Shown: one piece after another, positions 1-64,000 of the stretch
How the letters are laid out: every line of letters begins with the position of its first letter
How positions within the stretch are numbered: position 1 is the stretch's first letter
NCBI RefSeq assembly: GCF_016903815.1
Contig: NZ_CP069973.1
Strand: one strand, 5' to 3'
Length of the DNA stretch: 64,000 bases
Source: Escherichia coli
GTDB taxonomy: Bacteria; Pseudomonadota; Gammaproteobacteria; Enterobacterales; Enterobacteriaceae
The notes under the pieces: model-generated
What the model was told of the DNA's origin: nothing
Database searches by the model: none
Seen by the model: the letters and a program-made list of their open reading frames with translations, nothing else
Made by a program: the position numbers and the translations under genes

Positions 1-510
1 AGACCTGCTGATGGCAAGGTCGACACGCAATCTGCCGGTCCGCCATCAAAAAGCGCGGTGAACGCCTGTGCGGATAACGGAACATCGCGCTCATTTTGCA
101 GTAGCACTTGCGTTAACCGCTGAGCGATGACGTCTTTATGCGCTTCGGCTTGCTCAAGTGTTAATCCGGTCGTCAGCAGCCGCATGCCACAAGAAATATC
201 GGTGCCGATGGCGGCGGGAATGACTAAATCCGGCGTTGAGGCCACCACCGCGCCAACGGGGACGCCATTGCCGGGATGAAAATCTGGCGTCGCGCACGTC
301 TGGCGCACATAACCTGGGTGGTCTGGTAGCTTCGCTTCTGCAAAATCAAGCAGTTGTGTTACTGCTTTTTCTTCCAGCGGCAGTTCGTCCGGCAGCAGTA
401 CGCGGGCACTGGCACCTGATGGACGAGATAATGAAACAATATTGTTGGCGCGGGAAAGTTGGATCCCTTTGCGCAGAAAGGCTTTATCAAGCCTTGAAAG
501 ATGATGCATA
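1..510 (-). CDS. RtcB-family RNA ligase-like protein, N-terminal part (gene continues beyond window start)
   Basis: Manual minus-strand translation from ATG at 510-508 gives MHHLSRLDKAFLRKG...TPDFHPGNGVPVGAVVA...IPAAIGTDISCGMRLL, matching the conserved RtcB metal-binding motifs (PDxHxGxG ... IPAAVGxDIxCGM). Not in the ORF track as a minus-strand ORF because it is truncated by the window edge. Confidence 0.55.
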
Positions 511-760
511 ACGCTGTCCTGAAATATAGACGTTAAACAACCCCCTGTATTGCGAGGGTAATTTTGTCTTTCCGGTCAGCAGCCAGCAAAAGGGAAAGAA
601 AACGCGCGTAGTGTATGTGGCGATAGCAAGTTTTACAAGTGGTAAATCTGGCTTATTGTTAAAGAGGAATTATCTTTTGTGAAGTCTTTTAAGGCCATGA
701 CTCATTCAATTTAACCGGACATAGATAATATATAACATAGGGTATATAAATTTATCATTG

Positions 761-892
761 TATACTTGTCATAATTCAAGTTGCATGTGCTGCATCGATG
801 TTCGCTCACTCAGGTCACTTACTTATGTAAGCTTCTGGAAATTCATTATTTGTTCCCTTCCTGCAACTTGACTTATTTAGAGTATATTCATG
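761..892. repeat. ERIC/IRU intergenic repeat, copy 1
   Basis: Contains caagttgcatgtgctgc...ttcgctcac...agtcacttacttatgtaagct, the reverse complement of the ERIC core (AAGCTTACATAAGTAAGTGACTGGGGTGAGCG); about 85-90% identical by eye to the second copy at 46690-46816. Confidence 0.8.
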
Positions 893-1098
893 TATATGAA
901 TAATATTCTTGCAATAATAGCTTTAAAGTATTGCATGCGGATAACTGAGGTGAAATTCCTGTTTTAGGATTATTGTCACTTTATTTTCCTGGTTAGACAT
1001 ATAGCTGACTGGTTTGTTTATTTGAATTATGATATTCATTAGTGCTACTGTTTTTTATAAAATAATTTTTGAATTGTTATTTTTTCACGGACGGAATT

Positions 1099-2004
1099 AT
1101 GCGAGGAAAAATACCTAAAACGGAGCTGCTGGTGACTTTTGAGGTCGTCGCACGTTATGAAAGTTATACCAGAGCGGCAGAGGAGTTAGCGTTAACCCAA
1201 AGTGCAGTATTCAGACAAGTAAGTGCGCTGGAGGAATTTTTACATACTCCGTTATTTTCACACTCTAAAAAACGCATTTTTCTTAATGATGCAGGGAAGT
1301 ATTACCTGGGGATAGTAAAAGAAACATTAAATAAGCTGGAACGCGATACCAATACCATTATGACCTGGCAGCCTACGGTTCAGGTTATTGAACTTGCCGT
1401 GAATCCTACGTTTAGTACCCACTGGTTAATCCCAAATTTACATGAATTCACAAAGTTACATCCCGATATTATTGTTAATATTCACTCTTTAGCTAATAAC
1501 GGCGATTTTCTTAATCGGGAGTACGATGCTGTCATTATGCGCGAAAATTTTTGCGCGCCCTGGGCGGAAGTAGAATATCTCTTTGATGAGGAGATTTTGC
1601 CGGTATGCAGCGGCAGTTTGCTTGCAATGTCCGATCAAAAACTGTCAGTGGCAGAACTGCTTACAGAGTTACCACTTCTGCATCAAAGTACCCGTATTAC
1701 TGGCTGGGAAGAGTGGTTTGCCTTATCTGGCGTTAGCAGTCCGCTGGTCAACAACGGACCACGTTTCGATTTGCTTTCAATGCTGATTGCCGCCGTGCGC
1801 TCTAATCTCGGCGTGGCGCTGTTACCACGGTTCGCTATTCAACATGATTTGGATAGTGGCGATATGGTGATTCCCTGTGATGTGCCTATTCGTACCGGTA
1901 ATCGTTTTATTATGACGTGGCAGGAAGAGAAGTCTGACTCACCGCACTTGCAGCAATTTCGTGAATGGTTGCTGGCGAAATCGGTTGTACCGCAGGAGAT
2001 GTAA
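1099..2004 (+). CDS. LysR-type transcriptional regulator (likely regulator of the adjacent glutamate-fermentation operon)
   Basis: ORF 1069-2004; N-terminal HTH signature (TFEVVARYESYTRAAEELALTQSAVFRQVSALE) places the likely start at ATG 1099 (MRGKIPK). C-terminal LysR substrate-binding domain length (about 300 aa). Confidence 0.8.
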   Translation: MRGKIPKTELLVTFEVVARYESYTRAAEELALTQSAVFRQVSALEEFLHTPLFSHSKKRIFLNDAGKYYLGIVKETLNKLERDTNTIMTWQPTVQVIELAVNPTFSTHWLIPNLHEFTKLHPDIIVNIHSLANNGDFLNREYDAVIMRENFCAPWAEVEYLFDEEILPVCSGSLLAMSDQKLSVAELLTELPLLHQSTRITGWEEWFALSGVSSPLVNNGPRFDLLSMLIAAVRSNLGVALLPRFAIQHDLDSGDMVIPCDVPIRTGNRFIMTWQEEKSDSPHLQQFREWLLAKSVVPQEM

Positions 2005-2006
2005 AA

Positions 2007-2034
2007 CCTGCGCCTGGCGGGATGCCAGGCGCAG
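2007..2034. terminator. Bidirectional rho-independent-like hairpin between the convergent LysR and adenosyltransferase genes
   Basis: cctgcgcctggc-gggat-gccaggcgcagg perfect GC-rich inverted repeat directly after the LysR stop (2002-2004) and after the end of the minus-strand operon (2038). Confidence 0.6.
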
Positions 2035-2037
2035 TTA

Positions 2038-2640
2038 TTACCAGTCGATACCCGGCTGGGCCTGAATGCCGTTATCAAAAGCATGTTTGACGGGGCGGAT
2101 TTCGCTGACCGTATCCGCCATTTTTAATATCTGACTGTGGCAACCGCGTCCGGTGACAATGACACTTTGTTGTGCCGGGCGGTTTTGCAGAGAAGCGATC
2201 ACTTCTTCGGTATCCAGATAATGGTAAGCCAGCATATAGGTCAGCTCATCAAGCACCACTAAGTCGTAACGCTTGTCAGCCAGCATCCGTTTGCTTTCCG
2301 ACCAGACCTCTTTCGCCGCGTCGATATCCGCTTGCCGGTTCTGTGTCTCCCAGGTAAAACCGGTTCCCATAATATGAAACTCAACCCCCAGCGGCTGGAG
2401 AAGGTTGTATTCGCCGTTGTCCCATTGCCCCTTGATGTACTGCGCAACCCCCACCGTTTTGCCATGACCCACCGCGCGCGTCACAGTACCAAACGCGGCA
2501 GTGGATTTCCCTTTGCCATTGCCGGTGAAAACAATCAAAATCCCTTTTTTCTCTATCGCCGCCGCGATGCGCGTATCGACCTGTTCCTTCAATTTCTGCT
2601 GGCGCTGCACATGCCGTTCAGTTGAAATTCGCGCTTCCAT
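2038..2640 (-). CDS. cob(I)alamin adenosyltransferase (BtuR/CobA/CobO family)
   Basis: 200 aa; P-loop GNGKGKST and overall similarity to BtuR/CobO; last gene of the B12-dependent glutamate mutase operon. Confidence 0.8.
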   Translation of the reverse strand: MEARISTERHVQRQQKLKEQVDTRIAAAIEKKGILIVFTGNGKGKSTAAFGTVTRAVGHGKTVGVAQYIKGQWDNGEYNLLQPLGVEFHIMGTGFTWETQNRQADIDAAKEVWSESKRMLADKRYDLVVLDELTYMLAYHYLDTEEVIASLQNRPAQQSVIVTGRGCHSQILKMADTVSEIRPVKHAFDNGIQAQPGIDW

Positions 2641-2649
2641 TCATTTTCC

Positions 2650-4302
2650 TTAATGTCCCGCAGGGCAACTGGCGCAGCGGTGTTGCTGCTCAAACTGACT
2701 AAAGAAATTATTGCCTTTATCATCTACCAGGATGAATGCGGGCAGATTTTCCACTTCCATCATCCACACCGCTTCCATACCCAGCTCCGGGTATTCCAGG
2801 CAACGCAGACTTTTGACATATTCTTGCGCCAGTAACGCAGCTGCACCGCCAATACTACCCAGATTGAAGCCACCATGTTTGTGACAGGCATCGGTGACCT
2901 GCTGGCTGCGGTTACCTTTCGATAACATCACCAGACTGCCGCCAGCCGCCTGGAAGGTATCGACATAACCGTCCATTCGACCGCCCGTGGTTGGACCCAG
3001 TGAACCGCAGGCCATGTTCTCCGGTGTTTTCGCCGGGCCAGCGTAATAGACAATATGATGCTTCAGGTAATCCGGCATCGGTTCGCCGCTATCCAGCCGC
3101 GCTTTTATTTTGGCGTGGGCGATATCGCGCGCCACTACGATGGGACCATTTAACGACACGCGGGTGCCTACCGGTAATCTGGCGAGATCCTGCATCACGT
3201 CACGCAACGGACGGTTTAGATCCAGTTGTACATGTGGCGCGTGATTTTCTTCCCGCAGTGAGGCTGGAATATATTGCCCCGGATTGTGTTCGAGTTTTTC
3301 CAGCCAGATACCGTGCTTGTTAATTTTTGCTTTGATATTGCGATCGGCAGAACAGGAGAGCGCCATAGCTATCGGGCAAGAGCCACCGTGACGCGGCAGA
3401 CGAATGACGCGAATATCATGAGCGAAATATTTACCCCCAAATTGCGCACCAATACCAAATTGCTGACTGGCCTCGAGCAACACTTTTTCCAGCTCAATAT
3501 CACGGAATGCTTGTCCCTGCTCGTTTCCGCTGGTGGGCAAATTGTCGTAATATTTCGTTGAGGCCAGCTTGGCAACTTTTAAGGTTTGATCGGCTGAAAG
3601 CCCTCCGACGACAAAGGCGATGTGGTAAGGCGGGCAGGCAGCGGTGCCCAGCGATTTCATTTTTTCGATTAAAAATGCGGTCAGTTTTTCTGGTTGCAAT
3701 AAGGATTTGGTTTCCTGATAAAGTGCGGCTTTATTGGCGGAGCCGCCCCCTTTATTAACACAGAGAAAATGGTACTCATTACCAGCGACAGCGCTGATAT
3801 CAATCTGCGCCGGGAGATTGGTTTGCGTATTGACTTCGGTATACATATCCAGCGGCGCATTTTGTGAAAAGCGCAGATTATTTTCCTGGAAAGTACTGTA
3901 AATGCCTTTGCTTAAGGCTTCAGCGTCGTTACCTCCCGTCCATATCTGTTGCCCTTTACTGGCAACAATAGTTGCGGTGCCGGTATCCTGACAGTTGGGT
4001 AATATCCCTTTTGCTGAGACTTCAGCATTACGTAATAACTGCAACGCAACGTATTTATCATTACTACTGGCCTGCGGATCGTTAAGAATGCTGGCGACCT
4101 GTTGCAAATGAGCGGAACGTAAGAAAAAAGAGGCTTCATAAAATGCCTGCCGGGCAAGCAGCGTTAATGCTTCAGGAGCGATTTTTATCACTTCTTCGCC
4201 GTCTAATTCCGTTACTGTAATATGTTGATCGCTAATTAATGTATATTCTGTACCGTCTTTATTTTGTAGAAACGGTTCTTGCCAGATAAATGGTTTGGAC
4301 AT
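2650..4302 (-). CDS. fumD: Class I (Fe-S) fumarate hydratase family protein, predicted mesaconase/fumarase
   Basis: 550 aa, full-length FumA/FumB-like protein with conserved Cys ligands; sits in a methylaspartate-pathway operon where mesaconate hydration is the required step. The fumD name is from memory of the literature, not verified. Confidence 0.8.
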
Positions 4303-4409
4303 ATTTCACTTTTCACCTTAAACGTTAGTGTTACTTAATTGCCGTCTAACTTCATGATCCGGCTTATAAAAATGCGTAGTCATTGGCTTCTGATTGCTTA
4401 AGATCCCCC

Positions 4410-5690
4410 TCAGGGCAGAGCAACGTTCGATTCATTGGGTTTTAATGCTTTACCCCGACAACCCTCGCCGAAATGTTCGCCTTCCCACCGACTCACCATC
4501 GCAGCGCCCATTGCGTTGCTCATGACGTTTGTCGCGGAACGCCCCATATCAAGGAACGGATCAACGCCCATCAGCAAGATCAGCCCCGCTTCCGGAATAT
4601 TGAACTGGTTGAGCGTGGCGGCGATAACCACCATTGAGGCGCGTGGTACGCCAGCCATTCCTTTCGAGGTCAACATCAGGATCAACAGCATGGTGATTTG
4701 CTCACCGATGGATAAATGGATATTGCAGGCCTGGGCGATGAAAACTGTGGCGAAGGAGCAGTAGGCCATTGATCCAACGAGATTAAATGAGTAGCCAATG
4801 GGTAAGACAAAGCTGGCAATTTTGGGGGAAACGCCAAATTGCTCCAGTTTTTCAAGCGTTCCCGGAAAAGCCGCTTCAGAACTGGATGTGGTAAATGCCA
4901 GCAGGGCGGGTTCCGAAAGGGCGCGGGTCAGGCGTCTGATGCAGGGGCCGACATAAACGATGGCCAGACCGATAAGCAGCACCCAAAGTAATAACATGGT
5001 GAAATAAAATTCACCCATAAAGATCCCGGCGCTCACCATAACTGCCAGTCCTCGTTCAGCAATCAATGCTGAAATAGCAGCGAATACGGTCAGGGGAGCG
5101 AAGAGCATGACGTAGCCAGTGAGCTTTAACATGGCATGTGCCAGCGAATCTAAGGCGTGAACGATGGCGCTGCCTTTCTCGCCAATCGCCGTCAGGCTAC
5201 AGCCGAGGAAAATTGAGAACACCACGATTTGCAAAATTTCATTGTGCGCCATGGCATCGACAATGCTGGTGGGGAAAGCATGCGAAATAAATACTTTTAG
5301 CGTAAAGGGTTCTGACGCGACCACTCCGGTGGTTTCGGCTCCGTGTGCAACAAAATTAATTCCTGTGCCTGGCATGAAGAAATTTACTGTTATCAAGCCT
5401 AAGGCAATTGACAGCAATGAGGCGCAAATAAATAAAAAGAGTGTTTTAGAAAAAATACGACCAAGGGCTTTGGCATCTCCCATTTTAGCTATACCTACCA
5501 CCAGGGTAGAGGCCACTAACGGAGCGATAATCATTTTTATCAGTCGTAAGAAAATCGTCGTGAATATCGATATTTCTTGCGCATAGAGTTTTGCGGTTTC
5601 CGGTGAAGCAGTGTTATTGAGCACTACGCCGATAATCACTCCAAGTACCAGCGCCAAAAGAATCATCGTGGTTAAACTTATTTTCTTCAT
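4410..5690 (-). CDS. Dicarboxylate/amino acid:cation symporter (DAACS, GltP/DctA-like), probable glutamate or C5-dicarboxylate transporter
   Basis: ORF 4410-5711; multiple TM segments and DAACS family similarity. Start trimmed to ATG 5690 (MKKISLTT), which is preceded by a GGAGGA ribosome-binding site. Confidence 0.8.
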   Translation of the reverse strand: MKKISLTTMILLALVLGVIIGVVLNNTASPETAKLYAQEISIFTTIFLRLIKMIIAPLVASTLVVGIAKMGDAKALGRIFSKTLFLFICASLLSIALGLITVNFFMPGTGINFVAHGAETTGVVASEPFTLKVFISHAFPTSIVDAMAHNEILQIVVFSIFLGCSLTAIGEKGSAIVHALDSLAHAMLKLTGYVMLFAPLTVFAAISALIAERGLAVMVSAGIFMGEFYFTMLLLWVLLIGLAIVYVGPCIRRLTRALSEPALLAFTTSSSEAAFPGTLEKLEQFGVSPKIASFVLPIGYSFNLVGSMAYCSFATVFIAQACNIHLSIGEQITMLLILMLTSKGMAGVPRASMVVIAATLNQFNIPEAGLILLMGVDPFLDMGRSATNVMSNAMGAAMVSRWEGEHFGEGCRGKALKPNESNVALP

Positions 5691-5850
5691 TTTTTCCTCC
5701 ATCAGGTGCACGGCGATAAATCAGAATCAGGAGAAGTAGATGCCTGAATAGAGATTCAGGCACCTACCTGCTATTACAACCTTACAAATAGCTGAAGTGT
5801 TGAACTGCAATAAGTGACGGGATGTCAGTTGGCTAAAAGTATTCGGATTT

Positions 5851-6168
5851 TTACAAATCGAAACTCATATTTAATAAAGGTGCATGTTGCTGTGCACCAT
5901 AGACATCATTGTCACCTACATTCCCGGAGATAATATCTCGTGGCATGACGATTTTTACTGCGTTAGAAGGATCAAACCAGACAATACGGTGAATAAAGTC
6001 AGGTTCAACATGATATAAGCGCGCAATCAGTTCTGGGGTTAATTGCCCTGATGATTTAACTCGCTCATAGTTTTCTTTCGTTTTAAATAAAATATCTAAA
6101 ACCAGTTCGTAAGGTCCGGCATTTTTCGAACGAATGACTTGCGCCAGTGAGACAATTGACTGTTTCAT
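5851..6168 (-). CDS. Small conserved protein of unknown function (DUF4387-like), partner of the upstream DUF1446 gene
   Basis: 105 aa ORF whose start overlaps the stop of the 456-aa ORF by 4 nt (translational coupling); family assignment is from memory. Confidence 0.6.
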   Translation of the reverse strand: MKQSIVSLAQVIRSKNAGPYELVLDILFKTKENYERVKSSGQLTPELIARLYHVEPDFIHRIVWFDPSNAVKIVMPRDIISGNVGDNDVYGAQQHAPLLNMSFDL

Positions 6169-7535
6169 GCCTGAACTCCTTCTGGCGTCACCTGTTCAAT
6201 ATGGAAATCAAAACGCAGAGCGTCGTTGGCTTCAATCAGGTGATATATGGAAAATTCGTATACTGGCCCGCCCTGGATATCAGAAGGGGAGAACGGGAAC
6301 GCCAGGTTGCCTGCGGTAGCGATGCGGTTTTCATAGCCGTAGTGCAGCATAGTAGAGCGCACCAGCGAGCAAACGCTGTTGGCAATCTCCTGGGTCGGCG
6401 CAACTACATCTAGGACAATCCCCAGCTCATGCCCGGCAGTTTGCATCGGTTCATGGTCGCCCATCACCCCGTTTTTGCCGTACAGGTGGAAATTGATGTG
6501 AATGCTGTCATCGTCGAGCGACAGGTTACGCGAAACGCTGGTTTTGACTTCATCGATGATTTTATCGATCCCGGCGATCATGATCGGGTCGCGCGTTCCG
6601 GCGATGGTCAGACAGCGGAAGCCCACCCGTCGCGCACCTTCCAGTTTCAGGGCATACGGCGTTTCTTCATGCTTAGAACCGCTGACGTACACTTCGCTGT
6701 CATTGACCGCTTTAAATGTGCAGCCTTTCAGGTTCAACACGCCGCCAGGTCCAGGCAGGAAGTAGGGATCGGATTTCTCATACAGTGTGTGTGCAGCCGC
6801 TGACGTTTCGGTAAATTTACGCTTCGGATTAAATGTCTTCAGCGTAAAGCCGTTGTCATCAATGATGCCCATCGCACAGTCAGAGCCTGAGCCGGGCGTT
6901 GCGGCGATTGCCGCGCATTCAAGGATTTTCCCACAATGCAGCGCCAGACCTTCATCAAAGCCTTGCATGATCGGAAGCGCAGCAAAGCAGGCCGGGTCGT
7001 AAGCGCGCCCGCCCAGCACCACTTGCGCGCCTTCTTTCAGCGCCTGCTGGAAGGGTTCGATGCCCATTTGCGCGACGATATACGTACTTTCGTCAATCGC
7101 GTCGTGGGTTAACGGCGGGACAAAATCCAGCGCCGTGATTTTGCCGTTATCCAGCGCCTGGTGGACGATGGCTTTGTCAACGTCTGCCGGGATCAGCGCC
7201 ATCGAGAACGAGAGGTGCTCTTCCCGGGCAATCTCATGAATTATTTCTCGGCACCACTCCAGGTGTGGTGCGGCACCAGAACCGCCAGCCGTTCCGATCA
7301 CCACCGGTATATTATTTTGCACGCCTGCGGTGATCATATAGCGCAGATCGCGCTTGACCCCTGCGCGATCGGTAAACGGTTTGCCTGCCCCGAGGTAGTG
7401 GGGGCCTGGATCGGAAGAGCCTGCATCAACGGCGATCAGATCGGGCGATTCTGCCATCGCTTTGCGGAAGCTCTCTTCCGGGAATCCATACCCGAGGATT
7501 GCCGTTGGCGATAAGACTTTAAAAGAACGAGCCAT
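6165..7535 (-). CDS. AtuA-like / DUF1446 family protein of unknown function
   Basis: 456 aa ORF, operon-internal between methylaspartate ammonia-lyase and the transporter; resembles the AtuA (acyclic terpene utilisation) DUF1446 family by length and N-terminal motif. No characterised catalytic function known to me. Confidence 0.6.
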   Translation of the reverse strand: MARSFKVLSPTAILGYGFPEESFRKAMAESPDLIAVDAGSSDPGPHYLGAGKPFTDRAGVKRDLRYMITAGVQNNIPVVIGTAGGSGAAPHLEWCREIIHEIAREEHLSFSMALIPADVDKAIVHQALDNGKITALDFVPPLTHDAIDESTYIVAQMGIEPFQQALKEGAQVVLGGRAYDPACFAALPIMQGFDEGLALHCGKILECAAIAATPGSGSDCAMGIIDDNGFTLKTFNPKRKFTETSAAAHTLYEKSDPYFLPGPGGVLNLKGCTFKAVNDSEVYVSGSKHEETPYALKLEGARRVGFRCLTIAGTRDPIMIAGIDKIIDEVKTSVSRNLSLDDDSIHINFHLYGKNGVMGDHEPMQTAGHELGIVLDVVAPTQEIANSVCSLVRSTMLHYGYENRIATAGNLAFPFSPSDIQGGPVYEFSIYHLIEANDALRFDFHIEQVTPEGVQA

Positions 7536-7538
7536 TTG

Positions 7539-8780
7539 TTAATCCTTAGCCTGCAACAGCGCGATAGTACGATTCATTTCGTTGAAGACGATATCGAGGC
7601 CTTCGTCAAAGCCCATCCCTGGTTTTACCAGCATACGCATGGGGCGAGCGGCAAGGGCGACGTGGACACAGGTGCGGGCACTGACATCAGTTTCATTGCA
7701 GGTGCCGCCCTGGTACGCTTCCATGTTGTGGCTGTTGCAATAAAGAACTGCATCGACGATGTTGTGAATACTGCCCAGATCCGGGGTTTTGATTTGCACC
7801 ATGTGGCAACTGGCGGCATCGGTGAAATCAACAATATCCTGGTAGGTGTTACACCATTCATCGGCCACTAGTTTCACGCCGGAACCGAGGCGCGTCAGCT
7901 CTTTGGTAATCGCGGTCAGCAGGCGAATTTGATCGGGCTTGTTACCGGCATCGACCGGACCTTCAATGTAGAGCGGCAGGCCTTGCGCTTCTTTTTCCAG
8001 GCTGGCGATGTATTGCGCACAGCGAAGCGGATCCATATCGAAGATCAGACCGATAGTGCCGTATACATCGATGTGCAGGGTAGGGTGGTAGCGTGCGCTG
8101 GTGCGCTTGCTCAGAATACGATCCGACAGCCAGCGGACATATTCGCGCAGTTTTTCACCTTTAAAGCCCAGTTTCTCTTCGACGTTATTAATCAGTGCAT
8201 GGGGCAGCACGTCGATGCCCTTAAGGATCATCTTATCGACGGCGATATATCGATCGTCGCCGCTCTGACCAAATAATGGAATGGATTCCGCCACGCGTGG
8301 CAACTGCCATTCATCACAGACCACTTCAGTTTTCAGACGGCCGGTTGCCAGCGCGGTAGCATCAAGCAGCGCCTGTGATAATCCGTAGCGCACGGCGGTA
8401 TGCAGCAAGTTGCCGTCAATACGCAATTTGTCGAAGAAACGGGCATTCGGCAGGAAAGTATCCACATCGCGGCCTACCAGTAATGGCTTGATATGGTCGT
8501 TGAGGAACGGAATAAAGTGCTCCGCGAGGAACAGTGGATCGCGACCACCTGCCCCGGAATACTGTACGGCAGCACAGTCACCTACGGCGACCGCGCCGTT
8601 TTCCAGAATCAACTGTACCGATACGCACTCCCCGGCCTGACGTACGGCGTTAAACCCCTGTGTTACTGGCTCCCCGGTATAAAAAAAACCGTCGTGACCC
8701 GCTCCGTTTTTTATCGCCTGCTGGTCATCGAAATAGAATGAGGAGTAGCCAGCGGTAAAAAGGGCCTGTTTTATTTTCAT
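7539..8780 (-). CDS. 3-methylaspartate ammonia-lyase (methylaspartase, enolase superfamily)
   Basis: 413 aa, classic methylaspartase length and enolase-superfamily architecture; immediately downstream of the glutamate mutase genes. Confidence 0.85.
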   Translation of the reverse strand: MKIKQALFTAGYSSFYFDDQQAIKNGAGHDGFFYTGEPVTQGFNAVRQAGECVSVQLILENGAVAVGDCAAVQYSGAGGRDPLFLAEHFIPFLNDHIKPLLVGRDVDTFLPNARFFDKLRIDGNLLHTAVRYGLSQALLDATALATGRLKTEVVCDEWQLPRVAESIPLFGQSGDDRYIAVDKMILKGIDVLPHALINNVEEKLGFKGEKLREYVRWLSDRILSKRTSARYHPTLHIDVYGTIGLIFDMDPLRCAQYIASLEKEAQGLPLYIEGPVDAGNKPDQIRLLTAITKELTRLGSGVKLVADEWCNTYQDIVDFTDAASCHMVQIKTPDLGSIHNIVDAVLYCNSHNMEAYQGGTCNETDVSARTCVHVALAARPMRMLVKPGMGFDEGLDIVFNEMNRTIALLQAKD

Positions 8781-10225
8781 TATGGTCTTCCTATTAATTT
8801 ACTGTGGGATACAGCATTGATGTCATCTACAACCATCTGGAATGTCGGTTGGCGTCCTTCAAAGCGTGCGCGTTCCGCAACGTAATCGTGGTGGAGGTCG
8901 AGAATATCTTTTGGCAATGGAACGGCTCCGGCTTCCAGTACGCGTATCGCGCCGGTGTTGTCACGGACCGGAAGAATTTTGCCCGCGTTACACGCGGCTG
9001 GTGCAAATGGCACATCCAGTACGCCCGCTTCAAATGCCAGCACCGTACCGCGCGCAATATCACCATTACCCAGTTCGAACACTTTATTCAGTACCGCGCG
9101 AACCTCGCTCTTAATCAGTTCAATTTCCAGTTCAACCGCAGGGCACGGCGGGAATTTCTGCTCATTGACCATGTTGAGCATCTGGCGGGAGGCTTTCAGC
9201 CCCTGAATGTTGGCAGCGGCAGTCGGGATTCCCCAGGCTTCGTGAGGGCTTTTGGTGATGACTTTGGTGGCACCAGACATCCCCGCGACGGCTGCACCCC
9301 AGGAGATAATGGCGAACGCTTTCGATTCGTCTTCCGGAAAGCCGCCCATCCACTGGTGAAATACGGTACTTAATTCATAGTCGGTATAGCCATAGTTCTG
9401 AAAGTATTCGTGTGCAAGTTCACGCAGAGACTGGATCGCCGCGACATCCTGCGTCAGGCTGCCGACCTGTCCATAACCAACGGTGATAGATTTCACACCC
9501 TGTTCCAGCGCCAGTAATCCTTCGATTATCGCGATAGAGTGCGAGATAAACGGCGGGATCAGCGTACCCGTTAGTGGGCCAAATGGTTCGCGGTTGATGC
9601 GGATCCCGTGTTCTTCATACATCCCCATTAAACGGTCGCAGTACTGCCAGTCGCGGATCGATTTTTCCAGCGTTACGCGCTTGGCATACGGAATATTGTA
9701 GGAAATGCCGCCGCCTTCATAACTGGTAAAGCCGCTGGCCATCGAGATTTCAGCCAGCAGACGCGCATCTGGCGTGCCGTGGCGGATCTGTAGCGGTTTT
9801 TGCAGAGTTTCGGTGAGGCGACGGCAAGCTGCGACGCCGTGGTTAACGACCGGTAAACCGTTCAGTTTAGAGGTTCCGGCTTCGATGGATTTTTTAATCC
9901 CTACAGCAGCTTCTTCGTACCGATTCAGACGGGTATATGCATCGATGGTGCTCGGCAGCAGATCGCACTCTTCTTGTAGTGTTTTCAGTAGTTCGATGTG
10001 TTCGTCCATCAGCGCCACGCCTGCGCGCGGTTGGCTAAGAGTTTTACCTTCCTTGTCTGCTTTCAGCAGGGCAAGAGAGAAGCGTTTATGCTCAGGAATG
10101 GTTTGTTGGTATTTAACGCCATCTTCAAAGTTTTCAACATCCTTGCCGGTTTCCCAGGTTTTCAATACCTGTTGCCGCTCGGTCATGAATTCGTTATGGG
10201 TTAATTTCTTATTTCGAAGTTCCAT
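8780..10225 (-). CDS. Glutamate mutase epsilon (large catalytic) subunit, MutE/GlmE
   Basis: 481 aa, TIM-barrel large subunit length; operon context with the S and L components. Confidence 0.85.
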   Translation of the reverse strand: MELRNKKLTHNEFMTERQQVLKTWETGKDVENFEDGVKYQQTIPEHKRFSLALLKADKEGKTLSQPRAGVALMDEHIELLKTLQEECDLLPSTIDAYTRLNRYEEAAVGIKKSIEAGTSKLNGLPVVNHGVAACRRLTETLQKPLQIRHGTPDARLLAEISMASGFTSYEGGGISYNIPYAKRVTLEKSIRDWQYCDRLMGMYEEHGIRINREPFGPLTGTLIPPFISHSIAIIEGLLALEQGVKSITVGYGQVGSLTQDVAAIQSLRELAHEYFQNYGYTDYELSTVFHQWMGGFPEDESKAFAIISWGAAVAGMSGATKVITKSPHEAWGIPTAAANIQGLKASRQMLNMVNEQKFPPCPAVELEIELIKSEVRAVLNKVFELGNGDIARGTVLAFEAGVLDVPFAPAACNAGKILPVRDNTGAIRVLEAGAVPLPKDILDLHHDYVAERARFEGRQPTFQMVVDDINAVSHSKLIGRP

Positions 10226-10243
10226 TGATTGCAGCCTTAATTG

Positions 10244-11632
10244 TTATAGGGTTAAGCATTGAATACTGGTGCGCGCGGCGGCCAGTGGATCGACTCTGGC
10301 GACGTTTGCCAGCAGTGGTAATAGCCCCCGGGAATCGCGGTAATATTCAAATTCGGTCGGTAAGAGAATGCGTTTACCGTCGTCGTTTAACTCGCGGTAT
10401 TTCAACCAGTGATGCATATCGAACTGACTGGCACGCGAGAGCCATCCGCCGGAACCCACGACTTTACGCACGGTTGTCAGGTCACGTCCCATCTGTAAAT
10501 CGACATTGCCGACGCAGGTGCAGACCTCTTTTTTGGTGCCCGCATGTCTTTCGGTGGCATAACCCACACACAGTCCGGCCAGGACGGTATCGAAATATTT
10601 TTCTTCTGCATTCGCGGGTAAGTAGTCGGGATGAGCGACTAGATGACGGAGGTAATGATAAAAAGCGTCCAGCTGTGCGGGTTGCTGAGCAAAATTCACA
10701 TTGACTAACTCTTTCGCACTTTCACCAACCACCATTGCCGAGACGCGCATTCCCAGATCGCCTTCCACCGTCCGTTTCACGAAGGGTTCCGGTACGCCAT
10801 GTAAAACAGTGTCGGGCGAGAGCGTGTTGGCACAGGCTGAATAGACATCGGTGGTTGCGCCGCCCATGTCGATCAGCATGAACTCCTTCCAGCTGTGATC
10901 GACGTTACTGATTGCCTTAACCAGTTCAAAGACCGTCCATGGTGTCGGCATTGGTTCTTCGCCTGTTTTATCAACAATGACATCCAGCCCTTTCCCTTTA
11001 ACGATGCGTTTAAGGAATATGTCGCAGATAGCCTGGCGTGCAGCTAAAGGGTTCGGATGGTCAAGATCGGGCAGAACGTTGTCGACGATGGTCAGGTCTT
11101 TATGCCCTAGGATCTCCTGCACCTCGTCCTGAATATCCCGGTTTCCGGCATAAATAATGGCGCAGTCGAGTTTGGATTCTGCCAGCACACGGGCGTTATT
11201 CAGGCCGTAGCTTTCTTCTCCGCCGTCGGTGCCGCCGGTGAACAAGAGAATATCGGGCTGCGTTTCTTCCAGTGCCTGGATATCACGGCGGTTCAGCTTG
11301 TAGGCGTAATATTGCGCAATTTTAGCCCCCGCAGAGTGAGCGGTTACTTTCGCGGTTTCCAGGGTGATAGAAGGCACCAATCCCATTGCGGCAACCGCCA
11401 GCCCACCTTTGGCAGAGGAGGAATACTTCAATGTAACCTCACCGCTGTTAAACAGGGGGAGGGCATTATCTACGTTTAACACCAGGTTCAGGCTGGAGAA
11501 AAACCCCTTCGCCAGATGATGGGTGGTGGTTGGGGTCAGTACGTGGTTAACCAACGTTAACGCGTCCCCCTCCCGGGCGAAGAGGGCTGCTTTGGTCCAC
11601 GTCGAACCAATATCGACAGAGACGATTTGCAT
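10244..11632 (-). CDS. Glutamate mutase L component (MutL/GlmL, reactivating chaperone-like ATPase)
   Basis: 462 aa ORF between the S and E subunits, the typical glmS-glmL-glmE order; ASKHA-like N-terminus ([18 protein letters not shown]). Confidence 0.8.
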   Translation of the reverse strand: MQIVSVDIGSTWTKAALFAREGDALTLVNHVLTPTTTHHLAKGFFSSLNLVLNVDNALPLFNSGEVTLKYSSSAKGGLAVAAMGLVPSITLETAKVTAHSAGAKIAQYYAYKLNRRDIQALEETQPDILLFTGGTDGGEESYGLNNARVLAESKLDCAIIYAGNRDIQDEVQEILGHKDLTIVDNVLPDLDHPNPLAARQAICDIFLKRIVKGKGLDVIVDKTGEEPMPTPWTVFELVKAISNVDHSWKEFMLIDMGGATTDVYSACANTLSPDTVLHGVPEPFVKRTVEGDLGMRVSAMVVGESAKELVNVNFAQQPAQLDAFYHYLRHLVAHPDYLPANAEEKYFDTVLAGLCVGYATERHAGTKKEVCTCVGNVDLQMGRDLTTVRKVVGSGGWLSRASQFDMHHWLKYRELNDDGKRILLPTEFEYYRDSRGLLPLLANVARVDPLAAARTSIQCLTL

Positions 11633-12081
11633 CAGATTGCCTCTTCAAGAATGCGAGTATCAACGTTATGACGTTGGTTGATATCGTGGGCCATCAGCTG
11701 ACAAACATCTTCTAAGTCATGACTTGGGGAAAAGACGCGATCAAATCCCATCTCTTTGAACTTGGTTTCCACGTCAGCGAAGTCATGTTTTCCGACCACC
11801 AGGTTACCGCCCACATAGAGCAGGATGTTACCCAGCCCACGCTCGATGCAGCGTTCGCGCATGCCCAGACAATCGATATCGCCATGCCCATAGATAGAGG
11901 AGACGACAATCGCGTCAGCACCAGTTTCAATGGCAGCATCAATATATTCGTCCTGGCTGACCATTACGCCCAGATTAATAACTCTGAAGTCATGGTTGCT
12001 AAAAACGCGGTCCAGAACTTTATTGCCTACTGCATGGCAGTCCGCGCCAATAACGCCAATCACAAGTGTTGCTTTCTTCAT
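11632..12081 (-). CDS. Glutamate mutase sigma (B12-binding) subunit, MutS/GlmS
   Basis: ORF 11632-12144; cobalamin-binding DxHxxG motif ([11 protein letters not shown]). Start trimmed to ATG 12081 ([12 protein letters not shown]), preceded by AAGGA, giving 149 aa. Confidence 0.8.
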
Positions 12082-12627
12082 GGGTAATCCTTTGTAAGAC
12101 AGAGAGTAAAATAAGTTACACACGTCGTATTTATGGCCGCTCATAACGGCACAGGTTTAATATCACAGGAGTGTCTTTATCTGACCGTAATGTTGCAATT
12201 GATCTATTTTCAAAATGTCTTTCGGGAAATGATTGTTTAAAGTGTGTTTTCAAATTCTCATTTTAATTCAGTGTGTTATGTCAACTAATGTCATGAATGT
12301 TAAATTTTTAAAATTAACTTGATTTGATGTATTGAGATAATTGTGATCAACTTCTAATTTGCATTTTTGTGACGTGGCTTTAGCCATGAGTAAATGCATT
12401 TCATAAAAGTTAAGTCGAATTTCACTGCAATTCATCTCTGCTTAATGTAAAAATAATGTTGAAAATAACAAATAATTAATGATTCATGCGAATTATGACC
12501 TTTGTTAGCTCTTTTGATTTTTCGTAAAAAAGAAAAGTACATGAAGGTGCTACCAGTACGAGTAACGTTAATCAAAAGTTTTATTACGTCTGGCAATAAC
12601 GCAGGCCATTTTCGCGACTGGGTGGAT

Positions 12628-13050
12628 TTAATCAGTATAATCCTCATACAATAGGTCAGGATTTACTGAACCGTTAACGGGGATTTGGTGTTGAAATTTA
12701 GAAATGGCGGAGTCAATTAATGAAGACAATATCGGAAAAATGACAGTGTCAGAATTAATTTCAATTAATCCTTCTCGTTGTTGACCAAAAAAGATATTTA
12801 TCTTGATTTCATTTGTACTACGGCAATCAATATGCAGTAATTTTTGATCGCTGAGATTTTCTGTTTCATAAATGTTTTTGGCGATAGTCGGATGTATTGA
12901 TGCCAGACATCTGCTCAGATAAGCCAGATCCTTTAGGGAACACCCCGCTGAGTAGAGGATGTCAGAGAATTTTTGTGTGTCAACTGTTGTCTCTGAAGCG
13001 TATGTTGCATTGACAGGAAGGGTGTTGAAAGAGATTTGAGATGGGATCAT
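12628..13050 (-). CDS. Hypothetical protein, no recognisable family (orphan, AT-rich)
   Basis: 140 aa ORF in a strongly AT-rich block, co-directional with and 80 bp downstream of the 314-aa ORF; no motif I can assign. Confidence 0.5.
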   Translation of the reverse strand: MIPSQISFNTLPVNATYASETTVDTQKFSDILYSAGCSLKDLAYLSRCLASIHPTIAKNIYETENLSDQKLLHIDCRSTNEIKINIFFGQQREGLIEINSDTVIFPILSSLIDSAISKFQHQIPVNGSVNPDLLYEDYTD

Positions 13051-13130
13051 TATTTAAATCTTTCCGTGAGTAATAAAAATTAATCCCCGGGCATTGTTTG
13101 GCAATATTTGCCACAGGGAATATATAAAAA

Positions 13131-14075
13131 TTAAAGTATTTGATTGGCATCGGTTAACTGATCAATAACCAGTGCCAGATTGGTAAACATTTTGAAAAAG
13201 CGATACTGGCTCGGAATATCTCTTTCAAAGACGAAACATTCAATGTCATTGTTTGAAAAATAAAGGACTAGTGTTGCTGATTCGTCAGGAAAAATATGGA
13301 AATATATCTGGTTACCAGAAGGAGGATAGTCCAGAAGAAGGGTATCTTTGCCCGTCACATACCTGTTGTGGTCGTGGATGCTGCGCTCACACTTCATCAG
13401 AGGTGTCATGATACTCATGTATTCATCTGATGTTAATATATTAAAATCACCATCCATTTTAAAGAAACGATAAAGTAACAGTACATCCTCTTGCGTAACC
13501 GGTTCGTTTGTTTTTAGAGGGAAATAAGTGGGAACCAGAAGATGAGGTTCTAATCTATTTTGTTGAGCGCTATAACTAAATTTGAACATAAATTCCGGAT
13601 CGCTCATCAATTGAGCGACATAATTATGCCTGGCTTCAAAAATTTTAACTTTTATCAGGTTAAATAAGTCTGTTTCGTCATCCTGTATTAAAAGACATTG
13701 ACCATAGCAGCCAGGCTTTTTTTCATTATAAGCAGAAACGGTTATTCTGTCAGGAGTGTCAACGTTATATCCAAAAGCCAGATAGTGACCTTCCTCATCG
13801 AGATTTGTTTCCAGGTTATTTAAATTCATCACATGAAGTGTTTGCAATGCTGATTCAATGAGCTGTTGACTCTCTGAGGTAAATGTTTCGCGCTGCGTTG
13901 TATAAAGTGTATCGATTCCAACGACTATCCGATGTGGATCAAGGATGGCGGCAATCATCTTTATTACCTGCACAGTCATGGGTGATGTCATTGATTCTTT
14001 ATCTGTTTTTAGAGGATCATTAGATGGCCAACCTGAGAAGCGATTGACAGCAGAACTGATATTATCAGGACTCAT
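13131..14075 (-). CDS. Hypothetical protein, no recognisable family (orphan, AT-rich)
   Basis: 314 aa ORF, uninterrupted, in AT-rich DNA between the glutamate operon and the cydA regulatory region; codon usage atypical for the E. coli core. Confidence 0.55.
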   Translation of the reverse strand: MSPDNISSAVNRFSGWPSNDPLKTDKESMTSPMTVQVIKMIAAILDPHRIVVGIDTLYTTQRETFTSESQQLIESALQTLHVMNLNNLETNLDEEGHYLAFGYNVDTPDRITVSAYNEKKPGCYGQCLLIQDDETDLFNLIKVKIFEARHNYVAQLMSDPEFMFKFSYSAQQNRLEPHLLVPTYFPLKTNEPVTQEDVLLLYRFFKMDGDFNILTSDEYMSIMTPLMKCERSIHDHNRYVTGKDTLLLDYPPSGNQIYFHIFPDESATLVLYFSNNDIECFVFERDIPSQYRFFKMFTNLALVIDQLTDANQIL

Positions 14076-14880
14076 AGCAGCAACCTCATTGTAATCAAGC
14101 GAGGCGCTGAGCGTACTCGGCTATAGAAAAACTAACTTGCAAAAATCGCTCATTTTTCATTTATCAGGCGAAAGTGGTCTCTGTTCACTCAGAAACAATC
14201 ACTCCCGCTAAGTCATACCTGTTTCATCGATACATTTAAGTGATTATTACTAATGAAACAATAACATAACGGGCTTACGGCCGGTGCTCATAAAGGCAAC
14301 AATCAATTAACTTTGATAAAAATATGTTATGTAAAATAGCAACAAATTGGCTAATCTAATCAATTGGTATTATAAAAAGTGGATAGGGCGGTTCTGTTAA
14401 ATAAAACACTGGTTTTTTATCTATACCTTTTCATTGTAATAATTGTGTTGCATAAATATTTCACAATAAATTAACAATAAAATCACCAATGATCTATGGT
14501 TTATACATAATTAACATATTTGGTTGGTTTTGATATAAATCAATTTTTAATTCTTGAAAAAAATCTGCAAAACACGATAAATTGTCGTAGATCAAATTGG
14601 TGAGATCGTGACAATTTCGCTATAAATTGATCACTGTCGAAAAATGCAAATTTGCTCAATAAAAACCTGTTTATTGTAAGGATTTTGCGGCGTAATATAA
14701 TTACGGGATCAATTTGGTTTATTCATTAACATATTTGTAACTTTTTTATCATTGTCTTTTCCTCTTTTGATGAAATGGCAACGATAGAGGCGAGCAAATA
14801 ATTTTGTATTGGGGCATGCGTGTGACCCTTTCTAACGGGGTTCACTCTCGGAGTCTTCATGCGATGAGCAAGGAGTCATG
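14076..14880 (+). promoter_or_regulatory. Long AT-rich cydA upstream control region (multiple promoters, ArcA/FNR/H-NS regulated in K-12)
   Basis: About 800 bp non-coding AT-rich DNA directly upstream of cydA, as expected for the cydAB control region; individual sites not resolved by eye. Confidence 0.6.
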
Positions 14881-16449
14881 ATGTTAGATATAGTCGAACT
14901 GTCGCGCTTACAGTTTGCCTTGACCGCGATGTACCACTTCCTTTTTGTGCCACTGACGCTCGGTATGGCGTTCCTGCTGGCCATTATGGAAACGGTCTAC
15001 GTCCTTTCCGGCAAACAGATTTATAAAGATATGACCAAGTTCTGGGGCAAGTTGTTTGGTATCAACTTCGCTCTGGGTGTGGCTACCGGTCTGACTATGG
15101 AGTTCCAGTTCGGGACTAACTGGTCTTACTATTCCCACTATGTAGGGGATATCTTCGGTGCGCCGCTGGCAATCGAAGGTCTAATGGCCTTCTTCCTCGA
15201 ATCCACCTTTGTAGGTCTGTTCTTCTTCGGTTGGGATCGTCTGGGTAAAGTTCAGCATATGTGTGTCACTTGGCTGGTGGCGCTCGGTTCAAACCTGTCC
15301 GCACTGTGGATTCTGGTTGCGAACGGCTGGATGCAAAACCCAATCGCGTCCGATTTCAACTTTGAAACTATGCGTATGGAGATGGTGAGCTTCTCCGAGC
15401 TGGTGCTTAACCCGGTTGCTCAGGTGAAATTCGTTCACACTGTAGCGTCTGGTTATGTGACTGGCGCGATGTTCATCCTCGGTATCAGCGCATGGTATAT
15501 GCTGAAAGGTCGTGACTTCGCCTTCGCTAAACGCTCCTTTGCTATCGCTGCCAGCTTCGGTATGGCTGCCGTTCTGTCTGTTATTGTTCTGGGTGATGAA
15601 TCTGGTTACGAAATGGGCGACGTGCAGAAAACCAAACTGGCTGCTATTGAAGCCGAGTGGGAAACGCAACCTGCGCCTGCTGCCTTTACTCTGTTCGGCA
15701 TTCCTGATCAGGAAGAGGAGACGAACAAATTTGCGATCCAGATCCCTTACGCGCTGGGCATCATTGCAACGCGTTCCGTGGATACTCCAGTTATCGGCCT
15801 GAAAGAACTGATGGTGCAGCATGAAGAACGCATTCGTAACGGGATGAAGGCGTACTCTCTGCTCGAACAACTGCGTTCTGGTTCTACCGACCAGGCGGTT
15901 CGTGACCAGTTCAATAGCATGAAGAAAGACCTCGGTTACGGTCTGCTGCTGAAACGCTATACGCCAAACGTGGCTGATGCGACTGAAGCGCAGATTCAAC
16001 AGGCAACCAAAGACTCCATTCCGCGTGTAGCGCCGCTGTACTTCGCGTTCCGTATCATGGTGGCGTGTGGCTTCCTGCTGCTGGCAATCATCGCGCTCTC
16101 TTTCTGGAGTGTCATCCGCAACCGCATTGGCGAGAAAAAATGGCTGCTGCGCGCCGCGCTGTACGGTATTCCGCTGCCGTGGATTGCTGTAGAAGCGGGC
16201 TGGTTCGTGGCTGAATATGGCCGCCAACCGTGGGCTATCGGTGAAGTGCTGCCGACAGCTGTGGCGAACTCGTCACTGACCGCAGGCGATCTCATCTTCT
16301 CAATGGTGCTGATTTGCGGCCTGTATACCCTGTTCCTGGTGGCAGAATTGTTCTTAATGTTCAAGTTTGCACGCCTCGGCCCAAGCAGCCTGAAAACCGG
16401 TCGCTATCACTTTGAGCAGTCTTCCACGACTACTCAGCCGGCACGCTAA
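14881..16449 (+). CDS. cydA: Cytochrome bd-I ubiquinol oxidase subunit I
   Basis: Translation [28 protein letters not shown]... matches CydA; ORF track starts one Met earlier (14878). Confidence 0.97.
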
Positions 16450-16464
16450 GACAGGAGTCGTCAA

Positions 16465-17604
16465 ATGATCGATTATGAAGTATTGCGTTTTATCTGGTGG
16501 CTGCTGGTTGGCGTTCTGCTGATTGGTTTTGCAGTCACTGACGGTTTCGACATGGGGGTGGGCATGCTCACCCGTTTCCTCGGTCGTAACGACACCGAGC
16601 GTCGAATTATGATTAACTCCATTGCACCACACTGGGACGGTAACCAGGTTTGGCTGATCACCGCGGGCGGCGCACTCTTTGCTGCCTGGCCGATGGTCTA
16701 TGCCGCTGCGTTCTCCGGATTCTATGTGGCGATGATCCTCGTGCTGGCGTCTTTGTTCTTCCGTCCGGTCGGTTTTGACTACCGCTCCAAGATTGAAGAA
16801 ACCCGCTGGCGTAACATGTGGGACTGGGGCATCTTCATTGGTAGCTTCGTTCCGCCGTTGGTGATTGGTGTAGCGTTCGGTAACCTGTTGCAGGGCGTAC
16901 CGTTCAACGTTGATGAATATCTGCGTCTGTACTACACCGGTAACTTCTTCCAGCTGCTTAACCCGTTCGGCCTGCTGGCTGGCGTGGTGAGCGTAGGGAT
17001 GATCATTACTCAGGGCGCGACTTACCTGCAAATGCGTACCGTGGGCGAACTGCACCTGCGTACCCGTGCAACGGCTCAGGTGGCGGCACTGGTGACACTG
17101 GTCTGTTTCGCACTGGCTGGCGTATGGGTGATGTACGGTATCGATGGTTATGTCGTGAAATCGACAATGGACCATTACGCAGCCTCTAACCCGCTGAATA
17201 AAGAAGTGGTTCGTGAAGCTGGCGCATGGCTGGTTAACTTCAACAACACGCCAATTCTGTGGGCTATTCCGGCACTGGGTGTGGTTCTGCCGCTGCTGAC
17301 CATCCTGACTGCACGTATGGATAAAGCCGCGTGGGCGTTTGTGTTCTCCTCCCTGACGCTGGCCTGCATCATCCTGACTGCCGGTATCGCAATGTTCCCG
17401 TTTGTGATGCCGTCCAGCACCATGATGAACGCAAGTCTGACAATGTGGGATGCAACATCCAGCCAGCTGACGCTTAACGTCATGACCTGGGTTGCGGTGG
17501 TTCTGGTACCGATCATTCTGCTCTACACCGCCTGGTGTTACTGGAAAATGTTCGGTCGTATCACCAAAGAAGATATTGAACGTAACACCCACTCTCTGTA
17601 CTAA
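16465..17604 (+). CDS. cydB: Cytochrome bd-I ubiquinol oxidase subunit II
   Basis: 379 aa, [31 protein letters not shown]..., directly after cydA. Confidence 0.97.
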   Translation: MIDYEVLRFIWWLLVGVLLIGFAVTDGFDMGVGMLTRFLGRNDTERRIMINSIAPHWDGNQVWLITAGGALFAAWPMVYAAAFSGFYVAMILVLASLFFRPVGFDYRSKIEETRWRNMWDWGIFIGSFVPPLVIGVAFGNLLQGVPFNVDEYLRLYYTGNFFQLLNPFGLLAGVVSVGMIITQGATYLQMRTVGELHLRTRATAQVAALVTLVCFALAGVWVMYGIDGYVVKSTMDHYAASNPLNKEVVREAGAWLVNFNNTPILWAIPALGVVLPLLTILTARMDKAAWAFVFSSLTLACIILTAGIAMFPFVMPSSTMMNASLTMWDATSSQLTLNVMTWVAVVLVPIILLYTAWCYWKMFGRITKEDIERNTHSLY

Positions 17605-17618
17605 GTAAGGAGCTAAAA

Positions 17619-17732
17619 ATGTGGTATTTCGCATGGATTCTGGGAACGCTTCTTGCCTGTTCGTTTGGGGTAATCACCGCGCTGGCGCTTGAGCACGTCG
17701 AATCAGGCAAAGCCGGTCAAGAAGACATCTGA
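17619..17732 (+). CDS. cydX: Cytochrome bd-I oxidase small subunit CydX (YbgT), 37 aa
   Basis: Manual translation MWYFAWILGTLLACSFGVITALALEHVESGKAGQEDI; below the ORF-track size cutoff; its stop overlaps the ybgE start. Confidence 0.9.
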   Translation: MWYFAWILGTLLACSFGVITALALEHVESGKAGQEDI

Positions 17733-18025
17733 TGAGTAAGATTATCGCAACCTTGTATGCGGTAATGGACAAGCGCCCCCTGCGGGCGCTTTCCTTCGTG
17801 ATGGCGCTTCTGTTAGCCGGATGTATGTTTTGGGATCCATCACGTTTCGCCGCGAAGACCAGTGAACTGGAAATCTGGCATGGTTTATTGCTGATGTGGG
17901 CCGTCTGTGCTGGTGTGATTCACGGCGTGGGCTTTCGTCCGCAGAAGGTTCTTTGGCAAGGGATTTTTTGCCCATTGCTTGCCGATATTGTTCTCATTGT
18001 CGGGCTGATTTTCTTCTTCTTTTAA
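17732..18025 (+). CDS. ybgE: cyd operon protein YbgE
   Basis: 97 aa membrane protein immediately after cydX. Confidence 0.9.
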   Translation: MSKIIATLYAVMDKRPLRALSFVMALLLAGCMFWDPSRFAAKTSELEIWHGLLLMWAVCAGVIHGVGFRPQKVLWQGIFCPLLADIVLIVGLIFFFF

Positions 18026-18039
18026 ATCAGAATTCTCTT

Positions 18040-18077
18040 TAAAAAATTATGGGCCGCTCCAGGCCCATAAATTTTTA
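18040..18077. terminator. Rho-independent terminator after the cyd operon
   Basis: atgggcc-gctcc-aggcccat hairpin flanked by an A-run and a T-run (aaaaaattatgggccgctccaggcccataaattttta). Confidence 0.7.
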
Positions 18078-18174
18078 CGCTCCCTTAACTTGCCCTCATT
18101 CCCAAACCTCAATCGCGCGCGTATAGTAGCAGCGTTTAAAAGCTCTAACTTTTGTTGCATTACCGGGATGTAAA

Positions 18175-19268
<1,094 letters not shown>

Positions 19269-19271
19269 GCC

Positions 19272-19700
19272 ATGGCCAGAGCGCGTGGACGAGGTCGTCG
19301 CGATCTCAAGTCCGAAATCAACATTGTACCGTTGCTGGACGTACTGCTGGTGCTGTTGCTGATCTTTATGGCGACAGCGCCCATCATCACCCAGAGCGTG
19401 GAGGTCGATCTGCCAGACGCTACTGAATCACAGGCGGTGAGCAGTAACGATAATCCGCCAGTGATTGTTGAAGTGTCTGGTATTGGTCAGTACACCGTGG
19501 TGGTTGAGAAAGATCGCCTGGAGCGTTTGCCACCAGAGCAGGTGGTGGCGGAAGTGTCCAGCCGTTTCAAGGCCAACCCGAAAACGGTCTTTCTGATCGG
19601 TGGCGCAAAAGATGTGCCTTACGATGAAATAATTAAAGCACTGAACTTGTTACATAGTGCGGGTGTGAAATCGGTTGGTTTAATGACGCAGCCTATCTAA
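19272..19700 (+). CDS. tolR: Tol-Pal system protein TolR
   Basis: 142 aa, ExbD-like. Confidence 0.97.
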   Translation: MARARGRGRRDLKSEINIVPLLDVLLVLLLIFMATAPIITQSVEVDLPDATESQAVSSNDNPPVIVEVSGIGQYTVVVEKDRLERLPPEQVVAEVSSRFKANPKTVFLIGGAKDVPYDEIIKALNLLHSAGVKSVGLMTQPI

Positions 19701-19764
19701 ACATCTGCGTTTCCCTTGCTTGAAAGAGAGCGGGTAACAGGCGAACAGTTTTTGGAAACCGAGA

Positions 19765-21063
19765 GTGTCAAAGGCAACCGAACAAAACGACAAGCTCAAG
19801 CGGGCGATAATTATTTCAGCAGTGCTGCATGTCATCTTATTTGCGGCGCTGATCTGGAGTTCGTTCGATGAGAATATAGAAGCTTCAGCCGGAGGCGGCG
19901 GTGGTTCATCCATCGACGCTGTCATGGTTGATTCAGGTGCGGTAGTTGAGCAGTACAAACGCATGCAAAGCCAGGAATCAAGCGCGAAGCGTTCTGATGA
20001 GCAGCGCAAGATGAAGGAACAGCAGGCTGCTGAAGAACTGCGTGAGAAACAAGCGGCTGAACAGGAACGCCTGAAGCAACTTGAGAAAGAGCGGTTAGCT
20101 GCTCAGGAACAGAAAAAGCAGGCTGAAGAAGCCGCAAAACAGGCCGAGTTAAAGCAGAAGCAAGCGGAAGAAGCGGCAGCGAAAGCGGCGGCAGATGCTA
20201 AAGCGAAGGCCGAAGCGGATGCTAAAGCTGCGGAAGAAGCTGCGAAGAAAGCGGCTGCAGACGCGAAGAAAAAAGCAGAAGCAGAAGCCGCCAAAGCCGC
20301 AGCCGAAGCGCAGAAAAAAGTCGAGGCAGCCGCGGCGGCACTGAAGAAGAAAGCGGAAGCGGCAGAAGCAGCTGCAGCTGAAGCAAGAAAGAAAGCGGCA
20401 ACTGAAGCTGCTGAAAAAGCCAAAGCAGAAGCTGAGAAGAAAGCGGCTGCTGAAAAGGCTGCAGCTGAGAAGAAAGCGGCTGCTGAAAAGGCTGCAGCTG
20501 ATAAGAAAGCGGCAGCAGAGAAAGCTGCAGCCGACAAAAAAGCAGCAGAAAAAGCGGCTGCTGAAAAGGCAGCAGCTGATAAGAAAGCAGCGGCAGAAAA
20601 AGCCGCCGCAGACAAAAAAGCGGCAGCTGCAAAAGCAGCAGCTGAAAAAGCCGCTGCAGCAAAAGCTGCCGCAGAGGCAGATGATATTTTCGGTGAGCTA
20701 AGCTCTGGTAAGAATGCACCGAAAACGGGGGGAGGGGCGAAAGGGAACAATGCTTCGCCAGCCGGGAGTGGTAATACTAAAAACAATGGCGCATCAGGGG
20801 CCGATATCAATAACTATGCCGGGCAGATTAAATCTGCTATCGAAAGTAAGTTCTATGACGCATCGTCCTATGCAGGCAAAACCTGTACGCTGCGCATAAA
20901 ACTGGCACCCGATGGTATGTTACTGGATATCAAACCTGAAGGTGGCGATCCCGCACTTTGTCAGGCTGCGTTGGCAGCAGCTAAACTTGCGAAGATCCCG
21001 AAACCACCAAGCCAGGCAGTATATGAAGTGTTCAAAAACGCGCCATTGGACTTCAAACCGTAA
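19765..21063 (+). CDS. tolA: Tol-Pal system protein TolA
   Basis: 432 aa; N-terminal MSKATEQNDKLKRAIIISAVLHVILFAALIW, long Ala/Lys/Glu-rich repeat domain II, conserved C-terminal domain. Confidence 0.97.
   Translation: MSKATEQNDKLKRAIIISAVLHVILFAALIWSSFDENIEASAGGGGGSSIDAVMVDSGAVVEQYKRMQSQESSAKRSDEQRKMKEQQAAEELREKQAAEQERLKQLEKERLAAQEQKKQAEEAAKQAELKQKQAEEAAAKAAADAKAKAEADAKAAEEAAKKAAADAKKKAEAEAAKAAAEAQKKVEAAAAALKKKAEAAEAAAAEARKKAATEAAEKAKAEAEKKAAAEKAAAEKKAAAEKAAADKKAAAEKAAADKKAAEKAAAEKAAADKKAAAEKAAADKKAAAAKAAAEKAAAAKAAAEADDIFGELSSGKNAPKTGGGAKGNNASPAGSGNTKNNGASGADINNYAGQIKSAIESKFYDASSYAGKTCTLRIKLAPDGMLLDIKPEGGDPALCQAALAAAKLAKIPKPPSQAVYEVFKNAPLDFKP
20150..20690 (+). repeat. Tandem degenerate coding repeats in tolA domain II (AAEKAAADKKAAAEK-type units)
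   Basis: Repeated gctgcagctga[ag]aa[ga]aaagcggc units visible in the DNA; the source of the low-complexity antisense ORFs in the track. Confidence 0.8.
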
Positions 21064-21195
21064 TCGCGATGTTGACTGTTCCGACGGTCAACATCAGGCA
21101 CCGGTTGCCACGGGGTTCTGGTAGTTTTGTGTATTTTAGTTTGTTAACATTCTGCTAAATTATCGTGGGCCATCGGTCCAGATAAGGGAGATATG

Positions 21196-22488
21196 ATGAA
21201 GCAGGCATTACGAGTAGCATTTGGTTTTCTCATACTGTGGGCATCAGTTCTGCATGCTGAAGTCCGCATTGTGATCGACAGCGGTGTAGATTCCGGTCGT
21301 CCTATTGGAGTTGTTCCTTTCCAGTGGGCGGGTCCTGGTGCGGCACCTGAAGATATTGGCGGCATCGTTGCTGCTGACTTGCGTAACAGCGGTAAATTTA
21401 ATCCGTTAGATCGCGCTCGTCTGCCACAGCAGCCGGGTAGTGCGCAGGAAGTACAACCAGCTGCATGGTCCGCACTGGGCATTGACGCTGTAGTTGTCGG
21501 TCAGGTCACTCCGAATCCGGATGGTTCTTACAATGTTGCTTATCAACTTGTTGACACTGGCGGCGCACCGGGTACTGTACTTGCTCAGAACTCGTACAAA
21601 GTGAACAAGCAGTGGCTGCGTTATGCTGGTCATACCGCCAGTGATGAAGTGTTTGAAAAACTGACCGGCATTAAAGGTGCGTTCCGTACCCGTATTGCCT
21701 ACGTTGTTCAGACCAACGGCGGTCAGTTCCCGTATGAACTGCGCGTATCTGACTATGACGGTTACAACCAGTTTGTCGTTCACCGTTCACCGCAGCCGCT
21801 GATGTCTCCGGCGTGGTCACCAGACGGTTCTAAACTGGCTTATGTGACCTTCGAAAGCGGTCGTTCCGCGCTGGTCATCCAAACGCTGGCAAATGGCGCT
21901 GTACGTCAGGTGGCTTCATTCCCGCGTCACAACGGTGCACCTGCATTCTCGCCAGATGGCAGCAAACTGGCATTCGCCTTGTCGAAAACCGGTAGTCTGA
22001 ACCTGTACGTAATGGATTTGGCTTCTGGTCAGATCCGCCAGGTGACGGATGGTCGCAGTAACAATACCGAACCGACCTGGTTCCCGGACAGCCAGAACCT
22101 GGCATTTACTTCTGACCAGGCCGGTCGTCCACAGGTTTATAAAGTGAATATCAACGGCGGTGCGCCACAACGTATTACCTGGGAAGGTTCGCAGAACCAG
22201 GATGCGGATGTCAGCAGCGACGGTAAATTTATGGTAATGGTCAGCTCCAATGGTGGGCAGCAGCACATTGCCAAACAAGATCTGGCAACGGGAGGCGTAC
22301 AAGTTCTGTCGTCCACGTTCCTGGATGAAACGCCAAGTCTGGCACCTAACGGCACTATGGTAATCTACAGCTCTTCTCAGGGGATGGGATCCGTGCTGAA
22401 TTTGGTTTCTACAGATGGGCGTTTCAAAGCGCGTCTTCCGGCAACTGATGGACAGGTCAAATTCCCTGCCTGGTCGCCGTATCTGTGA
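21196..22488 (+). CDS. tolB: Tol-Pal system periplasmic protein TolB
   Basis: [21 protein letters not shown] signal peptide followed by beta-propeller; ORF track begins one Met earlier (21193). Confidence 0.97.
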
Positions 22489-22498
22489 TAATAATTAA

Positions 22499-23044
<546 letters not shown>

Positions 23045-23053
23045 GAGAATTGC

Positions 23054-23845
23054 ATGAGCAGTAACTTCAGACATCAACTATTGAGTCTGTCGTTACTGGT
23101 TGGTATAGCGGCCCCCTGGGCCGCTTTTGCTCAGGCACCAATCAGTAGTGTCGGCTCAGGCTCGGTCGAAGACCGCGTCACTCAACTTGAGCGTATTTCA
23201 AATGCTCACAGCCAGCTTTTAACCCAACTCCAGCAACAACTCTCTGATAATCAATCCGATATTGATTCCCTGCGTGGCCAGATTCAGGAAAATCAGTATC
23301 AACTGAATCAGGTCGTGGAGCGGCAAAAGCAGATCCTGTTGCAGATCGACAGCCTCAGCAGCGGTGGTGCAGCGGCGCAATCAACCAGCGGTGATCAAAG
23401 CGGTGCGGCGGCATCAACGACGCCGACAGCTGATGCTGGTACTGCGAATGCTGGCGCGCCGGTGAAAAGCGGCGATGCAAACACGGATTACAATGCAGCA
23501 ATTGCGCTGGTGCAGGATAAATCCCGCCAGGATGACGCAATGGTGGCATTTCAGAATTTCATCAAAAATTACCCTGATTCAACTTACCTGCCAAACGCCA
23601 ATTATTGGCTGGGTCAGTTAAACTACAACAAGGGTAAAAAAGATGATGCGGCGTACTATTTTGCTTCGGTAGTAAAAAACTATCCGAAGTCACCAAAGGC
23701 TGCAGATGCGATGTTTAAAGTCGGCGTCATCATGCAGGACAAAGGTGACACCGCAAAAGCGAAAGCCGTATACCAGCAGGTTATCAGTAAATACCCTGGT
23801 ACTGATGGCGCTAAACAGGCACAAAAACGTCTGAACGCGATGTAA
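23054..23845 (+). CDS. cpoB: Cell division coordinator CpoB (YbgF), TPR protein
   Basis: 263 aa, signal peptide, coiled-coil and C-terminal TPR region; last gene of the tol-pal cluster. Confidence 0.95.
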   Translation: MSSNFRHQLLSLSLLVGIAAPWAAFAQAPISSVGSGSVEDRVTQLERISNAHSQLLTQLQQQLSDNQSDIDSLRGQIQENQYQLNQVVERQKQILLQIDSLSSGGAAAQSTSGDQSGAAASTTPTADAGTANAGAPVKSGDANTDYNAAIALVQDKSRQDDAMVAFQNFIKNYPDSTYLPNANYWLGQLNYNKGKKDDAAYYFASVVKNYPKSPKAADAMFKVGVIMQDKGDTAKAKAVYQQVISKYPGTDGAKQAQKRLNAM

Positions 23846-23851
23846 TGCATA

Positions 23852-23888
23852 ACACACGACCAGAAGTCGCATTATTTCTGGTCGTGTC
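23852..23888. terminator. Hairpin downstream of cpoB
   Basis: acacgaccagaa...ttctggtcgtgt inverted repeat just after the cpoB stop; no strong T-run. Confidence 0.5.
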
Positions 23889-24009
23889 GTGCGAATCATA
23901 AGCAGTTGAGTGATCTACATCGAAATTTTTGTTGCGCTCAAGTCTGAAATCAGTAATATATGCCGCCGTTGCCACGGGATATCAAACAAACCGAAAGCAA
24001 CGAAAAAGT

Positions 24010-24085
24010 GGGTCGTTAGCTCAGTTGGTAGAGCAGTTGACTTTTAATCAATTGGTCGCAGGTTCGAATCCTGCACGACCCACCA
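24010..24085 (+). tRNA. lysT: tRNA-Lys (anticodon UUU)
   Basis: GGGTCGTTAGCTCAGTTGGTAGAGCAGTTGACTTTTAATCAATTGGTCGCAGGTTCGAATCCTGCACGACCCACCA, 76 nt with encoded CCA. Confidence 0.97.
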
Positions 24086-24220
24086 ATCGCTAAGGTGGAA
24101 GCGGTAGTAAAACGTGAAGGATAACGTTGCGTCAGCAACGGCCCGAAGGGCGAGACGAAGTCGAGTCATCCTGCACGACCCACCACTAACCTAGTTAGTT
24201 GTAGTATCCAGCGTAGTATC

Positions 24221-24296
24221 GGGTGATTAGCTCAGCTGGGAGAGCACCTCCCTTACAAGGAGGGGGTCGGCGGTTCGATCCCGTCATCACCCACCA
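24221..24296 (+). tRNA. valT: tRNA-Val (anticodon UAC)
   Basis: GGGTGATTAGCTCAGCTGGGAGAGCACCTCCCTTACAAGGAGGGGGTCGGCGGTTCGATCCCGTCATCACCCACCA. Confidence 0.97.
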
Positions 24297-24298
24297 CC

Positions 24299-24374
24299 GG
24301 GTCGTTAGCTCAGTTGGTAGAGCAGTTGACTTTTAATCAATTGGTCGCAGGTTCGAATCCTGCACGACCCACCA
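24299..24374 (+). tRNA. lysW: tRNA-Lys (UUU)
   Basis: Identical to the tRNA-Lys at 24010; 2 nt after the preceding tRNA-Val. Confidence 0.97.
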
Positions 24375-24425
24375 CTAATTACGGTGGGTTCGGTGGAAGT
24401 AGTTTGTAGTATCCAGCGCAGTATC

Positions 24426-24501
24426 GGGTGATTAGCTCAGCTGGGAGAGCACCTCCCTTACAAGGAGGGGGTCGGCGGTTCGATCCCGTCATCACCCACC
24501 A
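24426..24501 (+). tRNA. valZ: tRNA-Val (UAC)
   Basis: Identical to the tRNA-Val at 24221. Confidence 0.97.
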
Positions 24502-24504
24502 CTC

Positions 24505-24580
24505 GGGTCGTTAGCTCAGTTGGTAGAGCAGTTGACTTTTAATCAATTGGTCGCAGGTTCGAATCCTGCACGACCCACCA
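24505..24580 (+). tRNA. lysY: tRNA-Lys (UUU)
   Basis: Identical tRNA-Lys sequence. Confidence 0.97.
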
Positions 24581-24726
24581 ATTTTAACATCAAACTCAGA
24601 TGTTAAGCGTGAAGGATAACGTTGCGCCGGCAACGGCCCGTAGGGCGAGCGAAGCGAGTCATCCTGCACGACCTACCAATTTTAAAGATTGGTTCCGAGT
24701 AGAAATCTTTCAGGTAACACCCGTAT

Positions 24727-24802
24727 GGGTCGTTAGCTCAGTTGGTAGAGCAGTTGACTTTTAATCAATTGGTCGCAGGTTCGAATCCTGCACGACCCAC
24801 CA
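24727..24802 (+). tRNA. lysZ: tRNA-Lys (UUU)
   Basis: Identical tRNA-Lys sequence. Confidence 0.97.
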
Positions 24803-24934
24803 ATTTAAAGGTGGTTACTGGTAGAGAACGTGAAGGATAACGTTGCGTTAGCAACGGCCCGAAGGGCGAGACGAAGTCGAGTCATCTTGCACGACCCACC
24901 ATCCTGAATGATTAAAGCAGCATAATCCCGCAAG

Positions 24935-25010
24935 GGGTCGTTAGCTCAGTTGGTAGAGCAGTTGACTTTTAATCAATTGGTCGCAGGTTCGAATCCTGCA
25001 CGACCCACCA
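24935..25010 (+). tRNA. lysQ: tRNA-Lys (UUU)
   Basis: Identical tRNA-Lys sequence; last tRNA of the operon. Confidence 0.97.
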
Positions 25011-25014
25011 ATGT

Positions 25015-25042
25015 AAAAAAGCGCCCTAAAGGCGCTTTTTTG
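25015..25042 (+). terminator. Rho-independent terminator of the lysT tRNA operon
   Basis: aaaaaagcgccctaaaggcgcttttttg directly after lysQ; an exact second copy lies at 25161-25187. Confidence 0.85.
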
Positions 25043-25353
25043 CTATCTGCGATACTCAAAGATTCGAACCTGCAGCAGGTTTGAGTTGAGCGCAGCGAAA
25101 CAACGGAGCCGCTCGCGGCGACGGCCCGAAGGGCGAGCGAAGCGAGTCATCCTGCACGACCCACCAATGTAAAAAAGCGCCCTAAAGGCGCTTTTTTGCT
25201 ATCAGGCATCTCTCAATTTCAATTCTTAACCCTGATGACATACTCCGCGCTTGCTGCGTAAACAACTCTACGTCGGAGGAATAAGACGCAAAGTGTGGCA
25301 TTCGTCATCTCATACGTAATTCGAGTGACTTTTCCCCACCATTCGACTATCTT

Positions 25354-25371
25354 GTTTAGCATATAAAACAA
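25354..25371 (+). promoter_or_regulatory. Putative NadR operator (NAD box) upstream of nadA
   Basis: tgtttagcatataaaaca, close to TGTTTA-N6-TAAACA, about 70 bp upstream of the nadA start. Confidence 0.55.
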
Positions 25372-25442
25372 ATTTCACCGATAACAGCGAATATTACGCT
25401 CATGTCGGTTTTAACGTTAAGCCTGTAAAACGAGATGGTAAG

Positions 25443-26486
25443 ATGAGCGTGATGTTTGATCCAGACACGGCGATTTATCCTTTCCCCCCGAAGCCGACAC
25501 CGTTAAGCATTGATGAAAAAGCGTATTACCGCGAGAAGATAAAATGTCTGCTAAAAGAACGTAATGCGGTGATGGTTGCCCATTACTATACCGATCCCGA
25601 AATTCAACAACTGGCAGAAGAAACCGGTGGCTGTATTTCTGATTCTCTGGAAATGGCGCGCTTCGGTGCAAAGCATCCCGCTTCTACGTTGTTAGTCGCT
25701 GGGGTGAGATTTATGGGAGAAACCGCCAAAATTCTCAGTCCGGAAAAAACAATTCTGATGCCGACACTTCAGGCTGAATGTTCACTGGATCTCGGCTGCC
25801 CTGTTGAGGAATTTAACGCATTTTGCGATGCCCATCCCGATCGTACTGTCGTCGTCTACGCCAACACTTCTGCTGCGGTAAAAGCGCGGGCAGATTGGGT
25901 GGTAACTTCAAGCATTGCCGTCGAACTTATTGATCATCTGGATAGTTTGGGTGAAAAAATCATCTGGGCACCCGACAAACATCTGGGGCGTTACGTGCAA
26001 AAACAGACGGGCGCAGACATTTTATGCTGGCAGGGTGCCTGCATTGTGCATGATGAATTTAAGACTCAGGCGTTAACCCGCTTGCAAGAAGAATACCCGG
26101 ATGCTGCCATACTGGTGCATCCAGAATCACCACAAGCTATTGTCGATATGGCGGATGCGGTCGGTTCCACCAGTCAACTGATCGCTGCTGCGAAAACATT
26201 GCCACATCAGAGGCTTATTGTGGCAACCGATCGGGGTATTTTCTACAAAATGCAGCAGGCGGTGCCAGATAAAGAGTTACTGGAAGCACCAACCGCAGGT
26301 GAGGGTGCAACCTGCCGCAGCTGCGCGCATTGTCCGTGGATGGCCATGAATGGCCTTCAGGCCATCGCAGAGGCATTAGAACAGGAAGGAAGCAATCACG
26401 AGGTTCATGTTGATGAAAGGCTGCGAGAGAGGGCGCTGGTGCCGCTCAATCGTATGCTGGATTTTGCGGCTACACTACGTGGATAA
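25443..26486 (+). CDS. nadA: Quinolinate synthase A
   Basis: 347 aa; conserved NadA sequence. Confidence 0.97.
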
Positions 26487-26523
26487 CGAATAATAAGGCG
26501 TAACGTTACGCTTTGGGGGAAAG

Positions 26524-27243
26524 ATGGGTTTTTTTAGTGTGCAGAATATCCTGGTACATATACCAATAGGAGCAGGCGGTTATGATCTCTCATGGATCGA
26601 AGCGGTAGGCACGATCGCCGGGTTGCTGTGTATTGGCCTTGCCAGTCTGGAGAAGATCAGCAACTACTTCTTTGGCCTGATCAACGTCACCTTGTTTGGC
26701 ATTATTTTCTTTCAGATTCAGCTGTATGCCAGCCTGCTATTACAGGTGTTTTTCTTTGCCGCGAATATTTACGGTTGGTATGCGTGGTCGCGACAAACCA
26801 GTCAGAACGAGGCGGAGTTGAAAATTCGCTGGTTGCCATTGCCGAAGGCGCTAAGCTGGTTAGCGGTTTGCGTTGTTTCGATTGGTCTGATGACGGTATT
26901 TATCAATCCGGTATTTGCATTTTTGACCCGCGTGGCAGTCATGATCATGCAAGCATTAGGATTACAGGTTGCGATGCCTGAACTGCAACCGGACGCTTTC
27001 CCGTTCTGGGATTCCTGCATGATGGTGTTATCTATCGTGGCAATGATTCTGATGACGCGTAAGTATGTGGAAAACTGGCTGTTGTGGGTGATTATTAACG
27101 TGATTAGCGTCGTTATTTTTGCACTTCAGGGCGTTTACGCCATGTCTCTGGAGTACATCATCCTGACCTTTATTGCCCTCAACGGCAGCCGGATGTGGAT
27201 CAACAGCGCACGCGAAAGAGGTTCACGCGCGCTGTCCCATTAA
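26524..27243 (+). CDS. pnuC: Nicotinamide riboside transporter PnuC
   Basis: 239 aa integral membrane protein immediately after nadA. Confidence 0.95.
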
Positions 27244-28181
27244 TGGTGATGATGTGAATGGCCAGACACCCCTTCATTCAGGTGGCAGTCTGGCCCATGA
27301 CAAGGTTGATATTCCATCTGAATAGTGGCGTGCTCAATCTGATAGTGATCCATCAGGTAGTGTTGGATCTGATCTAACAAGGCATCGTGATCGTGTGGCG
27401 GGATCACCTGCACATGCAGCGTCATCACCGGCTTCTCGCCTACCATCCATACATGTACATGGTGCACATTGCGGACTTCCGGGATTTCCCGGCACATACG
27501 ACGCTTCAGTTCGGCGATATCCAGCGATACCGGTGCACCTTCAAGTAATTCATTCACGCTATCTTTCAACAGTCGCCACGCGCTACGCAGAACCAGAAGC
27601 GACACCAGTATTGAGAGAATGGGGTCAGCAGGTGTCCAGCCGGTCCAGATAATAATCAACGCGGCAATAATAGCCCCAACCGAACCCAGCAGGTCCCCGA
27701 GCACATGCAGTGCCGCTGCTCGCACGTTGAGGTTTTTCTCTTCGCTGCCGTGATGAAGTAACCAGAAAGAAAGTATATTTGCCAGCAGCCCAGCCACGGC
27801 AATTGCCATCATCATGCCGCCCTCGACCGGACGCGGAGTGCGGAAGCGTTCTATCGCCTCCCAGACAATCAAAATAGTAATCACCACCAGGGCGATGGCA
27901 TTCACAAACGCCGCGAGCGTGGTCAATCTTAGCCAACCGAAAGTGTGGCGAATGGTGGGAGGACGACGGGAAAATTGCACTGCGAGTAGGGCGAAAAGCA
28001 GGGCGGCAGTATCGGTCAACATATGACCCGCATCGGCCAGCAATGCCAGAGAACCGGAAAGAAAACCACCAATGACTTCTACGAGCATAAACCCGGCAGT
28101 CACGCCGAAAGCATACAACAAGCGACGAGCATTATTATCTTCTGGCAGGTGTGAGGAAGTGTGTGAGTGTGAGTGCGCCAT
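27240..28181 (-). CDS. zitB: Zn(II)/H+ antiporter, cation diffusion facilitator ZitB
   Basis: 313 aa CDF transporter with His-rich N and C termini ([11 protein letters not shown]...GHSHHHH). Confidence 0.95.
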
Positions 28182-28237
28182 GACGAGTCATCCCTTAATT
28201 ATTCTCACTTAACTTTATGACATCATACTGCTTTTAG

Positions 28238-28273
28238 AAGGGAAAAATTAAAAGGGAGAGACTCCGCTCTCCC
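28238..28273 (-). terminator. Rho-independent terminator of ybgS
   Basis: gggagag-actccgc-tctccc hairpin followed on the minus strand by a T-run. Confidence 0.65.
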
Positions 28274-28294
28274 ATTATTGGCTATTTCGCAGGG

Positions 28295-28675
28295 TTACTG
28301 CGTGGTACCGTCGGTTTTGGTATCGACATCATTGTTGATGCCATCACCGGTTTGGACTTTTTTATTGATATCCGGGCAGCGACCATCTTTGCACATGGTG
28401 TTCTTGTGCTCTTCATCTTTGGTCATGCCGTCATTGTTCATTGAAGAACCATCCGGATGCAGCATTGTGCCACCAGAACCGGTATTTACCCCGTTATTGT
28501 CGACGTTATTTGGCGCGACATTTTCACGGGCATCAGGGGCTACCTGGCCCGCATCAGCTGCGGCGTTTGCCTGGCCGTTATTGCTTTGCGCTCCGCTATC
28601 GGCAGCCAGTGCGGCACCGCTGGCAAGGCTTAGAGTGGCAGTCAAAAATAGTGTGGCCAGTTTTGTCATTTTCAT
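28295..28675 (-). CDS. ybgS: Secreted low-complexity protein YbgS
   Basis: 126 aa, signal peptide [24 protein letters not shown] then Asn/Asp/Gly-rich region. Confidence 0.9.
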
Positions 28676-28901
28676 AGGATGCTCCTGTTATGGTCGTTAT
28701 GTCGGATAACCTCTTCCAACAGTGCATTTGCAGGTGAATATAGGCAATGGTTTAAGATTTCAGCCAGGCTAAGATACCCAGCAGAGAATCTTGAAATAAT
28801 TAACAAACAAAGGAGTTACAGTTAGAAATTGTAGGAGAGATCTCGTTTTTCGCGACAATCTGGCGTTTTTCTTGCTAATTCCAGGATTAATCCGTTCATA
28901 G

Positions 28902-28919
28902 TGTAAAACCCCGTTTACA
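28902..28919 (+). promoter_or_regulatory. TyrR box upstream of aroG
   Basis: tgtaaaaccccgtttaca, a perfect TGTAAA-N6-TTTACA palindrome about 70 bp upstream of aroG. Confidence 0.8.
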
Positions 28920-28989
28920 CATTCTGACGGAAGATATAGATTGGAAGTATTGCATTCACTAAGATAAGTATGGCAACACTGGAACAGAC

Positions 28990-30042
28990 ATGAATTATCA
29001 GAACGACGATTTACGCATCAAAGAAATCAAAGAGTTACTTCCTCCTGTCGCATTGCTGGAAAAATTCCCCGCTACTGAAAATGCCGCGAATACGGTCGCC
29101 CATGCCCGAAAAGCGATCCATAAAATCCTGAAAGGTAATGATGATCGCCTGTTGGTGGTGATTGGTCCGTGCTCAATTCATGATCCTGTCGCGGCTAAAG
29201 AGTATGCCGCTCGCTTGCTGACGCTGCGTGAAGAGCTGCAAGATGAGCTGGAAATCGTGATGCGCGTCTATTTTGAAAAGCCGCGTACTACGGTGGGCTG
29301 GAAAGGGCTGATTAACGATCCGCATATGGATAACAGCTTCCAGATCAACGACGGTCTGCGTATTGCCCGCAAATTGCTGCTCGATATTAACGACAGCGGT
29401 CTGCCAGCGGCGGGTGAATTCCTGGATATGATCACCCCACAATATCTCGCTGACCTGATGAGCTGGGGCGCAATTGGCGCACGTACTACGGAATCGCAGG
29501 TGCACCGCGAACTGGCATCAGGGCTTTCTTGCCCGGTAGGCTTCAAAAATGGCACTGATGGTACGATTAAAGTGGCTATCGATGCCATTAATGCCGCCGG
29601 TGCGCCGCACTGCTTCCTGTCCGTAACGAAATGGGGGCATTCGGCGATTGTGAATACCAGCGGTAACGGCGATTGCCATATCATTCTGCGCGGCGGTAAA
29701 GAGCCTAACTACAGTGCGAAGCACGTTGCTGAAGTGAAAGAAGGGCTGAACAAAGCAGGCCTGCCAGCACAGGTGATGATCGATTTCAGCCATGCTAATT
29801 CGTCCAAACAATTCAAAAAGCAGATGGATGTTTGTGCTGACGTTTGCCAGCAGATTGCCGGTGGCGAAAAGGCCATTATTGGCGTGATGGTGGAAAGCCA
29901 TCTGGTGGAAGGCAATCAGAGCCTCGAGAGTGGGGAACCGCTGGCCTATGGCAAGAGCATCACCGATGCCTGCATTGGCTGGGATGATACCGATGCTCTG
30001 TTACGTCAACTGGCGAATGCAGTAAAAGCGCGTCGCGGGTAA
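28990..30042 (+). CDS. aroG: Phe-sensitive DAHP synthase (3-deoxy-7-phosphoheptulonate synthase)
   Basis: 350 aa, MNYQNDDLRIKEIKELLPPVALLEKFPATENAANTVAHARKAIHKILKG... Confidence 0.97.
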   Translation: MNYQNDDLRIKEIKELLPPVALLEKFPATENAANTVAHARKAIHKILKGNDDRLLVVIGPCSIHDPVAAKEYAARLLTLREELQDELEIVMRVYFEKPRTTVGWKGLINDPHMDNSFQINDGLRIARKLLLDINDSGLPAAGEFLDMITPQYLADLMSWGAIGARTTESQVHRELASGLSCPVGFKNGTDGTIKVAIDAINAAGAPHCFLSVTKWGHSAIVNTSGNGDCHIILRGGKEPNYSAKHVAEVKEGLNKAGLPAQVMIDFSHANSSKQFKKQMDVCADVCQQIAGGEKAIIGVMVESHLVEGNQSLESGEPLAYGKSITDACIGWDDTDALLRQLANAVKARRG

Positions 30043-30047
30043 GGTTT

Positions 30048-30138
30048 AATTGTCGGATGCGCCGTCAGAGTGGCGTATCCGATGAATCACCGTAGCCCTG
30101 ACAAGACGCGCAGCGTCGCATCAGGCAATGTGCTCCAT
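30048..30138. repeat. REP/BIME-like palindromic units between aroG and gpmA
   Basis: tgtcggatgcgccgtcagagtggcgtatccgatg... and ...cctgacaagacgcgcagcgtcgcatcaggc, resembling REP consensus GCCGGATGCGGCG...CATCCGGC. Confidence 0.6.
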
Positions 30139-30154
30139 TGTTAGCAACGACAAA

Positions 30155-30195
30155 CAAAAAAGCCGACTCACTTGCAGTCGGCTTTCTCATTTTTA
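30155..30195. terminator. Bidirectional rho-independent terminator (aroG / gpmA)
   Basis: aaaaaagccgactcacttgcagtcggctttctcattttt, with A-run and T-run flanking the stem. Confidence 0.8.
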
Positions 30196-30207
30196 AGCGA
30201 ATGACGT

Positions 30208-30960
30208 TTACTTCGCTTTACCCTGGTTCGCAACGGCCGCTGCTTTCGCCGCGATCTCGTCAGCATTACCCAGATAATAGCGTTTCAACGGTTTGAAATT
30301 CTCGTCGAACTCATACACCAGTGGCACACCAGTCGGGATATTCAGCTCAAGAATCTCTTCTTCGCTCATGTTATCGAGATATTTCACCAGCGCACGTAAC
30401 GAGTTACCGTGTGCGGCGATGATTACGCGCTCACCGCTCTTCATACGCGGCAGAATGGTTTCATTCCAGTAAGGGATCACGCGGTCAATGGTCAGCGCCA
30501 GGCTTTCCGTCAGTGGCAGTTCTTTCTCGCTCAGCTTCGCGTAACGTGGATCGTGACCCGGATAACGCTCATCATCTTTAGTCAGTTCCGGCGGAGTCAC
30601 TGCAAAACCACGACGCCACTGTTTCACCTGCTCGTCGCCATACTTTTCAGCGGTTTCTGCTTTGTTCAGACCCTGCAACGCACCATAGTGACGTTCGTTC
30701 AGTTTCCAGGATTTCTCAACGGGCAGCCATGCCTGATCCAGTTCGTCCAGCACATTCCACAGGGTATGGATAGCGCGTTTCAGCACAGAGGTGTAAGCAA
30801 AGTCAAAGCTGTAACCTTCCTCTTTCAGCAGCTTACCTGCTGCTTTTGCTTCGCTTACGCCTTTCTCAGACAGATCCACGTCGTACCAACCGGTGAAACG
30901 GTTTTCTTTGTTCCACTGACTTTCGCCATGACGAACCAGAACCAGCTTAGTTACAGCCAT
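30208..30960 (-). CDS. gpmA: 2,3-bisphosphoglycerate-dependent phosphoglycerate mutase
   Basis: [31 protein letters not shown]...; ORF track extends 5 codons upstream (30975). Confidence 0.97.
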
Positions 30961-31127
30961 ATACTTACTCCTCAAATCATCTTTTAATGATAATAATTCT
31001 CATTATATTGCCGTGACGAAGCAACAGCAATGCTTACGCATAACCATAGCGAAAATAGTGTCGCAGTGTAAGGTTGTTGTGAATATTGAGTTGCAAATAT
31101 GTCGGTGTTCGCTGGTGATTTGAACAA

Positions 31128-31158
31128 TATGAAGATAAAGCCCTCATGACGAGGGCTT
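31128..31158 (-). terminator. gal operon terminator after galM
   Basis: aaagccctc-atgac-gagggctt hairpin immediately after the galM stop. Confidence 0.65.
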
Positions 31159-31162
31159 AACA

Positions 31163-32203
31163 TTACTCAGCAATAAACTGATATTCCGTCAGGCTGGAAT
31201 ACTCTTCGCCAGGACGCAGGAAGCAGTCCGGTTGCGGCCATTCAGGGTGGTTCGGGCTGTCCGGCAGAAACTCGCTTTCCAGAGCCAGCCCATGCCAGTC
31301 GGCGTAAGGTTCGGTTCCCCGCGACGGTGTGCCGCCGAGGAAGTTGCCGGAGTAGAATTGCAGAGCCGGAGCGGTGGTGTAGACCTTCAGCTGCAATTTT
31401 TCATCTGCTGACCAGACATGCGCCGCCACTTTCTTGCCATCGCCTTTGGCCTGTAACAAGAATGCGTGATCGTAACCTTTCACTTTGCGCTGATCGTCGT
31501 CGGCAAGAAACTCACTGGCGATGATTTTGGCGCTGCGGAAATCAAAAGACGTTCCGGCGACAGATTTCAGGCCGTCGAGCGGAATGCCGCCTTCATCAAC
31601 CGGCAGATATTCGTCCGCCAGAATCTGCAACTTGTGATTGCGCACGTCAGACTGCTCGCCGTCAAGATTGAAATAGACGTGATTAGTCATATTCACCGGG
31701 CAAGGTTTATCAACTGTGGCGCGATAAGTAATGGAGATACGGTTATCGTCGGTCAGACGATATTGCACCGTCGCACCGAGATTACCCGGGAAGCCCTGAT
31801 CGCCATCATCTGAACTCAGGGCAAACAGTACCTGACGATCGTTCTGGTTCACAATCTGCCAGCGACGTTTGTCGAACCCTTCCGGGCCGCCGTGCAGCTG
31901 GTTAACGCCCTGACTTGGCGAAAGCGTCACGGTTTCACCGTCAAAGGTATAACGGCTATTGGCGATACGGTTGGCATAACGACCAATAGAGGCCCCCAGA
32001 AACGCGGCCTGATCCTGATAGCATTCCGGGCTGGCACAGCCGAGCAGCGCCTCGCGGACGCTGCCATCGGAAAGCGGAATACGGGCTGAAAGTAAAGTCG
32101 CACCCCAGTCCATCAGCGTGACTACCATCCCTGCGTTGTTACGCAAAGTTAACAGTCGGTACGGCTGACCATCGGGTGCCAGTGCGGGAGTTTCGTTCAG
32201 CAC
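31163..32203 (-). CDS. galM: Aldose 1-epimerase (galactose mutarotase)
   Basis: 346 aa. Confidence 0.97.
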
Positions 32204-33345
32204 TGTCCTGCTCCTTGTGATGGTTTACAAACGTAAAAAGTCTCTTTAATACCTGTTTTTGCTTCATATTGTTCAGCGACAGCTTGCTGTACGGCAGGCA
32301 CCAGCTCTTCCGGGATCAGCGCGACGATACAGCCGCCAAATCCGCCGCCGGTCATGCGTACGCCACCTTTGTCACCAATCACAGCTTTGACGATTTCTAC
32401 CAGAGTGTCAATTTGCGGCACGGTGATTTCGAAATCATCGCGCATAGAGGCATGAGACTCCGCCATCAACTCGCCCATACGTTTCAGGTCGCCTTGCTCC
32501 AGCGCGCTGGCAGCTTCAACGGTGCGGGCGTTTTCAGTCAGGATATGACGCACGCGTTTCGCCACGATTGGGTCCAGTTCATGCGCAACAGCGTTGAACT
32601 CTTCAATGGTGACATCGCGCAGGGCTGGCTGCTGGAAGAAACGCGCACCGGTTTCGCACTGTTCACGACGGGTGTTGTATTCGCTGCCAACCAGGGTACG
32701 TTTGAAGTTACTGTTGATGATGACGACAGCCACACCTTTGGGCATGGAAACTGCTTTGGTCCCCAGTGAGCGGCAGTCAATCAGCAAGGCATGATCTTTC
32801 TTGCCGAGTGCTGAAATTAGCTGATCCATGATCCCGCAGTTACAGCCAACAAACTGGTTTTCTGCTTCCTGACCGTTAAGCGCGATTTGTGCGCCGTCCA
32901 GCGGCAGATGATAAAGCTGCTGCAATACGGTTCCGACCGCGACTTCCAGTGAAGCGGAAGAACTTAACCCAGCACCCTGCGGCACATTGCCGCTGATCAC
33001 CATGTCCACACCGCCGAAGCTGTTGTTACGCAGTTGCAGATGTTTCACCACGCCACGAACGTAGTTCGCCCATTGATAGTTTTCATGCGCGACAATGGGC
33101 GCATCGAGGGAAAACTCGTCGAGCTGATTTTCATAATCGGCTGCCATCACGCGAACTTTACGGTCATCGCGTGGTGCACAACTGATCACGGTTTGATAAT
33201 CAATCGCGCAGGGCAGAACGAAACCGTCGTTGTAGTCGGTGTGTTCACCAATCAAATTCACGCGGCCAGGCGCCTGAATGGTGTGAGTGGCAGGGTAGCC
33301 AAATGCGTTGGCAAACAGAGATTGTGTTTTTTCTTTCAGACTCAT
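32197..33345 (-). CDS. galK: Galactokinase
   Basis: 382 aa GHMP kinase. Confidence 0.97.
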
Positions 33346-33348
33346 TTC

Positions 33349-34395
33349 TTACACTCCGGATTCGCGAAAATGGATATCGCTGACTGCGCGCAAACGCTCT
33401 GCTGCCTGTTCTGCGGTCAGGTCTCGCTGGGTCTCTGCCAGCATTTCATAACCAACCATAAATTTACGTACGGTGGCGGAGCGCAACAGAGGCGGATAAA
33501 AGTGCGCGTGCAGCTGCCAGTGTTGATTCTCTTCGCCATTAAACGGTGCGCCGTGCCAGCCCATAGAGTAGGGGAAGGAGCACTGGAAGAGGTTGTCATA
33601 ACGACTGGTCAGCTTTTTCAACGCCAGCGCCAAATCGCTGCGCTGGCCGTCGGTCAAATCGGTGATCCGCAAAACGTGGGCTTTGGGCAGTAGTAGCGTT
33701 TCGAACGGCCAGGCAGCCCAGTAAGGCACTACGGCTAACCAGTGTTCGGTTTCGACAACGGTACGGCTACCGTCTGCCAGCTCGCGCTGAACATAATCCA
33801 CCAGCATTGGTGATTTCTGTTCGGCAAAATATTCTTTTTGCAGGCGGTCTTCACGCTCAGCTTCGTTAGGCAGGAAGCTATTTGCCCAAATCTGTCCGTG
33901 CGGATGCGGGTTAGAGCAGCCCATCGCCGCACCTTTGTTTTCAAAGACCTGCACCCATGGGTATGTTTTCCCCAGTTCTGCGGTTTGCTCCTGCCAGGTT
34001 TTGACGATTTCCGTCAATGCCGCAACGCTCAGTTCTGGCAACGTTTTACTGTGATCCGGTGAAAAGCAGATCACCCGGCTGGTACCGCGCGCGCTCTGGC
34101 AACGCATCAGCGGATCTTTGCTTTCTGGCGCATCTGGCGTGTCAGACATCAAGGCCGCAAAGTCATTAGTGAAAACGTAAGTCCCGGTGTAATCGGGGTT
34201 TTTATCGCCTGTCACCCGCACATTACCTGCGCAGAGGAAGCAATCTGGATCATGCGCAGGTAACACCTGTTTGGCTGGCGTTTCCTGCGCCCCCTGCCAG
34301 GGGCGCTTAGCGCGGTGCGGTGAAACCAGAATCCATTGCCCGGTGAGCGGGTTGTAGCGGCGATGTGGATGATCAACGGGATTAAATTGCGTCAT
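33349..34395 (-). CDS. galT: Galactose-1-phosphate uridylyltransferase
   Basis: 348 aa, HIT-like HxHxQ motif. Confidence 0.97.
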
Positions 34396-34404
34396 GGTCG
34401 TTCC

Positions 34405-35421
34405 TTAATCGGGATATCCCTGTGGATGGCGTGACTGCCAGTGCCAGGTGTCCTGCGCCATTTCATCGAGTGTGCGCGTCACGCGCCAGTTCAGTTCACG
34501 GTCGGCTTTGCTGGCGTCCGCCCAGTAGGCCGGAAGGTCGCCCTCGCGACGCGGTGCAAAATGATAGTTAACCGGTTTGCCGCAGGCTTTGCTGAAGGCA
34601 TTAACCACGTCCAGCACGCTGCTGCCTACGCCAGCGCCGAGGTTGTAGATGTGTACGCCTGGCTTGTTCGCCAGTTTCTCCATCGCCACGACGTGACCGT
34701 CCGCCAGATCCATTACGTGGATGTAATCGCGTACGCCAGTACCGTCTTCGGTCGGATAATCGTTACCAAAAATCGCCAGCGAGTCGCGACGGCCTACAGC
34801 AACCTGGGCGATGTATGGCATCAGGTTATTCGGAATGCCTTGCGGATCTTCGCCCATATCGCCCGACGGATGTGCGCCAACCGGGTTGAAGTAGCGCAGC
34901 AGGGCAATGCTCCAGTCCGGCTGGGCTTTTTGCAGATCGGTGAGGATCTGTTCAACCATCAGTTTGCTTTTGCCGTAAGGGCTTTGCGGTGTGCCGGTCG
35001 GGAAGCTTTCAACGTATGGAATTTTGGGCTGATCGCCATAAACGGTGGCAGAGGAGCTAAAAATAAAGTTTTTGACGTTCGCGGCGCGCATGGCGCTAAT
35101 CAGGCGGAGAGTACCGTTGACATTGTTGTCGTAATATTCCAGCGGTTTTTGTACCGATTCGCCAACGGCTTTCAGCCCGGCGAAGTGGATCACGGTGTCG
35201 ATAGCGTGATCGTGCAGGATCTCGGTCATCAACGCTTCGTTACGAATATCGCCTTCAACAAACGTTGGATGTTTGCCGCCTAAACGCTCGATAACGGGCA
35301 GTACGCTGCGCTTACTGTTACAGAGGTTATCAAGAATGATGACATCATGACCGTTTTGCAGTAATTGCACACAGGTATGACTTCCAATGTAACCGCTACC
35401 ACCGGTAACCAGAACTCTCAT
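34405..35421 (-). CDS. galE: UDP-glucose 4-epimerase
   Basis: MRVLVTGGSGYIGSHTCVQLL...; ORF track extends 14 codons upstream (35463). Confidence 0.97.
   Translation of the reverse strand: MRVLVTGGSGYIGSHTCVQLLQNGHDVIILDNLCNSKRSVLPVIERLGGKHPTFVEGDIRNEALMTEILHDHAIDTVIHFAGLKAVGESVQKPLEYYDNNVNGTLRLISAMRAANVKNFIFSSSATVYGDQPKIPYVESFPTGTPQSPYGKSKLMVEQILTDLQKAQPDWSIALLRYFNPVGAHPSGDMGEDPQGIPNNLMPYIAQVAVGRRDSLAIFGNDYPTEDGTGVRDYIHVMDLADGHVVAMEKLANKPGVHIYNLGAGVGSSVLDVVNAFSKACGKPVNYHFAPRREGDLPAYWADASKADRELNWRVTRTLDEMAQDTWHWQSRHPQGYPD
35387..35402. promoter_or_regulatory. gal internal operator OI (GalR/GalS site) inside the galE 5' coding region
   Basis: atgtaaccgctaccac, reverse complement of GTGGTAGCGGTTACAT. 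Confidence 0.8.
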
Positions 35422-35499
35422 AATTCGCTCCATTAGGCTTATGGTATGAAATAACCATAGCATAACAAAGATGCGAAAAGTGTGACATGGAATAAATTA

Positions 35500-35515
35500 G
35501 TGGAATCGTTTACAC
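35500..35515. promoter_or_regulatory. gal external operator OE within the galP1/P2 promoter region
   Basis: gtggaatcgtttacac, reverse complement of GTGTAAACGATTCCAC, about 80 bp upstream of the galE start. Confidence 0.8.
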
Positions 35516-35683
35516 AAGAATTTAGCCGTTTTTTATGCGCGATTAAGTGATTATAAAACAGAGGGTTTATGAATGATTGCGCTTTTTATCTGAAAAAAAA
35601 GACGCGGTTTCATGCCTGGATGCGTCGAACCGTTGGCCGGAGAGGGCGCTTAGGCCGCCTCCGGCACGGTCAGCACTACCGAC

Positions 35684-37156
35684 TCAATTTATTTTTGTCA
35701 GCACATAGCGATAGAGTCCGCCGTCTGGCACGAACTCAAGACGATGGGTAATACAGGCAGGCGCATCTTCAGCGTGGTGCGAAACAAACAACAATTGCGT
35801 TTCACCTTCGCTAATCAGCACATCAACAAACCGGCGGATAAGCTGGCGATTGAGCGGATCAAGCCCCTGTAGTGGTTCATCGAGAATAAGCAACGTCGGA
35901 TGTTTCACCAGCGCGCGGACGATCAGCGCCAGGCGTTGTTGCCCCCAGGAAAGACTATGGAACGGAGCGTCAGCCGTGCGTTTATCAATGCCGAGAATAT
36001 CCAGCCACTGCTGCACCAGTTTTTGCTGGCGATCCGAAACGGCCTGATAAATGCCAATCGAATCAAAATAGCCAGAAAGAATCACATTACGCACAGTAGT
36101 ACTGACCCGGTAATCCAGATGCAAACTACTGCTGACGTAACCGATATGCTTTTTGATATCCCAGATGGTTTCGCCGCTGCCGCGACGTCGTCCGAAAAGC
36201 GTCAAATCGTTGCTGTAACCTTGCGGATGATCGCCAGTAATCAGGCTTAATAACGTCGATTTTCCCGCGCCATTTGGCCCGACAATTTGCCAGTGTTCAC
36301 CTGGATTCACCTGCCAGCTAAGGTTATTAAGAATGGGGCGATCATTATAAGAAACCACGCCGTTGTTCAGCACAATGCGCGGTTCGTTGGCGGGTAAGGC
36401 GTGACGTGCTGAAGGTTCATCCGGCTCCGGCAGTTGTACACCTTCAAGCTGTTCGCTATGCGCCAGTTGCGCAACGAGTGCTTGTTGGAGCAGTTCCTCT
36501 TTAGCGCCCGTTTCCGCTAACGTACAATCCGCCAGCACGCCAGCAAACTGGACAAATTCCGGGATCTCATCGAAGCGATTGAGCACCAGTACCAGAGTAA
36601 TACCGGACTGATGTAACGAGGCGAGTAGCTCAGCCAGCTGCTGACGTGAGGCAACATCCAGGCCATCGAACGGCTCATCAAGAATCAACAAGTCAGGCTC
36701 CGACATCAGCGCCTGACACAGCAGGGTTTTTCGCGTCTCGCCAGTGGAAAGGTATTTAAAGCGTCGGTCGAGGAGGGCGGTAATACCGAACTGCTGCGCC
36801 AGTTGCATGCAACGCGGAGTATCCTTTACTTCATCCTGAATGATCTCAGCCGTGGTACGCCCGGTGTCATCTTCGCCAGGACTAAGCATATCGGTGTTAT
36901 TCCGCTGCCATTCGTCGCTGACGAGCTTTTGCAATTGCTCGAAGGAGAGACGAGTGATGTGGGAAAACTGGCTTTGCCGTTCACCTTTCAAAAGCGGAAG
37001 TTCCCCCGCCAGCGCGCGGGCCAGGGCCGATTTCCCGCTTCCATTCGAACCGACAAACGCCCAACTATCACCCGCGTTTAACGTTAGCTGAGGCAATTGC
37101 AGCGTTTTTGTGTCGCTAAGACGAAATGTGCCTTGCAAAATTTGCAACGATGACAT
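35684..37156 (-). CDS. modF: ABC-type ATPase ModF (two nucleotide-binding domains)
   Basis: MSSLQILQGTFRLSD..., two Walker A motifs (GSNGSGKS, GPNGAGKS); start trimmed from ORF 37168. Confidence 0.95.
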   Translation of the reverse strand: MSSLQILQGTFRLSDTKTLQLPQLTLNAGDSWAFVGSNGSGKSALARALAGELPLLKGERQSQFSHITRLSFEQLQKLVSDEWQRNNTDMLSPGEDDTGRTTAEIIQDEVKDTPRCMQLAQQFGITALLDRRFKYLSTGETRKTLLCQALMSEPDLLILDEPFDGLDVASRQQLAELLASLHQSGITLVLVLNRFDEIPEFVQFAGVLADCTLAETGAKEELLQQALVAQLAHSEQLEGVQLPEPDEPSARHALPANEPRIVLNNGVVSYNDRPILNNLSWQVNPGEHWQIVGPNGAGKSTLLSLITGDHPQGYSNDLTLFGRRRGSGETIWDIKKHIGYVSSSLHLDYRVSTTVRNVILSGYFDSIGIYQAVSDRQQKLVQQWLDILGIDKRTADAPFHSLSWGQQRLALIVRALVKHPTLLILDEPLQGLDPLNRQLIRRFVDVLISEGETQLLFVSHHAEDAPACITHRLEFVPDGGLYRYVLTKIN

Positions 37157-37223
37157 TTTATATCCCATTTTGTGCAGCGATTACTGACAGGGATACGTGT
37201 TTCATAACAAATTGTCAACACGC

Positions 37224-38012
37224 TTAGCATAGCGTGGCGATAATCACGCTGTCGGCATTAAAGTAGGCCGTGACATTCTGTCCTTGCTGAAGAGAAGTCG
37301 CTTCATTTACCGGCACTGTGGCGCACAGTGTTTGCCCGTCGGGTAGCGCCATTAATACTTCGCACTGCTCTGCGCCGCGCTCAATATGACTAATAATACC
37401 CGGTAATTGGTTGTCGGCGTTTTGTGCGACCGCTTCGTCCTGAGTAATGCCTACCCACGGCGCTTTTAGTAATATCAACACTTCTTTGCCTTCATCCAGC
37501 CCCAGACGCGCGCCGCTTTGTGCGGTAATTGCGACTTTCAGGCGTGTTTTTCCGTCAGCCAGTAAGACATCAACATGCTGTTGAACGTCATCATGATCGC
37601 GGGCGGTGATGGTGCCAAACCATTGGTTACGGGCGCTGGTTTGCAGTGAAAAACGTGAGATCGCGGCCAGCAGGCTGTTCAGCGGCAGGGCGTCATCGTC
37701 ACTTAACACATCAAAGGCTTTTTGCTGGATTTGCGCCAGTAAGTCATAGAGCTGAATCAGTCGCTGACCATAGCGGGTCAGTACTGCGCCGCCGCCACCT
37801 TTACCGCCTGTTGCGCGCTCGACCAGAATATGCTCACTTAACTGATTCATCTCGTTAATGGCATCCCAGGCACTTTTATAGCTGATACCGGCATCTTTCG
37901 CTCCCTGGCTAATGGAACCGGAAAGCGCAATGTGTTTTAGTAGCGAAATGCGGCGCGGGTCGGCGAATAATTTTTGTTGGAGCTTAAGGGTGAGAAGGAT
38001 TTCGGCCTGCAT
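37224..38012 (-). CDS. modE: Molybdate-responsive transcriptional regulator ModE
   Basis: 262 aa, N-terminal HTH and tandem Mop domains. Confidence 0.95.
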   Translation of the reverse strand: MQAEILLTLKLQQKLFADPRRISLLKHIALSGSISQGAKDAGISYKSAWDAINEMNQLSEHILVERATGGKGGGGAVLTRYGQRLIQLYDLLAQIQQKAFDVLSDDDALPLNSLLAAISRFSLQTSARNQWFGTITARDHDDVQQHVDVLLADGKTRLKVAITAQSGARLGLDEGKEVLILLKAPWVGITQDEAVAQNADNQLPGIISHIERGAEQCEVLMALPDGQTLCATVPVNEATSLQQGQNVTAYFNADSVIIATLC

Positions 38013-38122
38013 AACAATGTCCTGGCAAAAGTCTTATTGTGACGGAAAACGAACGCCACGCAAAGCTGACCGCACAAAAGGGGAGTGCTTTTCTGTGCTT
38101 AGCGGTTAGAATAGTCTCATGA

Positions 38123-38290
<168 letters not shown>

Positions 38291-38412
38291 TTCCCTGAAT
38301 GCCCGCTTAGTCGGGCATTTCTTTTGCTCAACTTCCTGCTTTTCCTGCCGATATTTTTTCTCATCTACCTCACAAAGGTTAGCAATAACTGCTGGGAAAA
38401 TTCTGAGTTAGC

Positions 38413-38436
38413 CGTTATATTGACGCCTACATAACG
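38413..38436. promoter_or_regulatory. ModE operator in the modA promoter
   Basis: cgttatattgacgcctacataacg, matching the CGTTATATT-N-TATATAACG type ModE site, about 20 bp upstream of modA. Confidence 0.85.
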
Positions 38437-38455
38437 TTACATTAAGGGGTTACCA

Positions 38456-39229
38456 ATGGCTCGTAAATGGTTGAACTTGTTTGCCGGGGCGGCACTCTCT
38501 TTCGCTGTTGCTGGCAATGCACTGGCAGATGAAGGGAAAATCACGGTGTTCGCCGCCGCATCACTGACTAACGCAATGCAGAACATTGCTACGCAGTATA
38601 AAAAAGAGAAAGGCGTGGATGTGGTTTCTTCTTTCGCTTCGTCATCTACTTTGGCCCGTCAGATTGAAGCGGGTGCGCCTGCGGATCTGTTTATTTCTGC
38701 CGATCAGAAATGGATGGATTATGCGGTTGATAAAAAAGCGATCGATACAGCTACACGTCAGACACTGCTCGGCAATAGCCTGGTCGTTGTAGCACCGAAA
38801 GCCAGCGAGCAGAAAGATTTCACCATCGACAGCAAAACTAACTGGACTTCGCTGCTGAATGGCGGTCGCCTCGCGGTTGGCGATCCGGAACATGTCCCTG
38901 CTGGCATTTATGCAAAAGAAGCACTGCAAAAACTGGGCGCATGGGATACGCTCTCCCCGAAACTGGCTCCGGCGGAAGATGTTCGTGGCGCGCTGGCGTT
39001 GGTCGAACGCAATGAAGCGCCGCTGGGTATTGTTTACGGTTCTGACGCAGTTGCCAGCAAAGGGGTAAAAGTGGTTGCCACCTTCCCGGAAGATTCACAT
39101 AAAAAAGTGGAATATCCGGTTGCTGTTGTGGAAGGGCATAATAATGCGACAGTGATAGCATTTTATGATTATCTGAAGGGGCCGCAGGCTGCGGAAATCT
39201 TTAAACGTTACGGATTTACAACCAAGTAA
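38456..39229 (+). CDS. modA: Molybdate ABC transporter periplasmic binding protein
   Basis: 257 aa with signal peptide. Confidence 0.97.
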   Translation: MARKWLNLFAGAALSFAVAGNALADEGKITVFAAASLTNAMQNIATQYKKEKGVDVVSSFASSSTLARQIEAGAPADLFISADQKWMDYAVDKKAIDTATRQTLLGNSLVVVAPKASEQKDFTIDSKTNWTSLLNGGRLAVGDPEHVPAGIYAKEALQKLGAWDTLSPKLAPAEDVRGALALVERNEAPLGIVYGSDAVASKGVKVVATFPEDSHKKVEYPVAVVEGHNNATVIAFYDYLKGPQAAEIFKRYGFTTK

Positions 39230-39918
39230 TGATACTGACCGATCCAGAATGGCAGGCAGTTTTATTAAGCCTGAAAGTTTCTTCCCTGGCTGTGCTGTTT
39301 AGCCTGCCGTTTGGGATCTTTTTTGCCTGGTTACTGGTACGTTGCACGTTTCCGGGCAAAGCTCTGCTCGATAGCGTACTGCATCTACCGCTGGTGTTAC
39401 CGCCCGTGGTCGTCGGTTACTTATTATTAGTTTCGATGGGACGGCGCGGATTTATCGGTGAACGTCTGTATGACTGGTTTGGTCTTTCTTTCGCGTTTAG
39501 CTGGCGCGGTGCGGTTCTCGCTGCCGCTGTCATGTCTTTTCCGCTGATGGTGCGGGCGATTCGTCTGGCGCTGGAAGGTGTTGATATCAAACTGGAGCAG
39601 GCCGCAAGAACACTGGGGGCCGGGCGCTGGCGAGTTTTCTTTACTATCACGTTACCGCTGACCTTACCGGGCATTATTGTTGGTACGGTACTGGCTTTTG
39701 CTCGTTCTCTCGGTGAGTTTGGTGCAACCATCACCTTTGTGTCGAACATTCCTGGCGAAACGCGAACTATTCCCTCTGCCATGTATACCCTGATCCAGAC
39801 CCCCGGCGGGGAAAGTGGCGCGGCGAGACTGTGCATTATTTCTATTGCGCTGGCGATGATCTCCCTCTTGATTTCAGAATGGCTGGCCAGAATCAGCCGT
39901 GAACGGGCGGGGCGCTAA
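39229..39918 (+). CDS. modB: Molybdate ABC transporter permease
   Basis: 229 aa. Confidence 0.97.
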
Positions 39919-39920
39919 TC

Positions 39921-40979
39921 ATGCTGGAACTGAATTTTTCCCAGACGTTGGGCAACCATTGCCTGACCATTAATGAAACGCTGCCCGCCAATGGCATCAC
40001 TGCTCTCTTTGGCGTCTCCGGTGCCGGAAAAACTTCGCTGATTAACGCCATCAGTGGACTGACGCGCCCGCAAAAAGGGCGGATTGTCCTCAATGGGCGG
40101 GTACTAAATGATGCCGAAAAAGGTATCTGCCTGACGCCGGAAAAGCGTCGCGTTGGCTATGTTTTTCAGGATGCGCGGCTGTTCCCGCATTACAAAGTGC
40201 GTGGCAATCTGCGCTACGGCATGTCGAAAAGTATGGTCGATCAGTTCGATAAGCTGGTGGCGCTTTTAGGCATTGAACCGTTGCTTGACCGTTTACCAGG
40301 CAGCCTGTCCGGAGGCGAAAAACAGCGCGTGGCGATTGGTCGGGCTTTGCTGACAGCACCGGAATTGCTGTTGCTGGATGAACCGCTGGCGTCACTGGAT
40401 ATTCCGCGTAAACGCGAACTGTTGCCTTATCTGCAACGGCTGACACGGGAAATCAACATTCCGATGTTGTATGTCAGCCATTCGCTGGATGAGATCCTCC
40501 ATCTGGCAGACAGAGTGATGGTACTGGAAAACGGTCAGGTGAAAGCCTTTGGCGCGCTGGAGGAAGTGTGGGGCAGTAGCGTGATGAATCCGTGGCTGCC
40601 GAAAGAGCAACAAAGTAGCATTCTGAAAGTGACGGTGCTTGAGCATCATCCGCATTACGCGATGACCGCGCTGGCGCTGGGCGATCAGCATTTGTGGGTC
40701 AATAAGCTGGACGAACCGCTGCAAGCTGCGCTACGTATCCGCATTCAGGCTTCCGATGTTTCTCTGGTTTTACAACCGCCGCAGCAAACCAGCATTCGTA
40801 ACGTATTGCGGGCAAAAGTTGTTAATAGTTATGACGACAACGGCCAGGTGGAAGTGGAGCTGGAAGTCGGCGGTAAAACGCTGTGGGCGCGTATCAGCCC
40901 GTGGGCCAGGGATGAACTGGCGATCAAACCAGGCCTGTGGCTGTACGCGCAAATTAAAAGTGTGTCGATAACCGCCTGA
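39921..40979 (+). CDS. modC: Molybdate ABC transporter ATP-binding protein
   Basis: 352 aa, Walker [10 protein letters not shown] and C-terminal Mop domain. Confidence 0.97.
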
Positions 40980-41798
40980 TTAAATCAGGTGGCTATAAAT
41001 GAACCGGGCAATGCTGTCGGTGGTGTTATCACCAATCACAATGTTGGCGCGCGCTTTTACCGCATCATCGGCGTTGCCCATCGCCACGCCTGTACCAGCG
41101 GCCTCCAGCATACTGATATCATTAAAGTTATCGCCGAAGGCCACGACGTTTTCCATCGACCAGCCTTGCGCCTCAACCCATTTCGTCAAACGTTTACCTT
41201 TGCTGTTGCCGCCGCGTGCAATATCAACCTGATCCTGCCAGGACCATTCACACTCAAGTCCCAGTTCATGTTCGACATGCTTACCAAAATGCTGCAATTG
41301 CGGCAGGTCATCGTGCGTCAGGGCGAACTTCCATACGGCGTTAACTTGTTGCGCCGTTTCAGCCAGAGAAGCGACTTGTGTGAAAGTCGGACGCTGTTCC
41401 GGCGGCAGGGTTTGCGCCCAGTTAGACGTGCGAATGACATGCCCGGTCGGGTGCTCATAGACCATCGCATCATCCACATACATCAGACCGTGAATGTGGT
41501 GTTCATTCAGCATCTCAATGAGTTGCAGGGCTTTATTAACGGGCATTGGGTCCGCTTCCAGCACTGTTTTTGCATGATAATCATACAAATAGGTGCCATT
41601 ACAGCAAATAGCAGGTGTATCCAGCGCCAGCGCCTGATAAAAAGGATGAATAGCGACGTGATGGCGACCTGTGACGATGATTAATTGATAGCCTGCTTCG
41701 CAAGCGCGGGCTAGGGCTTCTATCGATGATGGAAGCAAGGTCTTTTTCGGGGTCAATAAGGTGCCGTCTAAGTCGAGAGCAATCACGCGTGTGGTCAT
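40980..41798 (-). CDS. ybhA: HAD-family phosphatase YbhA (pyridoxal phosphate phosphatase)
   Basis: MTTRVIALDLDGTLL... DxD HAD motif; ORF track extends 34 codons upstream (41900). Confidence 0.93.
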   Translation of the reverse strand: MTTRVIALDLDGTLLTPKKTLLPSSIEALARACEAGYQLIIVTGRHHVAIHPFYQALALDTPAICCNGTYLYDYHAKTVLEADPMPVNKALQLIEMLNEHHIHGLMYVDDAMVYEHPTGHVIRTSNWAQTLPPEQRPTFTQVASLAETAQQVNAVWKFALTHDDLPQLQHFGKHVEHELGLECEWSWQDQVDIARGGNSKGKRLTKWVEAQGWSMENVVAFGDNFNDISMLEAAGTGVAMGNADDAVKARANIVIGDNTTDSIARFIYSHLI

Positions 41799-41916
41799 GG
41801 CGTATTCCAGATTAAGGTTAAGAATTTTCGTCTGCGCGAATGGTACACCGATACCACTATCGGACAAAATTCTGCGTTTTAATTCAGCATTCACCGCCAA
41901 AAGCGACTAATTTTAG

Positions 41917-42948
<1,032 letters not shown>

Positions 42949-42988
42949 CCGCTGATTTACCCGGCGCAGTCTCTTCTGCGCCGGTGTA

Positions 42989-43942
42989 TTAACCTATCTC
43001 CTGTAACGCATGTCTCTGGCGTTCGACGATATTGGTCCACAAATTGTCTTTATCGTCAGTCCACAAATTAATCAGCAAGGCAAAAAAGCGTTCAGCTGCC
43101 GGAGAAAGCACGGCATCTTTGCGGCGAATAATCCCCAATGTCCGACGTATAACCGGTTCCACCAGCGGGATACCAATAATCGAAGAGTAGGGCGCATGAG
43201 GCATTGCCAGGCCTGGAAGCGCCGAAATCCCTAGTCCTGCCTCCACCAGTCCTAATGACGTCGAAAGATGACGCACTTCGTAAAACCAGTCCAGCTTCCA
43301 GGGCTTGTCGGCTAGCTGTTGTTCTATCAACAGTCGGTTGCCGCTGGAGGAGCGTACGCCAATCATTTTGTAACCCACTAACTCCTGCCATTCTACAAGC
43401 TGCTTTTTGGCCAATGGATGGTCACGCCGACAGGCCAGCACGAACGGCTCGTTGACCAGGGGGGTAAAATCAATGGATGAATTTGTGACGTTGTTCATGT
43501 TTATGCCAAAGTCTGATTCGTTACACAGCACCGATTCCATGCAATTATTCGTGCCTTGTTCCAGAATCCGCACTTTAATATTGGGATACAGCTCATTAAA
43601 TTTACCGATTGCCAGCGGTAAAAAATAAAATACTGCGGTCGGAATACACGCTAATGTCACCATACCACGATGATAAGCATTCATATCACGAATATTAAAA
43701 AGCGTTTCATCGAATTTCTTTATTAATTCCCGCGCCTCCGGGAGCAACCTTTTTCCTGCTTTTGTTAACGTAACCTTGCGAGTTGTACGCTCAAATAGTT
43801 GAATATGTAAATCTTCCTCCATCTTTTTTATTCTTCGCGTTAATGCAGGTTGCGTAATATTGAGTAATTTAGCGGCATTGTTAAATGAACTGGACTCTGC
43901 CAGTATGACAAATGCCTTCATACTTGATAATTCATGCTTCAT
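42989..43942 (-). CDS. ybhD: LysR-type transcriptional regulator YbhD
   Basis: HTH at MKHELSSMKAFVILAESSSFNNAAKLLNITQPALTRRIKKME; ORF track extends 21 codons upstream (44005). Confidence 0.9.
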   Translation of the reverse strand: MKHELSSMKAFVILAESSSFNNAAKLLNITQPALTRRIKKMEEDLHIQLFERTTRKVTLTKAGKRLLPEARELIKKFDETLFNIRDMNAYHRGMVTLACIPTAVFYFLPLAIGKFNELYPNIKVRILEQGTNNCMESVLCNESDFGINMNNVTNSSIDFTPLVNEPFVLACRRDHPLAKKQLVEWQELVGYKMIGVRSSSGNRLLIEQQLADKPWKLDWFYEVRHLSTSLGLVEAGLGISALPGLAMPHAPYSSIIGIPLVEPVIRRTLGIIRRKDAVLSPAAERFFALLINLWTDDKDNLWTNIVERQRHALQEIG

Positions 43943-44125
43943 TATTACTCCGGAAAATGGAAGCGTCGATTTTGGGTGGCTGGCCGTTAAAAATTTTAAC
44001 TGCATTTAGCCAACTTAAATTAATGAAAAAATGTTATTAATCGTTGAGCTAAAGTCATTAGAGATGCTTTGCCCTTAATGTAACCATATCGCAATAAGTT
44101 ATGTTTTTAAATTGAGGGCATTATT

Positions 44126-45178
44126 ATGAAAAAAATACCCTGCGTGATGATGCGAGGTGGAACCTCGAGGGGCGCGTTCCTGTTAGCGGAACATTTACCC
44201 GAAGATCAAACGCAGCGCGATAAAATATTGATGGCAATTATGGGTTCCGGTAACGATCTGGAAATTGACGGTATTGGCGGCGGTAATCCGCTGACCAGTA
44301 AAGTCGCCATTATTAGCCGCTCCAGCGATCCGCGTGCAGATGTCGATTATCTGTTTGCTCAAGTTATCGTCCATGAGCAACGTGTCGATACCACGCCTAA
44401 CTGCGGCAATATGCTGTCTGGCGTTGGGGCATTCGCCATTGAAAATGGTTTGATTGCAGCGACTTCGCCAGTTACCCGCGTACGTATCCGCAACGTCAAT
44501 ACGGGTACGTTCATCGAAGCTGATGTGCAAACGCCAAATGGTGTTGTCGAGTACGAGGGTAGCGCCAGAATTGACGGCGTACCGGGTACTGCCGCACCGG
44601 TTGCGCTCACTTTCCTGAATGCCGCCGGAACCAAAACCGGAAAAGTCTTCCCGACGGATAATCAGATTGATTATTTTGACGATGTCCCGGTGACCTGTAT
44701 CGATATGGCGATGCCAGTTGTCATTATTCCTGCTGAATATCTGGGAAAAACAGGCTATGAATTACCGGCGGAGCTGGATGCCGACAAAGCATTATTAGCC
44801 CGCATTGAATCTATCCGTCTACAAGCGGGTAAAGCAATGGGCTTAGGCGATGTCAGTAATATGGTTATCCCTAAACCTGTGCTTATTTCTCCAGCGCAGA
44901 AAGGCGGAGCAATTAATGTGCGTTATTTTATGCCGCATTCTTGCCATCGCGCGCTGGCGATAACCGGTGCTATTGCCATTTCCAGTAGTTGTGCATTGGA
45001 AGGCACCGTCACCCGACAAATCGTCCCTTCTGTAGGATACGGCAATATCAATATTGAACACCCCAGTGGTGCGCTCGACGTTCATTTAAGTAATGAAGGT
45101 CAGGATGCCACGACGTTACGCGCATCTGTTATTCGGACAACCAGAAAAATATTTTCCGGTGAAGTTTTTCTTCCCTGA
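44126..45178 (+). CDS. ybhH: PrpF/AcnD-accessory family isomerase YbhH
   Basis: 350 aa. Confidence 0.9.
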   Translation: MKKIPCVMMRGGTSRGAFLLAEHLPEDQTQRDKILMAIMGSGNDLEIDGIGGGNPLTSKVAIISRSSDPRADVDYLFAQVIVHEQRVDTTPNCGNMLSGVGAFAIENGLIAATSPVTRVRIRNVNTGTFIEADVQTPNGVVEYEGSARIDGVPGTAAPVALTFLNAAGTKTGKVFPTDNQIDYFDDVPVTCIDMAMPVVIIPAEYLGKTGYELPAELDADKALLARIESIRLQAGKAMGLGDVSNMVIPKPVLISPAQKGGAINVRYFMPHSCHRALAITGAIAISSSCALEGTVTRQIVPSVGYGNINIEHPSGALDVHLSNEGQDATTLRASVIRTTRKIFSGEVFLP

Positions 45179-45253
45179 AAAAATTCGTTGTCAGGATAAG
45201 GACAATCAATAAAGGACTTCTGTATGAGTCATACAGAAAGAACAGGATTTTAA

Positions 45254-46687
45254 ATGAATAAAAAATCGTTATGGAAGCTAATTCTGATATTAGCGATCCC
45301 ATGTATTATTGGCTTTATGCCAGCTCCGGCAGGATTAAGCGAACTGGCGTGGGTGCTTTTTGGTATTTACCTGGCGGCCATTGTGGGGCTGGTTATCAAG
45401 CCTTTCCCGGAACCTGTCGTACTGTTAATTGCCGTTGCTGCCTCCATGGTGGTGGTCGGTAACTTATCCGACGGTGCGTTTAAAACCACCGCCGTATTAA
45501 GCGGTTACTCTTCAGGTACCACCTGGCTGGTGTTCTCGGCGTTTACCTTAAGCGCCGCATTTGTGACCACCGGCTTAGGTAAACGTATTGCCTATTTGCT
45601 GATTGGTAAAATTGGTAGCACTACCCTGGGTCTGGGTTACGTTACGGTATTTCTCGATCTGGTACTGGCTCCGGCAACACCGTCTAACACCGCGCGTGCG
45701 GGCGGCATTGTGTTACCGATCATCAACAGCGTGGCGGTGGCTTTGGGGTCCGAACCGGAAAAAAGCCCGCGTCGTGTCGGACATTACCTGATGATGTCCA
45801 TTTACATGGTCACCAAAACCACCAGCTATATGTTCTTTACCGCAATGGCGGGGAACATTCTGGCGCTGAAAATGATCAACGATATTCTGCACCTGCAAAT
45901 TAGCTGGGGTGGATGGGCGCTGGCCGCCGGATTGCCGGGTATCATTATGCTGCTGGTCACCCCGCTGGTGATTTACACCATGTATCCGCCAGAAATTAAG
46001 AAGGTGGATAACAAAACCATCGCCAAAGCGGGCCTTGCCGAACTGGGACCGATGAAAATCCGCGAAAAAATGCTGCTCGGTGTCTTCGTGCTGGCGCTGC
46101 TGGGCTGGATTTTCAGTAAGTCACTGGGGGTTGATGAATCCACCGTGGCAATCGTTGTTATGGCGACCATGCTGCTGCTGGGTATCGTTACCTGGGAAGA
46201 CGTGGTTAAAAATAAAGGCGGCTGGAATACCTTAATCTGGTACGGCGGTATTATCGGCTTAAGCTCCTTATTATCGAAAGTTAAATTCTTCGAATGGTTA
46301 GCTGAAGTCTTTAAAAATAACCTGGCATTTGATGGTCACGGTAACGTTGCTTTCTTCGTTATTATTTTCCTCAGCATTATCGTGCGTTATTTCTTCGCTT
46401 CCGGTAGTGCCTATATCGTTGCCATGTTACCGGTATTTGCCATGCTGGCGAACGTCTCCGGCGCACCGTTAATGTTAACCGCGCTGGCACTGTTGTTCTC
46501 CAACTCCTATGGCGGCATGGTTACTCACTATGGCGGCGCGGCAGGTCCGGTCATCTTTGGCGTGGGTTATAACGATATTAAATCCTGGTGGTTGGTCGGT
46601 GCGGTACTGACGATATTAACCTTCCTGGTGCATATCACCCTTGGCGTGTGGTGGTGGAATATGCTGATCGGCTGGAACATGCTGTAA
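45254..46687 (+). CDS. ybhI: DASS-family (anion:sodium symporter) transporter YbhI
   Basis: 477 aa polytopic membrane protein. Confidence 0.9.
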   Translation: MNKKSLWKLILILAIPCIIGFMPAPAGLSELAWVLFGIYLAAIVGLVIKPFPEPVVLLIAVAASMVVVGNLSDGAFKTTAVLSGYSSGTTWLVFSAFTLSAAFVTTGLGKRIAYLLIGKIGSTTLGLGYVTVFLDLVLAPATPSNTARAGGIVLPIINSVAVALGSEPEKSPRRVGHYLMMSIYMVTKTTSYMFFTAMAGNILALKMINDILHLQISWGGWALAAGLPGIIMLLVTPLVIYTMYPPEIKKVDNKTIAKAGLAELGPMKIREKMLLGVFVLALLGWIFSKSLGVDESTVAIVVMATMLLLGIVTWEDVVKNKGGWNTLIWYGGIIGLSSLLSKVKFFEWLAEVFKNNLAFDGHGNVAFFVIIFLSIIVRYFFASGSAYIVAMLPVFAMLANVSGAPLMLTALALLFSNSYGGMVTHYGGAAGPVIFGVGYNDIKSWWLVGAVLTILTFLVHITLGVWWWNMLIGWNML

Positions 46688-46689
46688 AT

Positions 46690-46816
46690 ATACTCGTCAT
46701 ACTTCAAGTTGCATGTGCTGCGTCTGCGTTCGCTCACCCCAGTCACTTACTTATGTAAGCTCCTGGGGATTCACTCGATTGTCGCCTTCCTGCAACTCGA
46801 ATTATTTAGAGTATAT
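46690..46816. repeat. ERIC/IRU intergenic repeat, copy 2 (ybhI-ybhJ intergenic)
   Basis: caagttgcatgtgctgcgtctgcgttcgctcaccccagtcacttacttatgtaagctcctggggattcac, reverse complement of the ERIC consensus. Confidence 0.85.
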
Positions 46817-46869
46817 CCATTTATTATCTTTCTGCGCACTTCTCGGTGCGCAGATATCTGGAGCATTTG

Positions 46870-49131
46870 ATGATCAAGTTATCTGAAAAAGGCGTGTTTC
46901 TCGCCAGTAATAACGAAATAATTGCCGAAGAACATTTCACCGGCGAAATTAAAAAAGAAGAAGCAAAAAAAGGCACTATTGCCTGGTCTATTCTCTCTTC
47001 TCATAATACGTCCGGAAATATGGATAAACTTAAAATTAAGTTTGATTCATTAGCCTCTCACGATATTACCTTTGTTGGTATTGTACAGACCGCTAAAGCG
47101 TCCGGTATGGAACGTTTCCCGCTGCCGTATGTGCTGACCAACTGCCATAACTCACTTTGCGCCGTCGGCGGCACCATTAACGGTGATGACCATGTTTTTG
47201 GTTTATCGGCGGCTCAGCGTTATGGCGGTATTTTTGTGCCTCCGCATATTGCGGTCATCCATCAATATATGCGCGAGATGATGGCAGGCGGCGGCAAAAT
47301 GATCCTCGGGTCAGACAGCCACACCCGTTACGGTGCATTAGGGACAATGGCAGTCGGTGAGGGCGGCGGCGAGTTGGTAAAACAATTGCTTAATGACACC
47401 TGGGATATCGACTATCCGGGAGTTGTTGCGGTGCATCTGACCGGAAAACCAGCGCCGTATGTGGGGCCACAGGATGTGGCGCTGGCTATCATCGGTGCCG
47501 TGTTCAAAAACGGCTACGTCAAAAACAAAGTGATGGAATTCGTAGGTCCCGGTGTTGCTGCGCTCTCTACCGATTTCCGTAACAGCGTTGACGTTATGAC
47601 CACGGAAACGACCTGTTTAAGTTCTGTCTGGCAAACCGATGAAGAAGTCCATAACTGGCTGGCGCTGCACGGTCGCGGCCAGGATTACTGCCAGCTTAAC
47701 CCTCAACCGATGGCGTACTACGATGGCTGCATCAGCGTTGATTTAAGCGCCATCAAACCAATGATTGCGCTGCCGTTCCACCCGAGCAACGTGTATGAAA
47801 TCGACATGCTGAACCAGAACCTGACCGACATTCTGCGTGAGATTGAAATTGAGTCCGAACGCGTGGCGCACGGTAAAGCCAAACTCTCGCTGCTGGATAA
47901 AGTGGAAAATGGTCGCCTGAAAGTGCAGCAGGGGATTATCGCAGGCTGTTCTGGCGGTAACTACGAAAACGTCATCGCGGCGGCGAATGCACTGCGCGGT
48001 CAATCCTGTGGCAATGACACCTTCTCGTTAGCGGTTTACCCGTCATCACAGCCGGTGTTTATGGATTTAGCCAAAAAAGGCGTGGTAGCAGATTTGATTG
48101 GCGCAGGCGCAATCATCAGAACCGCGTTCTGCGGCCCATGCTTTGGCGCGGGCGATACGCCAATCAACAACGGTTTGAGCATTCGCCACACCACGCGTAA
48201 CTTCCCGAACCGCGAAGGCTCTAAGCCAGCCAATGGGCAGATGTCAGCGGTGGCGTTGATGGACGCTCGTTCTATCGCTGCGACTGCGGCAAACGGTGGC
48301 TATTTAACCTCTGCCAGCGAACTTGATTGCTGGGACAACGTGCCGGAGTACGCCTTCGATGTAACGCCGTATAAAAACCGTGTTTATCAGGGCTTTGTGA
48401 AAGGGGCGACCCAGCAACCGCTGATTTACGGACCGAACATTAAAGACTGGCCGGAATTGGGTGCGCTGACTGACAATATCGTCCTCAAAGTGTGCTCGAA
48501 GATCCTCGACGAAGTCACCACCACCGACGAACTGATTCCTTCCGGTGAAACCTCTTCTTATCGTTCAAATCCGATTGGTCTGGCGGAGTTTACCCTGTCA
48601 CGCCGCGATCCAGGTTATGTTGGCAGAAGTAAAGCGACTGCTGAGCTGGAAAATCAGCGTCTGGCGGGGAATGTCAGCGAGCTGACAGAGGTGTTTGCGC
48701 GCATTAAGCAGATTACTGGTCAGGAGCATATTGATCCGCTGCAAACTGAAATTGGCAGCATGGTCTATGCGGTGAAACCAGGCGATGGTTCTGCGCGTGA
48801 GCAGGCGGCGAGCTGCCAGCGTGTGATTGGCGGTCTGGCGAATATTGCCGAGGAGTACGCGACTAAACGCTACCGTTCTAACGTCATCAACTGGGGGATG
48901 TTACCGCTGCAGATGGCGGAAGCGCCAACGTTTGAAGTGGGGGATTACATTTACATCCCTGGCATTAAAGCAGCGCTGGATAATCCGGGTACGACGTTTA
49001 AAGGTTATGTGATCCATGAAGATGCGCCGGTAACGGAAATTACGCTTTACATGGAAAGCCTGACGGCCGAAGAGCGCGAGATTATCAAGGCGGGTAGTTT
49101 GATTAACTTCAATAAAAACCGTCAGATGTAA
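46870..49131 (+). CDS. ybhJ: Aconitase-family hydratase YbhJ
   Basis: [18 protein letters not shown]..., aconitase-like Fe-S domains; start trimmed from ORF 46846. Confidence 0.9.
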
Positions 49132-49167
49132 AAAAAGGCGCTATGAAATATAGCGCCCAGTTTCATT

Positions 49168-49201
49168 AACCCGATGGTTCAGACTATCGGGTTTTCTTTT
49201 T
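49168..49201 (+). terminator. Rho-independent terminator after ybhJ
   Basis: aacccgat-ggttcagact-atcgggttttctttttt. Confidence 0.7.
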
Positions 49202-50484
49202 TACTTCTTCGCCTCTGCAACCACTTTGCTACCCACGCCGCGGTTATTGTATTCCCACATGCGGTTGTAGTTAGTGTCATTCATATTGCGTTGTATTTCG
49301 TCGCTATCGTCAACACTGCCGGTGTTACCTGCGAATGGACGATTGGAAATCACCGCATCGGCCCACGGTTTCGCCGTGTTAAAACCTTCGTTGATGGCGC
49401 TATCACGGATCACCACCTGACCGTTGGTATTGGCATCAACATCCAGCGAGCGGCCCAGTTGCGCCACGCCATCACCGGAAGCATTGAAACGGCTGTTTAC
49501 GGCGAGGAAACCGTAGTAAATGTTGGACAGCGTAGCCGGTGCAAACACATACGCTTCTTGCTGGGTACGGGAGTTCACCACGCGGAATTCGGTGTTATCG
49601 AACACCACTGCGCCGCGACCAGAAACGATATCCACATCCCCTTCAATATAGCTGTTGGTCACCAGCGTACGCGGCTGACGATTCGTTTCCAGACGGTTCT
49701 GCACACCGCTATTGGTGACAAAGAAGGTGTTCTGACGACCGAGAATGTTAACGTTGTTAATCTGTACCTGGTCACCATCAGTACGCAGTGCCACCGCCGG
49801 ATGGTTACCCGCATCTACGCTATCACCCAGCGTGTTTTCGATGGTCAGGTTTTGCAGTTGCAGGCCATTGTTTTGTGACCAGAAGACCGCAGAGCAGAGA
49901 ACACCGATACTGTCGCTGCGTTTGCTCTGGCAGCTATCGTACATATACCACGCTGGTTTACCTGGCATATATTTGCCGCGCGGGTTGACGTCGTGACGCC
50001 AGTCGGCAGGGCTCATGCCCCCATCAAGGGAAAGCCCAATCTTCACATCAATCGGTTTTTCACCTGTACCGTACAGAGTAATTCCACCCGGAGCGGCAGG
50101 GACATATACCGTTCCCTGATACTCACCAGGCATCACGGCAATATACTGGCGCTTGTTGGTACGCTTGATAATTGCCGCATCTACCGCCGCCTGAATCGTG
50201 GTATGCGTTACACCTTGAGTACCCGCCGGGCCGACAACAAAGTCAGGTTGCGCAGGCAAGGTAATTGGGGAAGGATTCCACGCTGCCGCACCTGGTGTCA
50301 GGGATGCAAAATAGTGTTGAGCATCGAAATTCTGCGCTTCTTTTGCCGACAGAATCGGGCGTGAAGAGGTACCAGGCGCGGTTTGATCAGAAGGACGTTG
50401 ATCGGGCGGTGTTGAGCTACAGGCGGTCAGCGTCACGCCAAAAGCCAATGCCAGCGCCAGACGGGAAACTGAAAATGTGTTCAC
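49201..50484 (-). CDS. ybhC: Pectin methylesterase-like outer-membrane lipoprotein YbhC
   Basis: 427 aa, lipobox LTACSS, parallel beta-helix pectinesterase fold. Confidence 0.92.
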   Translation of the reverse strand: MNTFSVSRLALALAFGVTLTACSSTPPDQRPSDQTAPGTSSRPILSAKEAQNFDAQHYFASLTPGAAAWNPSPITLPAQPDFVVGPAGTQGVTHTTIQAAVDAAIIKRTNKRQYIAVMPGEYQGTVYVPAAPGGITLYGTGEKPIDVKIGLSLDGGMSPADWRHDVNPRGKYMPGKPAWYMYDSCQSKRSDSIGVLCSAVFWSQNNGLQLQNLTIENTLGDSVDAGNHPAVALRTDGDQVQINNVNILGRQNTFFVTNSGVQNRLETNRQPRTLVTNSYIEGDVDIVSGRGAVVFDNTEFRVVNSRTQQEAYVFAPATLSNIYYGFLAVNSRFNASGDGVAQLGRSLDVDANTNGQVVIRDSAINEGFNTAKPWADAVISNRPFAGNTGSVDDSDEIQRNMNDTNYNRMWEYNNRGVGSKVVAEAKK

Positions 50485-50635
50485 AGGTTGCTCCGGGCTA
50501 TGAAATAGAAAAATGAATCCGTTGAAGCCTGCTTTTTTATACTAACTTGAGCGAAACGGGAAGGTAAAAAGACAAAAAGTTGTTTTTAATACCTTTAAGT
50601 GATACCAGATGGCATAGCGCCATCTGGCAGAGTGA

Positions 50636-51112
50636 TTAACTAAACATCGCAGTAATCGAGGCGCTTGCCAGAGAGTGGAAATGGACGTTAAACCCGACCA
50701 TCGCGCCGCTGGCACCTTCATCGACATCAATACGTTCTACATCCAGCGCGTGAACGGTAAAAATGTAGCGATGGGTTTCGCCTTTCGGCGGCGCTGCACC
50801 ATCGTACCCGGTTTTACCAAAGTCGGTACGCGTCTGCAAAACGCCGTCTGGCATTGCTACCAGACCAGAGCCAAACCCTTGCGGTAATACGCGGGTATCA
50901 GCGGGTAAATTAACAACGACCCAGTGCCACCAGCCGGAGCCGGTTGGCGCATCCGGGTCGTAGCAGGTGACGACAAAACTTTTCGTTCCCGCAGGAACAT
51001 CATCCCACGCCAGATGCGGTGAAATATTATCGCCATCGTAACCCATGCCGTTAAAGACATGACGATGTGGCAACTTATCGCCATCGCGCAGATCATTACT
51101 GATGAGTTTCAT
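50636..51112 (-). CDS. ybhB: PEBP/RKIP-family protein YbhB
   Basis: 158 aa. Confidence 0.92.
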   Translation of the reverse strand: MKLISNDLRDGDKLPHRHVFNGMGYDGDNISPHLAWDDVPAGTKSFVVTCYDPDAPTGSGWWHWVVVNLPADTRVLPQGFGSGLVAMPDGVLQTRTDFGKTGYDGAAPPKGETHRYIFTVHALDVERIDVDEGASGAMVGFNVHFHSLASASITAMFS

Positions 51113-51170
51113 GAACCCTCCTTTCTAGTTTGCAGAAAGTGCAGCCAGAAACCCTCACGCTGACTTCCCG

Positions 51171-52460
51171 TTATTGGCAAAAAAATGTTTCATCCTGCAC
51201 CGCACGATTAACCGCTGCGGTCAGACGCTGCAACTGTTGCGGGAGAATAATATAGGGCGGCATCAGGTAAATCAGTTTGCCAAATGGTCGTATCCAGACA
51301 CCCTGTTCGACAAAGAATTTTTGCAGCGCTGCCATATTCACCGGACGAGTGGTTTCGACCACGCCAATGGCCCCTAGCACGCGCACATCGGCAACCATTT
51401 TGGCATCACGGGCTGGTGCCAGTTGCTCGCGCAGTTGTACTTCAATAGCCACCACCTGCTGCTGCCAGTCGCCAGATTCGAGAATCGCCAGGCTGGCGTT
51501 TGCTGCCGCGCAGGCTAGCGGATTGCCCATAAAAGTTGGCCCATGCATAAAGCAACCGGCTTCGCCGTTACTGATGGTTTCCGCAACCTCGCGCGTGGTG
51601 AGTGTGGCGGAAAGGGTCATTGTACCGCCGGTTAAGGCTTTACCGAGGCACAAAATGTCCGGCGCGATATCTGCATGTTCACAGGCAAACAGTTTGCCAG
51701 TACGACCAAATCCGGTGGCGATCTCGTCGGCAATCAGCAAGATACCTTCGCGATCGCACATTTTGCGGATTCGTTTTAACCATTCCGGATGGTAGATGCG
51801 CATCCCGCCTGCGCCCTGGACAATCGGTTCAATGATCACCGCCGCGATTTCATGACGATGCGCCGCCATCAGGCGGGCAAAGCCCACCATATCGCGCTCA
51901 TCCCATTCACCATCCATGCGGCTTTGCGGGGCGGGAGCAAACAAGTTTTCTGGCAGATAGCCTTTCCACAGGCTGTGCATTGAGTTGTCCGGATCGCACA
52001 CCGACATCGCGCCAAAGGTATCGCCATGATAACCATTGCGGAAGGTCAGAAAACGCTGGCGCGCTTCGCCTTTGGCCTGCCAGTACTGCAACGCCATTTT
52101 CATCGCCACTTCTACCGCTACGGAGCCGGAGTCCGCGAGAAAAACGCATTCCAGCGGTTGCGGCGTCATCGCCACCAGTTTGCGGCACAGCTCAATGGCT
52201 GGCGCATGAGTGATACCGCCAAACATCACATGCGACATGGCATCAATTTGCGACTTCATCGCCGCATTAAGCTGCGGGTGATTGTAACCGTGGATCGCCG
52301 CCCACCAGGACGACATACCGTCAACCAGGCGTCTGCCGTCAGACAAAATTAGCTCGCAACCTTCGGCGCTCGCCACCGGATAAACCGGCAGCGGGGAGGT
52401 CATGGATGTGTAGGGGTGCCAGATATGGCGTTGGTCAAAGGCAAGATCGTCCGTTGTCAT
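51171..52460 (-). CDS. bioA: Adenosylmethionine-8-amino-7-oxononanoate aminotransferase
   Basis: [20 protein letters not shown]...; ORF track extends 37 codons upstream (52571), into the operator region. Confidence 0.97.
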
Positions 52461-52467
52461 AATCGAC

Positions 52468-52507
52468 TTGTAAACCAAATTGAAAAGATTTAGGTTTACG
52501 AGTCTAC
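52468..52507. promoter_or_regulatory. bio operator (BirA binding site) between divergent bioA and bioBFCD
   Basis: ttgtaaaccaaattgaaaagatttaggtttacgagtctac, the 40-bp imperfect palindrome of bioO; one position (tacGag) differs from the K-12 sequence as I remember it. Confidence 0.85.
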
Positions 52508-52546
52508 ACCGAATTAACAACAAAAAACACGTTTTGGAGAAGCCCC

Positions 52547-53587
52547 ATGGCTCACCGCCCACGCTGGACATTGTCGCAAGTCACAGAATTATTTGAAAAA
52601 CCGTTGCTGGATCTGCTGTTTGAAGCGCAGCAGGTGCATCGTCAGCATTTCGATCCACGTCAGGTGCAGGTCAGCACTTTGCTGTCAATTAAGACCGGAG
52701 CTTGTCCGGAAGATTGCAAATATTGCCCGCAAAGCTCGCGCTATAAAACCGGGCTGGAAGCCGAGCGGTTGATGGAAGTTGAACAGGTGCTGGAGTCGGC
52801 GCGAAAAGCGAAAGCGGCGGGATCGACACGTTTCTGTATGGGCGCGGCGTGGAAGAATCCCCACGAACGCGACATGCCCTATCTGGAGCAGATGGTGCAG
52901 GGGGTAAAAGCGATGGGCCTGGAGGCGTGTATGACGCTGGGTACGTTGAGTGAATCTCAGGCGCAGCGCCTTGCGAACGCCGGGCTGGATTACTACAACC
53001 ACAACCTCGACACCTCGCCGGAGTTTTACGGCAATATCATCACCACACGCACTTATCAGGAACGCCTCGATACGCTGGAAAAAGTGCGCGATGCCGGGAT
53101 CAAAGTCTGCTCAGGTGGCATTGTGGGCTTAGGCGAAACGGTAAAAGATCGCGCCGGATTATTACTGCAACTGGCAAACCTGCCGACGCCGCCGGAAAGC
53201 GTGCCAATCAATATGCTGGTGAAGGTGAAAGGCACACCGCTGGCGGATAACGATGATGTCGATGCCTTTGATTTTATTCGCACCATTGCCGTAGCGCGGA
53301 TCATGATGCCGACCTCATACGTGCGCCTTTCTGCCGGACGCGAGCAGATGAATGAACAGACTCAGGCGATGTGCTTTATGGCCGGGGCTAACTCAATTTT
53401 CTACGGTTGCAAACTGCTGACTACGCCGAATCCGGAAGAAGATAAAGACCTGCAACTGTTCCGCAAACTGGGGCTAAATCCGCAGCAAACTGCCGTGCTG
53501 GCAGGGGATAACGAACAACAGCAGCGTCTGGAGCAGGCACTGATGACCCCGGACACTGACGAATATTACAACGCGGCAGCACTATGA
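52547..53587 (+). CDS. bioB: Biotin synthase
   Basis: 346 aa, radical-SAM CxxxCxxC (CPEDCKYC). Confidence 0.97.
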
Positions 53588-54738
53588 GCTGGCAGGAGAA
53601 AATCAACGCGGCGCTCGATGCGCGGCGTGCTGCCGATGCCCTGCGTCGCCGTTATCCGGTGGCGCAAGGGGCCGGACGCTGGCTGGTGGCGGACGATCGC
53701 CAGTATCTGAACTTTTCCAGTAACGATTATTTAGGTTTAAGCCATCATCCGCAAATTATCCGTGCCTGGAAGCAGAGTGCGGAGCAATTTGGCGTCGGTA
53801 GCGGCGGCTCCGGTCACGTCAGCGGTTATAGCGTGGCACATCAGGCGCTGGAAGAAGAACTGGCCGAGTGGCTGGGCTATTCGCGGGCACTGCTGTTTAT
53901 CTCTGGTTTTGCCGCTAATCAGGCGGTCATTGCCGCGATGATGGCGAAAGAGGACCGTATTGTTGCCGACCGGCTTAGCCATGCCTCATTGCTGGAGGCT
54001 GCCAGTTTAAGCCCGTCGCAGCTTCGACGTTTTACCCATAACGATGTCGCTCATCTGGCGCGACTGCTTGCTTCCCCCTGTCCGGGGCAGCAACTGGTGG
54101 TGACAGAAGGCGTGTTCAGCATGGACGGCGATAGTGCGCCACTGGCGGAAATCCAGCAAGTAACGCAACAGCACAATGGCTGGTTGATGGTCGATGATGC
54201 CCACGGCACGGGCGTTATCGGGGAGCAGGGGCGTGGCAGCTGCTGGCTGCAAAAGGTAAAACCAGAATTGCTGGTGGTGACTTTTGGCAAAGGATTTGGC
54301 GTCAGCGGGGCAGCGGTGCTTTGCTCCAGTACGGTGGCGGATTATCTGCTGCAATTCGCCCGCCATCTTATCTACAGCACCAGTATGCCGCCCGCTCAGG
54401 CGCAGGCATTACGTGCATCGCTGGCGGTCATTCGCAGTGATGAGGGTGATGCACGGCGCGAAAAACTGGCGGCACTCATTACGCGTTTTCGTGCCGGAGT
54501 ACAGGATTTGCCGTTTACGCTTGCTGATTCATGCAGCGCCATCCAGCCATTGATTGTTGGTGATAACAGCCGTGCGTTACAACTGGCAGAAAAACTGCGC
54601 CAGCAAGGCTGCTGGGTCACGGCGATTCGCCCGCCAACCGTACCTGCTGGTACAGCGCGACTGCGCTTAACACTAACCGCCGCGCATGAAATGCAGGATA
54701 TCGACCGTCTGCTGGAGGTGCTGCATGGCAACGGTTAA
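53584..54738 (+). CDS. bioF: 8-amino-7-oxononanoate synthase
   Basis: 384 aa. Confidence 0.97.
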
Positions 54739-55480
54739 TAAACAAGCCATTGCAGCGGCATTTGGTCGGGCAGCCGCGCACTATGAGCAACACGCAGAGT
54801 TACAGCGCCAGAGTGCTGACGTCTTACTGGCAATGCTCCCACAGCGTAAATACACCCACGTACTGGACGCGGGTTGTGGACCTGGCTGGATGAGCCGCCA
54901 TTGGAGAGAGCGTCACGCGCAGGTGACGGCGTTAGATCTCTCGCCGCCAATGCTTGTTCAGGCACGCCATAAAGATGCCGCAGACCATTATCTGGCGGGA
55001 GATATCGAATCCCTGCCGTTAGCGACTGCGACGTTCGATCTTGCATGGAGCAATCTCGCGGTGCAGTGGTGCGGTAATTTATCCACGGCACTTCGCGAGC
55101 TGTATCGGGTGGTGCGCCCCGGAGGCGTGGTCGCGTTTACCACGCTGGTGCAGGGATCGCTCCCTGAATTACATCAGGCGTGGCAGGCGGTGGACGAGCG
55201 CCCGCATGCTAATCGCTTTTTACCGCCAGATGAAATCGAACAGTCGCTGAACGGAGTGCATTATCAACATCATATTCAGCCCATCACGCTGTGGTTTGAT
55301 GATGCGCTCAGTGCTATGCGTTCGCTGAAAGGCATCGGTGCCACGCATCTTCATGAAGGGCGCTACCCACGAATATTAACGCGTTCGCAGTTGCAGCGAT
55401 TGCAACTGGCATGGCCGCAACAACAGGGGCGATATCCTCTGACGTATCATCTTTTTTTGGGAGTGATTGCTCGTGAGTAA
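54725..55480 (+). CDS. bioC: Malonyl-ACP O-methyltransferase
   Basis: [24 protein letters not shown]...; start trimmed from ORF 54686. Confidence 0.95.
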
Positions 55481-56150
55481 ACGTTATTTTGTCACCGGAA
55501 CGGATACCGAAGTGGGGAAAACTGTCGCCAGTTGTGCACTTTTACAAGCCGCGAAGGCAGCAGGTTATCGGACGGCAGGTTATAAACCGGTCGCCTCTGG
55601 CAGCGAAAAGACCCCGGAAGGCTTACGTAATAGTGACGCGCTGGCGTTACAGCGCAACAGCAGCCTGCAGCTGGATTACGCAACGGTAAATCCTTACACC
55701 TTCGCAGAACCCACTTCGCCGCACATCATCAGCGCACAAGAGGGCAGGCCGATAGAATCATTGGTAATGAGCGCCGGATTACGCGCGCTTGAACAACAGG
55801 CTGACTGGGTGTTAGTGGAAGGTGCTGGCGGCTGGTTTACGCCGCTTTCTGACACTTTCACTTTTGCAGATTGGGTAACACAGGAACAACTGCCGGTGAT
55901 ACTGGTAGTTGGTGTGAAACTCGGCTGTATTAATCACGCGATGTTGACGGCACAGGCAATACAACACGCCGGGCTGACTCTGGCGGGTTGGGTGGCGAAT
56001 GATGTCACGCCTCCGGGAAAACGTCACGCTGAATATATGACCACGCTCACCCGCATGATTCCCGCGCCGCTGCTGGGAGAGATCCCCTGGCTTGCAGAAA
56101 ATCCAGAAAATGCGGCAACCGGAAAGTACATAAACCTTGCCTTGTTGTAG
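55473..56150 (+). CDS. bioD: Dethiobiotin synthetase
   Basis: GTG start, then [17 protein letters not shown]-loop; overlaps the bioC stop. Confidence 0.95.
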
Positions 56151-56636
56151 CCATCCTGTATTTGGTTAAATTGCGAGCGAGATCGCGTCTTCGATTGACT
56201 GCAATTTAACCAATTAAATTCTAAAATAATCACGAAAAAAATTTTACTTCCGCATCATGCGATGTATGTGGGAATTGCCCAGGCGGCGGGGGATAGGGGC
56301 TGCAGACAGTTATCCACTATTCCTGTGGATAACCATGTGTATTAGAGTTAGAAAACACGAGGCAAGCGAGAGAATACGCGGCTTGCACGCGAATTGGCGT
56401 TAAAGACGGCTCAAAGAAATATCTTTTATTTTTTAACTGGTTAGATAATTGCAATGGCAGTCACTGAAGAGGCATCTCTTGCCATAAAACTGTCATCACT
56501 CATCTTGACAAATGTTAAAAAAGCCGTTGCTTTGGGGATAACCCGGTAAGGCCGGAGTTTTATCTCGTCACAGAGTAAATTTTGCTCATGATTGACAGCG
56601 GAGTTTACGCTGTAACAGAAATATTATGGTGAGGAA

Positions 56637-56652
56637 CTGTTTTTTTATCCAG
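56637..56652. promoter_or_regulatory. LexA box (SOS operator) in the uvrB promoter
   Basis: ctgtttttttatccag (CTGT-N8-ACAG family) overlapping a tataat -10 element, about 80 bp upstream of uvrB. Confidence 0.85.
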
Positions 56653-56728
56653 TATAATTTGTTGGCATAATTAAGTACGACGAGTAAAATTACATACCTG
56701 CCCGCCCAACTCCTTCAGGTAGCGACTC

Positions 56729-58750
56729 ATGAGTAAACCGTTCAAACTGAATTCCGCTTTTAAACCTTCTGGCGATCAGCCAGAGGCGATTCGACGTCTC
56801 GAAGAGGGGCTGGAAGATGGCCTGGCGCACCAGACGTTACTTGGCGTGACTGGCTCCGGGAAAACCTTCACCATTGCCAATGTCATTGCTGATCTTCAGC
56901 GCCCTACCATGGTACTTGCGCCCAACAAAACGCTGGCGGCCCAGTTGTATGGCGAAATGAAAGAGTTCTTCCCGGAAAACGCGGTGGAATATTTCGTCTC
57001 CTACTACGACTACTATCAGCCGGAAGCCTATGTACCGAGTTCCGACACCTTCATTGAGAAAGATGCCTCGGTTAACGAACATATTGAACAGATGCGTTTG
57101 TCCGCCACCAAAGCGATGCTGGAGCGGCGTGATGTGGTTGTGGTGGCGTCTGTTTCCGCGATTTATGGTCTGGGCGATCCTGATTTATATCTCAAGATGA
57201 TGCTCCATCTCACGGTCGGCATGATTATCGATCAGCGCGCGATCCTGCGCCGACTGGCGGAGCTGCAATACGCTCGTAATGATCAGGCATTCCAGCGTGG
57301 TACTTTCCGCGTTCGTGGTGAGGTGATTGATATCTTCCCGGCAGAATCGGATGACATTGCACTTCGCGTGGAGCTGTTTGACGAGGAAGTGGAACGATTG
57401 TCGTTATTTGACCCGCTCACCGGGCAGATTGTTTCCACTATTCCACGTTTTACCATCTACCCGAAAACGCACTACGTCACGCCGCGCGAGCGCATCGTAC
57501 AGGCGATGGAAGAGATCAAAGAAGAACTGGCCGCCAGACGCAAAGTGCTGTTGGAGAACAACAAGTTGCTTGAAGAGCAGCGGCTGACCCAGCGTACCCA
57601 GTTTGATCTGGAGATGATGAACGAGCTGGGCTACTGTTCCGGGATTGAGAACTACTCGCGCTTCCTCTCCGGTCGTGGACCGGGTGAGCCACCGCCGACG
57701 CTGTTTGATTACCTGCCTGCCGATGGGCTGCTGGTGGTCGATGAATCACACGTCACCATTCCGCAAATTGGCGGCATGTATCGCGGTGACCGGGCGCGTA
57801 AAGAGACGCTGGTGGAGTACGGCTTCCGCCTGCCATCAGCGCTGGATAACCGTCCGCTGAAATTTGAAGAGTTCGAAGCATTAGCGCCGCAAACCATCTA
57901 TGTTTCGGCGACGCCGGGTAATTACGAGCTGGAAAAATCCGGCGGCGATGTGGTGGATCAGGTGGTGCGTCCAACCGGATTGCTTGACCCGATAATTGAA
58001 GTGCGGCCGGTGGCGACACAGGTTGATGATCTTCTTTCGGAGATTCGTCAGCGAGCGGCAATTAACGAACGCGTACTGGTTACAACTCTGACCAAGCGAA
58101 TGGCGGAAGATCTCACGGAATATCTCGAAGAACACGGCGAGCGCGTGCGTTATCTTCACTCCGATATCGACACCGTCGAGCGTATGGAGATTATCCGCGA
58201 CTTGCGTCTGGGTGAGTTCGACGTGCTGGTAGGGATCAACTTACTGCGCGAAGGTCTGGATATGCCGGAAGTGTCGCTGGTGGCGATCCTCGACGCTGAC
58301 AAAGAAGGCTTCCTACGTTCCGAACGTTCGTTGATCCAGACTATTGGTCGTGCGGCGCGTAACGTTAACGGTAAAGCGATTCTCTACGGCGATAAGATCA
58401 CCCCGTCAATGGCGAAAGCGATTGGCGAAACCGAACGTCGTCGCGAGAAACAGCAGAAGTACAACGAGGAACACGGTATTACGCCGCAGGGCTTGAACAA
58501 GAAAGTGGTCGATATCCTGGCGCTGGGGCAGAACATTGCTAAAACCAAAGCGAAGGGCAGAGGAAAATCGCGACCGATTGTTGAGCCGGATAATGTGCCG
58601 ATGGATATGTCGCCGAAAGCGTTACAGCAGAAAATCCATGAACTGGAAGGGCTGATGATGCAACACGCGCAAAATCTGGAGTTCGAAGAAGCGGCGCAAA
58701 TTCGTGACCAGTTGCATCAGCTGCGTGAGTTGTTTATTGCCGCGTCGTGA
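56729..58750 (+). CDS. uvrB: Excinuclease ABC subunit B
   Basis: 673 aa, helicase motifs including GVTGSGKT. Confidence 0.98.
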
Positions 58751-58757
58751 CAAGATG

Positions 58758-58786
58758 ACGAAGCCGGAATATTCTTCCGGCTTCGT
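58758..58786. terminator. Bidirectional hairpin terminator between uvrB and ybhK
   Basis: acgaagccggaa-tatt-cttccggcttcgt. Confidence 0.7.
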
Positions 58787-58787
58787 G

Positions 58788-59756
<969 letters not shown>

Positions 59757-59893
59757 TTAACCTGCCAATATTGAGGATACAAACTATTTTCTTCTACCTC
59801 TAAAGGACGATGCACGCTATGCCTCTCTGATGATGTATATCAAAGTAAAACCGCCATTTTCCCTTATTCTGTAGCGAAATAGCACGATCATGA

Positions 59894-59917
59894 CGCTATA
59901 TACATGATTACATAGCG
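59894..59917. promoter_or_regulatory. Putative ModE operator in the moaA promoter
   Basis: cgctatatacatgattacatagcg, a palindromic CGCTAT...ATAGCG site with an internal TATAT half-site. Confidence 0.6.
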
Positions 59918-59939
59918 AAAGTGTGGATGGTAAAAATCT

Positions 59940-60092
59940 CATTTACGCGCTAGTATCGGCTTAACCACTAAACACTCTAGCCTCTGCACCTGGGTCAACT
60001 GATACGGTGCTTTGGCCGTGACAATGCTCGTAAAGATTGCCACCAGGGCGAAGGAAGAAATGACTTCGCCTCCCGTATCTGGAAAGGTGTAC
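59940..60092 (+). ncRNA. Molybdenum cofactor (Moco) riboswitch in the moaA 5' leader
   Basis: About 150-nt structured leader directly upstream of the moaA start with the conserved ...gccuccc... segment adjacent to the RBS; position matches the described moaABCDE leader. Boundaries approximate. Confidence 0.6.
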
Positions 60093-61082
60093 ATGGCTTC
60101 ACAACTGACTGATGCATTTGCGCGTAAGTTTTACTACTTGCGCCTGTCGATTACTGATGTGTGTAACTTTCGTTGCACCTACTGCCTGCCGGATGGCTAC
60201 AAACCGAGCGGCGTCACCAATAAAGGCTTTCTTACCGTCGATGAAATTCGCCGGGTTACGCGCGCCTTTGCCAGTCTGGGCACCGAAAAAGTGCGCCTGA
60301 CAGGCGGTGAGCCGTCTTTACGCCGCGACTTTACCGATATCATCGCCGCTGTGCGGGAAAACGACGCTATCCGCCAGATTGCGGTCACCACCAATGGTTA
60401 CCGTCTGGAACGCGATGTGGCGAACTGGCGCGATGCGGGACTTACTGGCATCAACGTCAGCGTTGATAGCCTTGACGCTCGCCAGTTTCATGCCATTACC
60501 GGGCAGGATAAATTCAACCAGGTCATGGCAGGGATCGATGCTGCATTTGAGGCCGGTTTTGAGAAGGTCAAAGTCAATACCGTGCTGATGCGTGATGTTA
60601 ATCATCATCAGCTCGACACCTTTCTGAACTGGATCCAGCATCGCCCTATCCAGCTGCGTTTCATCGAATTGATGGAAACGGGCGAGGGCAGCGAGCTCTT
60701 CCGTAAGCATCACATCTCTGGTCAGGTTCTGCGTGACGAGCTACTGCGTCGCGGCTGGATCCACCAATTACGTCAACGCAGCGACGGTCCCGCGCAAGTC
60801 TTTTGTCATCCGGATTACGCCGGAGAGATTGGCCTTATCATGCCGTATGAAAAAGACTTCTGCGCCACTTGCAACCGCCTGCGCGTTTCCTCCATTGGTA
60901 AACTCCATCTCTGCCTGTTTGGTGAAGGCGGCGTTAACCTGCGCGATCTGCTGGAAGACGATACCCAGCAACAGGCGCTGGAAGCGCGTATTTCAGCGGC
61001 GCTGCGGGAGAAGAAACAGACCCATTTCCTGCACCAAAACAACACCGGTATTACGCAAAACTTATCGTACATTGGCGGCTAA
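60093..61082 (+). CDS. moaA: GTP 3',8-cyclase (radical SAM)
   Basis: [31 protein letters not shown]...; ORF track extends 27 codons upstream (60012), across the riboswitch. Confidence 0.97.
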
Positions 61083-61103
61083 AACGTCAAAAGGAGAGAT
61101 CAG

Positions 61104-61616
61104 ATGAGTCAGGTAAGCACTGAATTTATCCCGACCCGTATTGCTATTCTTACGGTTTCTAATCGTCGTGGTGAAGAAGACGATACCTCCGGTCACTATC
61201 TGCGCGATTCGGCGCAGGAAGCGGGCCATCACGTTGTCGATAAAGCCATTGTGAAAGAAAACCGCTACGCTATTCGCGCTCAGGTATCTGCGTGGATCGC
61301 CAGCGACGATGTACAAGTGGTATTGATTACGGGGGGGACTGGCCTGACGGAAGGAGATCAGGCTCCCGAAGCGCTGCTGCCGTTGTTCGACCGTGAAGTT
61401 GAAGGTTTTGGTGAAGTGTTCCGGATGTTGTCGTTCGAAGAGATTGGCACTTCCACGTTGCAATCTCGTGCGGTAGCGGGCGTCGCTAACAAAACGCTGA
61501 TTTTCGCCATGCCGGGTTCGACCAAAGCGTGCCGTACCGCATGGGAAAATATCATTGCGCCGCAGCTCGATGCCCGTACGCGTCCGTGTAATTTCCATCC
61601 ACATTTGAAGAAATAA
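61104..61616 (+). CDS. moaB: Molybdenum cofactor biosynthesis protein B
   Basis: 170 aa. Confidence 0.97.
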
Positions 61617-61618
61617 GT

Positions 61619-62104
61619 ATGTCGCAACTGACCCATATCAACGCCGCTGGCGAAGCGCACATGGTGGATGTCTCCGCCAAAGCGGAAACCGTGCGTGAAG
61701 CGCGCGCCGAAGCCTTTGTCACCATGCGCAGCGAGACGCTGGCGATGATTATTGATGGTCGCCACCACAAAGGCGACGTATTTGCCACTGCGCGTATCGC
61801 CGGTATTCAGGCGGCAAAACGCACCTGGGATCTGATCCCGCTGTGTCACCCGCTGATGCTCAGCAAAGTTGAAGTCAATTTACAGGCCGAGCCGGAGCAC
61901 AATCGGGTACGTATAGAAACCTTATGCCGCCTGACCGGGAAAACCGGTGTCGAAATGGAAGCGTTAACCGCGGCCTCCGTGGCGGCGCTGACCATTTATG
62001 ACATGTGCAAAGCGGTGCAAAAAGATATGGTAATTGGTCCGGTACGTTTGCTGGCGAAGAGTGGCGGCAAGTCGGGTGACTTTAAGGTGGAAGCGGATGA
62101 TTAA
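61619..62104 (+). CDS. moaC: Cyclic pyranopterin monophosphate synthase
   Basis: 161 aa. Confidence 0.97.
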
Positions 62105-62342
62105 AGTTCTTTTTTTCGCCCAGGTGCGCGAGTTGGTGGGAACAGATGCAACCGAAGTGGCTGCAGATTTCCCAACCGTTGAAGCGTTACGCCAACATCT
62201 GGCTGCGCAGAGCGATCGCTGGGCGCTGGCGCTGGAAGATGGCAAATTGCTGGCTGCCGTCAACCAGACGCTGGTGAGTTTTGACCATCCGCTGACTGAC
62301 GGCGACGAAGTGGCTTTCTTCCCGCCGGTAACCGGAGGTTAA
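62097..62342 (+). CDS. moaD: Molybdopterin synthase sulfur-carrier subunit
   Basis: [15 protein letters not shown]...PPVTGG, 81 aa with C-terminal GG; ORF track starts at an upstream in-frame Met (62034) inside moaC. Confidence 0.95.
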
Positions 62343-62343
62343 G

Positions 62344-62796
62344 ATGGCAGAAACCAAAATTGTTGTCGGCCCGCAGCCATTCAGCGTAGGAGAAGAGTAT
62401 CCGTGGCTGGCGGAGCGTGATGAAGACGGTGCGGTAGTCACCTTTACCGGTAAGGTGCGCAACCATAACCTTGGCGACAGCGTCAAAGCATTAACCCTCG
62501 AACACTATCCGGGGATGACTGAAAAAGCACTGGCAGAAATTGTCGATGAAGCGCGTAACCGCTGGCCGCTGGGGCGCGTCACGGTGATTCACCGCATCGG
62601 GGAATTATGGCCGGGCGATGAAATCGTTTTTGTCGGTGTCACCAGTGCGCATCGCAGCAGTGCGTTTGAAGCCGGGCAGTTTATTATGGATTATCTCAAA
62701 ACCCGCGCACCGTTCTGGAAGCGCGAAGCCACGCCGGAAGGCGACCGCTGGGTCGAAGCCCGGGAGAGCGATCAGCAGGCGGCAAAACGCTGGTAG
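62344..62796 (+). CDS. moaE: Molybdopterin synthase catalytic subunit
   Basis: 150 aa. Confidence 0.97.
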   Translation: MAETKIVVGPQPFSVGEEYPWLAERDEDGAVVTFTGKVRNHNLGDSVKALTLEHYPGMTEKALAEIVDEARNRWPLGRVTVIHRIGELWPGDEIVFVGVTSAHRSSAFEAGQFIMDYLKTRAPFWKREATPEGDRWVEARESDQQAAKRW

Positions 62797-62932
62797 TTTT
62801 TTGTTAGCCGGATAAGGCACAGCTGCGTCCGGCAATTTCACCGCTCAGTACATGTGTTTACGCTGCGTCGATGCACAGCCTCATCATTTTGCAGTATCCT
62901 TAAGATATTCCTTATATCTTCAGGAGATCGTC

Positions 62933-63637
62933 ATGGACAGATTCCCACGTTCTGATTCAATTGTACAACTCCGGGCTGGCTTGCAAACTTATATGGCGCA
63001 AGTCTATGGCTGGATGACCGTTGGCTTGTTGCTGACCGCATTTGTTGCCTGGTATGCGGCTAATTCCGCGGCCGTGATGGAGCTGTTGTTCACTAACCGT
63101 GTCTTTTTAATCGGTCTGATCATCGCGCAATTAGCATTGGTTATTGTGTTATCAGCGATGATTCAAAAGCTGAGCGCAGGTGTAACGACGATGCTCTTTA
63201 TGCTTTATTCGGCGCTGACGGGTCTTACGCTTTCCAGTATTTTCATTGTCTATACCGCTGCTTCTATCGCCAGTACTTTCGTCGTTACTGCCGGGATGTT
63301 TGGCGCAATGAGCCTGTACGGTTACACCACGAAGCGCGATCTAAGCGGCTTTGGCAATATGCTGTTTATGGCGTTAATCGGCATTGTGCTGGCATCGCTG
63401 GTCAACTTCTGGCTGAAAAGCGAAGCATTGATGTGGGCAGTCACCTACATCAGCGTGATTGTCTTTGTCGGATTGACGGCGTATGACACTCAGAAATTGA
63501 AAAATATGGGTGAGCAGATTGATACCCGCGACACGTCGAACCTGCGCAAATATTCCATTCTTGGCGCGTTAACCTTGTATCTGGACTTCATCAACCTGTT
63601 CCTGATGTTGCTGCGGATCTTCGGCAACCGCCGTTAA
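62933..63637 (+). CDS. ybhL: BAX inhibitor-1/YccA-family inner membrane protein YbhL
   Basis: MDRFPRSDSIVQLRAGLQTYMAQVYGWMTVGLL...; start trimmed from ORF 62852. Confidence 0.92.
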   Translation: MDRFPRSDSIVQLRAGLQTYMAQVYGWMTVGLLLTAFVAWYAANSAAVMELLFTNRVFLIGLIIAQLALVIVLSAMIQKLSAGVTTMLFMLYSALTGLTLSSIFIVYTAASIASTFVVTAGMFGAMSLYGYTTKRDLSGFGNMLFMALIGIVLASLVNFWLKSEALMWAVTYISVIVFVGLTAYDTQKLKNMGEQIDTRDTSNLRKYSILGALTLYLDFINLFLMLLRIFGNRR

Positions 63638-63654
63638 TTCTTTTTCACCATCAA

Positions 63655-63682
63655 TATCCCGGCCATGTGTCGGGATTTTTTT
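63655..63682 (+). terminator. Rho-independent terminator after ybhL
   Basis: atcccgg-ccatgtgt-cgggattttttt. Confidence 0.7.
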
Positions 63683-63684
63683 GT

Positions 63685-64000
63685 GCACAGAAAACCCCCA
63701 GCTAGGCTGGGGGTTCCGGAAAGCTTTCAGCTTTGAGCCAGTTATTAAAACCCCTTTTGATTTGTTAAAACACCTTGCGGTCTGGCAACTGCAAGTGTCA
63801 AACAAGAAATCAAAAGGGGGTCCCAATGGGGAACGAAAAGAGCTTAGCGCACACCCGATGGAACTGTAAATATCACATAGTTTTTGCGCCAAAATACCGA
63901 AGACAGGTGTTCTACAGAGAGAAGCGTAGAGCAATAGGCAGTATTTTGAGAAAGCTGTGTGAGTGGAAAAGCGTACGGATTCTGGAAGCTGAATGCTGTG
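63685..64000 (+). mobile_element. tnpA: IS200/IS605-family insertion sequence, left end plus 5' part of tnpA (continues beyond window end)
   Basis: Terminal hairpin aaaacccccagc-tagg-ctgggggtt at 63691-63715; a second inverted repeat (63751-63765 with 63803-63820) that would sequester the aaaggggg RBS; ORF from ATG 63826 translating MGNEKSLAHTRWNCKYHIVFAPKYRRQVFYREKRRAIGSILRKLCEWKSVRILEAEC, the conserved N-terminus of IS200 Y1 (HUH) transposases. Left boundary approximate. Confidence 0.8.

Follow-up and report, generated by a model that had tools for sequence, protein, structure and literature searches.

Within the 64,000-nucleotide stretch of Escherichia coli DNA analyzed here (the window; contig NZ_CP069973.1, assembly GCF_016903815.1), two similar segments lie about 46 kb apart, one of them beside a strain-variable set of genes for glutamate fermentation. 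The locus raises the question of what these segments are, what the first of them says about the origin of its neighbors, and whether the pair can rearrange the DNA between them. A sequence-only reading had taken both for ERIC elements, drawn from the first an enterobacterial origin for the accessory segment, and proposed the pair as a substrate for inversion or deletion. The answer reached here, which is held with high confidence, is that both are ERIC elements, that the distal copy (copy B) is an old, fixed part of the core genome, and that the copy beside the accessory genes (copy A) is a rare, decaying relic that does not recombine with copy B.

ERIC, equivalent to IRU and RU-1 (Sharples and Lloyd in 1990, Hulton et al. 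in 1991 and Wilson and Sharp in 2006, as cited in PMC2229807 and PMC2759123), is a 127-bp, imperfectly palindromic, MITE-like repeat of Enterobacteriaceae that is not self-mobile. Pairwise alignment bore out the proposal of two homologous segments on the same strand, at essentially the positions first given for them, with window 741-912 alignable to 46670-46836. The limits of the elements were set with two published references, the RU-1/ERIC consensus for E. coli and SeRU-1 of Salmonella (PMC2759123, Table 1a), and place copy A at 761-886 (126 nt) and copy B at 46689-46815 (127 nt), both on the plus strand and a few bases off the original limits of 761-892 and 46690-46816. The two copies are identical at 107 of 127 columns (84.3%), with one 1-nt gap; the homology thus stands, while the earlier figure of 85-90% was slightly generous. 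At the left end identity sets in abruptly with TATAC, at the right end it dies away within about 10 nt of GAGTATA, and the flanks of the two copies are unrelated. Since the homology ends at the limits of the element, the element alone is shared and there is no larger duplication.

An nhmmer profile built solely from these two references (PMC2759123, Table 1a), and so independent of the window copies, gave exactly two full-length matches in the 64-kb window, copy B at E=8e-41 and copy A at E=1e-23, each covering model positions 1-127 and confirming the assignment of both segments to ERIC. All other nhmmer matches in the window had E>1, leaving no third ERIC there, and one further signal was a reverse-strand self-match, as expected of a palindrome. 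ERIC elements are described as having terminal inverted repeats of about 7 bp with 5'-TA-3' at both termini (PMC2229807, Table 1). Copies A and B both carry the terminal TA, and the 7-bp inverted repeat matches at 7/7 positions in copy B (TATACTC...GAGTATA) and 6/7 in copy A (TATACTT...GAGTATA). The ERIC2 and ERIC1R primer sequences, which mark the conserved central inverted repeat of ERIC, match copy B at 22/22 positions each and copy A at 19/22 (ERIC2) and 18/22 (ERIC1R), with zero matches in 100 shuffles; the central inverted repeat at these sites is intact in copy B and degraded yet recognizable in copy A.

The resemblance could also be that of a chance palindrome or of a segmental duplication, rather than of two members of a repeat family, and the AT-rich setting of copy A is the one observation, and the only one, that speaks for this. 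Speaking against it are the end-to-end matches of both copies, at the E-values given above, to a published consensus that is independent of them, as do the failure of the shuffles to reproduce the primer sequences, the unrelated flanks, and the fact that the ERIC part of copy A alone matches hundreds of enterobacterial plasmid records, whose genera belong solely to the Enterobacterales. This account is refuted, its residual probability being practically negligible, and the similarity spans the full element rather than the short chance palindrome against which the sequence-only reading had cautioned. Multiplicity is also seen for the region of copy B, which, even under the stringency of megablast, has matches at a median of five sites per genome of E. 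coli.

Both copies therefore belong to the ERIC/IRU/RU-1 family, which they resemble in length (126-127 nt), in an end-to-end match with 7-bp terminal inverted repeats and terminal TA, and in a long predicted hairpin at an intergenic site in an enterobacterial host. Copy A departs from the family in being unusually diverged (about 76% identity to the E. coli consensus) and AT-enriched, and in lying between divergent genes rather than after or between co-oriented ones. With SeRU-1, the Salmonella-type variant (Delihas, 2007; PMC2759123), both window copies share the outer arms TATACTCGTCATACTTCAAGTTGCATGTGCTGC ... CCTTCCTGCAACTCGAATTATTTAGAGTATA, and both are nearer to it than to the E. coli consensus (92.9% vs 88.2% identity for copy B, 79.5% vs 75.6% for copy A), although the central core of copy B (CACCCCAG...CTCCTGGGG) is of the E. 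coli consensus type and not of the SeRU-1 type. REP/BIME elements are likewise short, palindromic, intergenic and multi-copy, but REP units are about 35 nt long, GC-rich and unrelated in sequence, and none is involved at copies A and B. Similarity between ERIC copies was often seen to extend, on either side, 5-9 nt beyond the 127 nt of the published consensus. In both copies of the window, for instance, GAGTATA is followed by T-CAT-TAT (886-895 and 46815-46824), and plasmid matches to the ERIC of copy A cover window 756-895. This may mean that the element is somewhat longer than its published form or that insertion favors certain sites.

Rfam, which is without an ERIC family, returned nothing at copy A or copy B at gathering thresholds. 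At relaxed thresholds the sole family to appear was RF02818 (V_AS5), aligned over its full 129 model positions on the minus strand of both copies, at 46693-46816 in copy B (49.7 bits, E=3.5e-10) and at 765-887 in copy A (17.9 bits, E=0.67). Both scores are well under the gathering score of 96, and the two copies were accordingly ruled out as members of this Vibrio family. V_AS5 (Vibrio RNA AS5, antisense) itself appears to be an ERIC-type repeat or hairpin modeled under another name, and its full-length alignment provides independent, structure-aware support for regarding both copies as ERIC-type hairpins, with copy A degraded.

Copy B is the well preserved member of the pair, as judged by nhmmer, alignment, primer sites and fold. 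It lies between ybhI (45254-46687, plus strand), which is annotated in MG1655 and in strain 7/2 and whose 3' end abuts the element, and ybhJ (46870-49131, plus strand), whose annotated start codon was seen in the window and whose end is taken from the 2262-bp MG1655 gene. The element begins 1 nt after the stop codon of ybhI, and its end is 54 nt short of the start codon of ybhJ. Of 5426 complete E. coli genomes, 5322 have it, counted by coverage of at least 80% of a 431-bp surrounding region, and its MG1655 counterpart, identical at 125 of 127 positions, is the K-12 ybhI-ybhJ ERIC. Its GC content is 45.7%, and it is predicted to fold into a hairpin of -40 and -48.3 kcal/mol on the plus and minus strands, with z-scores of -4.9 and -7.4 against shuffles. 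Copy B is an old, fixed ERIC of the core genome in a good state of preservation. The distance of 1 nt from the ybhI stop codon makes co-transcription with ybhI likely; the element would then occupy the 3' untranslated or intercistronic region after ybhI, where its transcript would fold into the long hairpin typical of ERIC. By analogy with ERICs of Yersinia, for which effects on mRNA stability have been reported (De Gregorio et al., 2005, as summarized in PMC2229807), this hairpin may modulate the stability of the message.

Annotation agrees with the gene context first proposed for the two copies, with copy B between ybhI and ybhJ and copy A between an RtcB-family gene and a LysR-family regulator gene. 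The 5' part of the RtcB-family gene occupies 1-509 on the minus strand, and the gene continues beyond the window's left end (RefSeq annotation of an identical region in strain 7/2, NZ_CP023820.1), and the LysR-family gene, the first of the glutamate-fermentation cluster, occupies 1099-2004 on the plus strand and has orthologues in other genera. Copy A, identified as a full-length but decayed element by alignment, nhmmer, the V_AS5 match and its fold, is 251 nt from the RtcB start codon (509) and 212 nt from that of LysR. Over its first 3 kb the window is identical to strain 7/2 and to many further strains. In strain 7/2 the gene order is sucD, mngR, mngA, mngB, the RtcB-family gene (minus strand), copy A and the LysR-family gene (plus strand), continuing with cobO, a class I fumarase gene, a transporter gene, DUF4387 and an AtuA-family gene, and ending with methylaspartate ammonia-lyase, glmE, glmL, glmS, two hypothetical genes and cydA.

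Genome comparison places copy A on an AT-rich, single-copy, lineage-specific piece of 463 bp (618-1080) that occurs in 150 of 5426 complete E. coli genomes (about 3%), once in each. The view of copy A as lying inside the accessory segment thus holds in that the DNA around it varies between strains, and fails in that it is no part of the conserved cluster: copy A sits on a rare junction piece outside it. About 1130 of the 5426 genomes match some part of an 851-bp RtcB-LysR query, most of them just in 152 nt at the start of the LysR gene and the adjoining 18 nt upstream. A stretch of about 270 bp directly upstream of LysR is common to O157, strain AH50, Escherichia whittamii and Escherichia sp. 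MOD1-EC7003, and in the lineage of the window this native region has been replaced, bar its last 18-50 bp. The 463-bp piece showed no similarity to the intergenic DNA of O157, AH50, E. whittamii, MOD1-EC7003 or Citrobacter, and all that is shared in these comparisons is the 108 bp nearest to RtcB and the 18-50 bp nearest to LysR. Neither the fetched loci nor the plasmid collection yielded a donor of the piece; among the plasmids the ERIC portion alone has matches, and the piece itself occurs solely in a mis-filed chromosome.

With these comparisons the variable region between sucD and cydA is better mapped, and at least four alternative arrangements are now seen upstream of LysR. Apart from that of the window, O157 has sucD, 666 bp and LysR; AH50 has sucD, RtcB, hutU through hutH and LysR, with the same arrangement in a metagenome bin labeled Citrobacter (99% identity); and Escherichia sp. 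MOD1-EC7003 has an RtcB-LysR spacer of 1073 bp that is without an ERIC. The hut (histidine utilization) operon found between the RtcB-family and LysR genes of some E. coli is complete, comprising hutU, a permease gene, hutD, hutI, hutG and hutH (25920-33661 of locus L007, NZ_CP169755.1, from AH50; 1989-9727 of locus L008), and it stands exactly where the window has the 463-bp ERIC piece. Because histidine degradation yields glutamate, the hut and glutamate-fermentation clusters may together make up a single catabolic island.

The glutamate-fermentation (methylaspartate pathway) cluster itself is annotated at 2038-12081 on the minus strand and contains cobO, fumD, the transporter gene, DUF4387, the AtuA-family gene, methylaspartate ammonia-lyase, glmE, glmL and glmS, with matches to PDB chains confirming the methylaspartate ammonia-lyase and the glutamate mutase. 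The cluster, which extends from LysR to glmS, has been described before, with reported frequencies of 26.5% for E. coli and 14.8% for Enterobacteriaceae (Kronen and Berg, 2015; PMC4682846). In the present comparison, the LysR-glutamate mutase cluster occurs in about 1130 E. coli genomes and in many genera that are without copy A. A cross-genus scan of the LysR orthologue and its downstream genes, with one genome per species, recovered this orthologue together with cobO, fumarase, transporter, ammonia-lyase and glmE, as well as glmS where the locus extended far enough, in many species of Citrobacter, in Salmonella enterica subsp. arizonae and diarizonae, in Klebsiella oxytoca and Klebsiella grimontii, and further in Enterobacter, Lelliottia, Buttiauxella, Pluralibacter and Escherichia whittamii. 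Across genera the proteins are 79-93% identical, and at many loci the LysR orthologue lies a few kb downstream of sucD. The methylaspartate ammonia-lyase of the window scores 896 bits against chain 1kko, the enzyme of Citrobacter amalonaticus; against the chain in second place, 1kcz, the enzyme of Clostridium tetanomorphum, it scores 504 bits.

On the origin of these genes, the conclusion that they are enterobacterial rather than a recent clostridial import survives, although the ERIC that had been offered as its evidence is weak. Copy A could have arrived after the cluster did, and it adds little on origin because other genera and most E. coli are without it; an ERIC beside an accessory cluster neither dates nor sources that cluster. 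That the cluster has long resided in Enterobacteriaceae is nonetheless well supported by comparative sequence data, namely the shared position beside sucD and the protein identities across genera, along with the ammonia-lyase scores given above. With an nhmmer profile that included the window copies, other ERICs were matched in or near the cluster of Citrobacter, Klebsiella oxytoca and Buttiauxella, at different intergenic positions (9797-9921 and 15729-15852 of locus L015 from C. amalonaticus S646; 12836-12960 of L022; 15861-15942 of L040; 7700-7899 of L035), a pattern that fits repeated independent colonization by ERIC while the cluster resided in enterobacterial hosts. The weak ERIC at L015 9797-9921 lies 79 nt upstream of LysR and was considered as an orthologue of copy A; this was rejected on its unrelated flanks and its absence from two other C. 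amalonaticus genomes, and the element is treated as a probable independent insertion.

Copy A itself bears the marks of decay. Its GC content is 36.5%, in surrounding intergenic DNA of 33.6% GC, and 14 of the 19 substitutions from copy B to copy A are from GC to AT. The predicted hairpin has energies of -30.6 and -30.0 kcal/mol on the plus and minus strands (z-scores of -3.2 and -3.3 against shuffles), with the outer stem kept and the central stem weakened. Among five diverged carrier lineages alone, a small sample differing by up to about 8% within the ERIC, variable columns make up 11.9% of copy A, 9.8% and 10.3% of the non-coding flanks to its left and right, 2.8% of the RtcB-proximal 108 bp and 4.6-6.2% of the adjacent coding sequence. 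Given that it varies as fast as its non-coding flanks, copy A is most likely a neutrally decaying relic without a function of its own. Several variants of copy A from other lineages resemble the consensus more than the window's copy does, and a parsimony ancestor is 89% identical to copy B with a somewhat better hairpin (-34.8 kcal/mol). All 150 genomes that carry the left flank have the ERIC, and no empty-site allele of copy A was found among these 150 carriers; for copy B there was none either, and a 2-nt target-site duplication is not callable in such AT-rich flanks. For the history of copy A we infer an older or faster-decaying insertion on the 463-bp AT-rich piece, one whose composition would be moving neutrally toward that of the AT-rich DNA around it. 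At most, copy A is an uncatalogued degenerate member of ERIC and copy B is a known ERIC of K-12; the biology is known, and the significance is small. The result confirms that ERIC elements can be recognized by a reader without tools.

Against a neutral relic stands the idea that copy A was co-opted and gives a promoter hexamer or a 5'-UTR hairpin that alters expression of LysR or of the RtcB-family gene diverging from it. In the carrier lineage the native stretch of about 270 bp upstream of LysR is gone, replaced by the 463-bp piece, and a sigma-70-like site pointing toward LysR (TTTAGA, a 17-nt spacer and AATAAT at 876-904) begins within the right terminus of the ERIC; ERIC effects on mRNA stability in Yersinia, as summarized in PMC2229807, could be read in the same direction. 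However, such promoter-like matches are not enriched in the region over shuffles (five found vs 2.7 +/- 1.6 expected), copy A varies as fast as its flanks with its central stem degraded, and the effect in Yersinia concerns ERICs co-transcribed between genes rather than ones in divergent promoter regions. Co-option is accordingly unlikely. Quite unlikely, too, is the specific proposal that the 463-bp piece replaced the LysR promoter region in about 3% of E. coli, with the right terminus of the ERIC perhaps supplying part of a promoter; if true, control of the glutamate-fermentation cluster or of the RtcB-family gene would have been rewired. A neutral relic is the preferred account of copy A.

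The remaining part of the sequence-only reading, that the pair may mediate rearrangement, fares poorly. The copies are direct repeats, and recombination between them could therefore solely delete or duplicate the intervening 45.9 kb; the inversion that had been suggested is impossible. That the copies are an active substrate of homologous recombination, deleting or duplicating this interval, finds its support in their direct orientation, their length of about 127 bp and their identity of 84%. The longest uninterrupted identity between them, however, is 20 nt, below the minimal efficient processing segment of roughly 23-27 bp for RecA-dependent recombination in E. coli, and a divergence of 16% would further invoke the mismatch-repair barrier. 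Junction queries joining the left flank of copy A to the right flank of copy B, and the left flank of copy B to the right flank of copy A, found no place covering both halves of either query in any of the 5426 genomes, which leaves the suggested deletion unsupported as well. The interval also carries cydAB, tol-pal, the Lys/Val tRNA array, nadA, gal and mod, and its loss would probably be costly. Recombination between the copies is thus largely refuted and very unlikely, two 127-bp copies at 84% identity being an unrealistic substrate.

Rearrangements do occur in the vicinity of copy A. An 8.8-kb deletion in six of the 150 carrier genomes (strains A25, 2012C-4502 and JNE112863 among them) spans approximately window 897-9740 and removes LysR through most of glmE. 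Its left breakpoint falls 10 nt to the right of copy A, beside a small palindrome (ATTCATGTATATGAAT), and its right breakpoint inside glmE, with a junction of 2-nt filler that shows no repeat homology (6279-6282 of locus L005; L006). Mediation of this deletion by ERIC was considered and rejected on the ground that its far end in glmE is without ERIC homology. An IS200C in strain elppa5 was likewise considered as an insertion in the ERIC, and was found to lie between the LysR gene and cobO instead (2382-2840 of locus L050, NZ_CP083503.1). In strain 14EC033, an IS1B truncates LysR, and DNA has been removed as far as the transporter gene (4039-5377 of locus L004, NZ_CP024147.1).

Several other features were observed elsewhere in the window. 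A low-GC stretch (35-37% GC) at 12000-15000 forms the right edge of the accessory region and holds two hypothetical genes on the minus strand between glmS and cydA (12628-13050 and 13131-14075). Rfam further identified a tRNA array at 24010-25166, in which one tRNA occurs five times and a second one twice; the array corresponds to the Lys/Val tRNA cluster and is interleaved with four RtT repeat matches. Additional matches in the window are a CpoB/ybgF thermometer (22945-23083), a Moco riboswitch (59961-60105) and STnc490 (63693-63816).

Follow-up and report, generated by a model that had tools for sequence, protein, structure and literature searches.

A known accessory locus of Escherichia coli encoding a predicted B12-dependent route from glutamate to pyruvate and acetate

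Which pathway is encoded by a set of ten neighboring genes on an Escherichia coli chromosome, do these genes suffice for the whole of it, and is the locus new? The window analyzed here is a 64,000-nucleotide stretch of E. coli DNA (GCF_016903815.1, NZ_CP069973.1), in which ORF coordinates and strands place a plus-strand LysR gene convergent on a nine-gene minus-strand cluster at 1099-12081. The cluster, a B12-dependent one for conversion of glutamate to pyruvate and acetate, is an already known accessory E. coli locus: it is the "glutamate fermentation cluster" of the FumD mesaconase paper (Kronen and Berg, 2015), a work to which the initial annotation had rightly pointed. We consider it highly likely to be a chromosomal accessory operon by which glutamate is broken down along the methylaspartate route. 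The 2015 paper gave the DUF1446 and DUF4387 genes no assignment and called the fate of (S)-citramalate "unclear" (Kronen and Berg, 2015); our main addition is the assignment of a citramalate lyase to these two proteins. The features discussed below are the following, with the basis for each in parentheses.

~1081-14504, no strand: module common to this strain and O157:H7 (blastn of the K-12, AR_0015 and O157:H7 loci)
1099-2004, plus: LysR-family regulator, GcvA-like, 301 aa (NCBIfam; RefSeq start 1099)
2008-2034, no strand: G+C-rich hairpin, candidate bidirectional terminator (11-bp stem, 9 G-C pairs)
2038-2640, minus: cobO, CobA/CobO/BtuR-type ATP:cob(I)alamin adenosyltransferase (NCBIfam; RefSeq name cobO)
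2650-4302, minus: fumD, class I (Fe-S) fumarase-family mesaconase/fumarase (NF011921)
4410-5690, minus: DAACS (SDF family) symporter (RefSeq start 5690; longest ORF starts 5711)
5851-6168, minus: cmlB, DUF4387 protein, predicted small subunit of citramalate lyase (PF14330, PDB)
6165-7535, minus: cmlA, AtuA-family (DUF1446) protein, 456 aa, predicted large subunit of citramalate lyase (PF07287, 9ERQ)
7539-8780, minus: mal, 3-methylaspartate ammonia-lyase (TIGR01502, PDB)
8780-10225, minus: glmE, catalytic E subunit of glutamate (methylaspartate) mutase (TIGR01503, PDB)
10244-11632, minus: glmL (mutL), glutamate mutase accessory/reactivating protein (NF040745, TIGR01319)
11632-12081, minus: glmS, B12-binding S subunit of glutamate mutase, 149 aa (NF002612, RefSeq)
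12082-12627, minus: AT-rich upstream region, ~33% G+C (composition, sequence)
12628-13050, minus: orphan gene, 140 aa (hypothetical in AR_0015 and O157:H7)
13131-14075, minus: orphan gene, 314 aa (hypothetical in AR_0015 and O157:H7)

The ten ORFs are intact and full length relative to their families (NCBIfam), and for each named gene there is either a score above the curated cut-off of its family or a close match to an enzyme that has been solved or characterized. Their coordinates and strands bear out the earlier description of a minus-strand operon of overlapping or near-abutting genes: overlaps are 1 nt between glmS and glmL (ORF and RefSeq coordinates) and between glmE and mal, and 4 nt between cmlA and cmlB, while spacings are 18 nt from glmL to glmE, 3 nt from mal to cmlA and 9 nt from fumD to cobO, with wider gaps of 160 nt before the symporter gene and 107 nt before fumD.

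The upper part of the pathway is well defined by protein searches, which also addressed whether the large ORFs might belong to other families and left their glutamate mutase identities standing. Equivalog models identify both subunits of an adenosylcobalamin-dependent glutamate mutase, with GlmS scoring 251 bits against NF002612 (cut-off 110) and GlmE 864 bits against TIGR01503 (cut-off 390); GlmE also matches the glutamate mutase epsilon structures 6H9E/1CB7 over its full length (E 1e-189), and the DxHxxG cobalamin-binding motif is kept in GlmS (GADCHAVG, compared with GSDCHAVG in Clostridium). GlmL exceeds the NF040745 cut-off (509 bits, cut-off 475) and scores 887 bits against TIGR01319; its role as a reactivating chaperone is cited from the literature (Kronen and Berg, 2015). 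The mal product is a 3-methylaspartate ammonia-lyase of the methylaspartate pathway, with 544 bits against TIGR01502 (cut-off 286), a full-length match to PDB 1KKO (E 2.4e-269) and a match to 1KCZ (E 1.9e-150). One correction concerns the operon boundary, which the initial annotation had set at 12144, the start of a 170-aa glmS ORF. The NF002612 match begins at residue 22 of that ORF, the RefSeq annotation gives 149 aa, an AAGGA Shine-Dalgarno sequence precedes 12081, and the 149-aa protein aligns Met1-to-Met1 with Clostridium GlmS (E 2.8e-49). The true glmS start is 12081.

Whether the route runs to completion turns on the two proteins formerly regarded as unknown. Neither has an NCBIfam match; in Pfam, CmlA is a weak match to AtuA (PF07287, 69 bits) and CmlB a match to DUF4387 (PF14330, E 2.9e-39). 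Both are ~92% identical to the proteins deposited as PDB 9ERQ/9EVF under the name "citramalate lyase subunits A and B (cmlA, cmlB)", with E 1.7e-290 for CmlA against 9ERQ chain A and E 5.2e-57 for CmlB against 9erq_B/9evf over residues 1-104. A large subunit of the AtuA family and, encoded next to it, a small DUF4387 subunit, both close to a solved enzyme, make up the CmlAB arrangement, and by orthology the E. coli pair is predicted to cleave (S)-citramalate to pyruvate and acetate. The structures appear to derive from R. planticola. In a 2026 preprint, R. planticola cmlAB allowed an acetyl-CoA auxotroph to grow in a mesaconate- and plasmid-dependent manner, and leucine was isotopically labelled; FumA and CmlAB alone sufficed for mesaconate growth in engineered E. 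coli, and the cleavage of citramalate by the Raoultella enzyme was described as leading "directly" to pyruvate and acetate (bioRxiv 10.64898/2026.01.16.699985). We found no primary description of CmlAB in the searchable literature, so the activity rests on the PDB depositor names and this one preprint using the enzyme. CmlAB is unrelated to the clostridial CitDEF-type lyase (EC 4.1.3.22/4.1.3.6), and neither the alpha (CitF), beta (CitE) and acyl-carrier gamma (CitD) subunits nor the activation genes CitC, CitX and CitG were found here. Because the two proteins are CmlA and CmlB, the pathway gene set is complete, the citramalate-cleaving step being placed purely by orthology. The word "complete" in the initial annotation thus proves right by way of CmlAB, though it was unjustified beforehand, when the 2015 paper had no citramalate lyase activity to offer.

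The remaining enzyme assignments held as originally made. FumD reaches 1280 bits against the class I fumarate hydratase model NF011921 (cut-off 1060) and falls under the cut-offs of the FumA model (926 against 1105) and the FumB-type model (922 against 1094); distinct from FumA and FumB and clustered with the glm and mal genes, it belongs to the FumD type, and 542 of its 550 residues (98.5%) are identical to the FumD-locus protein of O157:H7 TW14359. The NF011921 match and this identity mark it as a mesaconase, for which the activity figure, a 2-3-fold preference for mesaconate, comes from the enzyme of O157:H7 ATCC 700728 (Kronen and Berg, 2015). CobO, the product of the last gene of the cluster, exceeds the cut-offs of NF004637 (296 bits, cut-off 185) and TIGR00708 (247 bits, cut-off 168). 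The DAACS symporter matches the DctA model with 314 bits (cut-off 513) and the GltP model with 303 bits (cut-off 638), both below cut-off, and the same gene comes after cmlB in Yersinia and Aeromonas. Its presumed role is glutamate uptake; a C4/C5-dicarboxylate substrate is possible.

Together, these assignments would give the following route. Glutamate would enter through the DAACS symporter and be converted to (2S,3S)-3-methylaspartate by adenosylcobalamin-dependent GlmS/GlmE, with GlmL maintaining mutase activity and CobO providing adenosylcobalamin from salvaged corrinoid. Methylaspartate ammonia-lyase would release NH3 to leave mesaconate, FumD would hydrate mesaconate to (S)-citramalate, and CmlAB would split this to pyruvate and acetate. 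The net conversion is redox-neutral, and the host pyruvate formate-lyase, Pta and AckA could then gain ATP from the pyruvate. E. coli is not known to synthesize B12 from scratch; the resulting reliance on corrinoids from outside counts against the route.

The earlier label "clostridial-type" fits this route in part. Clostridial clusters (C. tetanomorphum, C. tetani and others) likewise hold glutamate mutase S and E, MutL/GlmL and methylaspartase, and the clostridial methylaspartate pathway follows the same chemistry down to pyruvate and acetate. The label fails for the lower steps, where clostridia use a two-subunit MesAB mesaconase and an acyl-carrier CitDEF-type citramalate lyase with CitCXG, under a GntR regulator, whereas the E. 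coli cluster has a fused FumD, CmlAB, a LysR regulator, an in-operon adenosyltransferase and a symporter. In the haloarchaeal methylaspartate cycle, mesaconate is also made by glutamate mutase and methylaspartase, but is converted to mesaconyl-CoA for acetate assimilation, without mesaconase or citramalate lyase.

The regulation of the operon is suggested by its flanks. The LysR protein is a full-length, GcvA-like match to the NCBIfam GcvA subfamily at 219 bits, under the cut-off of 288. In Aeromonas and Yersinia, orthologues with 82% and 64% identity, respectively, adjoin this operon and carry HTH_1 and LysR_substrate domains, and this linkage across genera makes it the presumed dedicated regulator. 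Regulators of this family usually, though not obligatorily, lie divergent from the promoter that they regulate, and a convergent arrangement is atypical; here, the gene is not divergent: it converges on the distal end of the operon, and ~10 kb separate it from the glmS promoter region. The stop codons of the LysR gene (2004) and cobO (2038) are 33 nt apart. In this interval, where a bidirectional terminator had been proposed, there is indeed a strong hairpin at 2008-2034, which folds at -25.9 kcal/mol (z = -4.5) on one strand and -28.1 kcal/mol (z = -6.7) on the other, values that none of 200 shuffles equaled. Its U-tracts, UUAUU and UUUU, are short, and terminator function in both directions is plausible. 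The operon promoter and operator should lie within 12082-12627, in which no minus-strand sigma-70 consensus match was found; promoter-like sites overall were not more common than in shuffles. No riboswitch, the cobalamin riboswitch included, was found by Rfam at E <= 1 in positions 1-15000. In laboratory culture, this AT-rich promoter region may be subject to silencing.

Does the cluster serve glutamate breakdown, or something else? Its main substrates might be C5-dicarboxylates from outside the cell (mesaconate, citramalate, methylaspartate) and not glutamate, with a symporter that imports the dicarboxylate, FumD and CmlAB as a B12-independent lower branch, and the mutase as an optional upper branch used only with corrinoids available. 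The marginally higher score of the symporter on DctA than on GltP would agree with this, as would an Accumulibacter contig that has cmlAB without glm or mal genes and the mesaconate growth of engineered E. coli described above, and the wider gaps of 160 and 107 nt that precede the symporter gene and fumD could contain promoters of their own. We nevertheless judge it unlikely. The order glmS-mutL-glmE-mal-AtuA-DUF4387 is contiguous and kept as a block in six of the seven loci examined, among them Riflebacteria genomes, Lentisphaerae genomes and metagenome contigs with CmlA identities of 62-66%; the cluster ends with a dedicated adenosyltransferase gene; and the Aeromonas cluster has the mutase, mal, cmlAB and cobO but lacks a fumarase gene throughout the 21 kb examined. 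Alternatively, the end product might be (S)-citramalate or mesaconate, secreted to act on the host or on competitors with no gain of carbon or energy. Kronen and Berg (2015), who found no lyase activity, suggested citramalate secretion as a possibility and pointed out an association with (opportunistic) pathogens. The operon itself, however, encodes a citramalate lyase, whose translationally coupled subunits begin 3 nt after mal, and we attribute the absence of lyase activity in 2015 to an unexpressed operon, since methylaspartase was undetectable too. A secreted end product therefore seems very improbable.

The operon could also be a silent, horizontally acquired remnant in E. coli, with no current physiological role. 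O157:H7 ATCC 700728, the one E. coli strain in which a glutamate phenotype was tried, neither grew anaerobically on glutamate nor was stimulated by it; its extracts had undetectable methylaspartase and citramalate lyase activity, and the operon was unexpressed under all conditions tried (Kronen and Berg, 2015). These results weigh against the glutamate route as well, and the initial statement that the operon defines the metabolic capability of the strain goes beyond them. The flanks are AT-rich (33-38% G+C), and the region upstream of glmS lacks a consensus sigma-70 promoter. AT-rich sequence is typical of xenogeneically silenced DNA. Against decay stand the ten intact, full-length reading frames, an 11-kb segment that is 98-100% conserved in 1117 complete genomes from diverse lineages and occurs as a partial copy only ~20 times, and a regulator kept with the operon across genera, a pattern that fits purifying selection and leaves a remnant improbable. 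We retain glutamate breakdown by the methylaspartate route as the likely function of the operon.

How CmlAB might cleave citramalate is suggested by its structures, which by their PDB titles are nucleotide complexes (AMPPNP-citramalate and ADP-pyruvate). The pairing of AMPPNP with substrate and of ADP with product, a fold with no solved relative, and invariant glycine-rich loops (residues 39-49, 81-88 and 214-217) lead us to propose, tentatively and as a possibility that we would not yet favor, that CmlAB is an ATP-using C-C lyase that phosphorylates the C4 carboxylate of citramalate and releases pyruvate and acetyl phosphate, acetate kinase recovering the ATP. The loops coincide with low-confidence parts of the structure model and are probably mobile. 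If the proposal were true, an activated acetate enolate would be reached without a thioester or acyl-carrier protein, and the mechanism would extend to AtuA-family proteins of terpene degradation and other processes. The wording of "direct" cleavage in the preprint means that the nucleotide could equally be an allosteric or structural ligand. AtuA itself, which shares PF07287 with CmlA despite the weakness of the CmlA profile match, is proposed to release acetate from a tertiary beta-hydroxy acid, a reaction that appears chemically analogous to citramalate cleavage. The AtuA homologue of Thauera is ~615 aa long and acts on a CoA ester, unlike the shorter CmlA, with its separate DUF4387 partner and free-acid substrate.

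The cluster is absent from K-12 and carried by 1117 of 5426 complete E. coli genomes, about a fifth, so that accessory rather than novel, as first stated, is the right description. O157:H7 has it at the same locus in the same gene order, with 98.2-98.4% DNA identity from window position 1081 rightwards, and its published map likewise shows the LysR gene, symporter ("GltP"), CobA and DUF1446 (Kronen and Berg, 2015, Figure 5). Unlike O157:H7, this strain retains mngRAB and carries, to the left of the LysR gene, an additional rtcB-family gene. The segment first delimited, 1099-12144, lies within a larger conserved module by blastn, which extends from ~1081 to 14504 and takes in two orphan genes; the right junction with K-12-like backbone (the cydA upstream region) falls at ~14504/14505. 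Relative to K-12, the insertion in this strain begins 1029 bp to the left of the window and ends at 14504, a length of 15.5 kb that includes the rtcB-family gene. The orphan genes had no match in NCBIfam, PADLOC, PHROGs or Pfam and do not accompany the Yersinia and Aeromonas operons. They probably lie outside the glutamate pathway; at ~37% G+C (12628-14075), they travel with the operon in E. coli.

An ORF scan of 1099-12144 recovered one plus-strand ORF followed by nine consecutive minus-strand ORFs, the coordinates of all ten agreeing exactly with the initial annotation. RefSeq annotates the same ten genes across this interval; for the six operon proteins that exceed the curated cut-off of a specific NCBIfam model, the score and cut-off are given in bits.

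Gene 1, plus strand: LysR-family regulator
Gene 2, minus strand: cobO, CobA/CobO adenosyltransferase (296 against 185)
Gene 3, minus strand: class I fumarate hydratase, fumD (NF011921, 1280 against 1060)
Gene 4, minus strand: dicarboxylate/amino acid:cation symporter
Gene 5, 5851-6168, minus strand: DUF4387 protein, cmlB
Gene 6, 6165-7535, minus strand: AtuA-family protein, cmlA
Gene 7, minus strand: methylaspartate ammonia-lyase, mal (544 against 286)
Gene 8, minus strand: methylaspartate mutase subunit E, glmE (864 against 390)
Gene 9, minus strand: glmL (509 against 475)
Gene 10, minus strand: glmS (251 against 110)

GlmE aligns over its full length with the epsilon subunit of Clostridium glutamate mutase in the PDB (E 1e-189), the methylaspartate ammonia-lyase matches PDB entry 1KKO at E 2.4e-269, and GlmS aligns Met1 to Met1 with Clostridium GlmS, keeping the cobalamin-binding DxHxxG motif (GADCHAVG). 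The possibility that the large ORFs encode a methylmalonyl-CoA mutase was ruled out: GlmS matches that model weakly (E 1.4e-7) and through the shared B12-binding domain only, and the sole NCBIfam match of GlmE is the mutase E family, so the glutamate mutase identity proposed from the sequence survives. The fumarase-family protein scores below the cut-offs of the FumA- and FumB-type NCBIfam models and is identical at 542 of 550 residues to the protein at the FumD locus of O157:H7 TW14359. By NCBIfam score the symporter, a DAACS/SDF family member, is an orthologue of neither DctA nor GltP, and the regulator, GcvA-like within the LysR family, falls below the cut-off.

What the initial annotation observed is confirmed and its reading is supported, with corrections given below; the system is already known. 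As that annotation had indicated with reference to work on FumD, this is the same locus as the "glutamate fermentation gene cluster" of Kronen and Berg (PLoS One 2015, PMC4682846), who found it in 26.5% of E. coli strains and, among O157:H7, in 90.6%, depicted the LysR regulator, GltP, FumD, CobA and a DUF1446 gene in their Fig 5, and measured FumD cloned from O157:H7 ATCC 700728 as a mesaconase/fumarase. They called the fate of citramalate unclear, and reported for one O157:H7 strain no growth on glutamate and neither methylaspartase nor citramalate lyase activity (PMC4682846). What is added here is the assignment of the two genes previously left as unknowns, cmlA and cmlB, as a predicted citramalate lyase that would close the pathway.

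The product of cmlA matches Pfam AtuA (PF07287, E 4e-19) and that of cmlB matches DUF4387 (PF14330, E 2.9e-39). Both align over their full length with PDB entries 9ERQ and 9EVF (E 1.7e-290 and 5.2e-57, respectively, at about 92% identity), whose depositors name the chains "Citramalate lyase, subunit A (cmlA)" and "subunit B (cmlB)". In a 2026 preprint from Berg's laboratory (bioRxiv 10.64898/2026.01.16.699985), growth of an E. coli acetyl-CoA auxotroph on mesaconate depended on Raoultella planticola cmlAB, was abolished by plasmid curing, and gave isotope labelling as expected. A search of the accessible literature for a primary description of CmlAB returned only this preprint, which uses the enzyme, so the assignment rests on orthology, the depositors' naming and one in vivo study; on these grounds E. 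coli CmlAB is predicted to be the citramalate lyase. CmlAB also offers an initial entry point into the function of the large AtuA/DUF1446 and DUF4387 family.

The titles of the two PDB entries, "Citramalate lyase - AMPPNP - citramalate complex" and "Citramalate lyase - ADP - pyruvate complex", indicate that CmlAB binds an adenine nucleotide along with substrate or product. ATP could be a co-substrate, for instance in forming acetyl phosphate, or its role could be regulatory or structural; it goes unmentioned in the preprint (bioRxiv 10.64898/2026.01.16.699985). In the AF2 model of CmlA, confidence is lowest at the invariant glycine-rich loops (residues 39-49 and 214-217). The reaction proposed for AtuA in terpene degradation may be a parallel, since there too a tertiary beta-hydroxy acid is cleaved with release of acetate.

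By orthology, GlmSE would convert glutamate to (2S,3S)-3-methylaspartate with GlmL as a reactivating accessory protein, Mal would release NH3 to give mesaconate, FumD would hydrate mesaconate to (S)-citramalate, and CmlAB would cleave (S)-citramalate to pyruvate and acetate. The symporter would import glutamate and CobO would adenosylate salvaged corrinoid; E. coli does not synthesize B12 de novo. By atom balance the conversion of glutamate to pyruvate and acetate would be redox-neutral, and through pyruvate formate-lyase and Pta-AckA it could yield one ATP per glutamate. The assignment of CmlAB leaves no step without an enzyme: the description of the pathway as complete is borne out, the former unknowns filling the last step, and the 2015 puzzle over citramalate has an answer at the gene level.

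The description of the pathway as clostridial-type is correct for its function and for the first three reactions, which homologous enzymes catalyze in clostridial clusters, but not for all of its parts. Clostridial clusters encode mesaconase as MesAB, whereas here it is the fused FumD, and their citramalate lyase is the acyl-carrier complex CitDEF with CitCXG, in place of which this operon has CmlAB. NCBIfam found no Cit-family proteins among the operon products. The operon is thus a methylaspartate pathway by function whose last step would lie outside the classical citramalate lyase family.

A single search scored 6,816 CmlA homologues at E ≤ 1e-5, with identity still 60-70% in distant sources. 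Many are misnamed "3-methylaspartate ammonia-lyase", an error that Kronen and Berg had pointed out (PMC4682846). The order glmS-mutL-glmE-mal-AtuA-DUF4387 was present in six of the seven loci looked up: a Riflebacteria genome, a Lentisphaerae genome (with insertions), a 5.5-Mb genome, Yersinia enterocolitica, an Aeromonas genome and a metagenome contig. Such linkage across phyla is expected if CmlAB shares a pathway with the mutase and the ammonia-lyase. The seventh locus, an Accumulibacter contig (L006, 9001-10679), carries cmlAB alone, which suggests that the lyase may serve other pathways in some organisms. There, cmlA and cmlB are flanked by rpoC and a glycoside hydrolase gene, and no mutase, methylaspartase or fumarase gene lies nearby.

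In both Aeromonas and Yersinia an orthologue of the LysR protein adjoins the cluster, at 82% and 64% identity respectively, supporting the view that the LysR protein would control the operon; in the non-proteobacterial clusters (three loci) the regulator is instead of GntR type. The non-enteric clusters also share a conserved protein of about 310-318 residues, encoded directly after the DUF4387 gene (homologue loci L004 10712-11665, L007 10677-11618, L010 11698-12654 and L005 14269-15201). The one pair compared, from L004 and L007, is 62% identical and carries a Walker A motif, GAEGxGKST. Neither of these two copies matches any family beyond the P-loop. The protein lacks an E. coli counterpart and may act as an accessory ATPase in the pathway.

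The window is E. coli chromosomal DNA, and many complete E. coli genomes, among them strain AR_0015, match positions 1-14500 at 100% identity. In 1117 of 5426 complete genomes (20.6%), 80% or more of the 11-kb operon segment is present at 98-100% identity, nearly always as a single chromosomal copy. About one fifth of E. coli strains would thus be genetically equipped to convert glutamate, in which the gut is rich, to pyruvate, acetate and ammonia, given corrinoids; carriers include the O157:H7, O145 and O55:H7 lineages and many clinical isolates. The cluster was rightly called accessory and absent from K-12, where mngB is directly followed by cydA. The blastn comparison proposed with that call placed the right boundary at 14504: a 470-bp stretch of K-12 is replaced by 15.5 kb whose left end lies 1029 bp outside the window and whose right end is 14504. 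The island consists of the following.

1-509 and on to the left of the window, minus strand: an rtcB-family gene (465 aa; in full, 5112-6509 of L001, this locus as in AR_0015), with its first 509 bp inside the window
1099-12144: the LysR gene (plus strand) and the nine-gene cluster (minus strand)
12628-13050, minus strand: a 140-aa orphan
13131-14075, minus strand: a 314-aa orphan

The rtcB-family gene, with mngB on one side and the LysR gene on the other, adjoins neither rtcA nor rtcR and is matched by RtcB models in its C-terminal half only (204 bits against a cut-off of 407). O157:H7 TW14359 shares everything from 1081 rightwards at 98.2% identity, defining a conserved module of approximately 1081-14504, and lacks mngR, mngA, mngB and the rtcB gene (L003, the TW14359 locus, 3335-4000, compared with L001 and the K-12 locus L002), retaining just a 57-bp rtcB remnant; its LysR gene therefore follows sucD. 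The mannosylglycerate locus mngR-mngA-mngB lies between sucD and the island position in both K-12 and this strain. The sucD-cydA interval is thus a variable hotspot with three states. Close to the junctions, identity to K-12 falls from the 94-96% seen further out: the final 110 bp of mngB, which lie to the left outside the window (L001 4861-4970), are 74.5% identical, and 14505-14922 is 82% identical. This divergence fits, and suggests, spread of the island between lineages by homologous recombination in its flanks.

Both orphans, of about 37% G+C and just upstream of the operon, accompany it in E. coli including O157:H7, and do not accompany it in Yersinia or Aeromonas. Neither had a match in Pfam, NCBIfam, PADLOC or PHROGs. 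Since the rtcB-family gene also went unmatched in PADLOC and PHROGs, an origin in a defence system or phage was rejected for all three genes. The 314-aa orphan was also rejected as a counterpart of the P-loop protein (about 313 aa) of non-enteric clusters, showing no similarity (E 0.87).

By coordinates, the first six operon genes from the glmS side are tightly packed, with overlaps of 1 nt (glmS/glmL and glmE/mal) and 4 nt (cmlA/cmlB) and gaps of 3 nt (mal-cmlA) and 18 nt (glmL-glmE). Further on, fumD and cobO are 9 nt apart, and wider spacers of 160 nt before the symporter gene and 107 nt before fumD could leave room for internal promoters. The stop codons of the LysR gene (2004) and cobO (2038) enclose an 11-bp stem with nine G-C pairs at 2008-2034, whose folding energy is -25.9 kcal/mol on one strand (z = -4.5) and -28.1 kcal/mol on the other (z = -6.7), values that none of 200 shuffles reached. 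Of the bidirectional terminator proposed here, the strong hairpin is confirmed but the flanking U-tracts are short, making the terminator plausible rather than proven. This hairpin is the sole standout among promoter- and terminator-like sites in 1-15000, which show no excess over shuffled sequence (20 against 24.9 and 19 against 16.2, respectively).

The true start of glmS is 12081 rather than the 12144 initially given, and four lines of evidence concur: the NCBIfam family match to the long ORF opens only at its residue 22, the product is 148-149 aa in RefSeq and in the orthologues from Yersinia and Aeromonas, an AAGGA Shine-Dalgarno sequence lies just 5' of 12081, and the Clostridium GlmS alignment opens at the methionine encoded there. 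RefSeq likewise starts the symporter at 5690, as against 5711. Upstream of glmS lie 546 bp of 33% G+C DNA (12082-12627), in which no consensus sigma-70 promoter was found on the operon (minus) strand. Because Rfam gave no match to a cobalamin riboswitch or other known RNA in 1-15000 (E ≤ 1), we infer that no cobalamin riboswitch precedes glmS. A search of both AT-rich intergenic regions for inverted repeats resembling operators gave only weak AT-rich pairs that are not interpretable. The RefSeq tables of L001 and L003 skip one locus tag between glmS and the 140-aa orphan (RS20855 to RS20865 and RS03980 to RS03990), and a feature once called in 12082-12627 may have been withdrawn from annotation. 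An unannotated 71-aa ORF occupies 12432-12647.

Follow-up and report, generated by a model that had tools for sequence, protein, structure and literature searches.

What does a strong hairpin do between two genes of the same operon? The question arose from a minus-strand island of glutamate mutase, methylaspartase and FumD genes in a 64-kb stretch of Escherichia coli DNA (referred to throughout as the window), where a sequence-only reading had noticed a palindrome and suggested that it may be a partial terminator or a processing site that sets different expression levels for the genes before and after it. By the RefSeq annotation and the list of open reading frames, the island begins with glmS, glmL, glmE, the methylaspartate ammonia-lyase gene, an AtuA-family gene and a DUF4387 gene, in that order, and these enzyme genes either overlap or are spaced by 3–18 nt, forming a tightly packed module. 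A second module, symporter-fumD-cobO, lies downstream of it, with 107 nt between the symporter gene and fumD (4303–4409), and the hairpin stands in the gap between the two modules. The features of the locus are:

5851 to 6168, minus strand: DUF4387 gene, the last gene of the enzyme module
5691 to 5850, minus strand: intergenic gap of 160 nt between DUF4387 and the symporter gene (RefSeq annotation of the identical strain 7/2)
5770 to 5850, minus strand: 5′ flank of the gap, with a 4-bp remnant (UGAC...GUCA, 5815 to 5827) of hp1, the covarying upstream hairpin found there in other genera
5734 to 5769, minus strand: full stem-loop by RNAfold, 16 bp (14 Watson-Crick and 2 G·U), with a CUCU loop at 5750 to 5753
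5741 to 5762, minus strand: core of the stem-loop, a perfect 9 bp with a 4-nt loop, unique in the window (0 expected by chance)
5712 to 5781, minus strand: weak enclosing helix of GGUUGUA (5775 to 5781) with UAUCGCC (5712 to 5718), doubtful in E. coli
5691 to 5733, minus strand: 3′ flank, a pyrimidine-rich, U-interrupted tail beginning CUCCUGAUUCUGAUUUAUCGCC, then the Shine-Dalgarno sequence GGAGG (5696 to 5700), followed by the symporter ATG (5688 to 5690)
4410 to 5690, minus strand: dicarboxylate/amino acid:cation symporter gene, GltP-like, the first gene of the downstream module
4302 to 2650, minus strand: class I fumarase FumD (RefSeq annotation and open reading frame list)
2640 to 2038, minus strand: cobO, followed by a convergent LysR gene
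2008 to 2034, minus strand: canonical intrinsic terminator, an 11-bp stem (9 G-C) and then GUUUUACAUC; the top call of the terminator scan and our positive control

The limits of the gap, 5691–5850, had been placed exactly. The segment 5400–6300 of the window is 100% identical to strain 7/2, in which RefSeq puts the DUF4387 stop codon at 5851 and the symporter ATG at 5690, and it was found in 1,124 of 5,426 complete E. coli genomes. A mechanical call of open reading frames has the symporter begin at GTG 5711, and a further ATG stands in frame at 5702; the ATG at 5690 is favoured by RefSeq, by the conservation of residue 1 in at least 45 orthologues and by the GGAGG at 5696–5700.

The cluster was described by Kronen and Berg (2015), mostly from pathogenic enterobacteria and with FumD as ECs0757, in a study without transcript mapping of the cluster (PMC4682846). 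Methylaspartase activity was undetectable in an O157:H7 strain in the same study (PMC4682846), and expression of the operon in E. coli may accordingly be poor. Its authors also pointed out that the AtuA-family gene is mis-annotated (PMC4682846); in the Sakai record (L066, NC_002695.2, 846933–848617) it stands as a second ‘3-methylaspartate ammonia-lyase’, and the DUF4387 gene as an ‘acyl-CoA synthetase’. The surroundings of the island vary: in strain 7/2 it lies after mngB and an RtcB-family gene, and in O157:H7 Sakai and EDL933 (L066 and L067) it immediately follows sucD and mngAB is missing. The gap corresponds to 846773–846932 of NC_002695.2 in Sakai and to 846549–846708 of CP008957.1 in EDL933. 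Published EHEC data list no small gene within it. A contig labelled ‘MAG: Collinsella sp.’ (L008, JAIJJM010000101.1) has DUF4387 and symporter genes 100% identical, and FumD 99% identical, to those of the window, with the common E. coli haplotype as its spacer; it is almost certainly E. coli DNA that was mis-binned into an actinobacterial bin.

The hairpin and its surroundings in E. coli

The palindrome, tgcctgaat-agag-attcaggca in plus-strand letters, is indeed present at 5741–5762; on the sense (minus) strand its core reads UGCCUGAAU-CUCU-AUUCAGGCA, and the stretch 3′ of the core is pyrimidine-rich, as had been said (UCUACUUCUCCUGAUUCUGAUUU, 18 of 23 residues). The helix extends beyond this core to 16 bp, with AGGUAGGUGCCUGAAU pairing with AUUCAGGCAUCUACUU on the sense strand, and the stem-loop is positioned 82 nt past the DUF4387 stop codon and 43 nt ahead of the symporter start codon. 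RNAfold gave it an energy of -23.1 to -23.7 kcal/mol, compared with -9.4 ± 2.3 kcal/mol for shuffled sequences (z = -6.3, with none of 200 shuffles as good), and the pairing probability of the stem was ~0.9–1.0 with 220 nt of context folded. The hairpin ranked eighth when both strands of the 64 kb were scanned in 44-nt windows (about 42,600 local folds), the first place being held by the operon-end terminator at 2008–2034; the other long gap of the operon, at 4303–4409, had structure not above that of its shuffles (z = +0.8). The operon-end hairpin lies between the convergent cobO and LysR genes and is T-rich on both sides, and it is therefore probably a bidirectional terminator for the two.

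No second copy of the gap sequence was found in the window, even with 3 mismatches allowed, and in E. coli the 160-nt gap gave one match per genome in 1,123 of 5,426 genomes, always at the same locus. Since the hairpin is single-copy in every E. coli genome that carries it, it is not a REP-type repeat, and a REP/BIME, ERIC-like or other dispersed repeat was ruled out in the same way; nor did we see a resemblance to the REP consensus. Searches against Rfam produced no match up to E = 5 for positions 1800–13200 of the window, and for the Citrobacter braakii locus the one match was at chance level, with 10.8 bits against a gathering score of 40.

The gap in other genera

For comparison, 58 loci of other species were retrieved with the DUF4387 protein. 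In nearly all Enterobacterales that bear the cluster, the symporter gene follows DUF4387 after a gap of 120–240 nt, most often 160–170 nt. An alignment of 33 distinct sequences, from Citrobacter, Klebsiella, Enterobacter, Salmonella (arizonae and diarizonae), Buttiauxella, Lelliottia, Pluralibacter and Raoultella, revealed a fixed layout: a CA-rich stretch, hp1, the invariant block AUUCAUGCGGUUGGUCA and a G+C-rich second hairpin, hp2, and after it CCACCCUACAC, ACCAGCC or ACCAACC, UUUAUCCGAUGGAG and the AUG. The pairing of its three helices over the 33 sequences was:

hp1: two-sided changes at 6 of 9 pairs; 95% of cells paired
hp2: two-sided changes at 9 of 13 pairs; 94% of cells paired
GGUUGGU:ACCAGCC helix: two-sided changes at 0 of 7 pairs, one-sided changes at 5, all of them pair-preserving; 97.8% of cells paired

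The values observed for the whole structure were reached by none of 500 column shuffles, and pairing fell to 29–43% when the partners were slid by 1–3 columns.

A covariance model of hp2 and its enclosing helix (R1), built without any Escherichia sequence, found its best match in the window at 5708–5783 on the minus strand. The score was modest (18.2 bits, E about 0.1–0.2); the match nonetheless fell exactly where hp2 lies, with DUF4387 on one side and the symporter gene on the other, and aligned the E. coli stem column by column. Between E. coli and C. braakii, 6 of the 15 stem pairs had changed on both sides and 3 on one side, and none was broken. Because of the placement by the model and this pair-by-pair match, the E. 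coli hairpin is, on the alignment, the counterpart of hp2 and not of hp1. The two hairpins of other Enterobacterales share the gap and are both covarying and on the sense strand, but hp1 differs in lying directly after the DUF4387 stop codon, in being a canonical terminator in Yersinia and in surviving as a mere 4-bp remnant in E. coli. To the GGUUGGU:ACCAGCC helix corresponds the possible enclosing helix of E. coli, with 6 of 7 pairs formed, one mismatch and an end pair that is broken in one haplotype.

Hairpin and start codon are separated by a constant 43–48 nt or so in E. coli, in Escherichia sp. MOD1 and in the other genera. The loop, by comparison, is CUCU, UGAA or, in the other genera, 8–11 nt long, a range of 4–11 nt with no conserved hp2 loop sequence. 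Its freedom to vary in both length and sequence suggests that only the helix matters, and the conserved feature of the hairpin is its structure rather than its sequence. The variability of the loop also speaks against a binding site for a dimeric DNA-binding protein and against recognition of a particular loop, and an operator for a transcription factor was ruled out by the half-site spacing of 4–11 nt, the covarying arms and an excess of G·U pairs. That excess bears on the molecule under selection. The cells of the hp2 stem comprise 447 Watson-Crick, 58 G·U and 12 A·C pairings, hp1 has the same bias (about 64 G·U to 1 A·C), and the antisense strand of the E. coli hairpin folds more weakly, at -19.8 kcal/mol. 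Neither the decay of a DNA palindrome by chance nor selection for the antisense RNA would favour G·U here, and the 58 G·U against 12 A·C, with the weaker antisense fold, show the hairpin to be an RNA structure selected on the sense strand of the operon.

Some strong hairpin stands at this module boundary in every lineage. Both hairpins occur in the Citrobacter/Klebsiella/Enterobacter/Salmonella group, where hp1 lacks a U-run; hp2 is absent from the Pseudescherichia, Yersinia and Morganella lineages. In Yersinia a textbook intrinsic terminator, a 10-bp stem and UUUUUUCU, comes right after DUF4387 (at 4360–4386 of locus L046 in Yersinia alsatica, and likewise in L044, L050 and L055), and since this terminator is present and hp2 is absent, the Yersinia symporter is probably a separate transcription unit. 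The Pseudescherichia group has an hp1 with a partly U-rich tail and an enclosing helix, GCUGGU:ACCAGC, whose bases have changed and whose pairing is kept. Escherichia sp. E1V33 (L010, 4316–4590) and E. whittamii (L011) have lost the symporter gene, and an unrelated spacer of 270–290 nt, not alignable with that of E. coli, leads from DUF4387 to fumD and holds a different hairpin with a U-rich tail, AUUUAUCU. Thus hp2 occurs in lineages whose upstream hairpin falls short of a canonical terminator, and there read-through into the symporter gene is to be expected.

The C. braakii spacer (L043, 4319–4486), whose layout is common to 32 other loci, is far better conserved than the E. coli version. 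Besides the helices, spacers of this kind hold a CA-rich (AAN)n stretch, a near-invariant hp1 loop (GCUGUAUCAC) and a CCCUAC block, and the DUF4387-symporter spacer of the other genera could be an undescribed leader RNA.

The role of the hairpin

The hairpin belongs neither to the canonical terminators nor to the dispersed repeats, nor to any known RNA family; it is an uncatalogued element of a conventional mRNA type and not a new mechanism. The reading that we prefer, with a probability of about 0.45, is that it may act post-transcriptionally as a barrier to decay or processing in the mRNA of the glutamate-to-mesaconate operon. RNA polymerase would read through a helix that is stable and has no U-run after it, an endonuclease would cut the flanking single-stranded, A/U-rich sequence, and the helix would then block 3′-to-5′ exonucleases or shield whichever end the cut leaves. 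Different lifetimes, and hence different expression, would follow for the 5′ part of the message, which encodes the enzymes, and for its 3′ part with symporter, fumD and cobO. Such a mechanism is suggested because helices behave in this way in the malE-malF, hisJ-hisQ, puf and ompA-type cases.

Intercistronic stabiliser stem-loops include the REP hairpins of malE-malF and hisJ-hisQ in E. coli and Salmonella and the hairpins of the puf operon of Rhodobacter capsulatus. The present hairpin resembles them in being a sense-strand stem-loop without a U-run in an untranslated gap before a membrane-protein gene, in that the helix and not the sequence appears to matter, and in that the upstream segment is presumably needed at the higher level; unlike REP/BIME elements, it has a single copy in each genome, always at this locus. 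Of what would be looked for in a stability hairpin between cistrons, the gap offers a sense-strand stem-loop that is stable and lies outside the coding regions, with covariation and a wobble bias; the mRNA segments on its two sides would further be predicted to differ in abundance or half-life in a way that depends on the hairpin. Of the two roles first suggested, then, processing or stability ‘punctuation’ fits both the covariation and the preference for G·U over A·C, and partial termination is the part that finds no support, on evidence presented below. The position of the hairpin suits a decay barrier as well, since no other long untranslated spacer separates the enzyme module from the transporter/FumD/CobO module. 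On the other side of the ledger, the same observations fit a role in translation for the symporter 5′ untranslated region, hp1 of the other genera could already be the exonuclease barrier of the upstream segment, which would leave the need for hp2 unexplained, and within E. coli the stem has a U·U mismatch in strain 2D and has been lost to IS1 in strains 100416 and VE-T9. RNase III is unlikely to be a conserved processing enzyme here, though it might act in E. coli: its sites call for double-stranded RNA of some two turns, or at least roughly 20 bp, and the stem has 16 bp in E. coli (18 bp if a bulge is admitted), around 15 bp in the other genera and only 7–11 bp in Escherichia sp. MOD1.

A helix that is selected across genera and placed in the single long spacer offers a mutable handle for studying how the enzyme genes come to be expressed in amounts different from those of the transporter, mesaconase and adenosyltransferase genes. 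It also corrects the assumption that a hairpin inside an operon is a leaky terminator, although its practical importance is modest.

It is possible, though we think it unlikely, that the hairpin is instead part of the 5′ untranslated leader of the symporter gene and tunes translation or the binding of a regulator, in which case it could be a ribosome standby platform, an insulating helix or part of a larger structure responsive to a small RNA, a protein or a ligand. Such a role would suit the constant distance of about 43–48 nt from hairpin to start codon, the capping of the GGUUGGU:ACCAGCC helix by hp2 in other genera, the invariant flanks UUCAUGCGGUUGGUCA, CCCUAC and UCCGAUGGAG, and the want of the hairpin in Yersinia, where a true terminator ends the upstream module. 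It is not supported by the state of the ribosome binding site: accessibility, taken as the mean unpaired probability of the segment from the Shine-Dalgarno sequence to the AUG, was equal to that of controls in which the upstream gap had been dinucleotide-shuffled in 21 of 21 species tested, and sequestration of the Shine-Dalgarno sequence or AUG was ruled out on this account. Nor do long-range pairings with the start codon or Shine-Dalgarno sequence covary, the conserved flanks and hp1 have decayed in E. coli, and no Rfam family matches. Several particular candidates were rejected along the way. The helix UUCAU:AUGAA, seen in minimum-energy folds, had no covariation; CCAUUGG:CCGAUGG and, in E. 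coli, AAAUCCGAAU:AUUCUGAUUU were contradicted by variants; and an apparent covariation of UUAU/UAAU upstream with AUAA/AUUA in codons 4–5 proved, by eye, inconsistent across species. An open reading frame ahead of the symporter gene, starting at the AUG that is conserved within UUCAUGCGG, was set aside as well, with gap lengths that differ by non-multiples of 3, no Shine-Dalgarno sequence and no such AUG in E. coli.

The leader idea has a bolder form, to which we attach a low probability: the whole Enterobacteriaceae spacer would be an undescribed structured regulatory RNA that couples symporter expression to a signal, and what E. coli retains in its hairpin would be the core of that RNA. Two covarying hairpins, the enclosing helix, the invariant single-stranded blocks and the CA-rich (AAN)n stretch could be its parts, and a small RNA, Hfq, another protein or a metabolite could be the signal. 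A riboswitch or structured leader would be expected to have several helices, conserved unpaired nucleotides and an expression platform, either a terminator or sequestration of the ribosome site. The E. coli gap does not look like one, with a single robust hairpin, no terminator and a ribosome site as accessible as in the shuffles, and in the spacer of the other genera, despite its additional features, no expression platform was detectable either.

A promoter within the gap, just upstream of the hairpin, is another improbable account; the hairpin would then be the 5′-terminal stem-loop of a separate symporter-fumD-cobO transcript and shield it from decay that depends on the 5′ end. The precedent is the stem-loop of the ompA 5′ untranslated region, a protective hairpin at the 5′ terminus, and like it the present hairpin is strong and precedes the ribosome binding site of a gene for a membrane protein by some tens of nucleotides; to be 5′-terminal, however, it would need a cut or a transcription start just upstream, and there is no convincing promoter. 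A TGTAAT, which matches the -10 consensus at 5 of 6 positions, lies 6–7 nt upstream of the base of the E. coli hairpin, but it is without an acceptable -35 element or TG extension and its position is not kept as a -10 in other genera, where an nA..AT element after hp1 would, as we read it, place the start at the conserved GGUUGG. Yersinia and Morganella, with a terminator before the symporter gene, must have a promoter of its own for it. No sigma-70-like promoter on the sense strand passed our scan in E. coli, C. braakii or Yersinia, which over 160 nt is weak evidence, and among the rows listed of an EDL933 start-site table, whose coverage of this position is uncertain, no start fell at 8465xx–8467xx.

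We are similarly disinclined to regard the hairpin as having no present function, that is, as the remains of an old terminator or of a small palindromic insert whose arms are held complementary by template switching at the level of DNA. Of the sites in the gap that vary among E. coli strains, roughly half fall in the hairpin, it is missing from the Pseudescherichia, Yersinia and Morganella lineages, and other palindromic elements have been inserted into the same gap in C. amalonaticus S646 and K. oxytoca. Upkeep at the level of DNA, however, predicts as many G·T as A·C mismatches, and the 58 against 12 observed favour wobble in the sense RNA; the pairing is kept across genera despite stems that differ at most positions, and with one copy per E. 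coli genome the sequence does not qualify as a dispersed element.

A weak intrinsic terminator that attenuates read-through into the symporter module, as the sequence-only reading had it, is more doubtful still. The hairpin has a stability comparable to that of intrinsic terminators (16 bp and about -23 kcal/mol) and, in E. coli, a pyrimidine-rich 3′ side that would start with UUCU were the two weak basal pairs to open, and E. coli lacks the upstream hairpin that looks terminator-like in other lineages. What it does not have is a U-tract: where at least 5 U in 8 nt were looked for, CUCCUGAU has 3, and UUCUCCUG, which follows a stem 2 bp shorter, has 4, in either case interrupted by C. It further departs from intrinsic terminators in its mid-operon position and in the base of its stem, which is rich in A/U and G·U (6 pairs of the stem are G-C, and the basal ones A-U and G·U). 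The terminator scan, whose top call was the operon-end terminator (2034–2008), did not call the full hairpin and flagged only a 5-bp sub-hairpin at 5770–5757, within the 5′ arm alone, which the full stem out-competes; in the C. braakii gap it found no terminator-like site. Lastly, the counterparts in 33 species continue into the U-poor, C/A-rich CCACCCUACAC, and because hp2 in other species is never followed by U residues, intrinsic termination is not its conserved function; a weak terminating activity peculiar to E. coli may still exist.

Least probable, in our judgement, is a Rho-dependent attenuator in which the pyrimidine-rich unpaired flanks load Rho and the hairpin is looped out between them, as boxB is between rutA and rutB in lambda tR1: the 160 nt of RNA are untranslated, the unpaired flanks are poor in G (CCACCCUACACAAUUCCAAUUACCAGCCUUUAUCC of other genera has 1 G in 35 nt) and the E. 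coli tail is 78% pyrimidine, but a Rho loading site was rejected on an excess of C over G (78-nt windows) that is not exceptional, ranking within the top 5.7% for the windows of the E. coli operon and within the top 1.5% for those of the 8.3-kb C. braakii locus, with several coding windows higher.

Variation within Escherichia and insertions in the gap

Haplotypes of E. coli were collected from genomes and metagenomes. The stem has three polymorphic sites: an A/G change in the 5′ arm (A-U to G·U), an A/G change in the 3′ arm (U-A to U·G) and the A-to-U change that yields the U·U mismatch of strain 2D; two of the three thus retain a wobble pair. The loop varies as CUCU, CUUU and UUUU. A metagenome scan with a pattern from downstream of the hairpin recovered E. 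coli haplotypes alone and no new lineages. A deletion has removed the upper part of the hairpin in Escherichia sp. MOD1-EC7003, where a perfect 7-bp helix with a UGAA loop has been kept.

The two losses to IS1 differ in extent: in strain 100416 (L003, 1749–2570) the element stands in place of DUF4387 and the 5′ arm of the hairpin, and in strain VE-T9 (L002, 5248–6090) it removes everything downstream of the DUF4387 start, the hairpin included. Insertions are also seen in the same spacer elsewhere, of about 115 nt in C. amalonaticus S646 (L019, 4319–4600) and about 195 nt in K. oxytoca NBRC 105695 (L030, 4319–4682), and both are long, imperfect palindromes with only a weak similarity to an ERIC-like element at 46731–46774 of the window.

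Follow-up and report, generated by a model that had tools for sequence, protein, structure and literature searches.

The classical citramalate and citrate lyases consist of CitD, CitE and CitF, with CitC, CitX and CitG, as described for Clostridium tetanomorphum and for the citCDEFXG genes of E. coli. Overall, they convert citramalate to pyruvate and acetate, the final reaction of the methylaspartate pathway, and their genes occur in the clostridial clusters (PMC4682846). The enterobacterial mesaconase FumD, which yields citramalate, has been characterised biochemically, and the same work reported that the citrate lyase, isocitrate lyase and methylisocitrate lyase of E. coli O157:H7 have no citramalate lyase activity, leaving the fate of citramalate open (PMC4682846). 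A separate enzyme was therefore needed. The 2015 work further remarked that mal of the enterobacteria is followed by a gene of the DUF1446 family, of then-unassigned function, that the cluster is found in 90.6% of O157:H7 strains and that its expression in E. coli was never observed; nucleotides were absent from its extract assays (PMC4682846).

A second type of citramalate lyase, CmlAB, is represented by two entries of the PDB, whose depositors named the two molecules 'Citramalate lyase, subunit A (cmlA)' and 'Citramalate lyase, subunit B (cmlB)'. Entry 9EVF, entitled 'Citramalate lyase - ADP - pyruvate complex', was released on 2025-10-08, and entry 9ERQ, entitled 'Citramalate lyase - AMPPNP - citramalate complex', on 2025-10-22. 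In a recent preprint, cmlAB of Raoultella planticola converted mesaconate-derived citramalate to pyruvate and acetate in vivo; an acetyl-CoA auxotroph grew on mesaconate, via FumA, only when it carried the cmlAB plasmid, and isotope labelling confirmed the route of mesaconate carbon through cmlAB (bioRxiv 10.64898/2026.01.16.699985). Our literature search turned up this 2026 preprint and the 2015 FumD paper, and did not find a primary description of CmlAB. Others have already established the function of CmlAB: its structures became public in October 2025 and the enzyme was being used by January 2026. Given the date of the structures, the credit for CmlAB belongs elsewhere. What the present analysis adds is confirmation, an extension of the functional assignment to the E. 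coli pair, and comparative data.

The locus analysed here lies within a 64,000-nt stretch of E. coli DNA, hereafter the window. A preliminary description of this stretch had reported two coupled genes, encoding 456 and 105 aa and overlapping by 4 nt, between methylaspartase and a transporter. The open reading frame listing and the sequence itself bore out the pair and its overlap, and the neighbours proved to be as described, both in the RefSeq annotation of an identical region and in the NCBIfam matches. The 2 kb around the pair were 100% identical to E. coli strain 7/2 and to many other strains, and the island was carried by 1125 of 5426 complete E. coli genomes, or about one in five. In strain 7/2, where the region is identical, RefSeq gives the order glmS, glmL, glmE, methylaspartate ammonia-lyase, 'AtuA family protein', 'DUF4387 domain-containing protein', symporter, class I fumarate hydratase and cobO. 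The features of the locus are collected in Table 1.

Table 1. Features of the cmlAB locus, numbered from the first letter of the window.
Feature	Position	Strand	Basis and remarks
cmlA, large subunit of citramalate lyase (probable)	6165..7535	-	456 aa, ATG start; ORF listing; Pfam AtuA/DUF1446
cmlB, small subunit of citramalate lyase (probable)	5851..6168	-	105 aa, ATG start; Pfam DUF4387
mal, methylaspartate ammonia-lyase	7539..8780	-	RefSeq annotation; 3 nt upstream of cmlA
glmE, glutamate (methylaspartate) mutase subunit E	8780..10225	-	RefSeq annotation; in 64/81 loci
glmL (mutL), glutamate mutase accessory/reactivating protein	10244..11632	-	RefSeq annotation; loci comparison
glmS, B12-binding subunit S of glutamate mutase	11632..12081	-	RefSeq start; mechanical ORF reaches 12144
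GltP/DctA-family dicarboxylate/amino-acid:cation symporter	4410..5690	-	RefSeq; NCBIfam DctA/GltP matches under equivalog cut-offs
fumD, class I fumarase/mesaconase, makes (S)-citramalate	2650..4302	-	NCBIfam equivalog NF011921, 1280 bits
cobO, cob(I)yrinic acid a,c-diamide adenosyltransferase, final operon gene	2038..2640	-	RefSeq; NCBIfam TIGR00708, 246 bits
Terminator-like hairpin directly after cobO	2008..2034	-	11 pairs, 9 G-C
Perfect 15-bp hairpin in the 159-nt cmlB-transporter gap	5735..5768	-	gap MFE -41.4 kcal/mol, z = -2.7
LysR-family regulator, convergent, adjoins cobO	1099..2004	+	RefSeq; best NCBIfam match GcvA-like, under cut-off

The two genes were found to be closely coupled. 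The TGA of cmlA and the ATG of cmlB share the tetranucleotide ATGA, with a Shine-Dalgarno sequence AAGGAG 8 nt upstream of the cmlB ATG, and an AAGGA precedes the cmlA ATG, which stands 3 nt behind the methylaspartase stop codon. The hairpin after cobO is probably the end of the operon. The hairpin in the gap behind cmlB matched no Rfam family, and neither a cobalamin riboswitch nor any other RNA family reached the gathering score in positions 1-16000 (Rfam). The LysR gene beside cobO, shown as a putative LTTR in the earlier work (PMC4682846 Fig. 5), is a candidate for the operon regulator.

CmlA matched the Pfam family AtuA (PF07287) over residues 63-394 with E=4e-19, and CmlB matched DUF4387 (PF14330) over residues 6-101 with E=2.9e-39; NCBIfam held no model for either protein. 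In a search of PDB sequences, CmlA aligned with chain A of 9ERQ/9EVF over 456/456 residues at 92% identity (E=1.7e-290), and residues 1-104 of CmlB aligned with 9erq_B (E=5e-57). The crystallised chain A was 100% identical to the cmlA product of a Klebsiella michiganensis locus (L002), in which the gene order, glmS-glmL-glmE-mal-cmlA-cmlB-gltP-fumD-cobO, was that of the window. By tblastn to this identical locus, CmlB showed ~85% identity to chain B of the two entries. The locus thus combines full-length orthology of CmlA, an adjacent CmlB of the DUF4387 family and the citramalate-producing neighbours mal, glm and fumD, the features by which we assign a pair to CmlAB.

On these grounds, and judging from sequence, the pair of the window very probably encodes CmlAB and thereby a (S)-citramalate lyase of two different subunits, which closes the methylaspartate pathway. 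For the orthologue group as a whole, cleavage of citramalate into pyruvate and acetate as the last step of that pathway can be stated with high confidence from the depositors' names, the entry titles and the preprint; for E. coli CmlAB itself, the activity is predicted with slightly less. The suggestion of the preliminary description that the pair might supply the missing citramalate step was upheld by the orthology to 9ERQ/9EVF, by the citramalate and pyruvate ligands and by the in vivo activity of the Raoultella genes. Its label 'uncharacterised' no longer applies, as the PDB and the preprint already name CmlAB and only the Pfam, NCBIfam and RefSeq names are behind. Its further alternatives, mesaconate processing, cofactor handling or repair and a substrate-specific accessory, found no support. 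As a side observation, naming in Pfam, NCBIfam and RefSeq trails behind the structural record, and Pfam still uses AtuA and DUF4387.

A role in assisting one of the other enzymes encoded in the cluster, through B12 or cofactor handling, through repair or as a helper of methylaspartase, or else as an enzyme of terpene utilisation, was weighed against this assignment. Such roles are hinted at by names: some NCBI records call CmlA homologues '3-methylaspartate ammonia-lyase', as was also noted in PMC4682846, and the Pfam family is named after acyclic terpene utilisation. The crystals, however, hold citramalate and pyruvate rather than B12 or methylaspartate, and cmlAB alone gives citramalate cleavage in a host that lacks the rest of the cluster (bioRxiv 10.64898/2026.01.16.699985). 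Isolated cmlAB pairs that have neither glm nor mal genes speak against an accessory as well. In the 20 kb of annotated sequence that surround the pair, no atu-cluster genes (geranyl-CoA carboxylase AtuC/F, hydratase AtuE) were found, and the pair is therefore not an enzyme of the Atu pathway. Both readings are already contradicted, and we consider them very improbable.

Among 8000 candidates scored from a set of 5.8 billion proteins, 6816 homologues of CmlA were found at E<=1e-5, and the family comprised 2385 representatives at E<=1e-3 (clusters at 50% identity). A scan of one genome per species gave at least 583 cmlA loci. The best 80 of these, from other species and with 56-92% identity, were compared together with the E. 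coli reference, giving a set of 81 loci whose gene content was determined by tblastn with the operon proteins of the window. The best 80 loci spanned Enterobacterales, Rhodocyclales, Riflebacteria, Aminicenantes, Spirochaetes, Lentisphaerae, Bacillota, Desulfobacterota, Planctomycetota and others.

The tight placement within an operon, to which the preliminary description had drawn attention, was conserved across this set. The gene cmlB lay directly downstream of cmlA in 80 of the 81 loci, the sole miss being at a contig end, and the estimated gap between the two genes was mostly -25 to +30 nt, most commonly -4. Directly upstream of cmlA, mal was present in 74/81 loci, and glutamate mutase E was detected in 64. 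The seven loci with cmlAB but no mal belonged to three Shewanella, Accumulibacter, Desulfospira, a Holophagales MAG and a Desulfobacula MAG; in the five of them with long flanks, cmlAB stood alone amid unrelated genes. As to whether the pair occurs equally often in unrelated contexts, which would have counted against the preliminary description, the outcome was in its favour: the association with methylaspartase held among the orthologues of at least 56% identity, and only distant family members (up to ~45% identity) were found elsewhere. In 43 of the 55 non-enterobacterial loci, a gene for a P-loop protein of ~315 aa (gene X) was observed right after cmlB.

The cluster had also been described as having no obvious citramalate lyase, and for the classical enzyme this was confirmed. 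In tblastn searches with E. coli queries, no homologues of CitC, CitD, CitE, CitF, CitX or CitG were found within 10 kb of cmlAB in the 80 loci of other species, and the E. coli reference locus likewise gave no match to any of the six. CmlAB therefore replaces the classical lyase of the clostridial clusters rather than accompanying it.

The distant family members (up to ~45% identity) were still pairs or fusions of AtuA and DUF4387, set in unrelated neighbourhoods. All 18 long representatives (608-1109 aa) carried a CmlB-like C-terminal domain fused to the AtuA domain. Such gene fusions indicate that CmlA and CmlB act as one unit. The possibility that the long members are the AtuA proteins of bacterial atu clusters was dismissed, as all four of those inspected proved to be fungal, with unrelated genes around them.

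The structure of CmlA and the distribution of its conserved residues were also analysed. The AlphaFold model reached a pLDDT of 96.6 with an alignment of 124 sequences, and 38.7 from the single sequence. It consists of an N-terminal parallel α/β domain and a C-terminal β-rich domain. Two loops, DAGSxDPGP (residues 37-45) and GTAGGSGA (residues 81-88), are located at C-terminal strand ends of the model and are invariant in the orthologues. Among 22 orthologues, 171 alignment columns were invariant, including both loops, R177, H200, K203 and E206; these residues are kept in E. coli by construction, and they are read simply as conserved positions. Across the 124 family members, G87 and R177 were invariant. 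CmlB carries the sequences RSKNxGP and DxYGAQQH. A Foldseek search of the CmlA model against the PDB gave, beyond 9EVF, only matches to M20-peptidase dimerisation domains with a TM of ~0.15, which we judged uninformative.

In the pathway proposed here, glutamate would be converted to methylaspartate by GlmSE with GlmL, methylaspartate to mesaconate by Mal and mesaconate to (S)-citramalate by FumD, and CmlAB would then release pyruvate and acetate, needing neither CoA nor an acyl carrier protein. CmlA would be the large catalytic subunit and CmlB its obligatory small partner. We infer that the nucleotide takes part in the chemistry of CmlAB. Complexes with a non-hydrolysable ATP analogue and with ADP are the usual trap for reactions that turn over ATP. 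Here the substrate was trapped with AMPPNP and the product with ADP, which suggests ATP turnover.

Most likely, ATP would phosphorylate the C4 carboxylate of citramalate in the first step. In the second, the acyl phosphate would take the role of a thioester and stabilise the C3 carbanion for cleavage between C2 and C3. The phosphoryl group would finally return to ADP, or leave as acetyl phosphate that could be recovered by acetate kinase. By either route, pyruvate and acetate would presumably be formed at no net cost of ATP; a net cost would not be expected, since it would offset the single ATP that pyruvate can yield. Nucleotide-dependent chemistry would fit the invariant loops at the strand ends of the model and the family-wide conservation of G87 and R177.

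The nucleotide may instead have a structural or allosteric part only, for example as a sensor of energy charge. CmlAB would then still be a citramalate lyase, and a metal-assisted retro-aldol cleavage would release acetate, as in isocitrate lyase, without phosphoryl transfer. This would agree with the preprint, which describes direct cleavage to pyruvate and acetate, makes no mention of ATP, discusses reversibility for acetate and reports growth that depended on Acs up-regulation, as fits free acetate (bioRxiv 10.64898/2026.01.16.699985). The weak likeness of CmlA to the amino-acid kinases, set out below, points the same way. Set against it are the depositors' complexes of substrate with AMPPNP and of product with ADP, which are typical of ATP turnover, and the fact that an unactivated carboxylate is a poor stabiliser of a carbanion. 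The other citrate and citramalate lyases all activate the carboxylate as a thioester first, which is established biochemistry (PMC4682846). We regard a purely structural or allosteric nucleotide as the less likely reading, but a serious one.

The fate of the phosphoryl group would decide a further question. If ATP were used stoichiometrically and acetyl phosphate released (citramalate + ATP -> pyruvate + acetyl-P + ADP), acetate kinase could recover the ATP or Pta could make acetyl-CoA, and the citramalate step would be expected to remain energy-neutral. Release of acetyl phosphate would suit the ADP-pyruvate complex of 9EVF, which holds no two-carbon product, and in one anecdotal case a gene for acetate kinase is found 7 kb from that of a fungal AtuA-DUF4387 fusion. 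The free acetate and the Acs up-regulation of the preprint argue against it: released acetyl phosphate could have fed Pta for acetyl-CoA, yet the auxotroph needed Acs up-regulation, although the pta/ackA status of the strain is not given (bioRxiv 10.64898/2026.01.16.699985). Nor was ackA or pta among the linked genes of the three bacterial cmlAB clusters whose neighbours carried Pfam annotation. Net release of acetyl phosphate is accordingly an unlikely outcome in our estimate, and we continue to favour an acyl phosphate that serves the cleavage itself and leaves pyruvate and acetate as the products.

A more general reading of the family can be put forward as a speculation. Perhaps, though the odds are rather against it, the module of AtuA and DUF4387, with its 2385 clusters at 50% identity and always as an adjacent pair or a fusion, forms a large and so far unrecognised class of C-C lyases. 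These would be coupled to ATP and would convert a free carboxymethyl group into an acyl phosphate, in place of a thioester, for its activation. The class would include the true AtuA and the fungal fusions; CmlAB would be its first member with a solved structure, and the P-loop protein of ~315 aa a further component of the system.

With CmlAB assigned, the cluster of E. coli would constitute a complete pathway from glutamate to pyruvate and acetate, and the fate of citramalate in the enterobacteria, an explicit question in 2015 (PMC4682846), would be answered. The assignment also bears on annotation. Thousands of database entries are named 'AtuA family', 'DUF4387' or, wrongly, '3-methylaspartate ammonia-lyase', and renaming would be possible where identity is at least ~56% and mal adjoins.

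The closest known systems can now be set beside the pair of the window. The sole difference from the CmlAB of Raoultella planticola and Klebsiella (9ERQ, 9EVF) is the species of the host; the pair of E. coli is known from its genes. The amino-acid-kinase fold, as seen in aspartokinase, N-acetylglutamate kinase and carbamate kinase, is a distant comparison: about 120-140 of the 456 residues of CmlA align, the rmsd is high and no sequence similarity was detected. In the model, this likeness could be the generic resemblance of one α/β sandwich to another.

AtuA is nearer to CmlA. It belongs to the same Pfam family, PF07287, although CmlA matches that family with just E=4e-19, and its length of ~600 aa would suit a fusion of AtuA with DUF4387 as in the long representatives. 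The reaction proposed for AtuA is an acetate-releasing cleavage at a tertiary carbinol (carbinol-CH2-COO- -> ketone + acetate; PMC4847356), a type of cleavage that it shares with CmlAB. AtuA differs in that its substrate is the CoA ester of a C12 acid, its genes share the atu clusters with those of geranyl-CoA carboxylase and its activity is only proposed. The chemical likeness of the CmlAB cleavage makes this older proposal for AtuA more credible.

The classical lyase, CitDEF, shares with CmlAB the overall reaction and the position at the end of the pathway. The two nevertheless have no sequence relationship, as Pfam and NCBIfam gave no CitD, CitE or CitF matches for CmlA or CmlB. CmlAB binds an adenine nucleotide and, in contrast to CitDEF, does without an acyl carrier protein subunit, genes for the synthesis of a prosthetic group and a thioester. 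A lyase of two genes, independent of CoA and of an acyl carrier protein, stands in for the six genes of CitCDEFXG, and it is already used in this way in metabolic engineering.

Of the 55 non-enterobacterial loci (L024–L081), 43 had a third conserved gene directly 3' of cmlB, encoding a protein of ∼313–318 aa, with tblastn identities of 45–100%. The encoded protein carried a Walker A motif, GVIGAEGSGKSTLI, and apart from the P-loop itself no match was obtained in Pfam, NCBIfam or the PDB. The fumarase gene often followed it. The P-loop gene was not found in any Enterobacterales locus, including E. coli and the window. The CmlAB citramalate lyase is evidently functional without the product of this gene, since the Raoultella cmlAB pair, which was used in vivo to cleave citramalate, comes from the order whose loci lack it.

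The P-loop gene was also missing from all five stand-alone cmlAB pairs with long flanks. These isolated two-gene copies, found in Accumulibacter (L030), Shewanella (L060, L076 and L077) and Desulfospira (L067), displayed 57–67% identity and were surrounded by unrelated genes encoding HrpA helicase, proteases, FadE and RNA polymerase. Neither glutamate mutase nor methylaspartase was detected within 10 kb of them, which implies that these organisms either obtain citramalate from elsewhere or use CmlAB on another substrate.

Features identified in the window and, as examples, in related cmlAB loci
Feature	Sequence	Position	Strand	Remark
Hypothetical gene, 140 aa	window	12628-13050	-	RefSeq 'hypothetical protein'
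Hypothetical gene, 314 aa	window	13131-14075	-	RefSeq 'hypothetical protein'
Perfect 15-bp hairpin, CUCU loop	window	5735-5768	-	inside the 159-nt cmlB-transporter gap
P-loop gene after cmlB	L086	11712-12665		
P-loop gene after cmlB	L087	11677-12618		
P-loop gene after cmlB	L088	11698-12654		

Within the window, the intergenic stretch separating cmlB from the transporter gene presented a folding energy of −41.4 kcal/mol (z = −2.7 relative to shuffled sequences). The hairpin located there had no clear U-tract and matched no Rfam family; it could act as a partial terminator or stabilise the mRNA, and would then separate a glmSLE-mal-cmlAB module from a gltP-fumD-cobO module. Although the operon is B12-dependent, a search of window positions 1–16000 yielded neither a cobalamin riboswitch nor a match to any other Rfam family. 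Mechanical ORF calling placed glmS at 11632–12144 on the minus strand, where an ATG further upstream gives a product of 170 aa; RefSeq and the homologues back a start at 12081 (MKKATLVIG…) and hence a length of 149 aa. The two hypothetical genes occupied a GC-poor stretch between glmS and cydA (35–37%, as against ∼52% in the operon) and gave no match in NCBIfam or PADLOC. Both appear to lie on the island that carries the operon and interrupts the mngB–cydA interval.

Several NCBI records of CmlA homologues (P0002, P0060 and P0072) were labelled '3-methylaspartate ammonia-lyase', a misannotation that has been propagated and was pointed out earlier (PMC4682846). The RefSeq name of the window cmlA, 'acyclic terpene utilization AtuA family protein', is likewise misleading.

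The fungal homologues were sampled from L083, L089 and L090 and from a single JGI metagenome contig on which the neighbouring genes are of fungal type. One copy adjoined an MmgE/PrpD-family gene, and another had an acetate kinase gene 7 kb away. In these fungal forms AtuA and DUF4387 constitute one fused protein of 608–621 aa, with 35–41% identity to CmlA.

Follow-up and report, generated by a model that had tools for sequence, protein, structure and literature searches.

In the stretch of E. coli DNA analyzed here (the window; 64,000 nucleotides), two genes, A and B, lie between glmS and cydA, and we lean towards reading them as an old, vertically inherited ORFan operon restricted to Escherichia, and not as a mobile "system". 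Both genes are encoded on the minus strand and are separated by 80 bp, exactly at the coordinates given in a preliminary description of this DNA. More specifically, gene A (13131-14075; 314 amino acids, aa) and gene B (12628-13050; 140 aa) correspond to RefSeq entries WP_001305591.1 and WP_000613113.1, respectively, each annotated "hypothetical protein", as is the A allele of EDL933 (WP_001310136.1). The minus-strand spacer between them (13051-13130), which contains no terminator-like site, is probably intra-operonic; it is also where conservation within the block is lowest (80% identity and 3 gap columns relative to strain AST85, with both coding sequences [CDSs] gapless). According to the window and its annotation, the pair is flanked by glmS and glmL on one side and by cydABX-tol-pal, which includes the cytochrome bd operon, on the other, with A divergent from cydA, the site being the hypervariable gap between sucD and cydA. 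The left edge of the block had been placed at 12145 on the basis of a long glmS open reading frame (ORF); the RefSeq start of glmS is at 12081, so that the gap between B and glmS spans 12082-12627. This AT-rich, noncoding minus-strand segment (about 28% GC) is presumably the upstream region of the glmS operon. It contains indels between strains, its longest stop-free frames vary by strain, and its small ORFs lose their open frame in other strains. An Rfam scan returned no match for the locus, including this gap; promoter and terminator scans found sites no more numerous than in shuffled sequences, and a search for repeats on either side that would mark a mobile element gave short imperfect matches only.

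The preliminary description had called the block far more AT-rich than its flanks, and this proved correct (27-40% versus 50-55% GC). The GC profile was 0.27-0.41 over about 12000-14999 and 0.47-0.57 on both flanks, and GC at third codon positions (GC3) was 0.35 in A and 0.34 in B, compared to 0.51 in glmS and 0.62 in cydA. On both measures (0.27-0.41 versus 0.47-0.57; GC3 of 0.34-0.35), the block is compositionally foreign, its GC lying well under the genome average as in xenogeneic DNA recognized by H-NS, and H-NS silencing of the block is plausible judging from its composition.

To place the pair in Escherichia, we considered its distribution among 5,426 complete E. coli genomes. A, B, and glmSL were each present in 1,135 of these, at one chromosomal site and with a median of one copy per genome; the module, lacking in about 79% of the genomes, was always accompanied in E. 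coli by the methylaspartate (glutamate) cluster. Carriers include O157:H7 as well as E. albertii. No match to A or B was found in phages, and the "plasmid" matches proved to be records of 0.7-4.9 Mb, none of them a true plasmid. In E. albertii, A adjoins cydA without the glm cluster and forms a cluster of 131 members, mostly of 314 aa, whereas B is reduced to a 31-codon remnant (FNILHSLWHSNDDLTYLNECLAPLHPTLTKSI) with stops on either side, 150 bp downstream of A. The pair adjoins the methylaspartate cluster in all 1,135 E. coli carriers; A is intact on its own in E. albertii. In Escherichia sp. MOD1-EC7003, ERIC-like elements and frameshifts interrupt the genes. S. dysenteriae has a truncated B, the type strain of E. 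albertii carries a frameshift in A, and intact B occurs in E. coli only. L003 (GCA_002230845.1) was left out, as its fragmented genes suggest poor assembly. Because A stands beside cydA in E. albertii next to a decayed B, and both genes are wrecked in a cryptic Escherichia clade, the pair is ancestral and A outlives B. Genome comparison thus shows that the A-B arrangement predates the split between E. coli and E. albertii, and that loss or pseudogenization of the module has recurred (about 79% of complete E. coli genomes, the cryptic clade, and S. dysenteriae). The earlier view of cargo acquired recently and traveling as a pair finds no support in these observations: the module occupies one locus in single copy, is never found on a phage or real plasmid, and its synteny with cydA is older than the species split.

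The same comparison delimits the DNA upstream of A. When E. coli is compared with E. albertii, identity is 88-93% over positions 14076-14152 (minus strand), immediately upstream of A, as against 55-72% in the adjacent DNA farther upstream and about 77% in the A CDS; the start of A is conserved as well. This patch is missing from strains without A, whose shared DNA begins at 14240, and a GAGG Shine-Dalgarno sequence lies 9 nt upstream of the A ATG; we infer that the patch represents the promoter/operator plus leader of A. The conserved leader gave no sign of a structured RNA, either by stability (z = -0.19) or by covariation. Positions 14153-14239 (55-72% identity to E. albertii) are not common to LF82 or K-12-type strains and constitute variable DNA specific to the A haplotype, running from the A leader to the shared cydA control region. 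Positions 14240-14880 (plus strand) are common to E. coli genomes without A and B (~91% identity in LF82; ~82% over the last ~375 bp in K-12-like strains), with shared DNA beginning at 14240 in LF82-like strains and at 14505 in K-12/HS-like strains; E. albertii matches 14511-14880 at 90-100% identity. This segment is the cydAB upstream control region and is not part of the module. Of the "long AT-rich leaders" described previously, the one upstream of A is largely cydAB control region (14240-14880, shared with strains without A and B).

Both products are predicted to be soluble and acidic (pI 4.7 for A and 4.65 for B), and neither contains a transmembrane (TM) segment or signal peptide (maximum Kyte-Doolittle 19-residue mean, 1.25-1.33). 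Searches with single sequences and profiles against Pfam, NCBIfam, PADLOC, PHROGs, and PDB yielded nothing above noise, in agreement with the preliminary description, which saw no known family, signal peptide, or TM segment in either protein. An exhaustive hmmsearch of 1.84 billion representative proteins with the A profile recovered fragments of A alone. A word-indexed homology search gave 5 clusters for A and 42 for B, and every cluster with a named source was from Escherichia/Shigella. In a scan of species representatives, A was found only in E. albertii, Escherichia sp. MOD1-EC7003, and two metagenome-assembled genome (MAG) contigs assigned to other genera, on which it is 99-100% identical. 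In the library searched, no relevant paper on either gene was found. Because the AlphaFold models reached a pLDDT of only 41-43 (43.2 for A and 40.6 for B), no fold is assigned, and either protein may have a cryptic enzyme fold. Two candidate relationships were examined. The idea that B is a paralogue of an A domain was unsupported (BLASTP E = 2.3; hhalign probability, 1.2%); PD-(D/E)XK nuclease motifs, sought by eye, were unconserved in A, and the short motif in B could be due to chance, so these motifs were discarded as evidence.

Certain features of the two proteins would fit type III secretion (T3SS), the most concrete of the options for their cellular role, in that A, and perhaps B, could be substrates of ETT2 or LEE, either as two effector-like proteins or as an effector A with a small acidic chaperone-like B. 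Residues S, T, P, N, and Q make up 48-54% of the first 25-30 residues of A and B, compared to 29-30% elsewhere (binomial p about 0.01-0.02 each), and both proteins lack a Sec signal and TM segments. Moreover, B is small (140 aa), acidic, and directly downstream of A; an alpha...beta-beta-beta-alpha unit is predicted once in B and twice in A; and O157:H7 and E. albertii are among the carriers. However, the compositional bias is weak and also typical of disordered tails, and the secondary-structure pattern derives from models with a pLDDT of about 40. In these same low-confidence models, B begins with a 24-residue polar tail and not with a helix. Neither protein matches an effector or a CesT/SycE-type chaperone in Pfam at E ≤ 10 or in PDB, the module adjoins neither T3SS genes nor prophages nor an exchangeable effector locus, and B is gone in E. 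albertii, a T3SS-positive species, while A persists. We consider type III secretion of these products unlikely. A similarly low probability attaches to the broader proposition that A founds an unrecognized family with activity directed at hosts or competitors (a new T3SS [ETT2/LEE] substrate family limited to Escherichia, with B as a co-evolving partner, or a nuclease-like toxin or defense pair too divergent for present models to recognize), or that the genes arose de novo in the AT-rich sucD-cydA DNA of the Escherichia ancestor.

The preliminary description had allowed that the ORFs might be spurious in AT-rich DNA, and patterns of substitution argue against this. For A, dN/dS was 0.34-0.45 (departure from neutrality, Fisher p as low as 6e-9), pN being significantly below pS (p 1e-5 to 6e-9); for B, dN/dS was 0.17-0.40, and for flanking genes, 0.00-0.26. 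An alignment of seventeen A alleles, drawn from both E. coli and E. albertii, spans 314 columns with zero indels, and this 945-nt AT-rich ORF stays open at 23% nucleotide divergence. In B, core residues 38-117 are the constrained portion (pN/pS, 0.027/0.224 = 0.12), as opposed to the C-terminal tail (residues 118-140), in which pN exceeds pS (0.225 versus 0.111). Relative to AST85, glmS is 99.3% identical and B only 89.6%. Within E. albertii, omega for A was 0.4-0.8 (not significant), the substitutions being too few to show continuing selection. Taken together, these substitution patterns show that A and B are real protein-coding genes under purifying selection, and the constraint is only moderate because a dN/dS of about 0.4 is high. 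It is on these grounds that we regard as rather improbable the proposal that A and B are functionless relics hitchhiking between the glm cluster and cydA. The relatively high dN/dS, the absence of the module from most complete E. coli genomes, the ERIC-like insertions and frameshifts in MOD1-EC7003, and the damaged genes of S. dysenteriae and the E. albertii type strain would all suit such relics, but the deficit of nonsynonymous change in A, its open frame at this divergence, the constraint on the B core, and the conserved patch upstream of A all run against them.

The gene order had also suggested a toxin A with an antitoxin or immunity protein B, of the toxin-antitoxin (TA) or polymorphic-toxin/immunity type: within an AT-rich block, a larger gene is followed on its own strand, after 80 bp, by a small acidic one, and both genes evolve fast, with the B C-terminal tail having pN above pS. 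Because A outlives B, an obligate relationship of this kind is unlikely; E. albertii has long kept an intact 314-aa A after its B decayed to an unrecognizable, stop-riddled remnant. No toxin, antitoxin, immunity, or trafficking domain was found in A or B in Pfam, NCBIfam, or PADLOC, and no vgrG, hcp, cdiB, or rhs lies nearby. In addition, the module is single copy, fixed in position, and not mobile, and A at 314 aa is atypical for a type II toxin. The toxin pairing accordingly appears very unlikely. A novel two-gene anti-phage defense system is just as hard to credit, given zero matches of either protein among PADLOC-DB families at E ≤ 1, metabolic and respiratory neighbors in place of a defense island, and a distribution that follows lineage strictly vertically and is neither patchy nor mobile. 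With no PADLOC, CesT-like, or effector-like match, the defense, TA, and effector/chaperone identities offered in the preliminary description are speculation without support.

The reading that we favor, an old Escherichia ORFan operon, can be set out as follows. A single ancient acquisition, from an AT-rich donor that has not been sampled, may have brought in the DNA. Judging from composition, it would be bound and silenced by H-NS-type proteins, as would the adjoining cydA control DNA, with expression from the conserved A leader under particular conditions only. The products would be two soluble, acidic, non-membrane alpha/beta proteins that most likely bind other macromolecules, recognizable catalytic and nucleotide-binding motifs being lacking; the term "non-enzymatic binding protein" is a mere default from these absent motifs. 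Of the two, A would be the core and act autonomously, with B an accessory partner that can be dispensed with.

Roughly one in five complete E. coli genomes, O157:H7 among them, carries the pair, as does E. albertii, and it has no homologue outside the genus among roughly 15 billion predicted proteins. If A is a secreted effector or regulator, the pair would both mark a lineage and take part in the biology of these pathogens; otherwise, it would cleanly illustrate how an old ORFan operon can be kept under moderate constraint and yet be lost again and again. At present there is no indication of a new type of system, and the value of the pair lies in being a well-delimited target.

Among known systems, the closest neighbor is the methylaspartate cluster, LysR-cobO-fumD-gltP-DUF4387-AtuA/DUF1446-mal-glmE-glmL-glmS, whose published description includes neither A nor B and places it in Klebsiella, Citrobacter, Salmonella, Yersinia, and other genera (PMC4682846). 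Cluster and pair are adjacent and perfectly co-distributed in E. coli (1,135 genomes each). In contrast, their GC contents differ (about 0.5 versus 0.37-0.38), their sequence divergence is decoupled, many genera have the cluster without A and B, and E. albertii has A without the cluster; A does not travel with the cluster across genera and is confined to Escherichia. Type II TA and toxin-immunity modules share with A-B the adjacent co-directional genes with the smaller acidic one downstream, and differ from a pair that is not mobile, is single copy, has no family match, and in which the putative "toxin" survives alone. Class I T3SS chaperones of the CesT/SycE type resemble B in length (about 140 aa), pI (about 4.6), and position beside a larger gene, whereas B has no Pfam match at E ≤ 10, carries a polar N-terminal tail and one beta-beta-beta-alpha unit in a low-confidence model, and is lost in E. 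albertii. EspL, EspR, EspX, and EspY are encoded in non-phage AT-rich islets. These families, reportedly described by Tobe et al. in 2006 as non-phage T3SS effectors of E. coli, are like A and B in lying in a small AT-rich islet of the chromosome whose position is fixed and in being soluble with polar, S/T/P/N-rich N-termini; unlike A and B, they have recognizable homologues in Salmonella or Shigella as well as recognizable domains. Finally, the AT-rich, fast-evolving ORFans of E. coli, said to have been characterized by Daubin and Ochman in 2004, differ from the pair in that A is long (314 aa), the pair is old, predating the split between E. coli and E. albertii, and has a conserved leader, and the searches gave no sign of phage ancestry. 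In the remaining respects the pair matches these ORFans: GC and GC3 are low, homologues are confined to a narrow clade, dN/dS is elevated but stays below 1, the evidence is for real coding genes, and presence and absence are lineage-specific.

The two minus-strand ORFs of the AT-rich block, a 314-aa ORF at 13131-14075 (gene A) and a 140-aa ORF at 12628-13050 (gene B), have the coordinates, strand, lengths and 80-bp spacing assigned to them in the preliminary description, and the window is 100% identical to the chromosome of E. coli strain 50579417. The low GC content reported for the block was also confirmed (0.27-0.41 over ~12000-14999 versus 0.47-0.57 on either flank); GC3 was 0.35 for A and 0.34 for B, as against 0.51 for glmS, the adjoining gene of the methylaspartate (glutamate fermentation) cluster, and 0.62 for cydA, on the other side of A. 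As the RefSeq start of glmS lies at 12081 (150 aa, MKKATL...), the gap between B and glmS spans 12082-12627, and none of its small ORFs keeps the same frame open in other strains. Extended to its longest ORF, glmS would begin at 12144 (170 aa; 11632-12144), and the left coordinate of the preliminary description had been taken from that start. A 24-nt imperfect inverted repeat (75% complementary; 12215-12238 and 14193-14216) flanks the two genes and is probably due to chance in AT-rich DNA.

A and B constitute a new, unnamed ORFan family. Both are labeled "hypothetical protein" in RefSeq, for the window strain as well as for O157:H7 EDL933, and in every source of a 15-billion-protein collection, and both are absent from the searchable literature under their Sakai or EDL933 tags or protein accessions. 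The earlier proposal of an undescribed family was borne out, since sequence and profile searches of Pfam, NCBIfam, PADLOC, PHROGs and PDB returned nothing above noise for either protein. In a word-indexed search, A had 5 clusters and B had 42; all those bearing a source name were from Escherichia or Shigella. Likewise, an exhaustive HMM search of 1.84 billion representatives with the A profile recovered solely short fragments of A itself. Two contigs encoding A with 99-100% aa identity to the window locus come from GTDB species-representative MAGs assigned to other genera ("Collinsella sp." and "Citrobacter sp."), most likely through binning contamination. Both proteins are soluble and acidic (pI 4.7 for A and 4.65 for B), with no hydrophobic segment suited to a transmembrane helix or signal peptide. 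Their N-termini are rich in S/T/P/N/Q (48-54% versus 29-30%, p ~0.01-0.02), the size and pI of B fit a chaperone, and T3SS-bearing pathogens are among the carrier lineages, all of which would agree with A and B being T3SS substrates. We nevertheless regard this as unlikely, given that no homology to effectors or chaperones was found, that the locus is not linked to T3SS genes, and that B was lost in E. albertii.

Judged by their substitution patterns, A and B are real genes rather than spurious ORFs in AT-rich DNA, an option against which purifying selection and indel-free coding sequences both speak. More specifically, dN/dS was 0.34-0.45 for A (window strain, EDL933, the divergent AST85 allele and E. 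albertii compared), with pN significantly below pS (Fisher p 1e-5 to 6e-9), and 17 A alleles from two species aligned over 314 columns with zero indels, even at 23% nucleotide divergence. For B, dN/dS was 0.17-0.40; constraint is strong in the core (residues 38-117; pN/pS 0.027/0.224), and a hypervariable C-terminal tail follows (residues 118-140; pN 0.225 versus pS 0.111). Between strains, gaps occur in the spacers and none in the A and B coding sequences.

The "long AT-rich leader" previously ascribed to A proved to be mostly cydAB control region shared with strains that lack A and B: 14240-14880 (~640 bp) is ~91% identical to LF82-type strains, and the cydA-proximal 14505-14880 (~375 bp) is ~82% identical to K-12/HS-type strains. 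In the ~80 nt directly upstream of A (14073-14152), E. coli and E. albertii share 88-93% identity, compared with 55-72% for 14153-14270 and a mean of ~77% for the A coding sequence. This patch is absent where A is absent and hence serves A rather than cydA; it may comprise the promoter/operator and leader of A. Between these two species, codons 1-45 of A (13941-14075) are likewise better conserved than the remainder of the gene, with a pS of 0.19 versus 0.33-0.53. The patch displayed neither excess RNA stability (z = -0.19) nor covariation, Rfam gave no match, and consensus promoter and terminator scans found no more sites than in shuffled sequences; a predicted CCUC/GAGG pairing in the A leader would cover the Shine-Dalgarno sequence. 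Because no terminator-like site was found in the A-B spacer, the two genes are likely co-transcribed. The cydAB control region is strongly divergent among E. coli lineages, with cydA itself 98-99% identical among the carrier strains compared; between the window strain and E. albertii, 14511-14880 is 90-100% identical. That A and B are a functionless relic is very unlikely, being contradicted by the selection tests, the indel-free ORFs and the conserved leader.

A, B and the glmS-glmL segment were each present in 1135 of 5426 complete E. coli genomes, at a median of one copy per genome and, with a single exception, at chromosomal places. Carriers include O157:H7, O145, SMS-3-5 and PCN033; K-12, HS and LF82 lack the module. 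The sucD-cydA gap is a replacement hot spot, containing mngRAB with an IS1 in HS, a TPR-protein gene in LF82, the LysR-cobO-fumD...glmS methylaspartate cluster with B and A in the window strain (1-14880), and a 258-aa OMP-like gene with A in E. albertii; some strains have the OMP-like gene split or interrupted by IS66. The methylaspartate cluster (fumD = ECs0757) has been described as running from LysR to glmS, a description that does not include A and B, and Klebsiella, Citrobacter, Salmonella, Yersinia and further genera carry it as well (PMC4682846). As A was confined to Escherichia in the profile search of 1.84 billion representatives, the two genes do not belong to this island. Their divergence is decoupled from that of the island: relative to the AST85 locus, identity was 99.3% for glmS and 98.3% for cydA, versus 89.6% for B, 92.5% for A, 80% for the A-B spacer and 83.5% for the segment upstream of A. 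The divergent AST85 haplotype is limited to the AT-rich block (12082-14239), which points to recombination breakpoints on either edge of the block and implies that the AST85-type allele is old and present in a few dozen genomes only.

In E. albertii, A is divergent from cydA and lies ~805 bp upstream of it, at the same distance as in the window; it is intact at 314 aa in many strains (cluster n=131), and the glm cluster is absent. About 150 bp downstream of A, at the position of B, we found a short remnant, FNILHSLWHSNDDLTYLNECLAPLHPTLTKSI, corresponding to B residues 30-60 with stop codons at both sides. The A-B arrangement is therefore older than the E. coli/E. albertii split. In this species B has been defunct for so long that it is nearly erased, with A open throughout. 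The E. albertii type strain has a frameshift in A, S. dysenteriae carries a truncated B, and frameshifts wreck both genes in Escherichia sp. MOD1-EC7003. Inside the decayed genes of the latter lie two ~130-nt ERIC/IRU-like elements (8345-8474 and 9084-9213 of that locus), mutually inverted and 86% complementary, one of which matches an ERIC core sequence exactly over 22 nt. Among the E. albertii loci, dS was lower for A (0.005-0.016) than for adjacent cydA (0.047-0.056), opposite to the E. coli pattern; a recent sweep at A, or recombination there, may be the cause.

The locus is not mobile, and A is kept independently of B. Six-frame searches gave no match in 50,697 phage records; the sole matches in a plasmid collection were three records of 0.7-4.9 Mb, apparently chromosomal sequence mislabeled as plasmid. 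With one locus, a single copy and an age exceeding the species split, the idea of a mobile cargo system is not sustained, nor is the pair an obligate one, A standing beside cydA in E. albertii with only a remnant of B. A toxin/immunity pair, as suggested earlier, or a toxin/antitoxin pair is highly improbable: A persists intact after B decay, and neither mobility nor any family match was found. The suggestion of a small anti-phage defence system fares equally badly, as PADLOC was negative, the context is not a defence island and inheritance is vertical.

The picture of A and B is thus one of long-standing residents, useful under certain conditions and lost on repeated occasions, and a reading as recent cargo is disfavored. 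We lean toward an account in which an AT-rich operon was anciently acquired and would be kept silent by H-NS-type proteins, with expression only under certain conditions; its products may work by binding to other macromolecules, A being the putative core and B a presumably dispensable accessory. Among known systems, A and B lack the membership features of TA modules and defence systems that were tested, and their likeness to non-phage effector islets (EspL/R/X/Y) is limited to composition and the N-terminal bias. Within E. coli they co-occur perfectly with the glutamate cluster, yet do not share the membership features tested for it. They are most comparable in AT-richness and fast evolution to the classical E. 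coli ORFans, which Daubin and Ochman reportedly characterized in those terms in 2004, although the A/B pair exceeds most of these in age and length.

Follow-up and report, generated by a model that had tools for sequence, protein, structure and literature searches.

Introduction

Cytochrome bd-I is required for low-oxygen growth in the gut and in infected tissue, and, to our knowledge, nearly everything known about its regulation comes from Escherichia coli K-12. Enterobacteria also possess AT-rich, lineage-specific genes, of xenogeneic or ORFan type, that are silenced by H-NS. As relayed in later papers, the K-12 cydAB control region has five promoters and is served by two FNR sites, three ArcA regions and H-NS (Cotter, 1997; Govantes, 2000; both via PMC3798270, PMC3688515, PMC3946193 and PMC3037301). 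In K-12, the spacer between mngB and cydA carries an H-NS flag, together with several RNA polymerase peaks and five promoters (PMC3946193); H-NS and multiple promoters at this spacer also appear in PMC3037301, and ArcA has been described as relieving H-NS at cydAB (PMC3798270).

“Switched” intergenic regions, or horizontal regulatory transfer, are known from Oren et al. (2014), as cited in Thorpe et al. (2018; PMC5890482). Another described system is the O157:H7 glutamate cluster with the mesaconase FumD (Kronen and Berg, 2015; PMC4682846), and the same island is found to the left of the genes considered here, where it consists of homologs of ECs0755-ECs0764, namely a LysR regulator, cobO, fumD, a transporter, DUF4387 and AtuA-family genes, mal, glmE, glmL and glmS.

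The window analyzed here is a 64,000-nucleotide stretch of an E. coli chromosome that is 100% identical in many sequenced strains. In it, an accessory ORFan pair borders on a cydAB control region with its full equipment and does not enter it, which is an ordinary and known kind of variation. The control region itself is very probably a diverged but complete cydAB control module that is expected to work as it does in K-12, with the orphan cassette abutting it and not intruding on it.

Layout of the locus

The interval at 14076-14880 is an 805-bp spacer between a minus-strand orphan gene of 314 aa (13131-14075; hypothetical; equivalent to ECs0767 of O157:H7 Sakai) and cydA on the plus strand (14881-16449 in the RefSeq annotation; 98.98% nucleotide identity to K-12; ECs0768 in Sakai). 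Position 14076 is the first base upstream of the orphan start codon, so that the orphan module directly adjoins the cydA control region, as the preliminary description had stated. A second orphan of 140 aa, annotated as hypothetical (12628-13050, minus strand; ECs0766), lies to its left, and both genes are divergent from cydA, again as described. An extra in-frame ATG at 14878 lies ahead of the annotated cydA start; E. cloacae has ATA and C. freundii has AAG in its place, which favors 14881 as the true start. To the right of the spacer the order is cydABX-ybgE-ybgC-tolQRAB-pal.

As had been noted, mngB is the upstream neighbor of cydA in K-12, at the far end of an 846-bp spacer. In the present strain, mngB lies ~15 kb further left, with mngRAB outside the window, and the glutamate-fermentation (methylaspartate) island and both orphan genes are placed between mngB and cydA. 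The region shares with that of K-12 the downstream operon, the spacing of P1 and the FNR sites, the distances of the ArcA boxes, the AT-richness and the 75-bp leader, and differs in its left neighbor, which in K-12 is the 3′ end of mngB with REP-like repeats and here is a divergent orphan. The GC content is 26-27% over 14250-14700 and 34-40% at the edges of the spacer, compared with ~52% in the flanking genes; the AT-rich tract is continuous over 12150-14800 (2.7 kb, GC 26-40%) and its K-12 counterpart, at ~0.65 kb, is four times shorter.

When 5,426 complete E. coli genomes were sorted by the type of this interval, ~3,180 fell to the K-12 type and 1,138 to the window type with the full 805-bp interval, 1,135 of the latter also carrying glmS/glmL. 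A further ~1,107 genomes, termed class B, match the window from 14240 to cydA; their upstream gene encodes a TPR protein, the orphans are absent by tblastn, and several of the orphan-less class B genomes sampled are human urinary isolates. The window-type distal half, which cannot be aligned with K-12, is present in 2,245 of the 5,426 genomes (~41%). A 31-aa open reading frame at 14379-14474 was rejected as a gene, its GTG start being GTC in class B.

Predicted regulatory sites

Potential ArcA boxes were sought with a position weight matrix built from the 111 boxes of Table S3 of PMC3798270, with the three cydA boxes excluded and a threshold of 13 bits. The interval contains seven predicted boxes at or above 13 bits, compared with 0.29 in dinucleotide shuffles, and none of 500 shuffles reached seven. 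The predicted boxes form three clusters: a distal pair at 14296-14330 (-585 and -568 from the cydA ATG; 14.0 and 17.3 bits), which aligns with the K-12 site cydA1; a middle cluster at 14434-14517 (-447, 14.0 bits; -421, 20.7 bits; -410, 14.7 bits; -381, 16.2 bits); and a proximal minus-strand box at 14726-14743 (-155; 20.0-20.5 bits), which corresponds to K-12 cydA3. The K-12 ChIP-seq sites are cydA1 at -590 (the strongest), cydA2 at -418/-407 and cydA3 at -152 (PMC3798270, Tables S2-S4), and the window positions -568/-585, -421/-410 and -155 match these three. A 3-bp indel in the -134 to -75 spacer accounts for the constant offset of 3 from the K-12 positions. The strengths are distributed differently: the distal boxes score lower than their K-12 counterpart (14.0 and 17.3 vs. 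19.9 bits) and lie partly on the opposite strand, whereas the middle and proximal boxes score higher (20.7 and 20.0 vs. 13.0 and 14.7 bits).

Citrobacter, Enterobacter and Kluyvera show all three clusters, and in Lelliottia two of them, at -420 and -155, pass the 13-bit threshold. Of 12 outgroup species scanned, 8 have a proximal box at -151 to -156, and the cores of the middle cluster (ACA/TTAACA/TCAC) are invariant in 11 genomes of 8 genera. In the multi-genus alignment, conservation is focused on the ArcA half-sites, the FNR boxes, the P1 hexamers and a block at 14674-14701.

Two FNR boxes are predicted, both conserved across the genera aligned: TTGATATAAATCAA at 14530-14543, a perfect TTGAT-N4-ATCAA, and TTGTCGTAGATCAA at 14582-14595, which overlaps the predicted promoter P1 (14554-14595, plus strand; -35 TTGAAA at 14554-59 and -10 TAAATT at 14578-83, likewise conserved across genera). 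A second K-12 FNR site, at -1.5, was reportedly described by Cotter in 1997. The other is located at -53.5 (PMC3688515). The window boxes lie 52 bp apart from center to center with the P1 hexamers between them, which matches the -53.5/-1.5 layout and would place the P1 start at about 14590. A promoter scan recovers P1 and one further promoter-like site, TTGTAA-16-TATAAT at 14674-14701 on the plus strand, which agrees with the consensus at 10 of 12 positions and lies in a block that is near-invariant across genera; to equate it with the downstream promoter P5 is a guess. One 9/10 match to the H-NS motif TCGATAAATT occurs at 14574-14583, and the motif is not enriched in the window (7 matches vs. 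5 expected).

By analogy with K-12, ArcA, FNR and H-NS would be expected to bind this allele and to act on it in the K-12 manner. The quantitative response of the window allele to ArcA and oxygen may well differ from that of K-12, since the box scores differ between the alleles and the AT-rich tract is four times longer, and the longer tract could expose the cyd promoters to a different H-NS load.

Downstream of the promoters, a hypervariable spacer within the long P1 leader (14746-14805, plus strand; 47.5-50% identical to K-12 and 39-67% to other genera) is followed by a near-invariant cydA leader (14806-14880, plus strand), which is 98.7-100% identical in K-12, in two Citrobacter species and in L006, a non-coli Escherichia. 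Two hairpins are predicted in this leader. The arms of hairpin 1 (14822-14829 with 14838-14845) stay paired in 11 genera despite changes in their letters: the paired cells make up 84%, with G-U pairs present, and 5 of 8 pairs are changed on both sides. Its covariation score is 0.461, compared with 0.251 in shuffles; none of 500 shuffles scored as high and slid controls did not exceed 0.30. In hairpin 2 (14848-14881), TCTT pairs with the Shine-Dalgarno sequence AGGA, and this hairpin is invariant, so that covariation is uninformative. CsrA activates cydABX translation 3.5-fold in Salmonella (PMC6347204), and opening of the predicted hairpin 2 by CsrA would be a testable explanation.

The orphan genes and their flank

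When 5.8 billion proteins were searched by a word index, homologs of the 314-aa orphan formed five clusters, all from Escherichia; among 1.84 billion representatives, scanned in full with HMMER, only its own fragments were recovered. Its variants at 99%, 90% and 65% identity are all exactly 314 aa long, with dN/dS of 0.34-0.41 at dS up to 0.53; for the 140-aa orphan, dN/dS is 0.27 against an allele of 90% identity. The orphans thus look like real protein-coding genes that evolve fast under some, albeit weak, purifying selection. Scans of both against Pfam and PADLOC gave nothing significant. For the 314-aa orphan, a phage search gave no match, three “plasmid” matches proved to be mislabeled chromosomes, and an AlphaFold2 model built on a four-sequence alignment was unusable (pLDDT 47). 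A literature search by locus tag (ECs0766/67, Z0898/99) returned nothing relevant, and the Sakai small-gene supplements have no entry for either gene.

These genes resemble the H-NS-silenced ORFans of enterobacteria in their low GC content (34-39%), in the absence of homologs outside the genus, in their fast protein evolution and in their location in a variable hotspot. They differ in that no mobility gene, tRNA or flanking repeat accompanies them, in that some purifying selection is apparent, and in that two Escherichia species share them. Between glmS and cydA there is no integrase, transposase or tRNA, and the only repeat at the module junctions is a 24-nt inverted pair of 75% identity, one of 15 such pairs at chance level; the orphan module thus lacks the features of a mobile genomic island.

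Its left limit is marked by a short conserved element upstream of glmS (12195-12250), which probably belongs to the control of the glm operon. This element is 79-97% identical over 30-56 bp to DNA upstream of glmS in four or five Citrobacter species, Pseudescherichia vulneris and “Escherichia sp.” ESNIH1, and 74% identical over 86 bp in one Citrobacter; all of the genomes sharing it (Citrobacter, P. vulneris and ESNIH1) are devoid of the orphans. The module appears to span ~12280-14239, between the glm-operon and cyd control regions, because the glmS-upstream element and the homology to class B bracket the orphans.

On the right, the first 110 bp of the spacer (14076-14185, minus strand) contain the Shine-Dalgarno sequence GAGG at 14084-14087 and ~100 nt that presumably form a 5′ UTR or promoter. 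This block is 86% identical in L006 and 94.5% in L009, compared with 65% and 90%, respectively, for the orphan protein; it is thus better conserved than the protein sequence whose start codon it adjoins, and probably holds the orphan promoter or 5′ UTR. The following 54 bp (14186-14239) are a hypervariable seam, with 50% identity to L006 and 67% to L009, though both carry the orphan. Consensus and relaxed sigma-70 scans gave no conserved candidate promoter for the orphan, no Rfam family matched 11900-15000 at E<=1, and folding of the 110-bp block on both strands gave no structure signal (z-scores 0.04 and -0.55). A sigma-54 reading of a TTGCA motif was rejected by eye, the GG of the upstream (-24) element being missing.

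It is tempting to ask whether the two sides of the spacer communicate. The preliminary description had proposed read-through or H-NS nucleation from the cyd region as a control of the orphan genes. Read-through can be set aside, as the cyd promoters fire away from the orphans. What is left is a possible, if doubtful, addition to our preferred explanation that would not replace it: H-NS would cover the AT-rich DNA from the orphans as far as the cyd promoters, and binding of phosphorylated ArcA at the distal sites, which lie ~220-250 bp from the orphan start codon, would de-repress the orphans together with cydAB at low oxygen. This proposal draws on the unbroken GC content of 26-40% over 12150-14800, on the H-NS and the anti-repression by ArcA that are documented for the K-12 region (PMC3798270, PMC3946193), on the want of a predictable autonomous sigma-70 promoter for the orphan, and on the fact that L006 keeps both the adjacency of orphan and cydA and the length of the spacer (804 vs. 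805 bp), though everything to the left differs. On the other hand, conserved adjacency could be plain inheritance, and the hypervariable seam at 14186-14239 does not suggest a shared element; moreover, the only hint from expression is in the opposite direction, ECs0766 being up (log2 +1.05) and cydA down (-1.49) after a cold shift in O157 Sakai (PMC4057180, supplement).

The sucD-cydA hotspot across species

In most Enterobacterales, sucD is directly followed by the cyd control region, and in some genera mngB adjoins it. In several Citrobacter species and P. vulneris, glmS is the divergent neighbor of cydA and the orphans are absent; the P. vulneris spacer is 848 bp long. In L006, whose cydA is 94.3% identical, sucD is followed by a gene of 258 aa, what remains of the 140-aa orphan, the 314-aa orphan, 804 bp and cydA, and both the glm island and mngRAB are absent. 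Where the two can be aligned, its interval is 85.9% identical to that of the window, with most segments at 86-99% and two short patches at 50-66%, and 23.6% of the synonymous sites of cydA differ. The adjacency of orphan and cydA thus appears to be older than, and separable from, the glutamate island, because L006 has the orphan-cydA order without the glm island. The orphans are outside the described methylaspartate pathway, are missing from the Citrobacter and Pseudescherichia clusters, and are present in L006 without the cluster.

The location of glmS in these relatives invites another explanation of the diverged control region, namely that the window type was imported from a Citrobacter-like donor together with the glutamate island, via recombination in the flanking core genes. 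In several Citrobacter species and P. vulneris, glmS does occupy this place, divergent from cydA, and the proximal ~380 bp of the window are nearer to Citrobacter (84-86%) than to K-12 (81.5%). We nevertheless consider such an import quite improbable: the same allele type occurs in class B and in L006, both without the glm island, the distal half is only 44-56% identical to Citrobacter, with a single 38-bp match, and the leader and cydA are nearly identical among all E. coli alleles. In addition, the K-12 allele is equally distant from every outgroup, so that the direction of any transfer is unreadable.

Comparison with K-12 and the position of the junction

Aligned with the K-12 spacer, the interval is 98.7% identical over the last 75 bp before the ATG (-74 to -1), 47.5% over -134 to -75, 88% over -259 to -135 and 71% over -375 to -260, and past -376 the identity falls to 34-48%, which is background (41% for the distal half). 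Similarity to K-12 is thus detectable only over the cydA-proximal ~376 bp, at ~80% overall, the BLAST match ending at 14505, and homology does not extend over the whole length of the K-12 spacer. Of the “conserved long AT-rich control region” of the preliminary description, the AT-richness holds throughout, and near-identity to K-12 holds for the last 75 bp, with 47.5-88% out to -375 and background farther out. The abrupt step in identity at about -75, from 50% to 99%, may be a hint of recombinational replacement.

The fade of homology inside the interval agrees with what the preliminary description had expected from an alignment with K-12. On the other hand, the end point at ~14505 is not an insertion junction, because orphan-less class B genomes carry window-type sequence out to 14240. 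From 14240 onward, class B and the window are 87-100% identical in most segments (~63% at 14431-14504; ~80% in the distal half), and no class B homology to the window was found left of 14240; window-type sequence up to 14240 (-641) is also present in L006. The stretch 14240-14504 is thus the outer half of another cyd control allele and does not belong to an insert, and the boundary of the orphan module can be placed at ~14240, -641 from the ATG and ~55 bp outside the outermost ArcA box. The outermost motif that can be aligned across genera, at ~14240-14262, coincides with this class A/B junction. The suggestion that the insertion point might alter upstream elements of cydAB regulation is not borne out: class B shares the sequence to 14240, and predicted equivalents of the FNR sites, P1 and the ArcA sites are all present. 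By the refutation test of the preliminary description itself, its idea survives, in that homology to K-12 fades inside the interval and does not continue unchanged; a separate sigma-70 promoter of the orphans could not be predicted.

That insertion of the orphans had cut off or displaced the outer part of the cyd control region, so that K-12 upstream elements were lost and cydAB was rewired, would fit the end of BLAST similarity at ~14505, the 34-48% identity farther upstream and the fact that the strongest K-12 ArcA site, and presumably P2-P4, fall in the non-alignable part, but is very improbable, as 14240-14504 is present in ~1,100 orphan-less E. coli genomes, has predicted ArcA boxes at the K-12 positions and aligns with other genera at the site cores, and the junction at ~14240 is outside all predicted sites, so that class B and the outgroups largely refute it.

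The explanation preferred here, a diverged but complete control module beside an orphan cassette, takes the 641 bp at 14240-14880 (plus strand) as the window-type allele of the cydAB control module, common to class B and L006 and with conserved islands at the regulator sites across genera. Judged from these alignments, the cyd control region of E. coli comprises at least three alleles (the K-12 type, the window type and the class B type), each associated with a different cassette at the sucD-cydA hotspot. In the core promoter (-360 to -136), the window and K-12 are 78.9% identical, and each is 78-82% identical to Citrobacter and Enterobacter, whereas the cydA coding sequences of the two alleles are 98.98% identical. 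One feature of a switched region is that, within a species, sequences upstream of a single core gene are <90% identical or non-alignable, and the figures here (cydA, 99%; core promoter, 79%; distal half, 41%) agree with this. As in the switched regions described, cydA is preceded within the species by divergent or non-alignable upstream regions that are tied to different neighbors; by contrast, the alternatives here are diverged orthologs that keep the predicted site layout, and not unrelated sequences. Thus, the locus appears to represent a switched intergenic region beside an accessory-gene hotspot.

Implications for the regulation of cytochrome bd-I

The most probable model may be put together from these predictions. 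As in K-12, where extreme AT-richness makes the region a target of H-NS, H-NS would silence the AT-rich cydAB control module, phosphorylated ArcA would relieve this silencing under low oxygen, and FNR would repress cydAB under anoxia. The segment 14076-14239, with its conserved block carrying the ribosome-binding site and then the 54-bp seam, belongs to the orphan, and the orphan pair is an Escherichia-restricted, fast-evolving, AT-rich cassette that stops just outside the outermost ArcA site. The difference from K-12 most probably stems from a diverged control allele and not from the orphan cassette.

It is also tempting to speculate, as a rather unlikely extension of this model, that three ancient cydAB alleles of the same layout and different site strengths give rise to lineage-specific oxygen curves, and that ArcA and H-NS also switch the orphans at low oxygen. 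If this were true, a core respiratory promoter would have been captured as a bidirectional switch for new genes.

With the junction placed outside the predicted sites, the concern that the neighboring orphans broke the cydAB switch is removed. In ~41% of complete E. coli genomes, O157:H7 included, the outer half of the control region cannot be aligned with that of K-12. The predicted layout of the sites is nevertheless preserved, and the K-12 model of cydAB regulation probably transfers to these strains in kind, if perhaps not in degree.

Gene content between sucD and cydA

Between sucD and the cyd control region lies a hotspot that is occupied by alternative cassettes according to lineage and genus. 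Among the loci compared across sucD-cydA (L002, L004, L005, L006, L011-L047, and L091), this interval either is empty or holds mngRAB, the island for glutamate fermentation, a gene for a TPR protein, a 258-aa gene, or the orphan pair (orphan 1, 314 aa, 13131-14075, minus strand; orphan 2, 140 aa, 12628-13050, minus strand). The island and mngRAB are both present in the window strain, and O157 Sakai possesses the island without mngRAB.

At positions 8945-9906 of L006, a non-coli Escherichia locus, orphan 1 is intact (314 aa) and orphan 2 survives only as a remnant (tblastn, 52% over 31 aa); therefore, the pairing of the two orphans is not obligatory. Between the window and L006, dS is 0.53 for orphan 1 and 0.28 for the adjacent cydA, approximately a two-fold difference, and two E. 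coli alleles of orphan 1 differ by a dS of 0.145 (comparison set: the window and L006/L009). The orphan 1 alleles are either unusually old or fast-mutating.

A 24-nt inverted repeat (75% complementary) is located at both junctions of the orphan module (12215-12238 and 14193-14216), but it probably arose by chance, because 14 further inverted pairs of similar quality occur within the same 2.4 kb. The orphan gene is also present in three PLSDB "plasmid" records (CP088669.1, NZ_CP141089.1, and NZ_CP134663.1), which are probably chromosomal sequences deposited as plasmids, given their sizes of 0.73-4.9 Mb.

Elements flanking the orphan module

A short element at 12195-12250, approximately 115-170 bp upstream of glmS, is retained in the glm clusters of Citrobacter and Pseudescherichia (79-97% in the best local matches). 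This element is probably the promoter or operator of the glm operon, and it is perhaps a target of the LysR regulator of the island. In glmS itself (11632-12144), the longest ORF comprises 170 aa from 12144, as opposed to the RefSeq call of 149 aa from 12081, a difference of 21 codons. Most of this extension is unsupported, since outgroup similarity upstream of 12081 continues for only ~35 bp and ends at ~12116.

On the other side, two in-frame ATGs are located at the 5′-end of cydA (14878-14883). The second (14881) is favored as the start codon, because the first is replaced by ATA in Enterobacter cloacae and by AAG in Citrobacter freundii and Shimwellia. The cydA leader (14806-14881) is near-invariant from E. 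coli through Citrobacter, and a search of this region identified no Rfam family. Its first hairpin (arms at 14822-14829 and 14838-14845) shows clear covariation across 11 genera; a second, invariant hairpin follows, in which both the Shine-Dalgarno sequence and the first ATG are base-paired. In Salmonella, translation of cydABX is reported to be activated by CsrA (PMC6347204), and the cydA leader may be linked to this activation.
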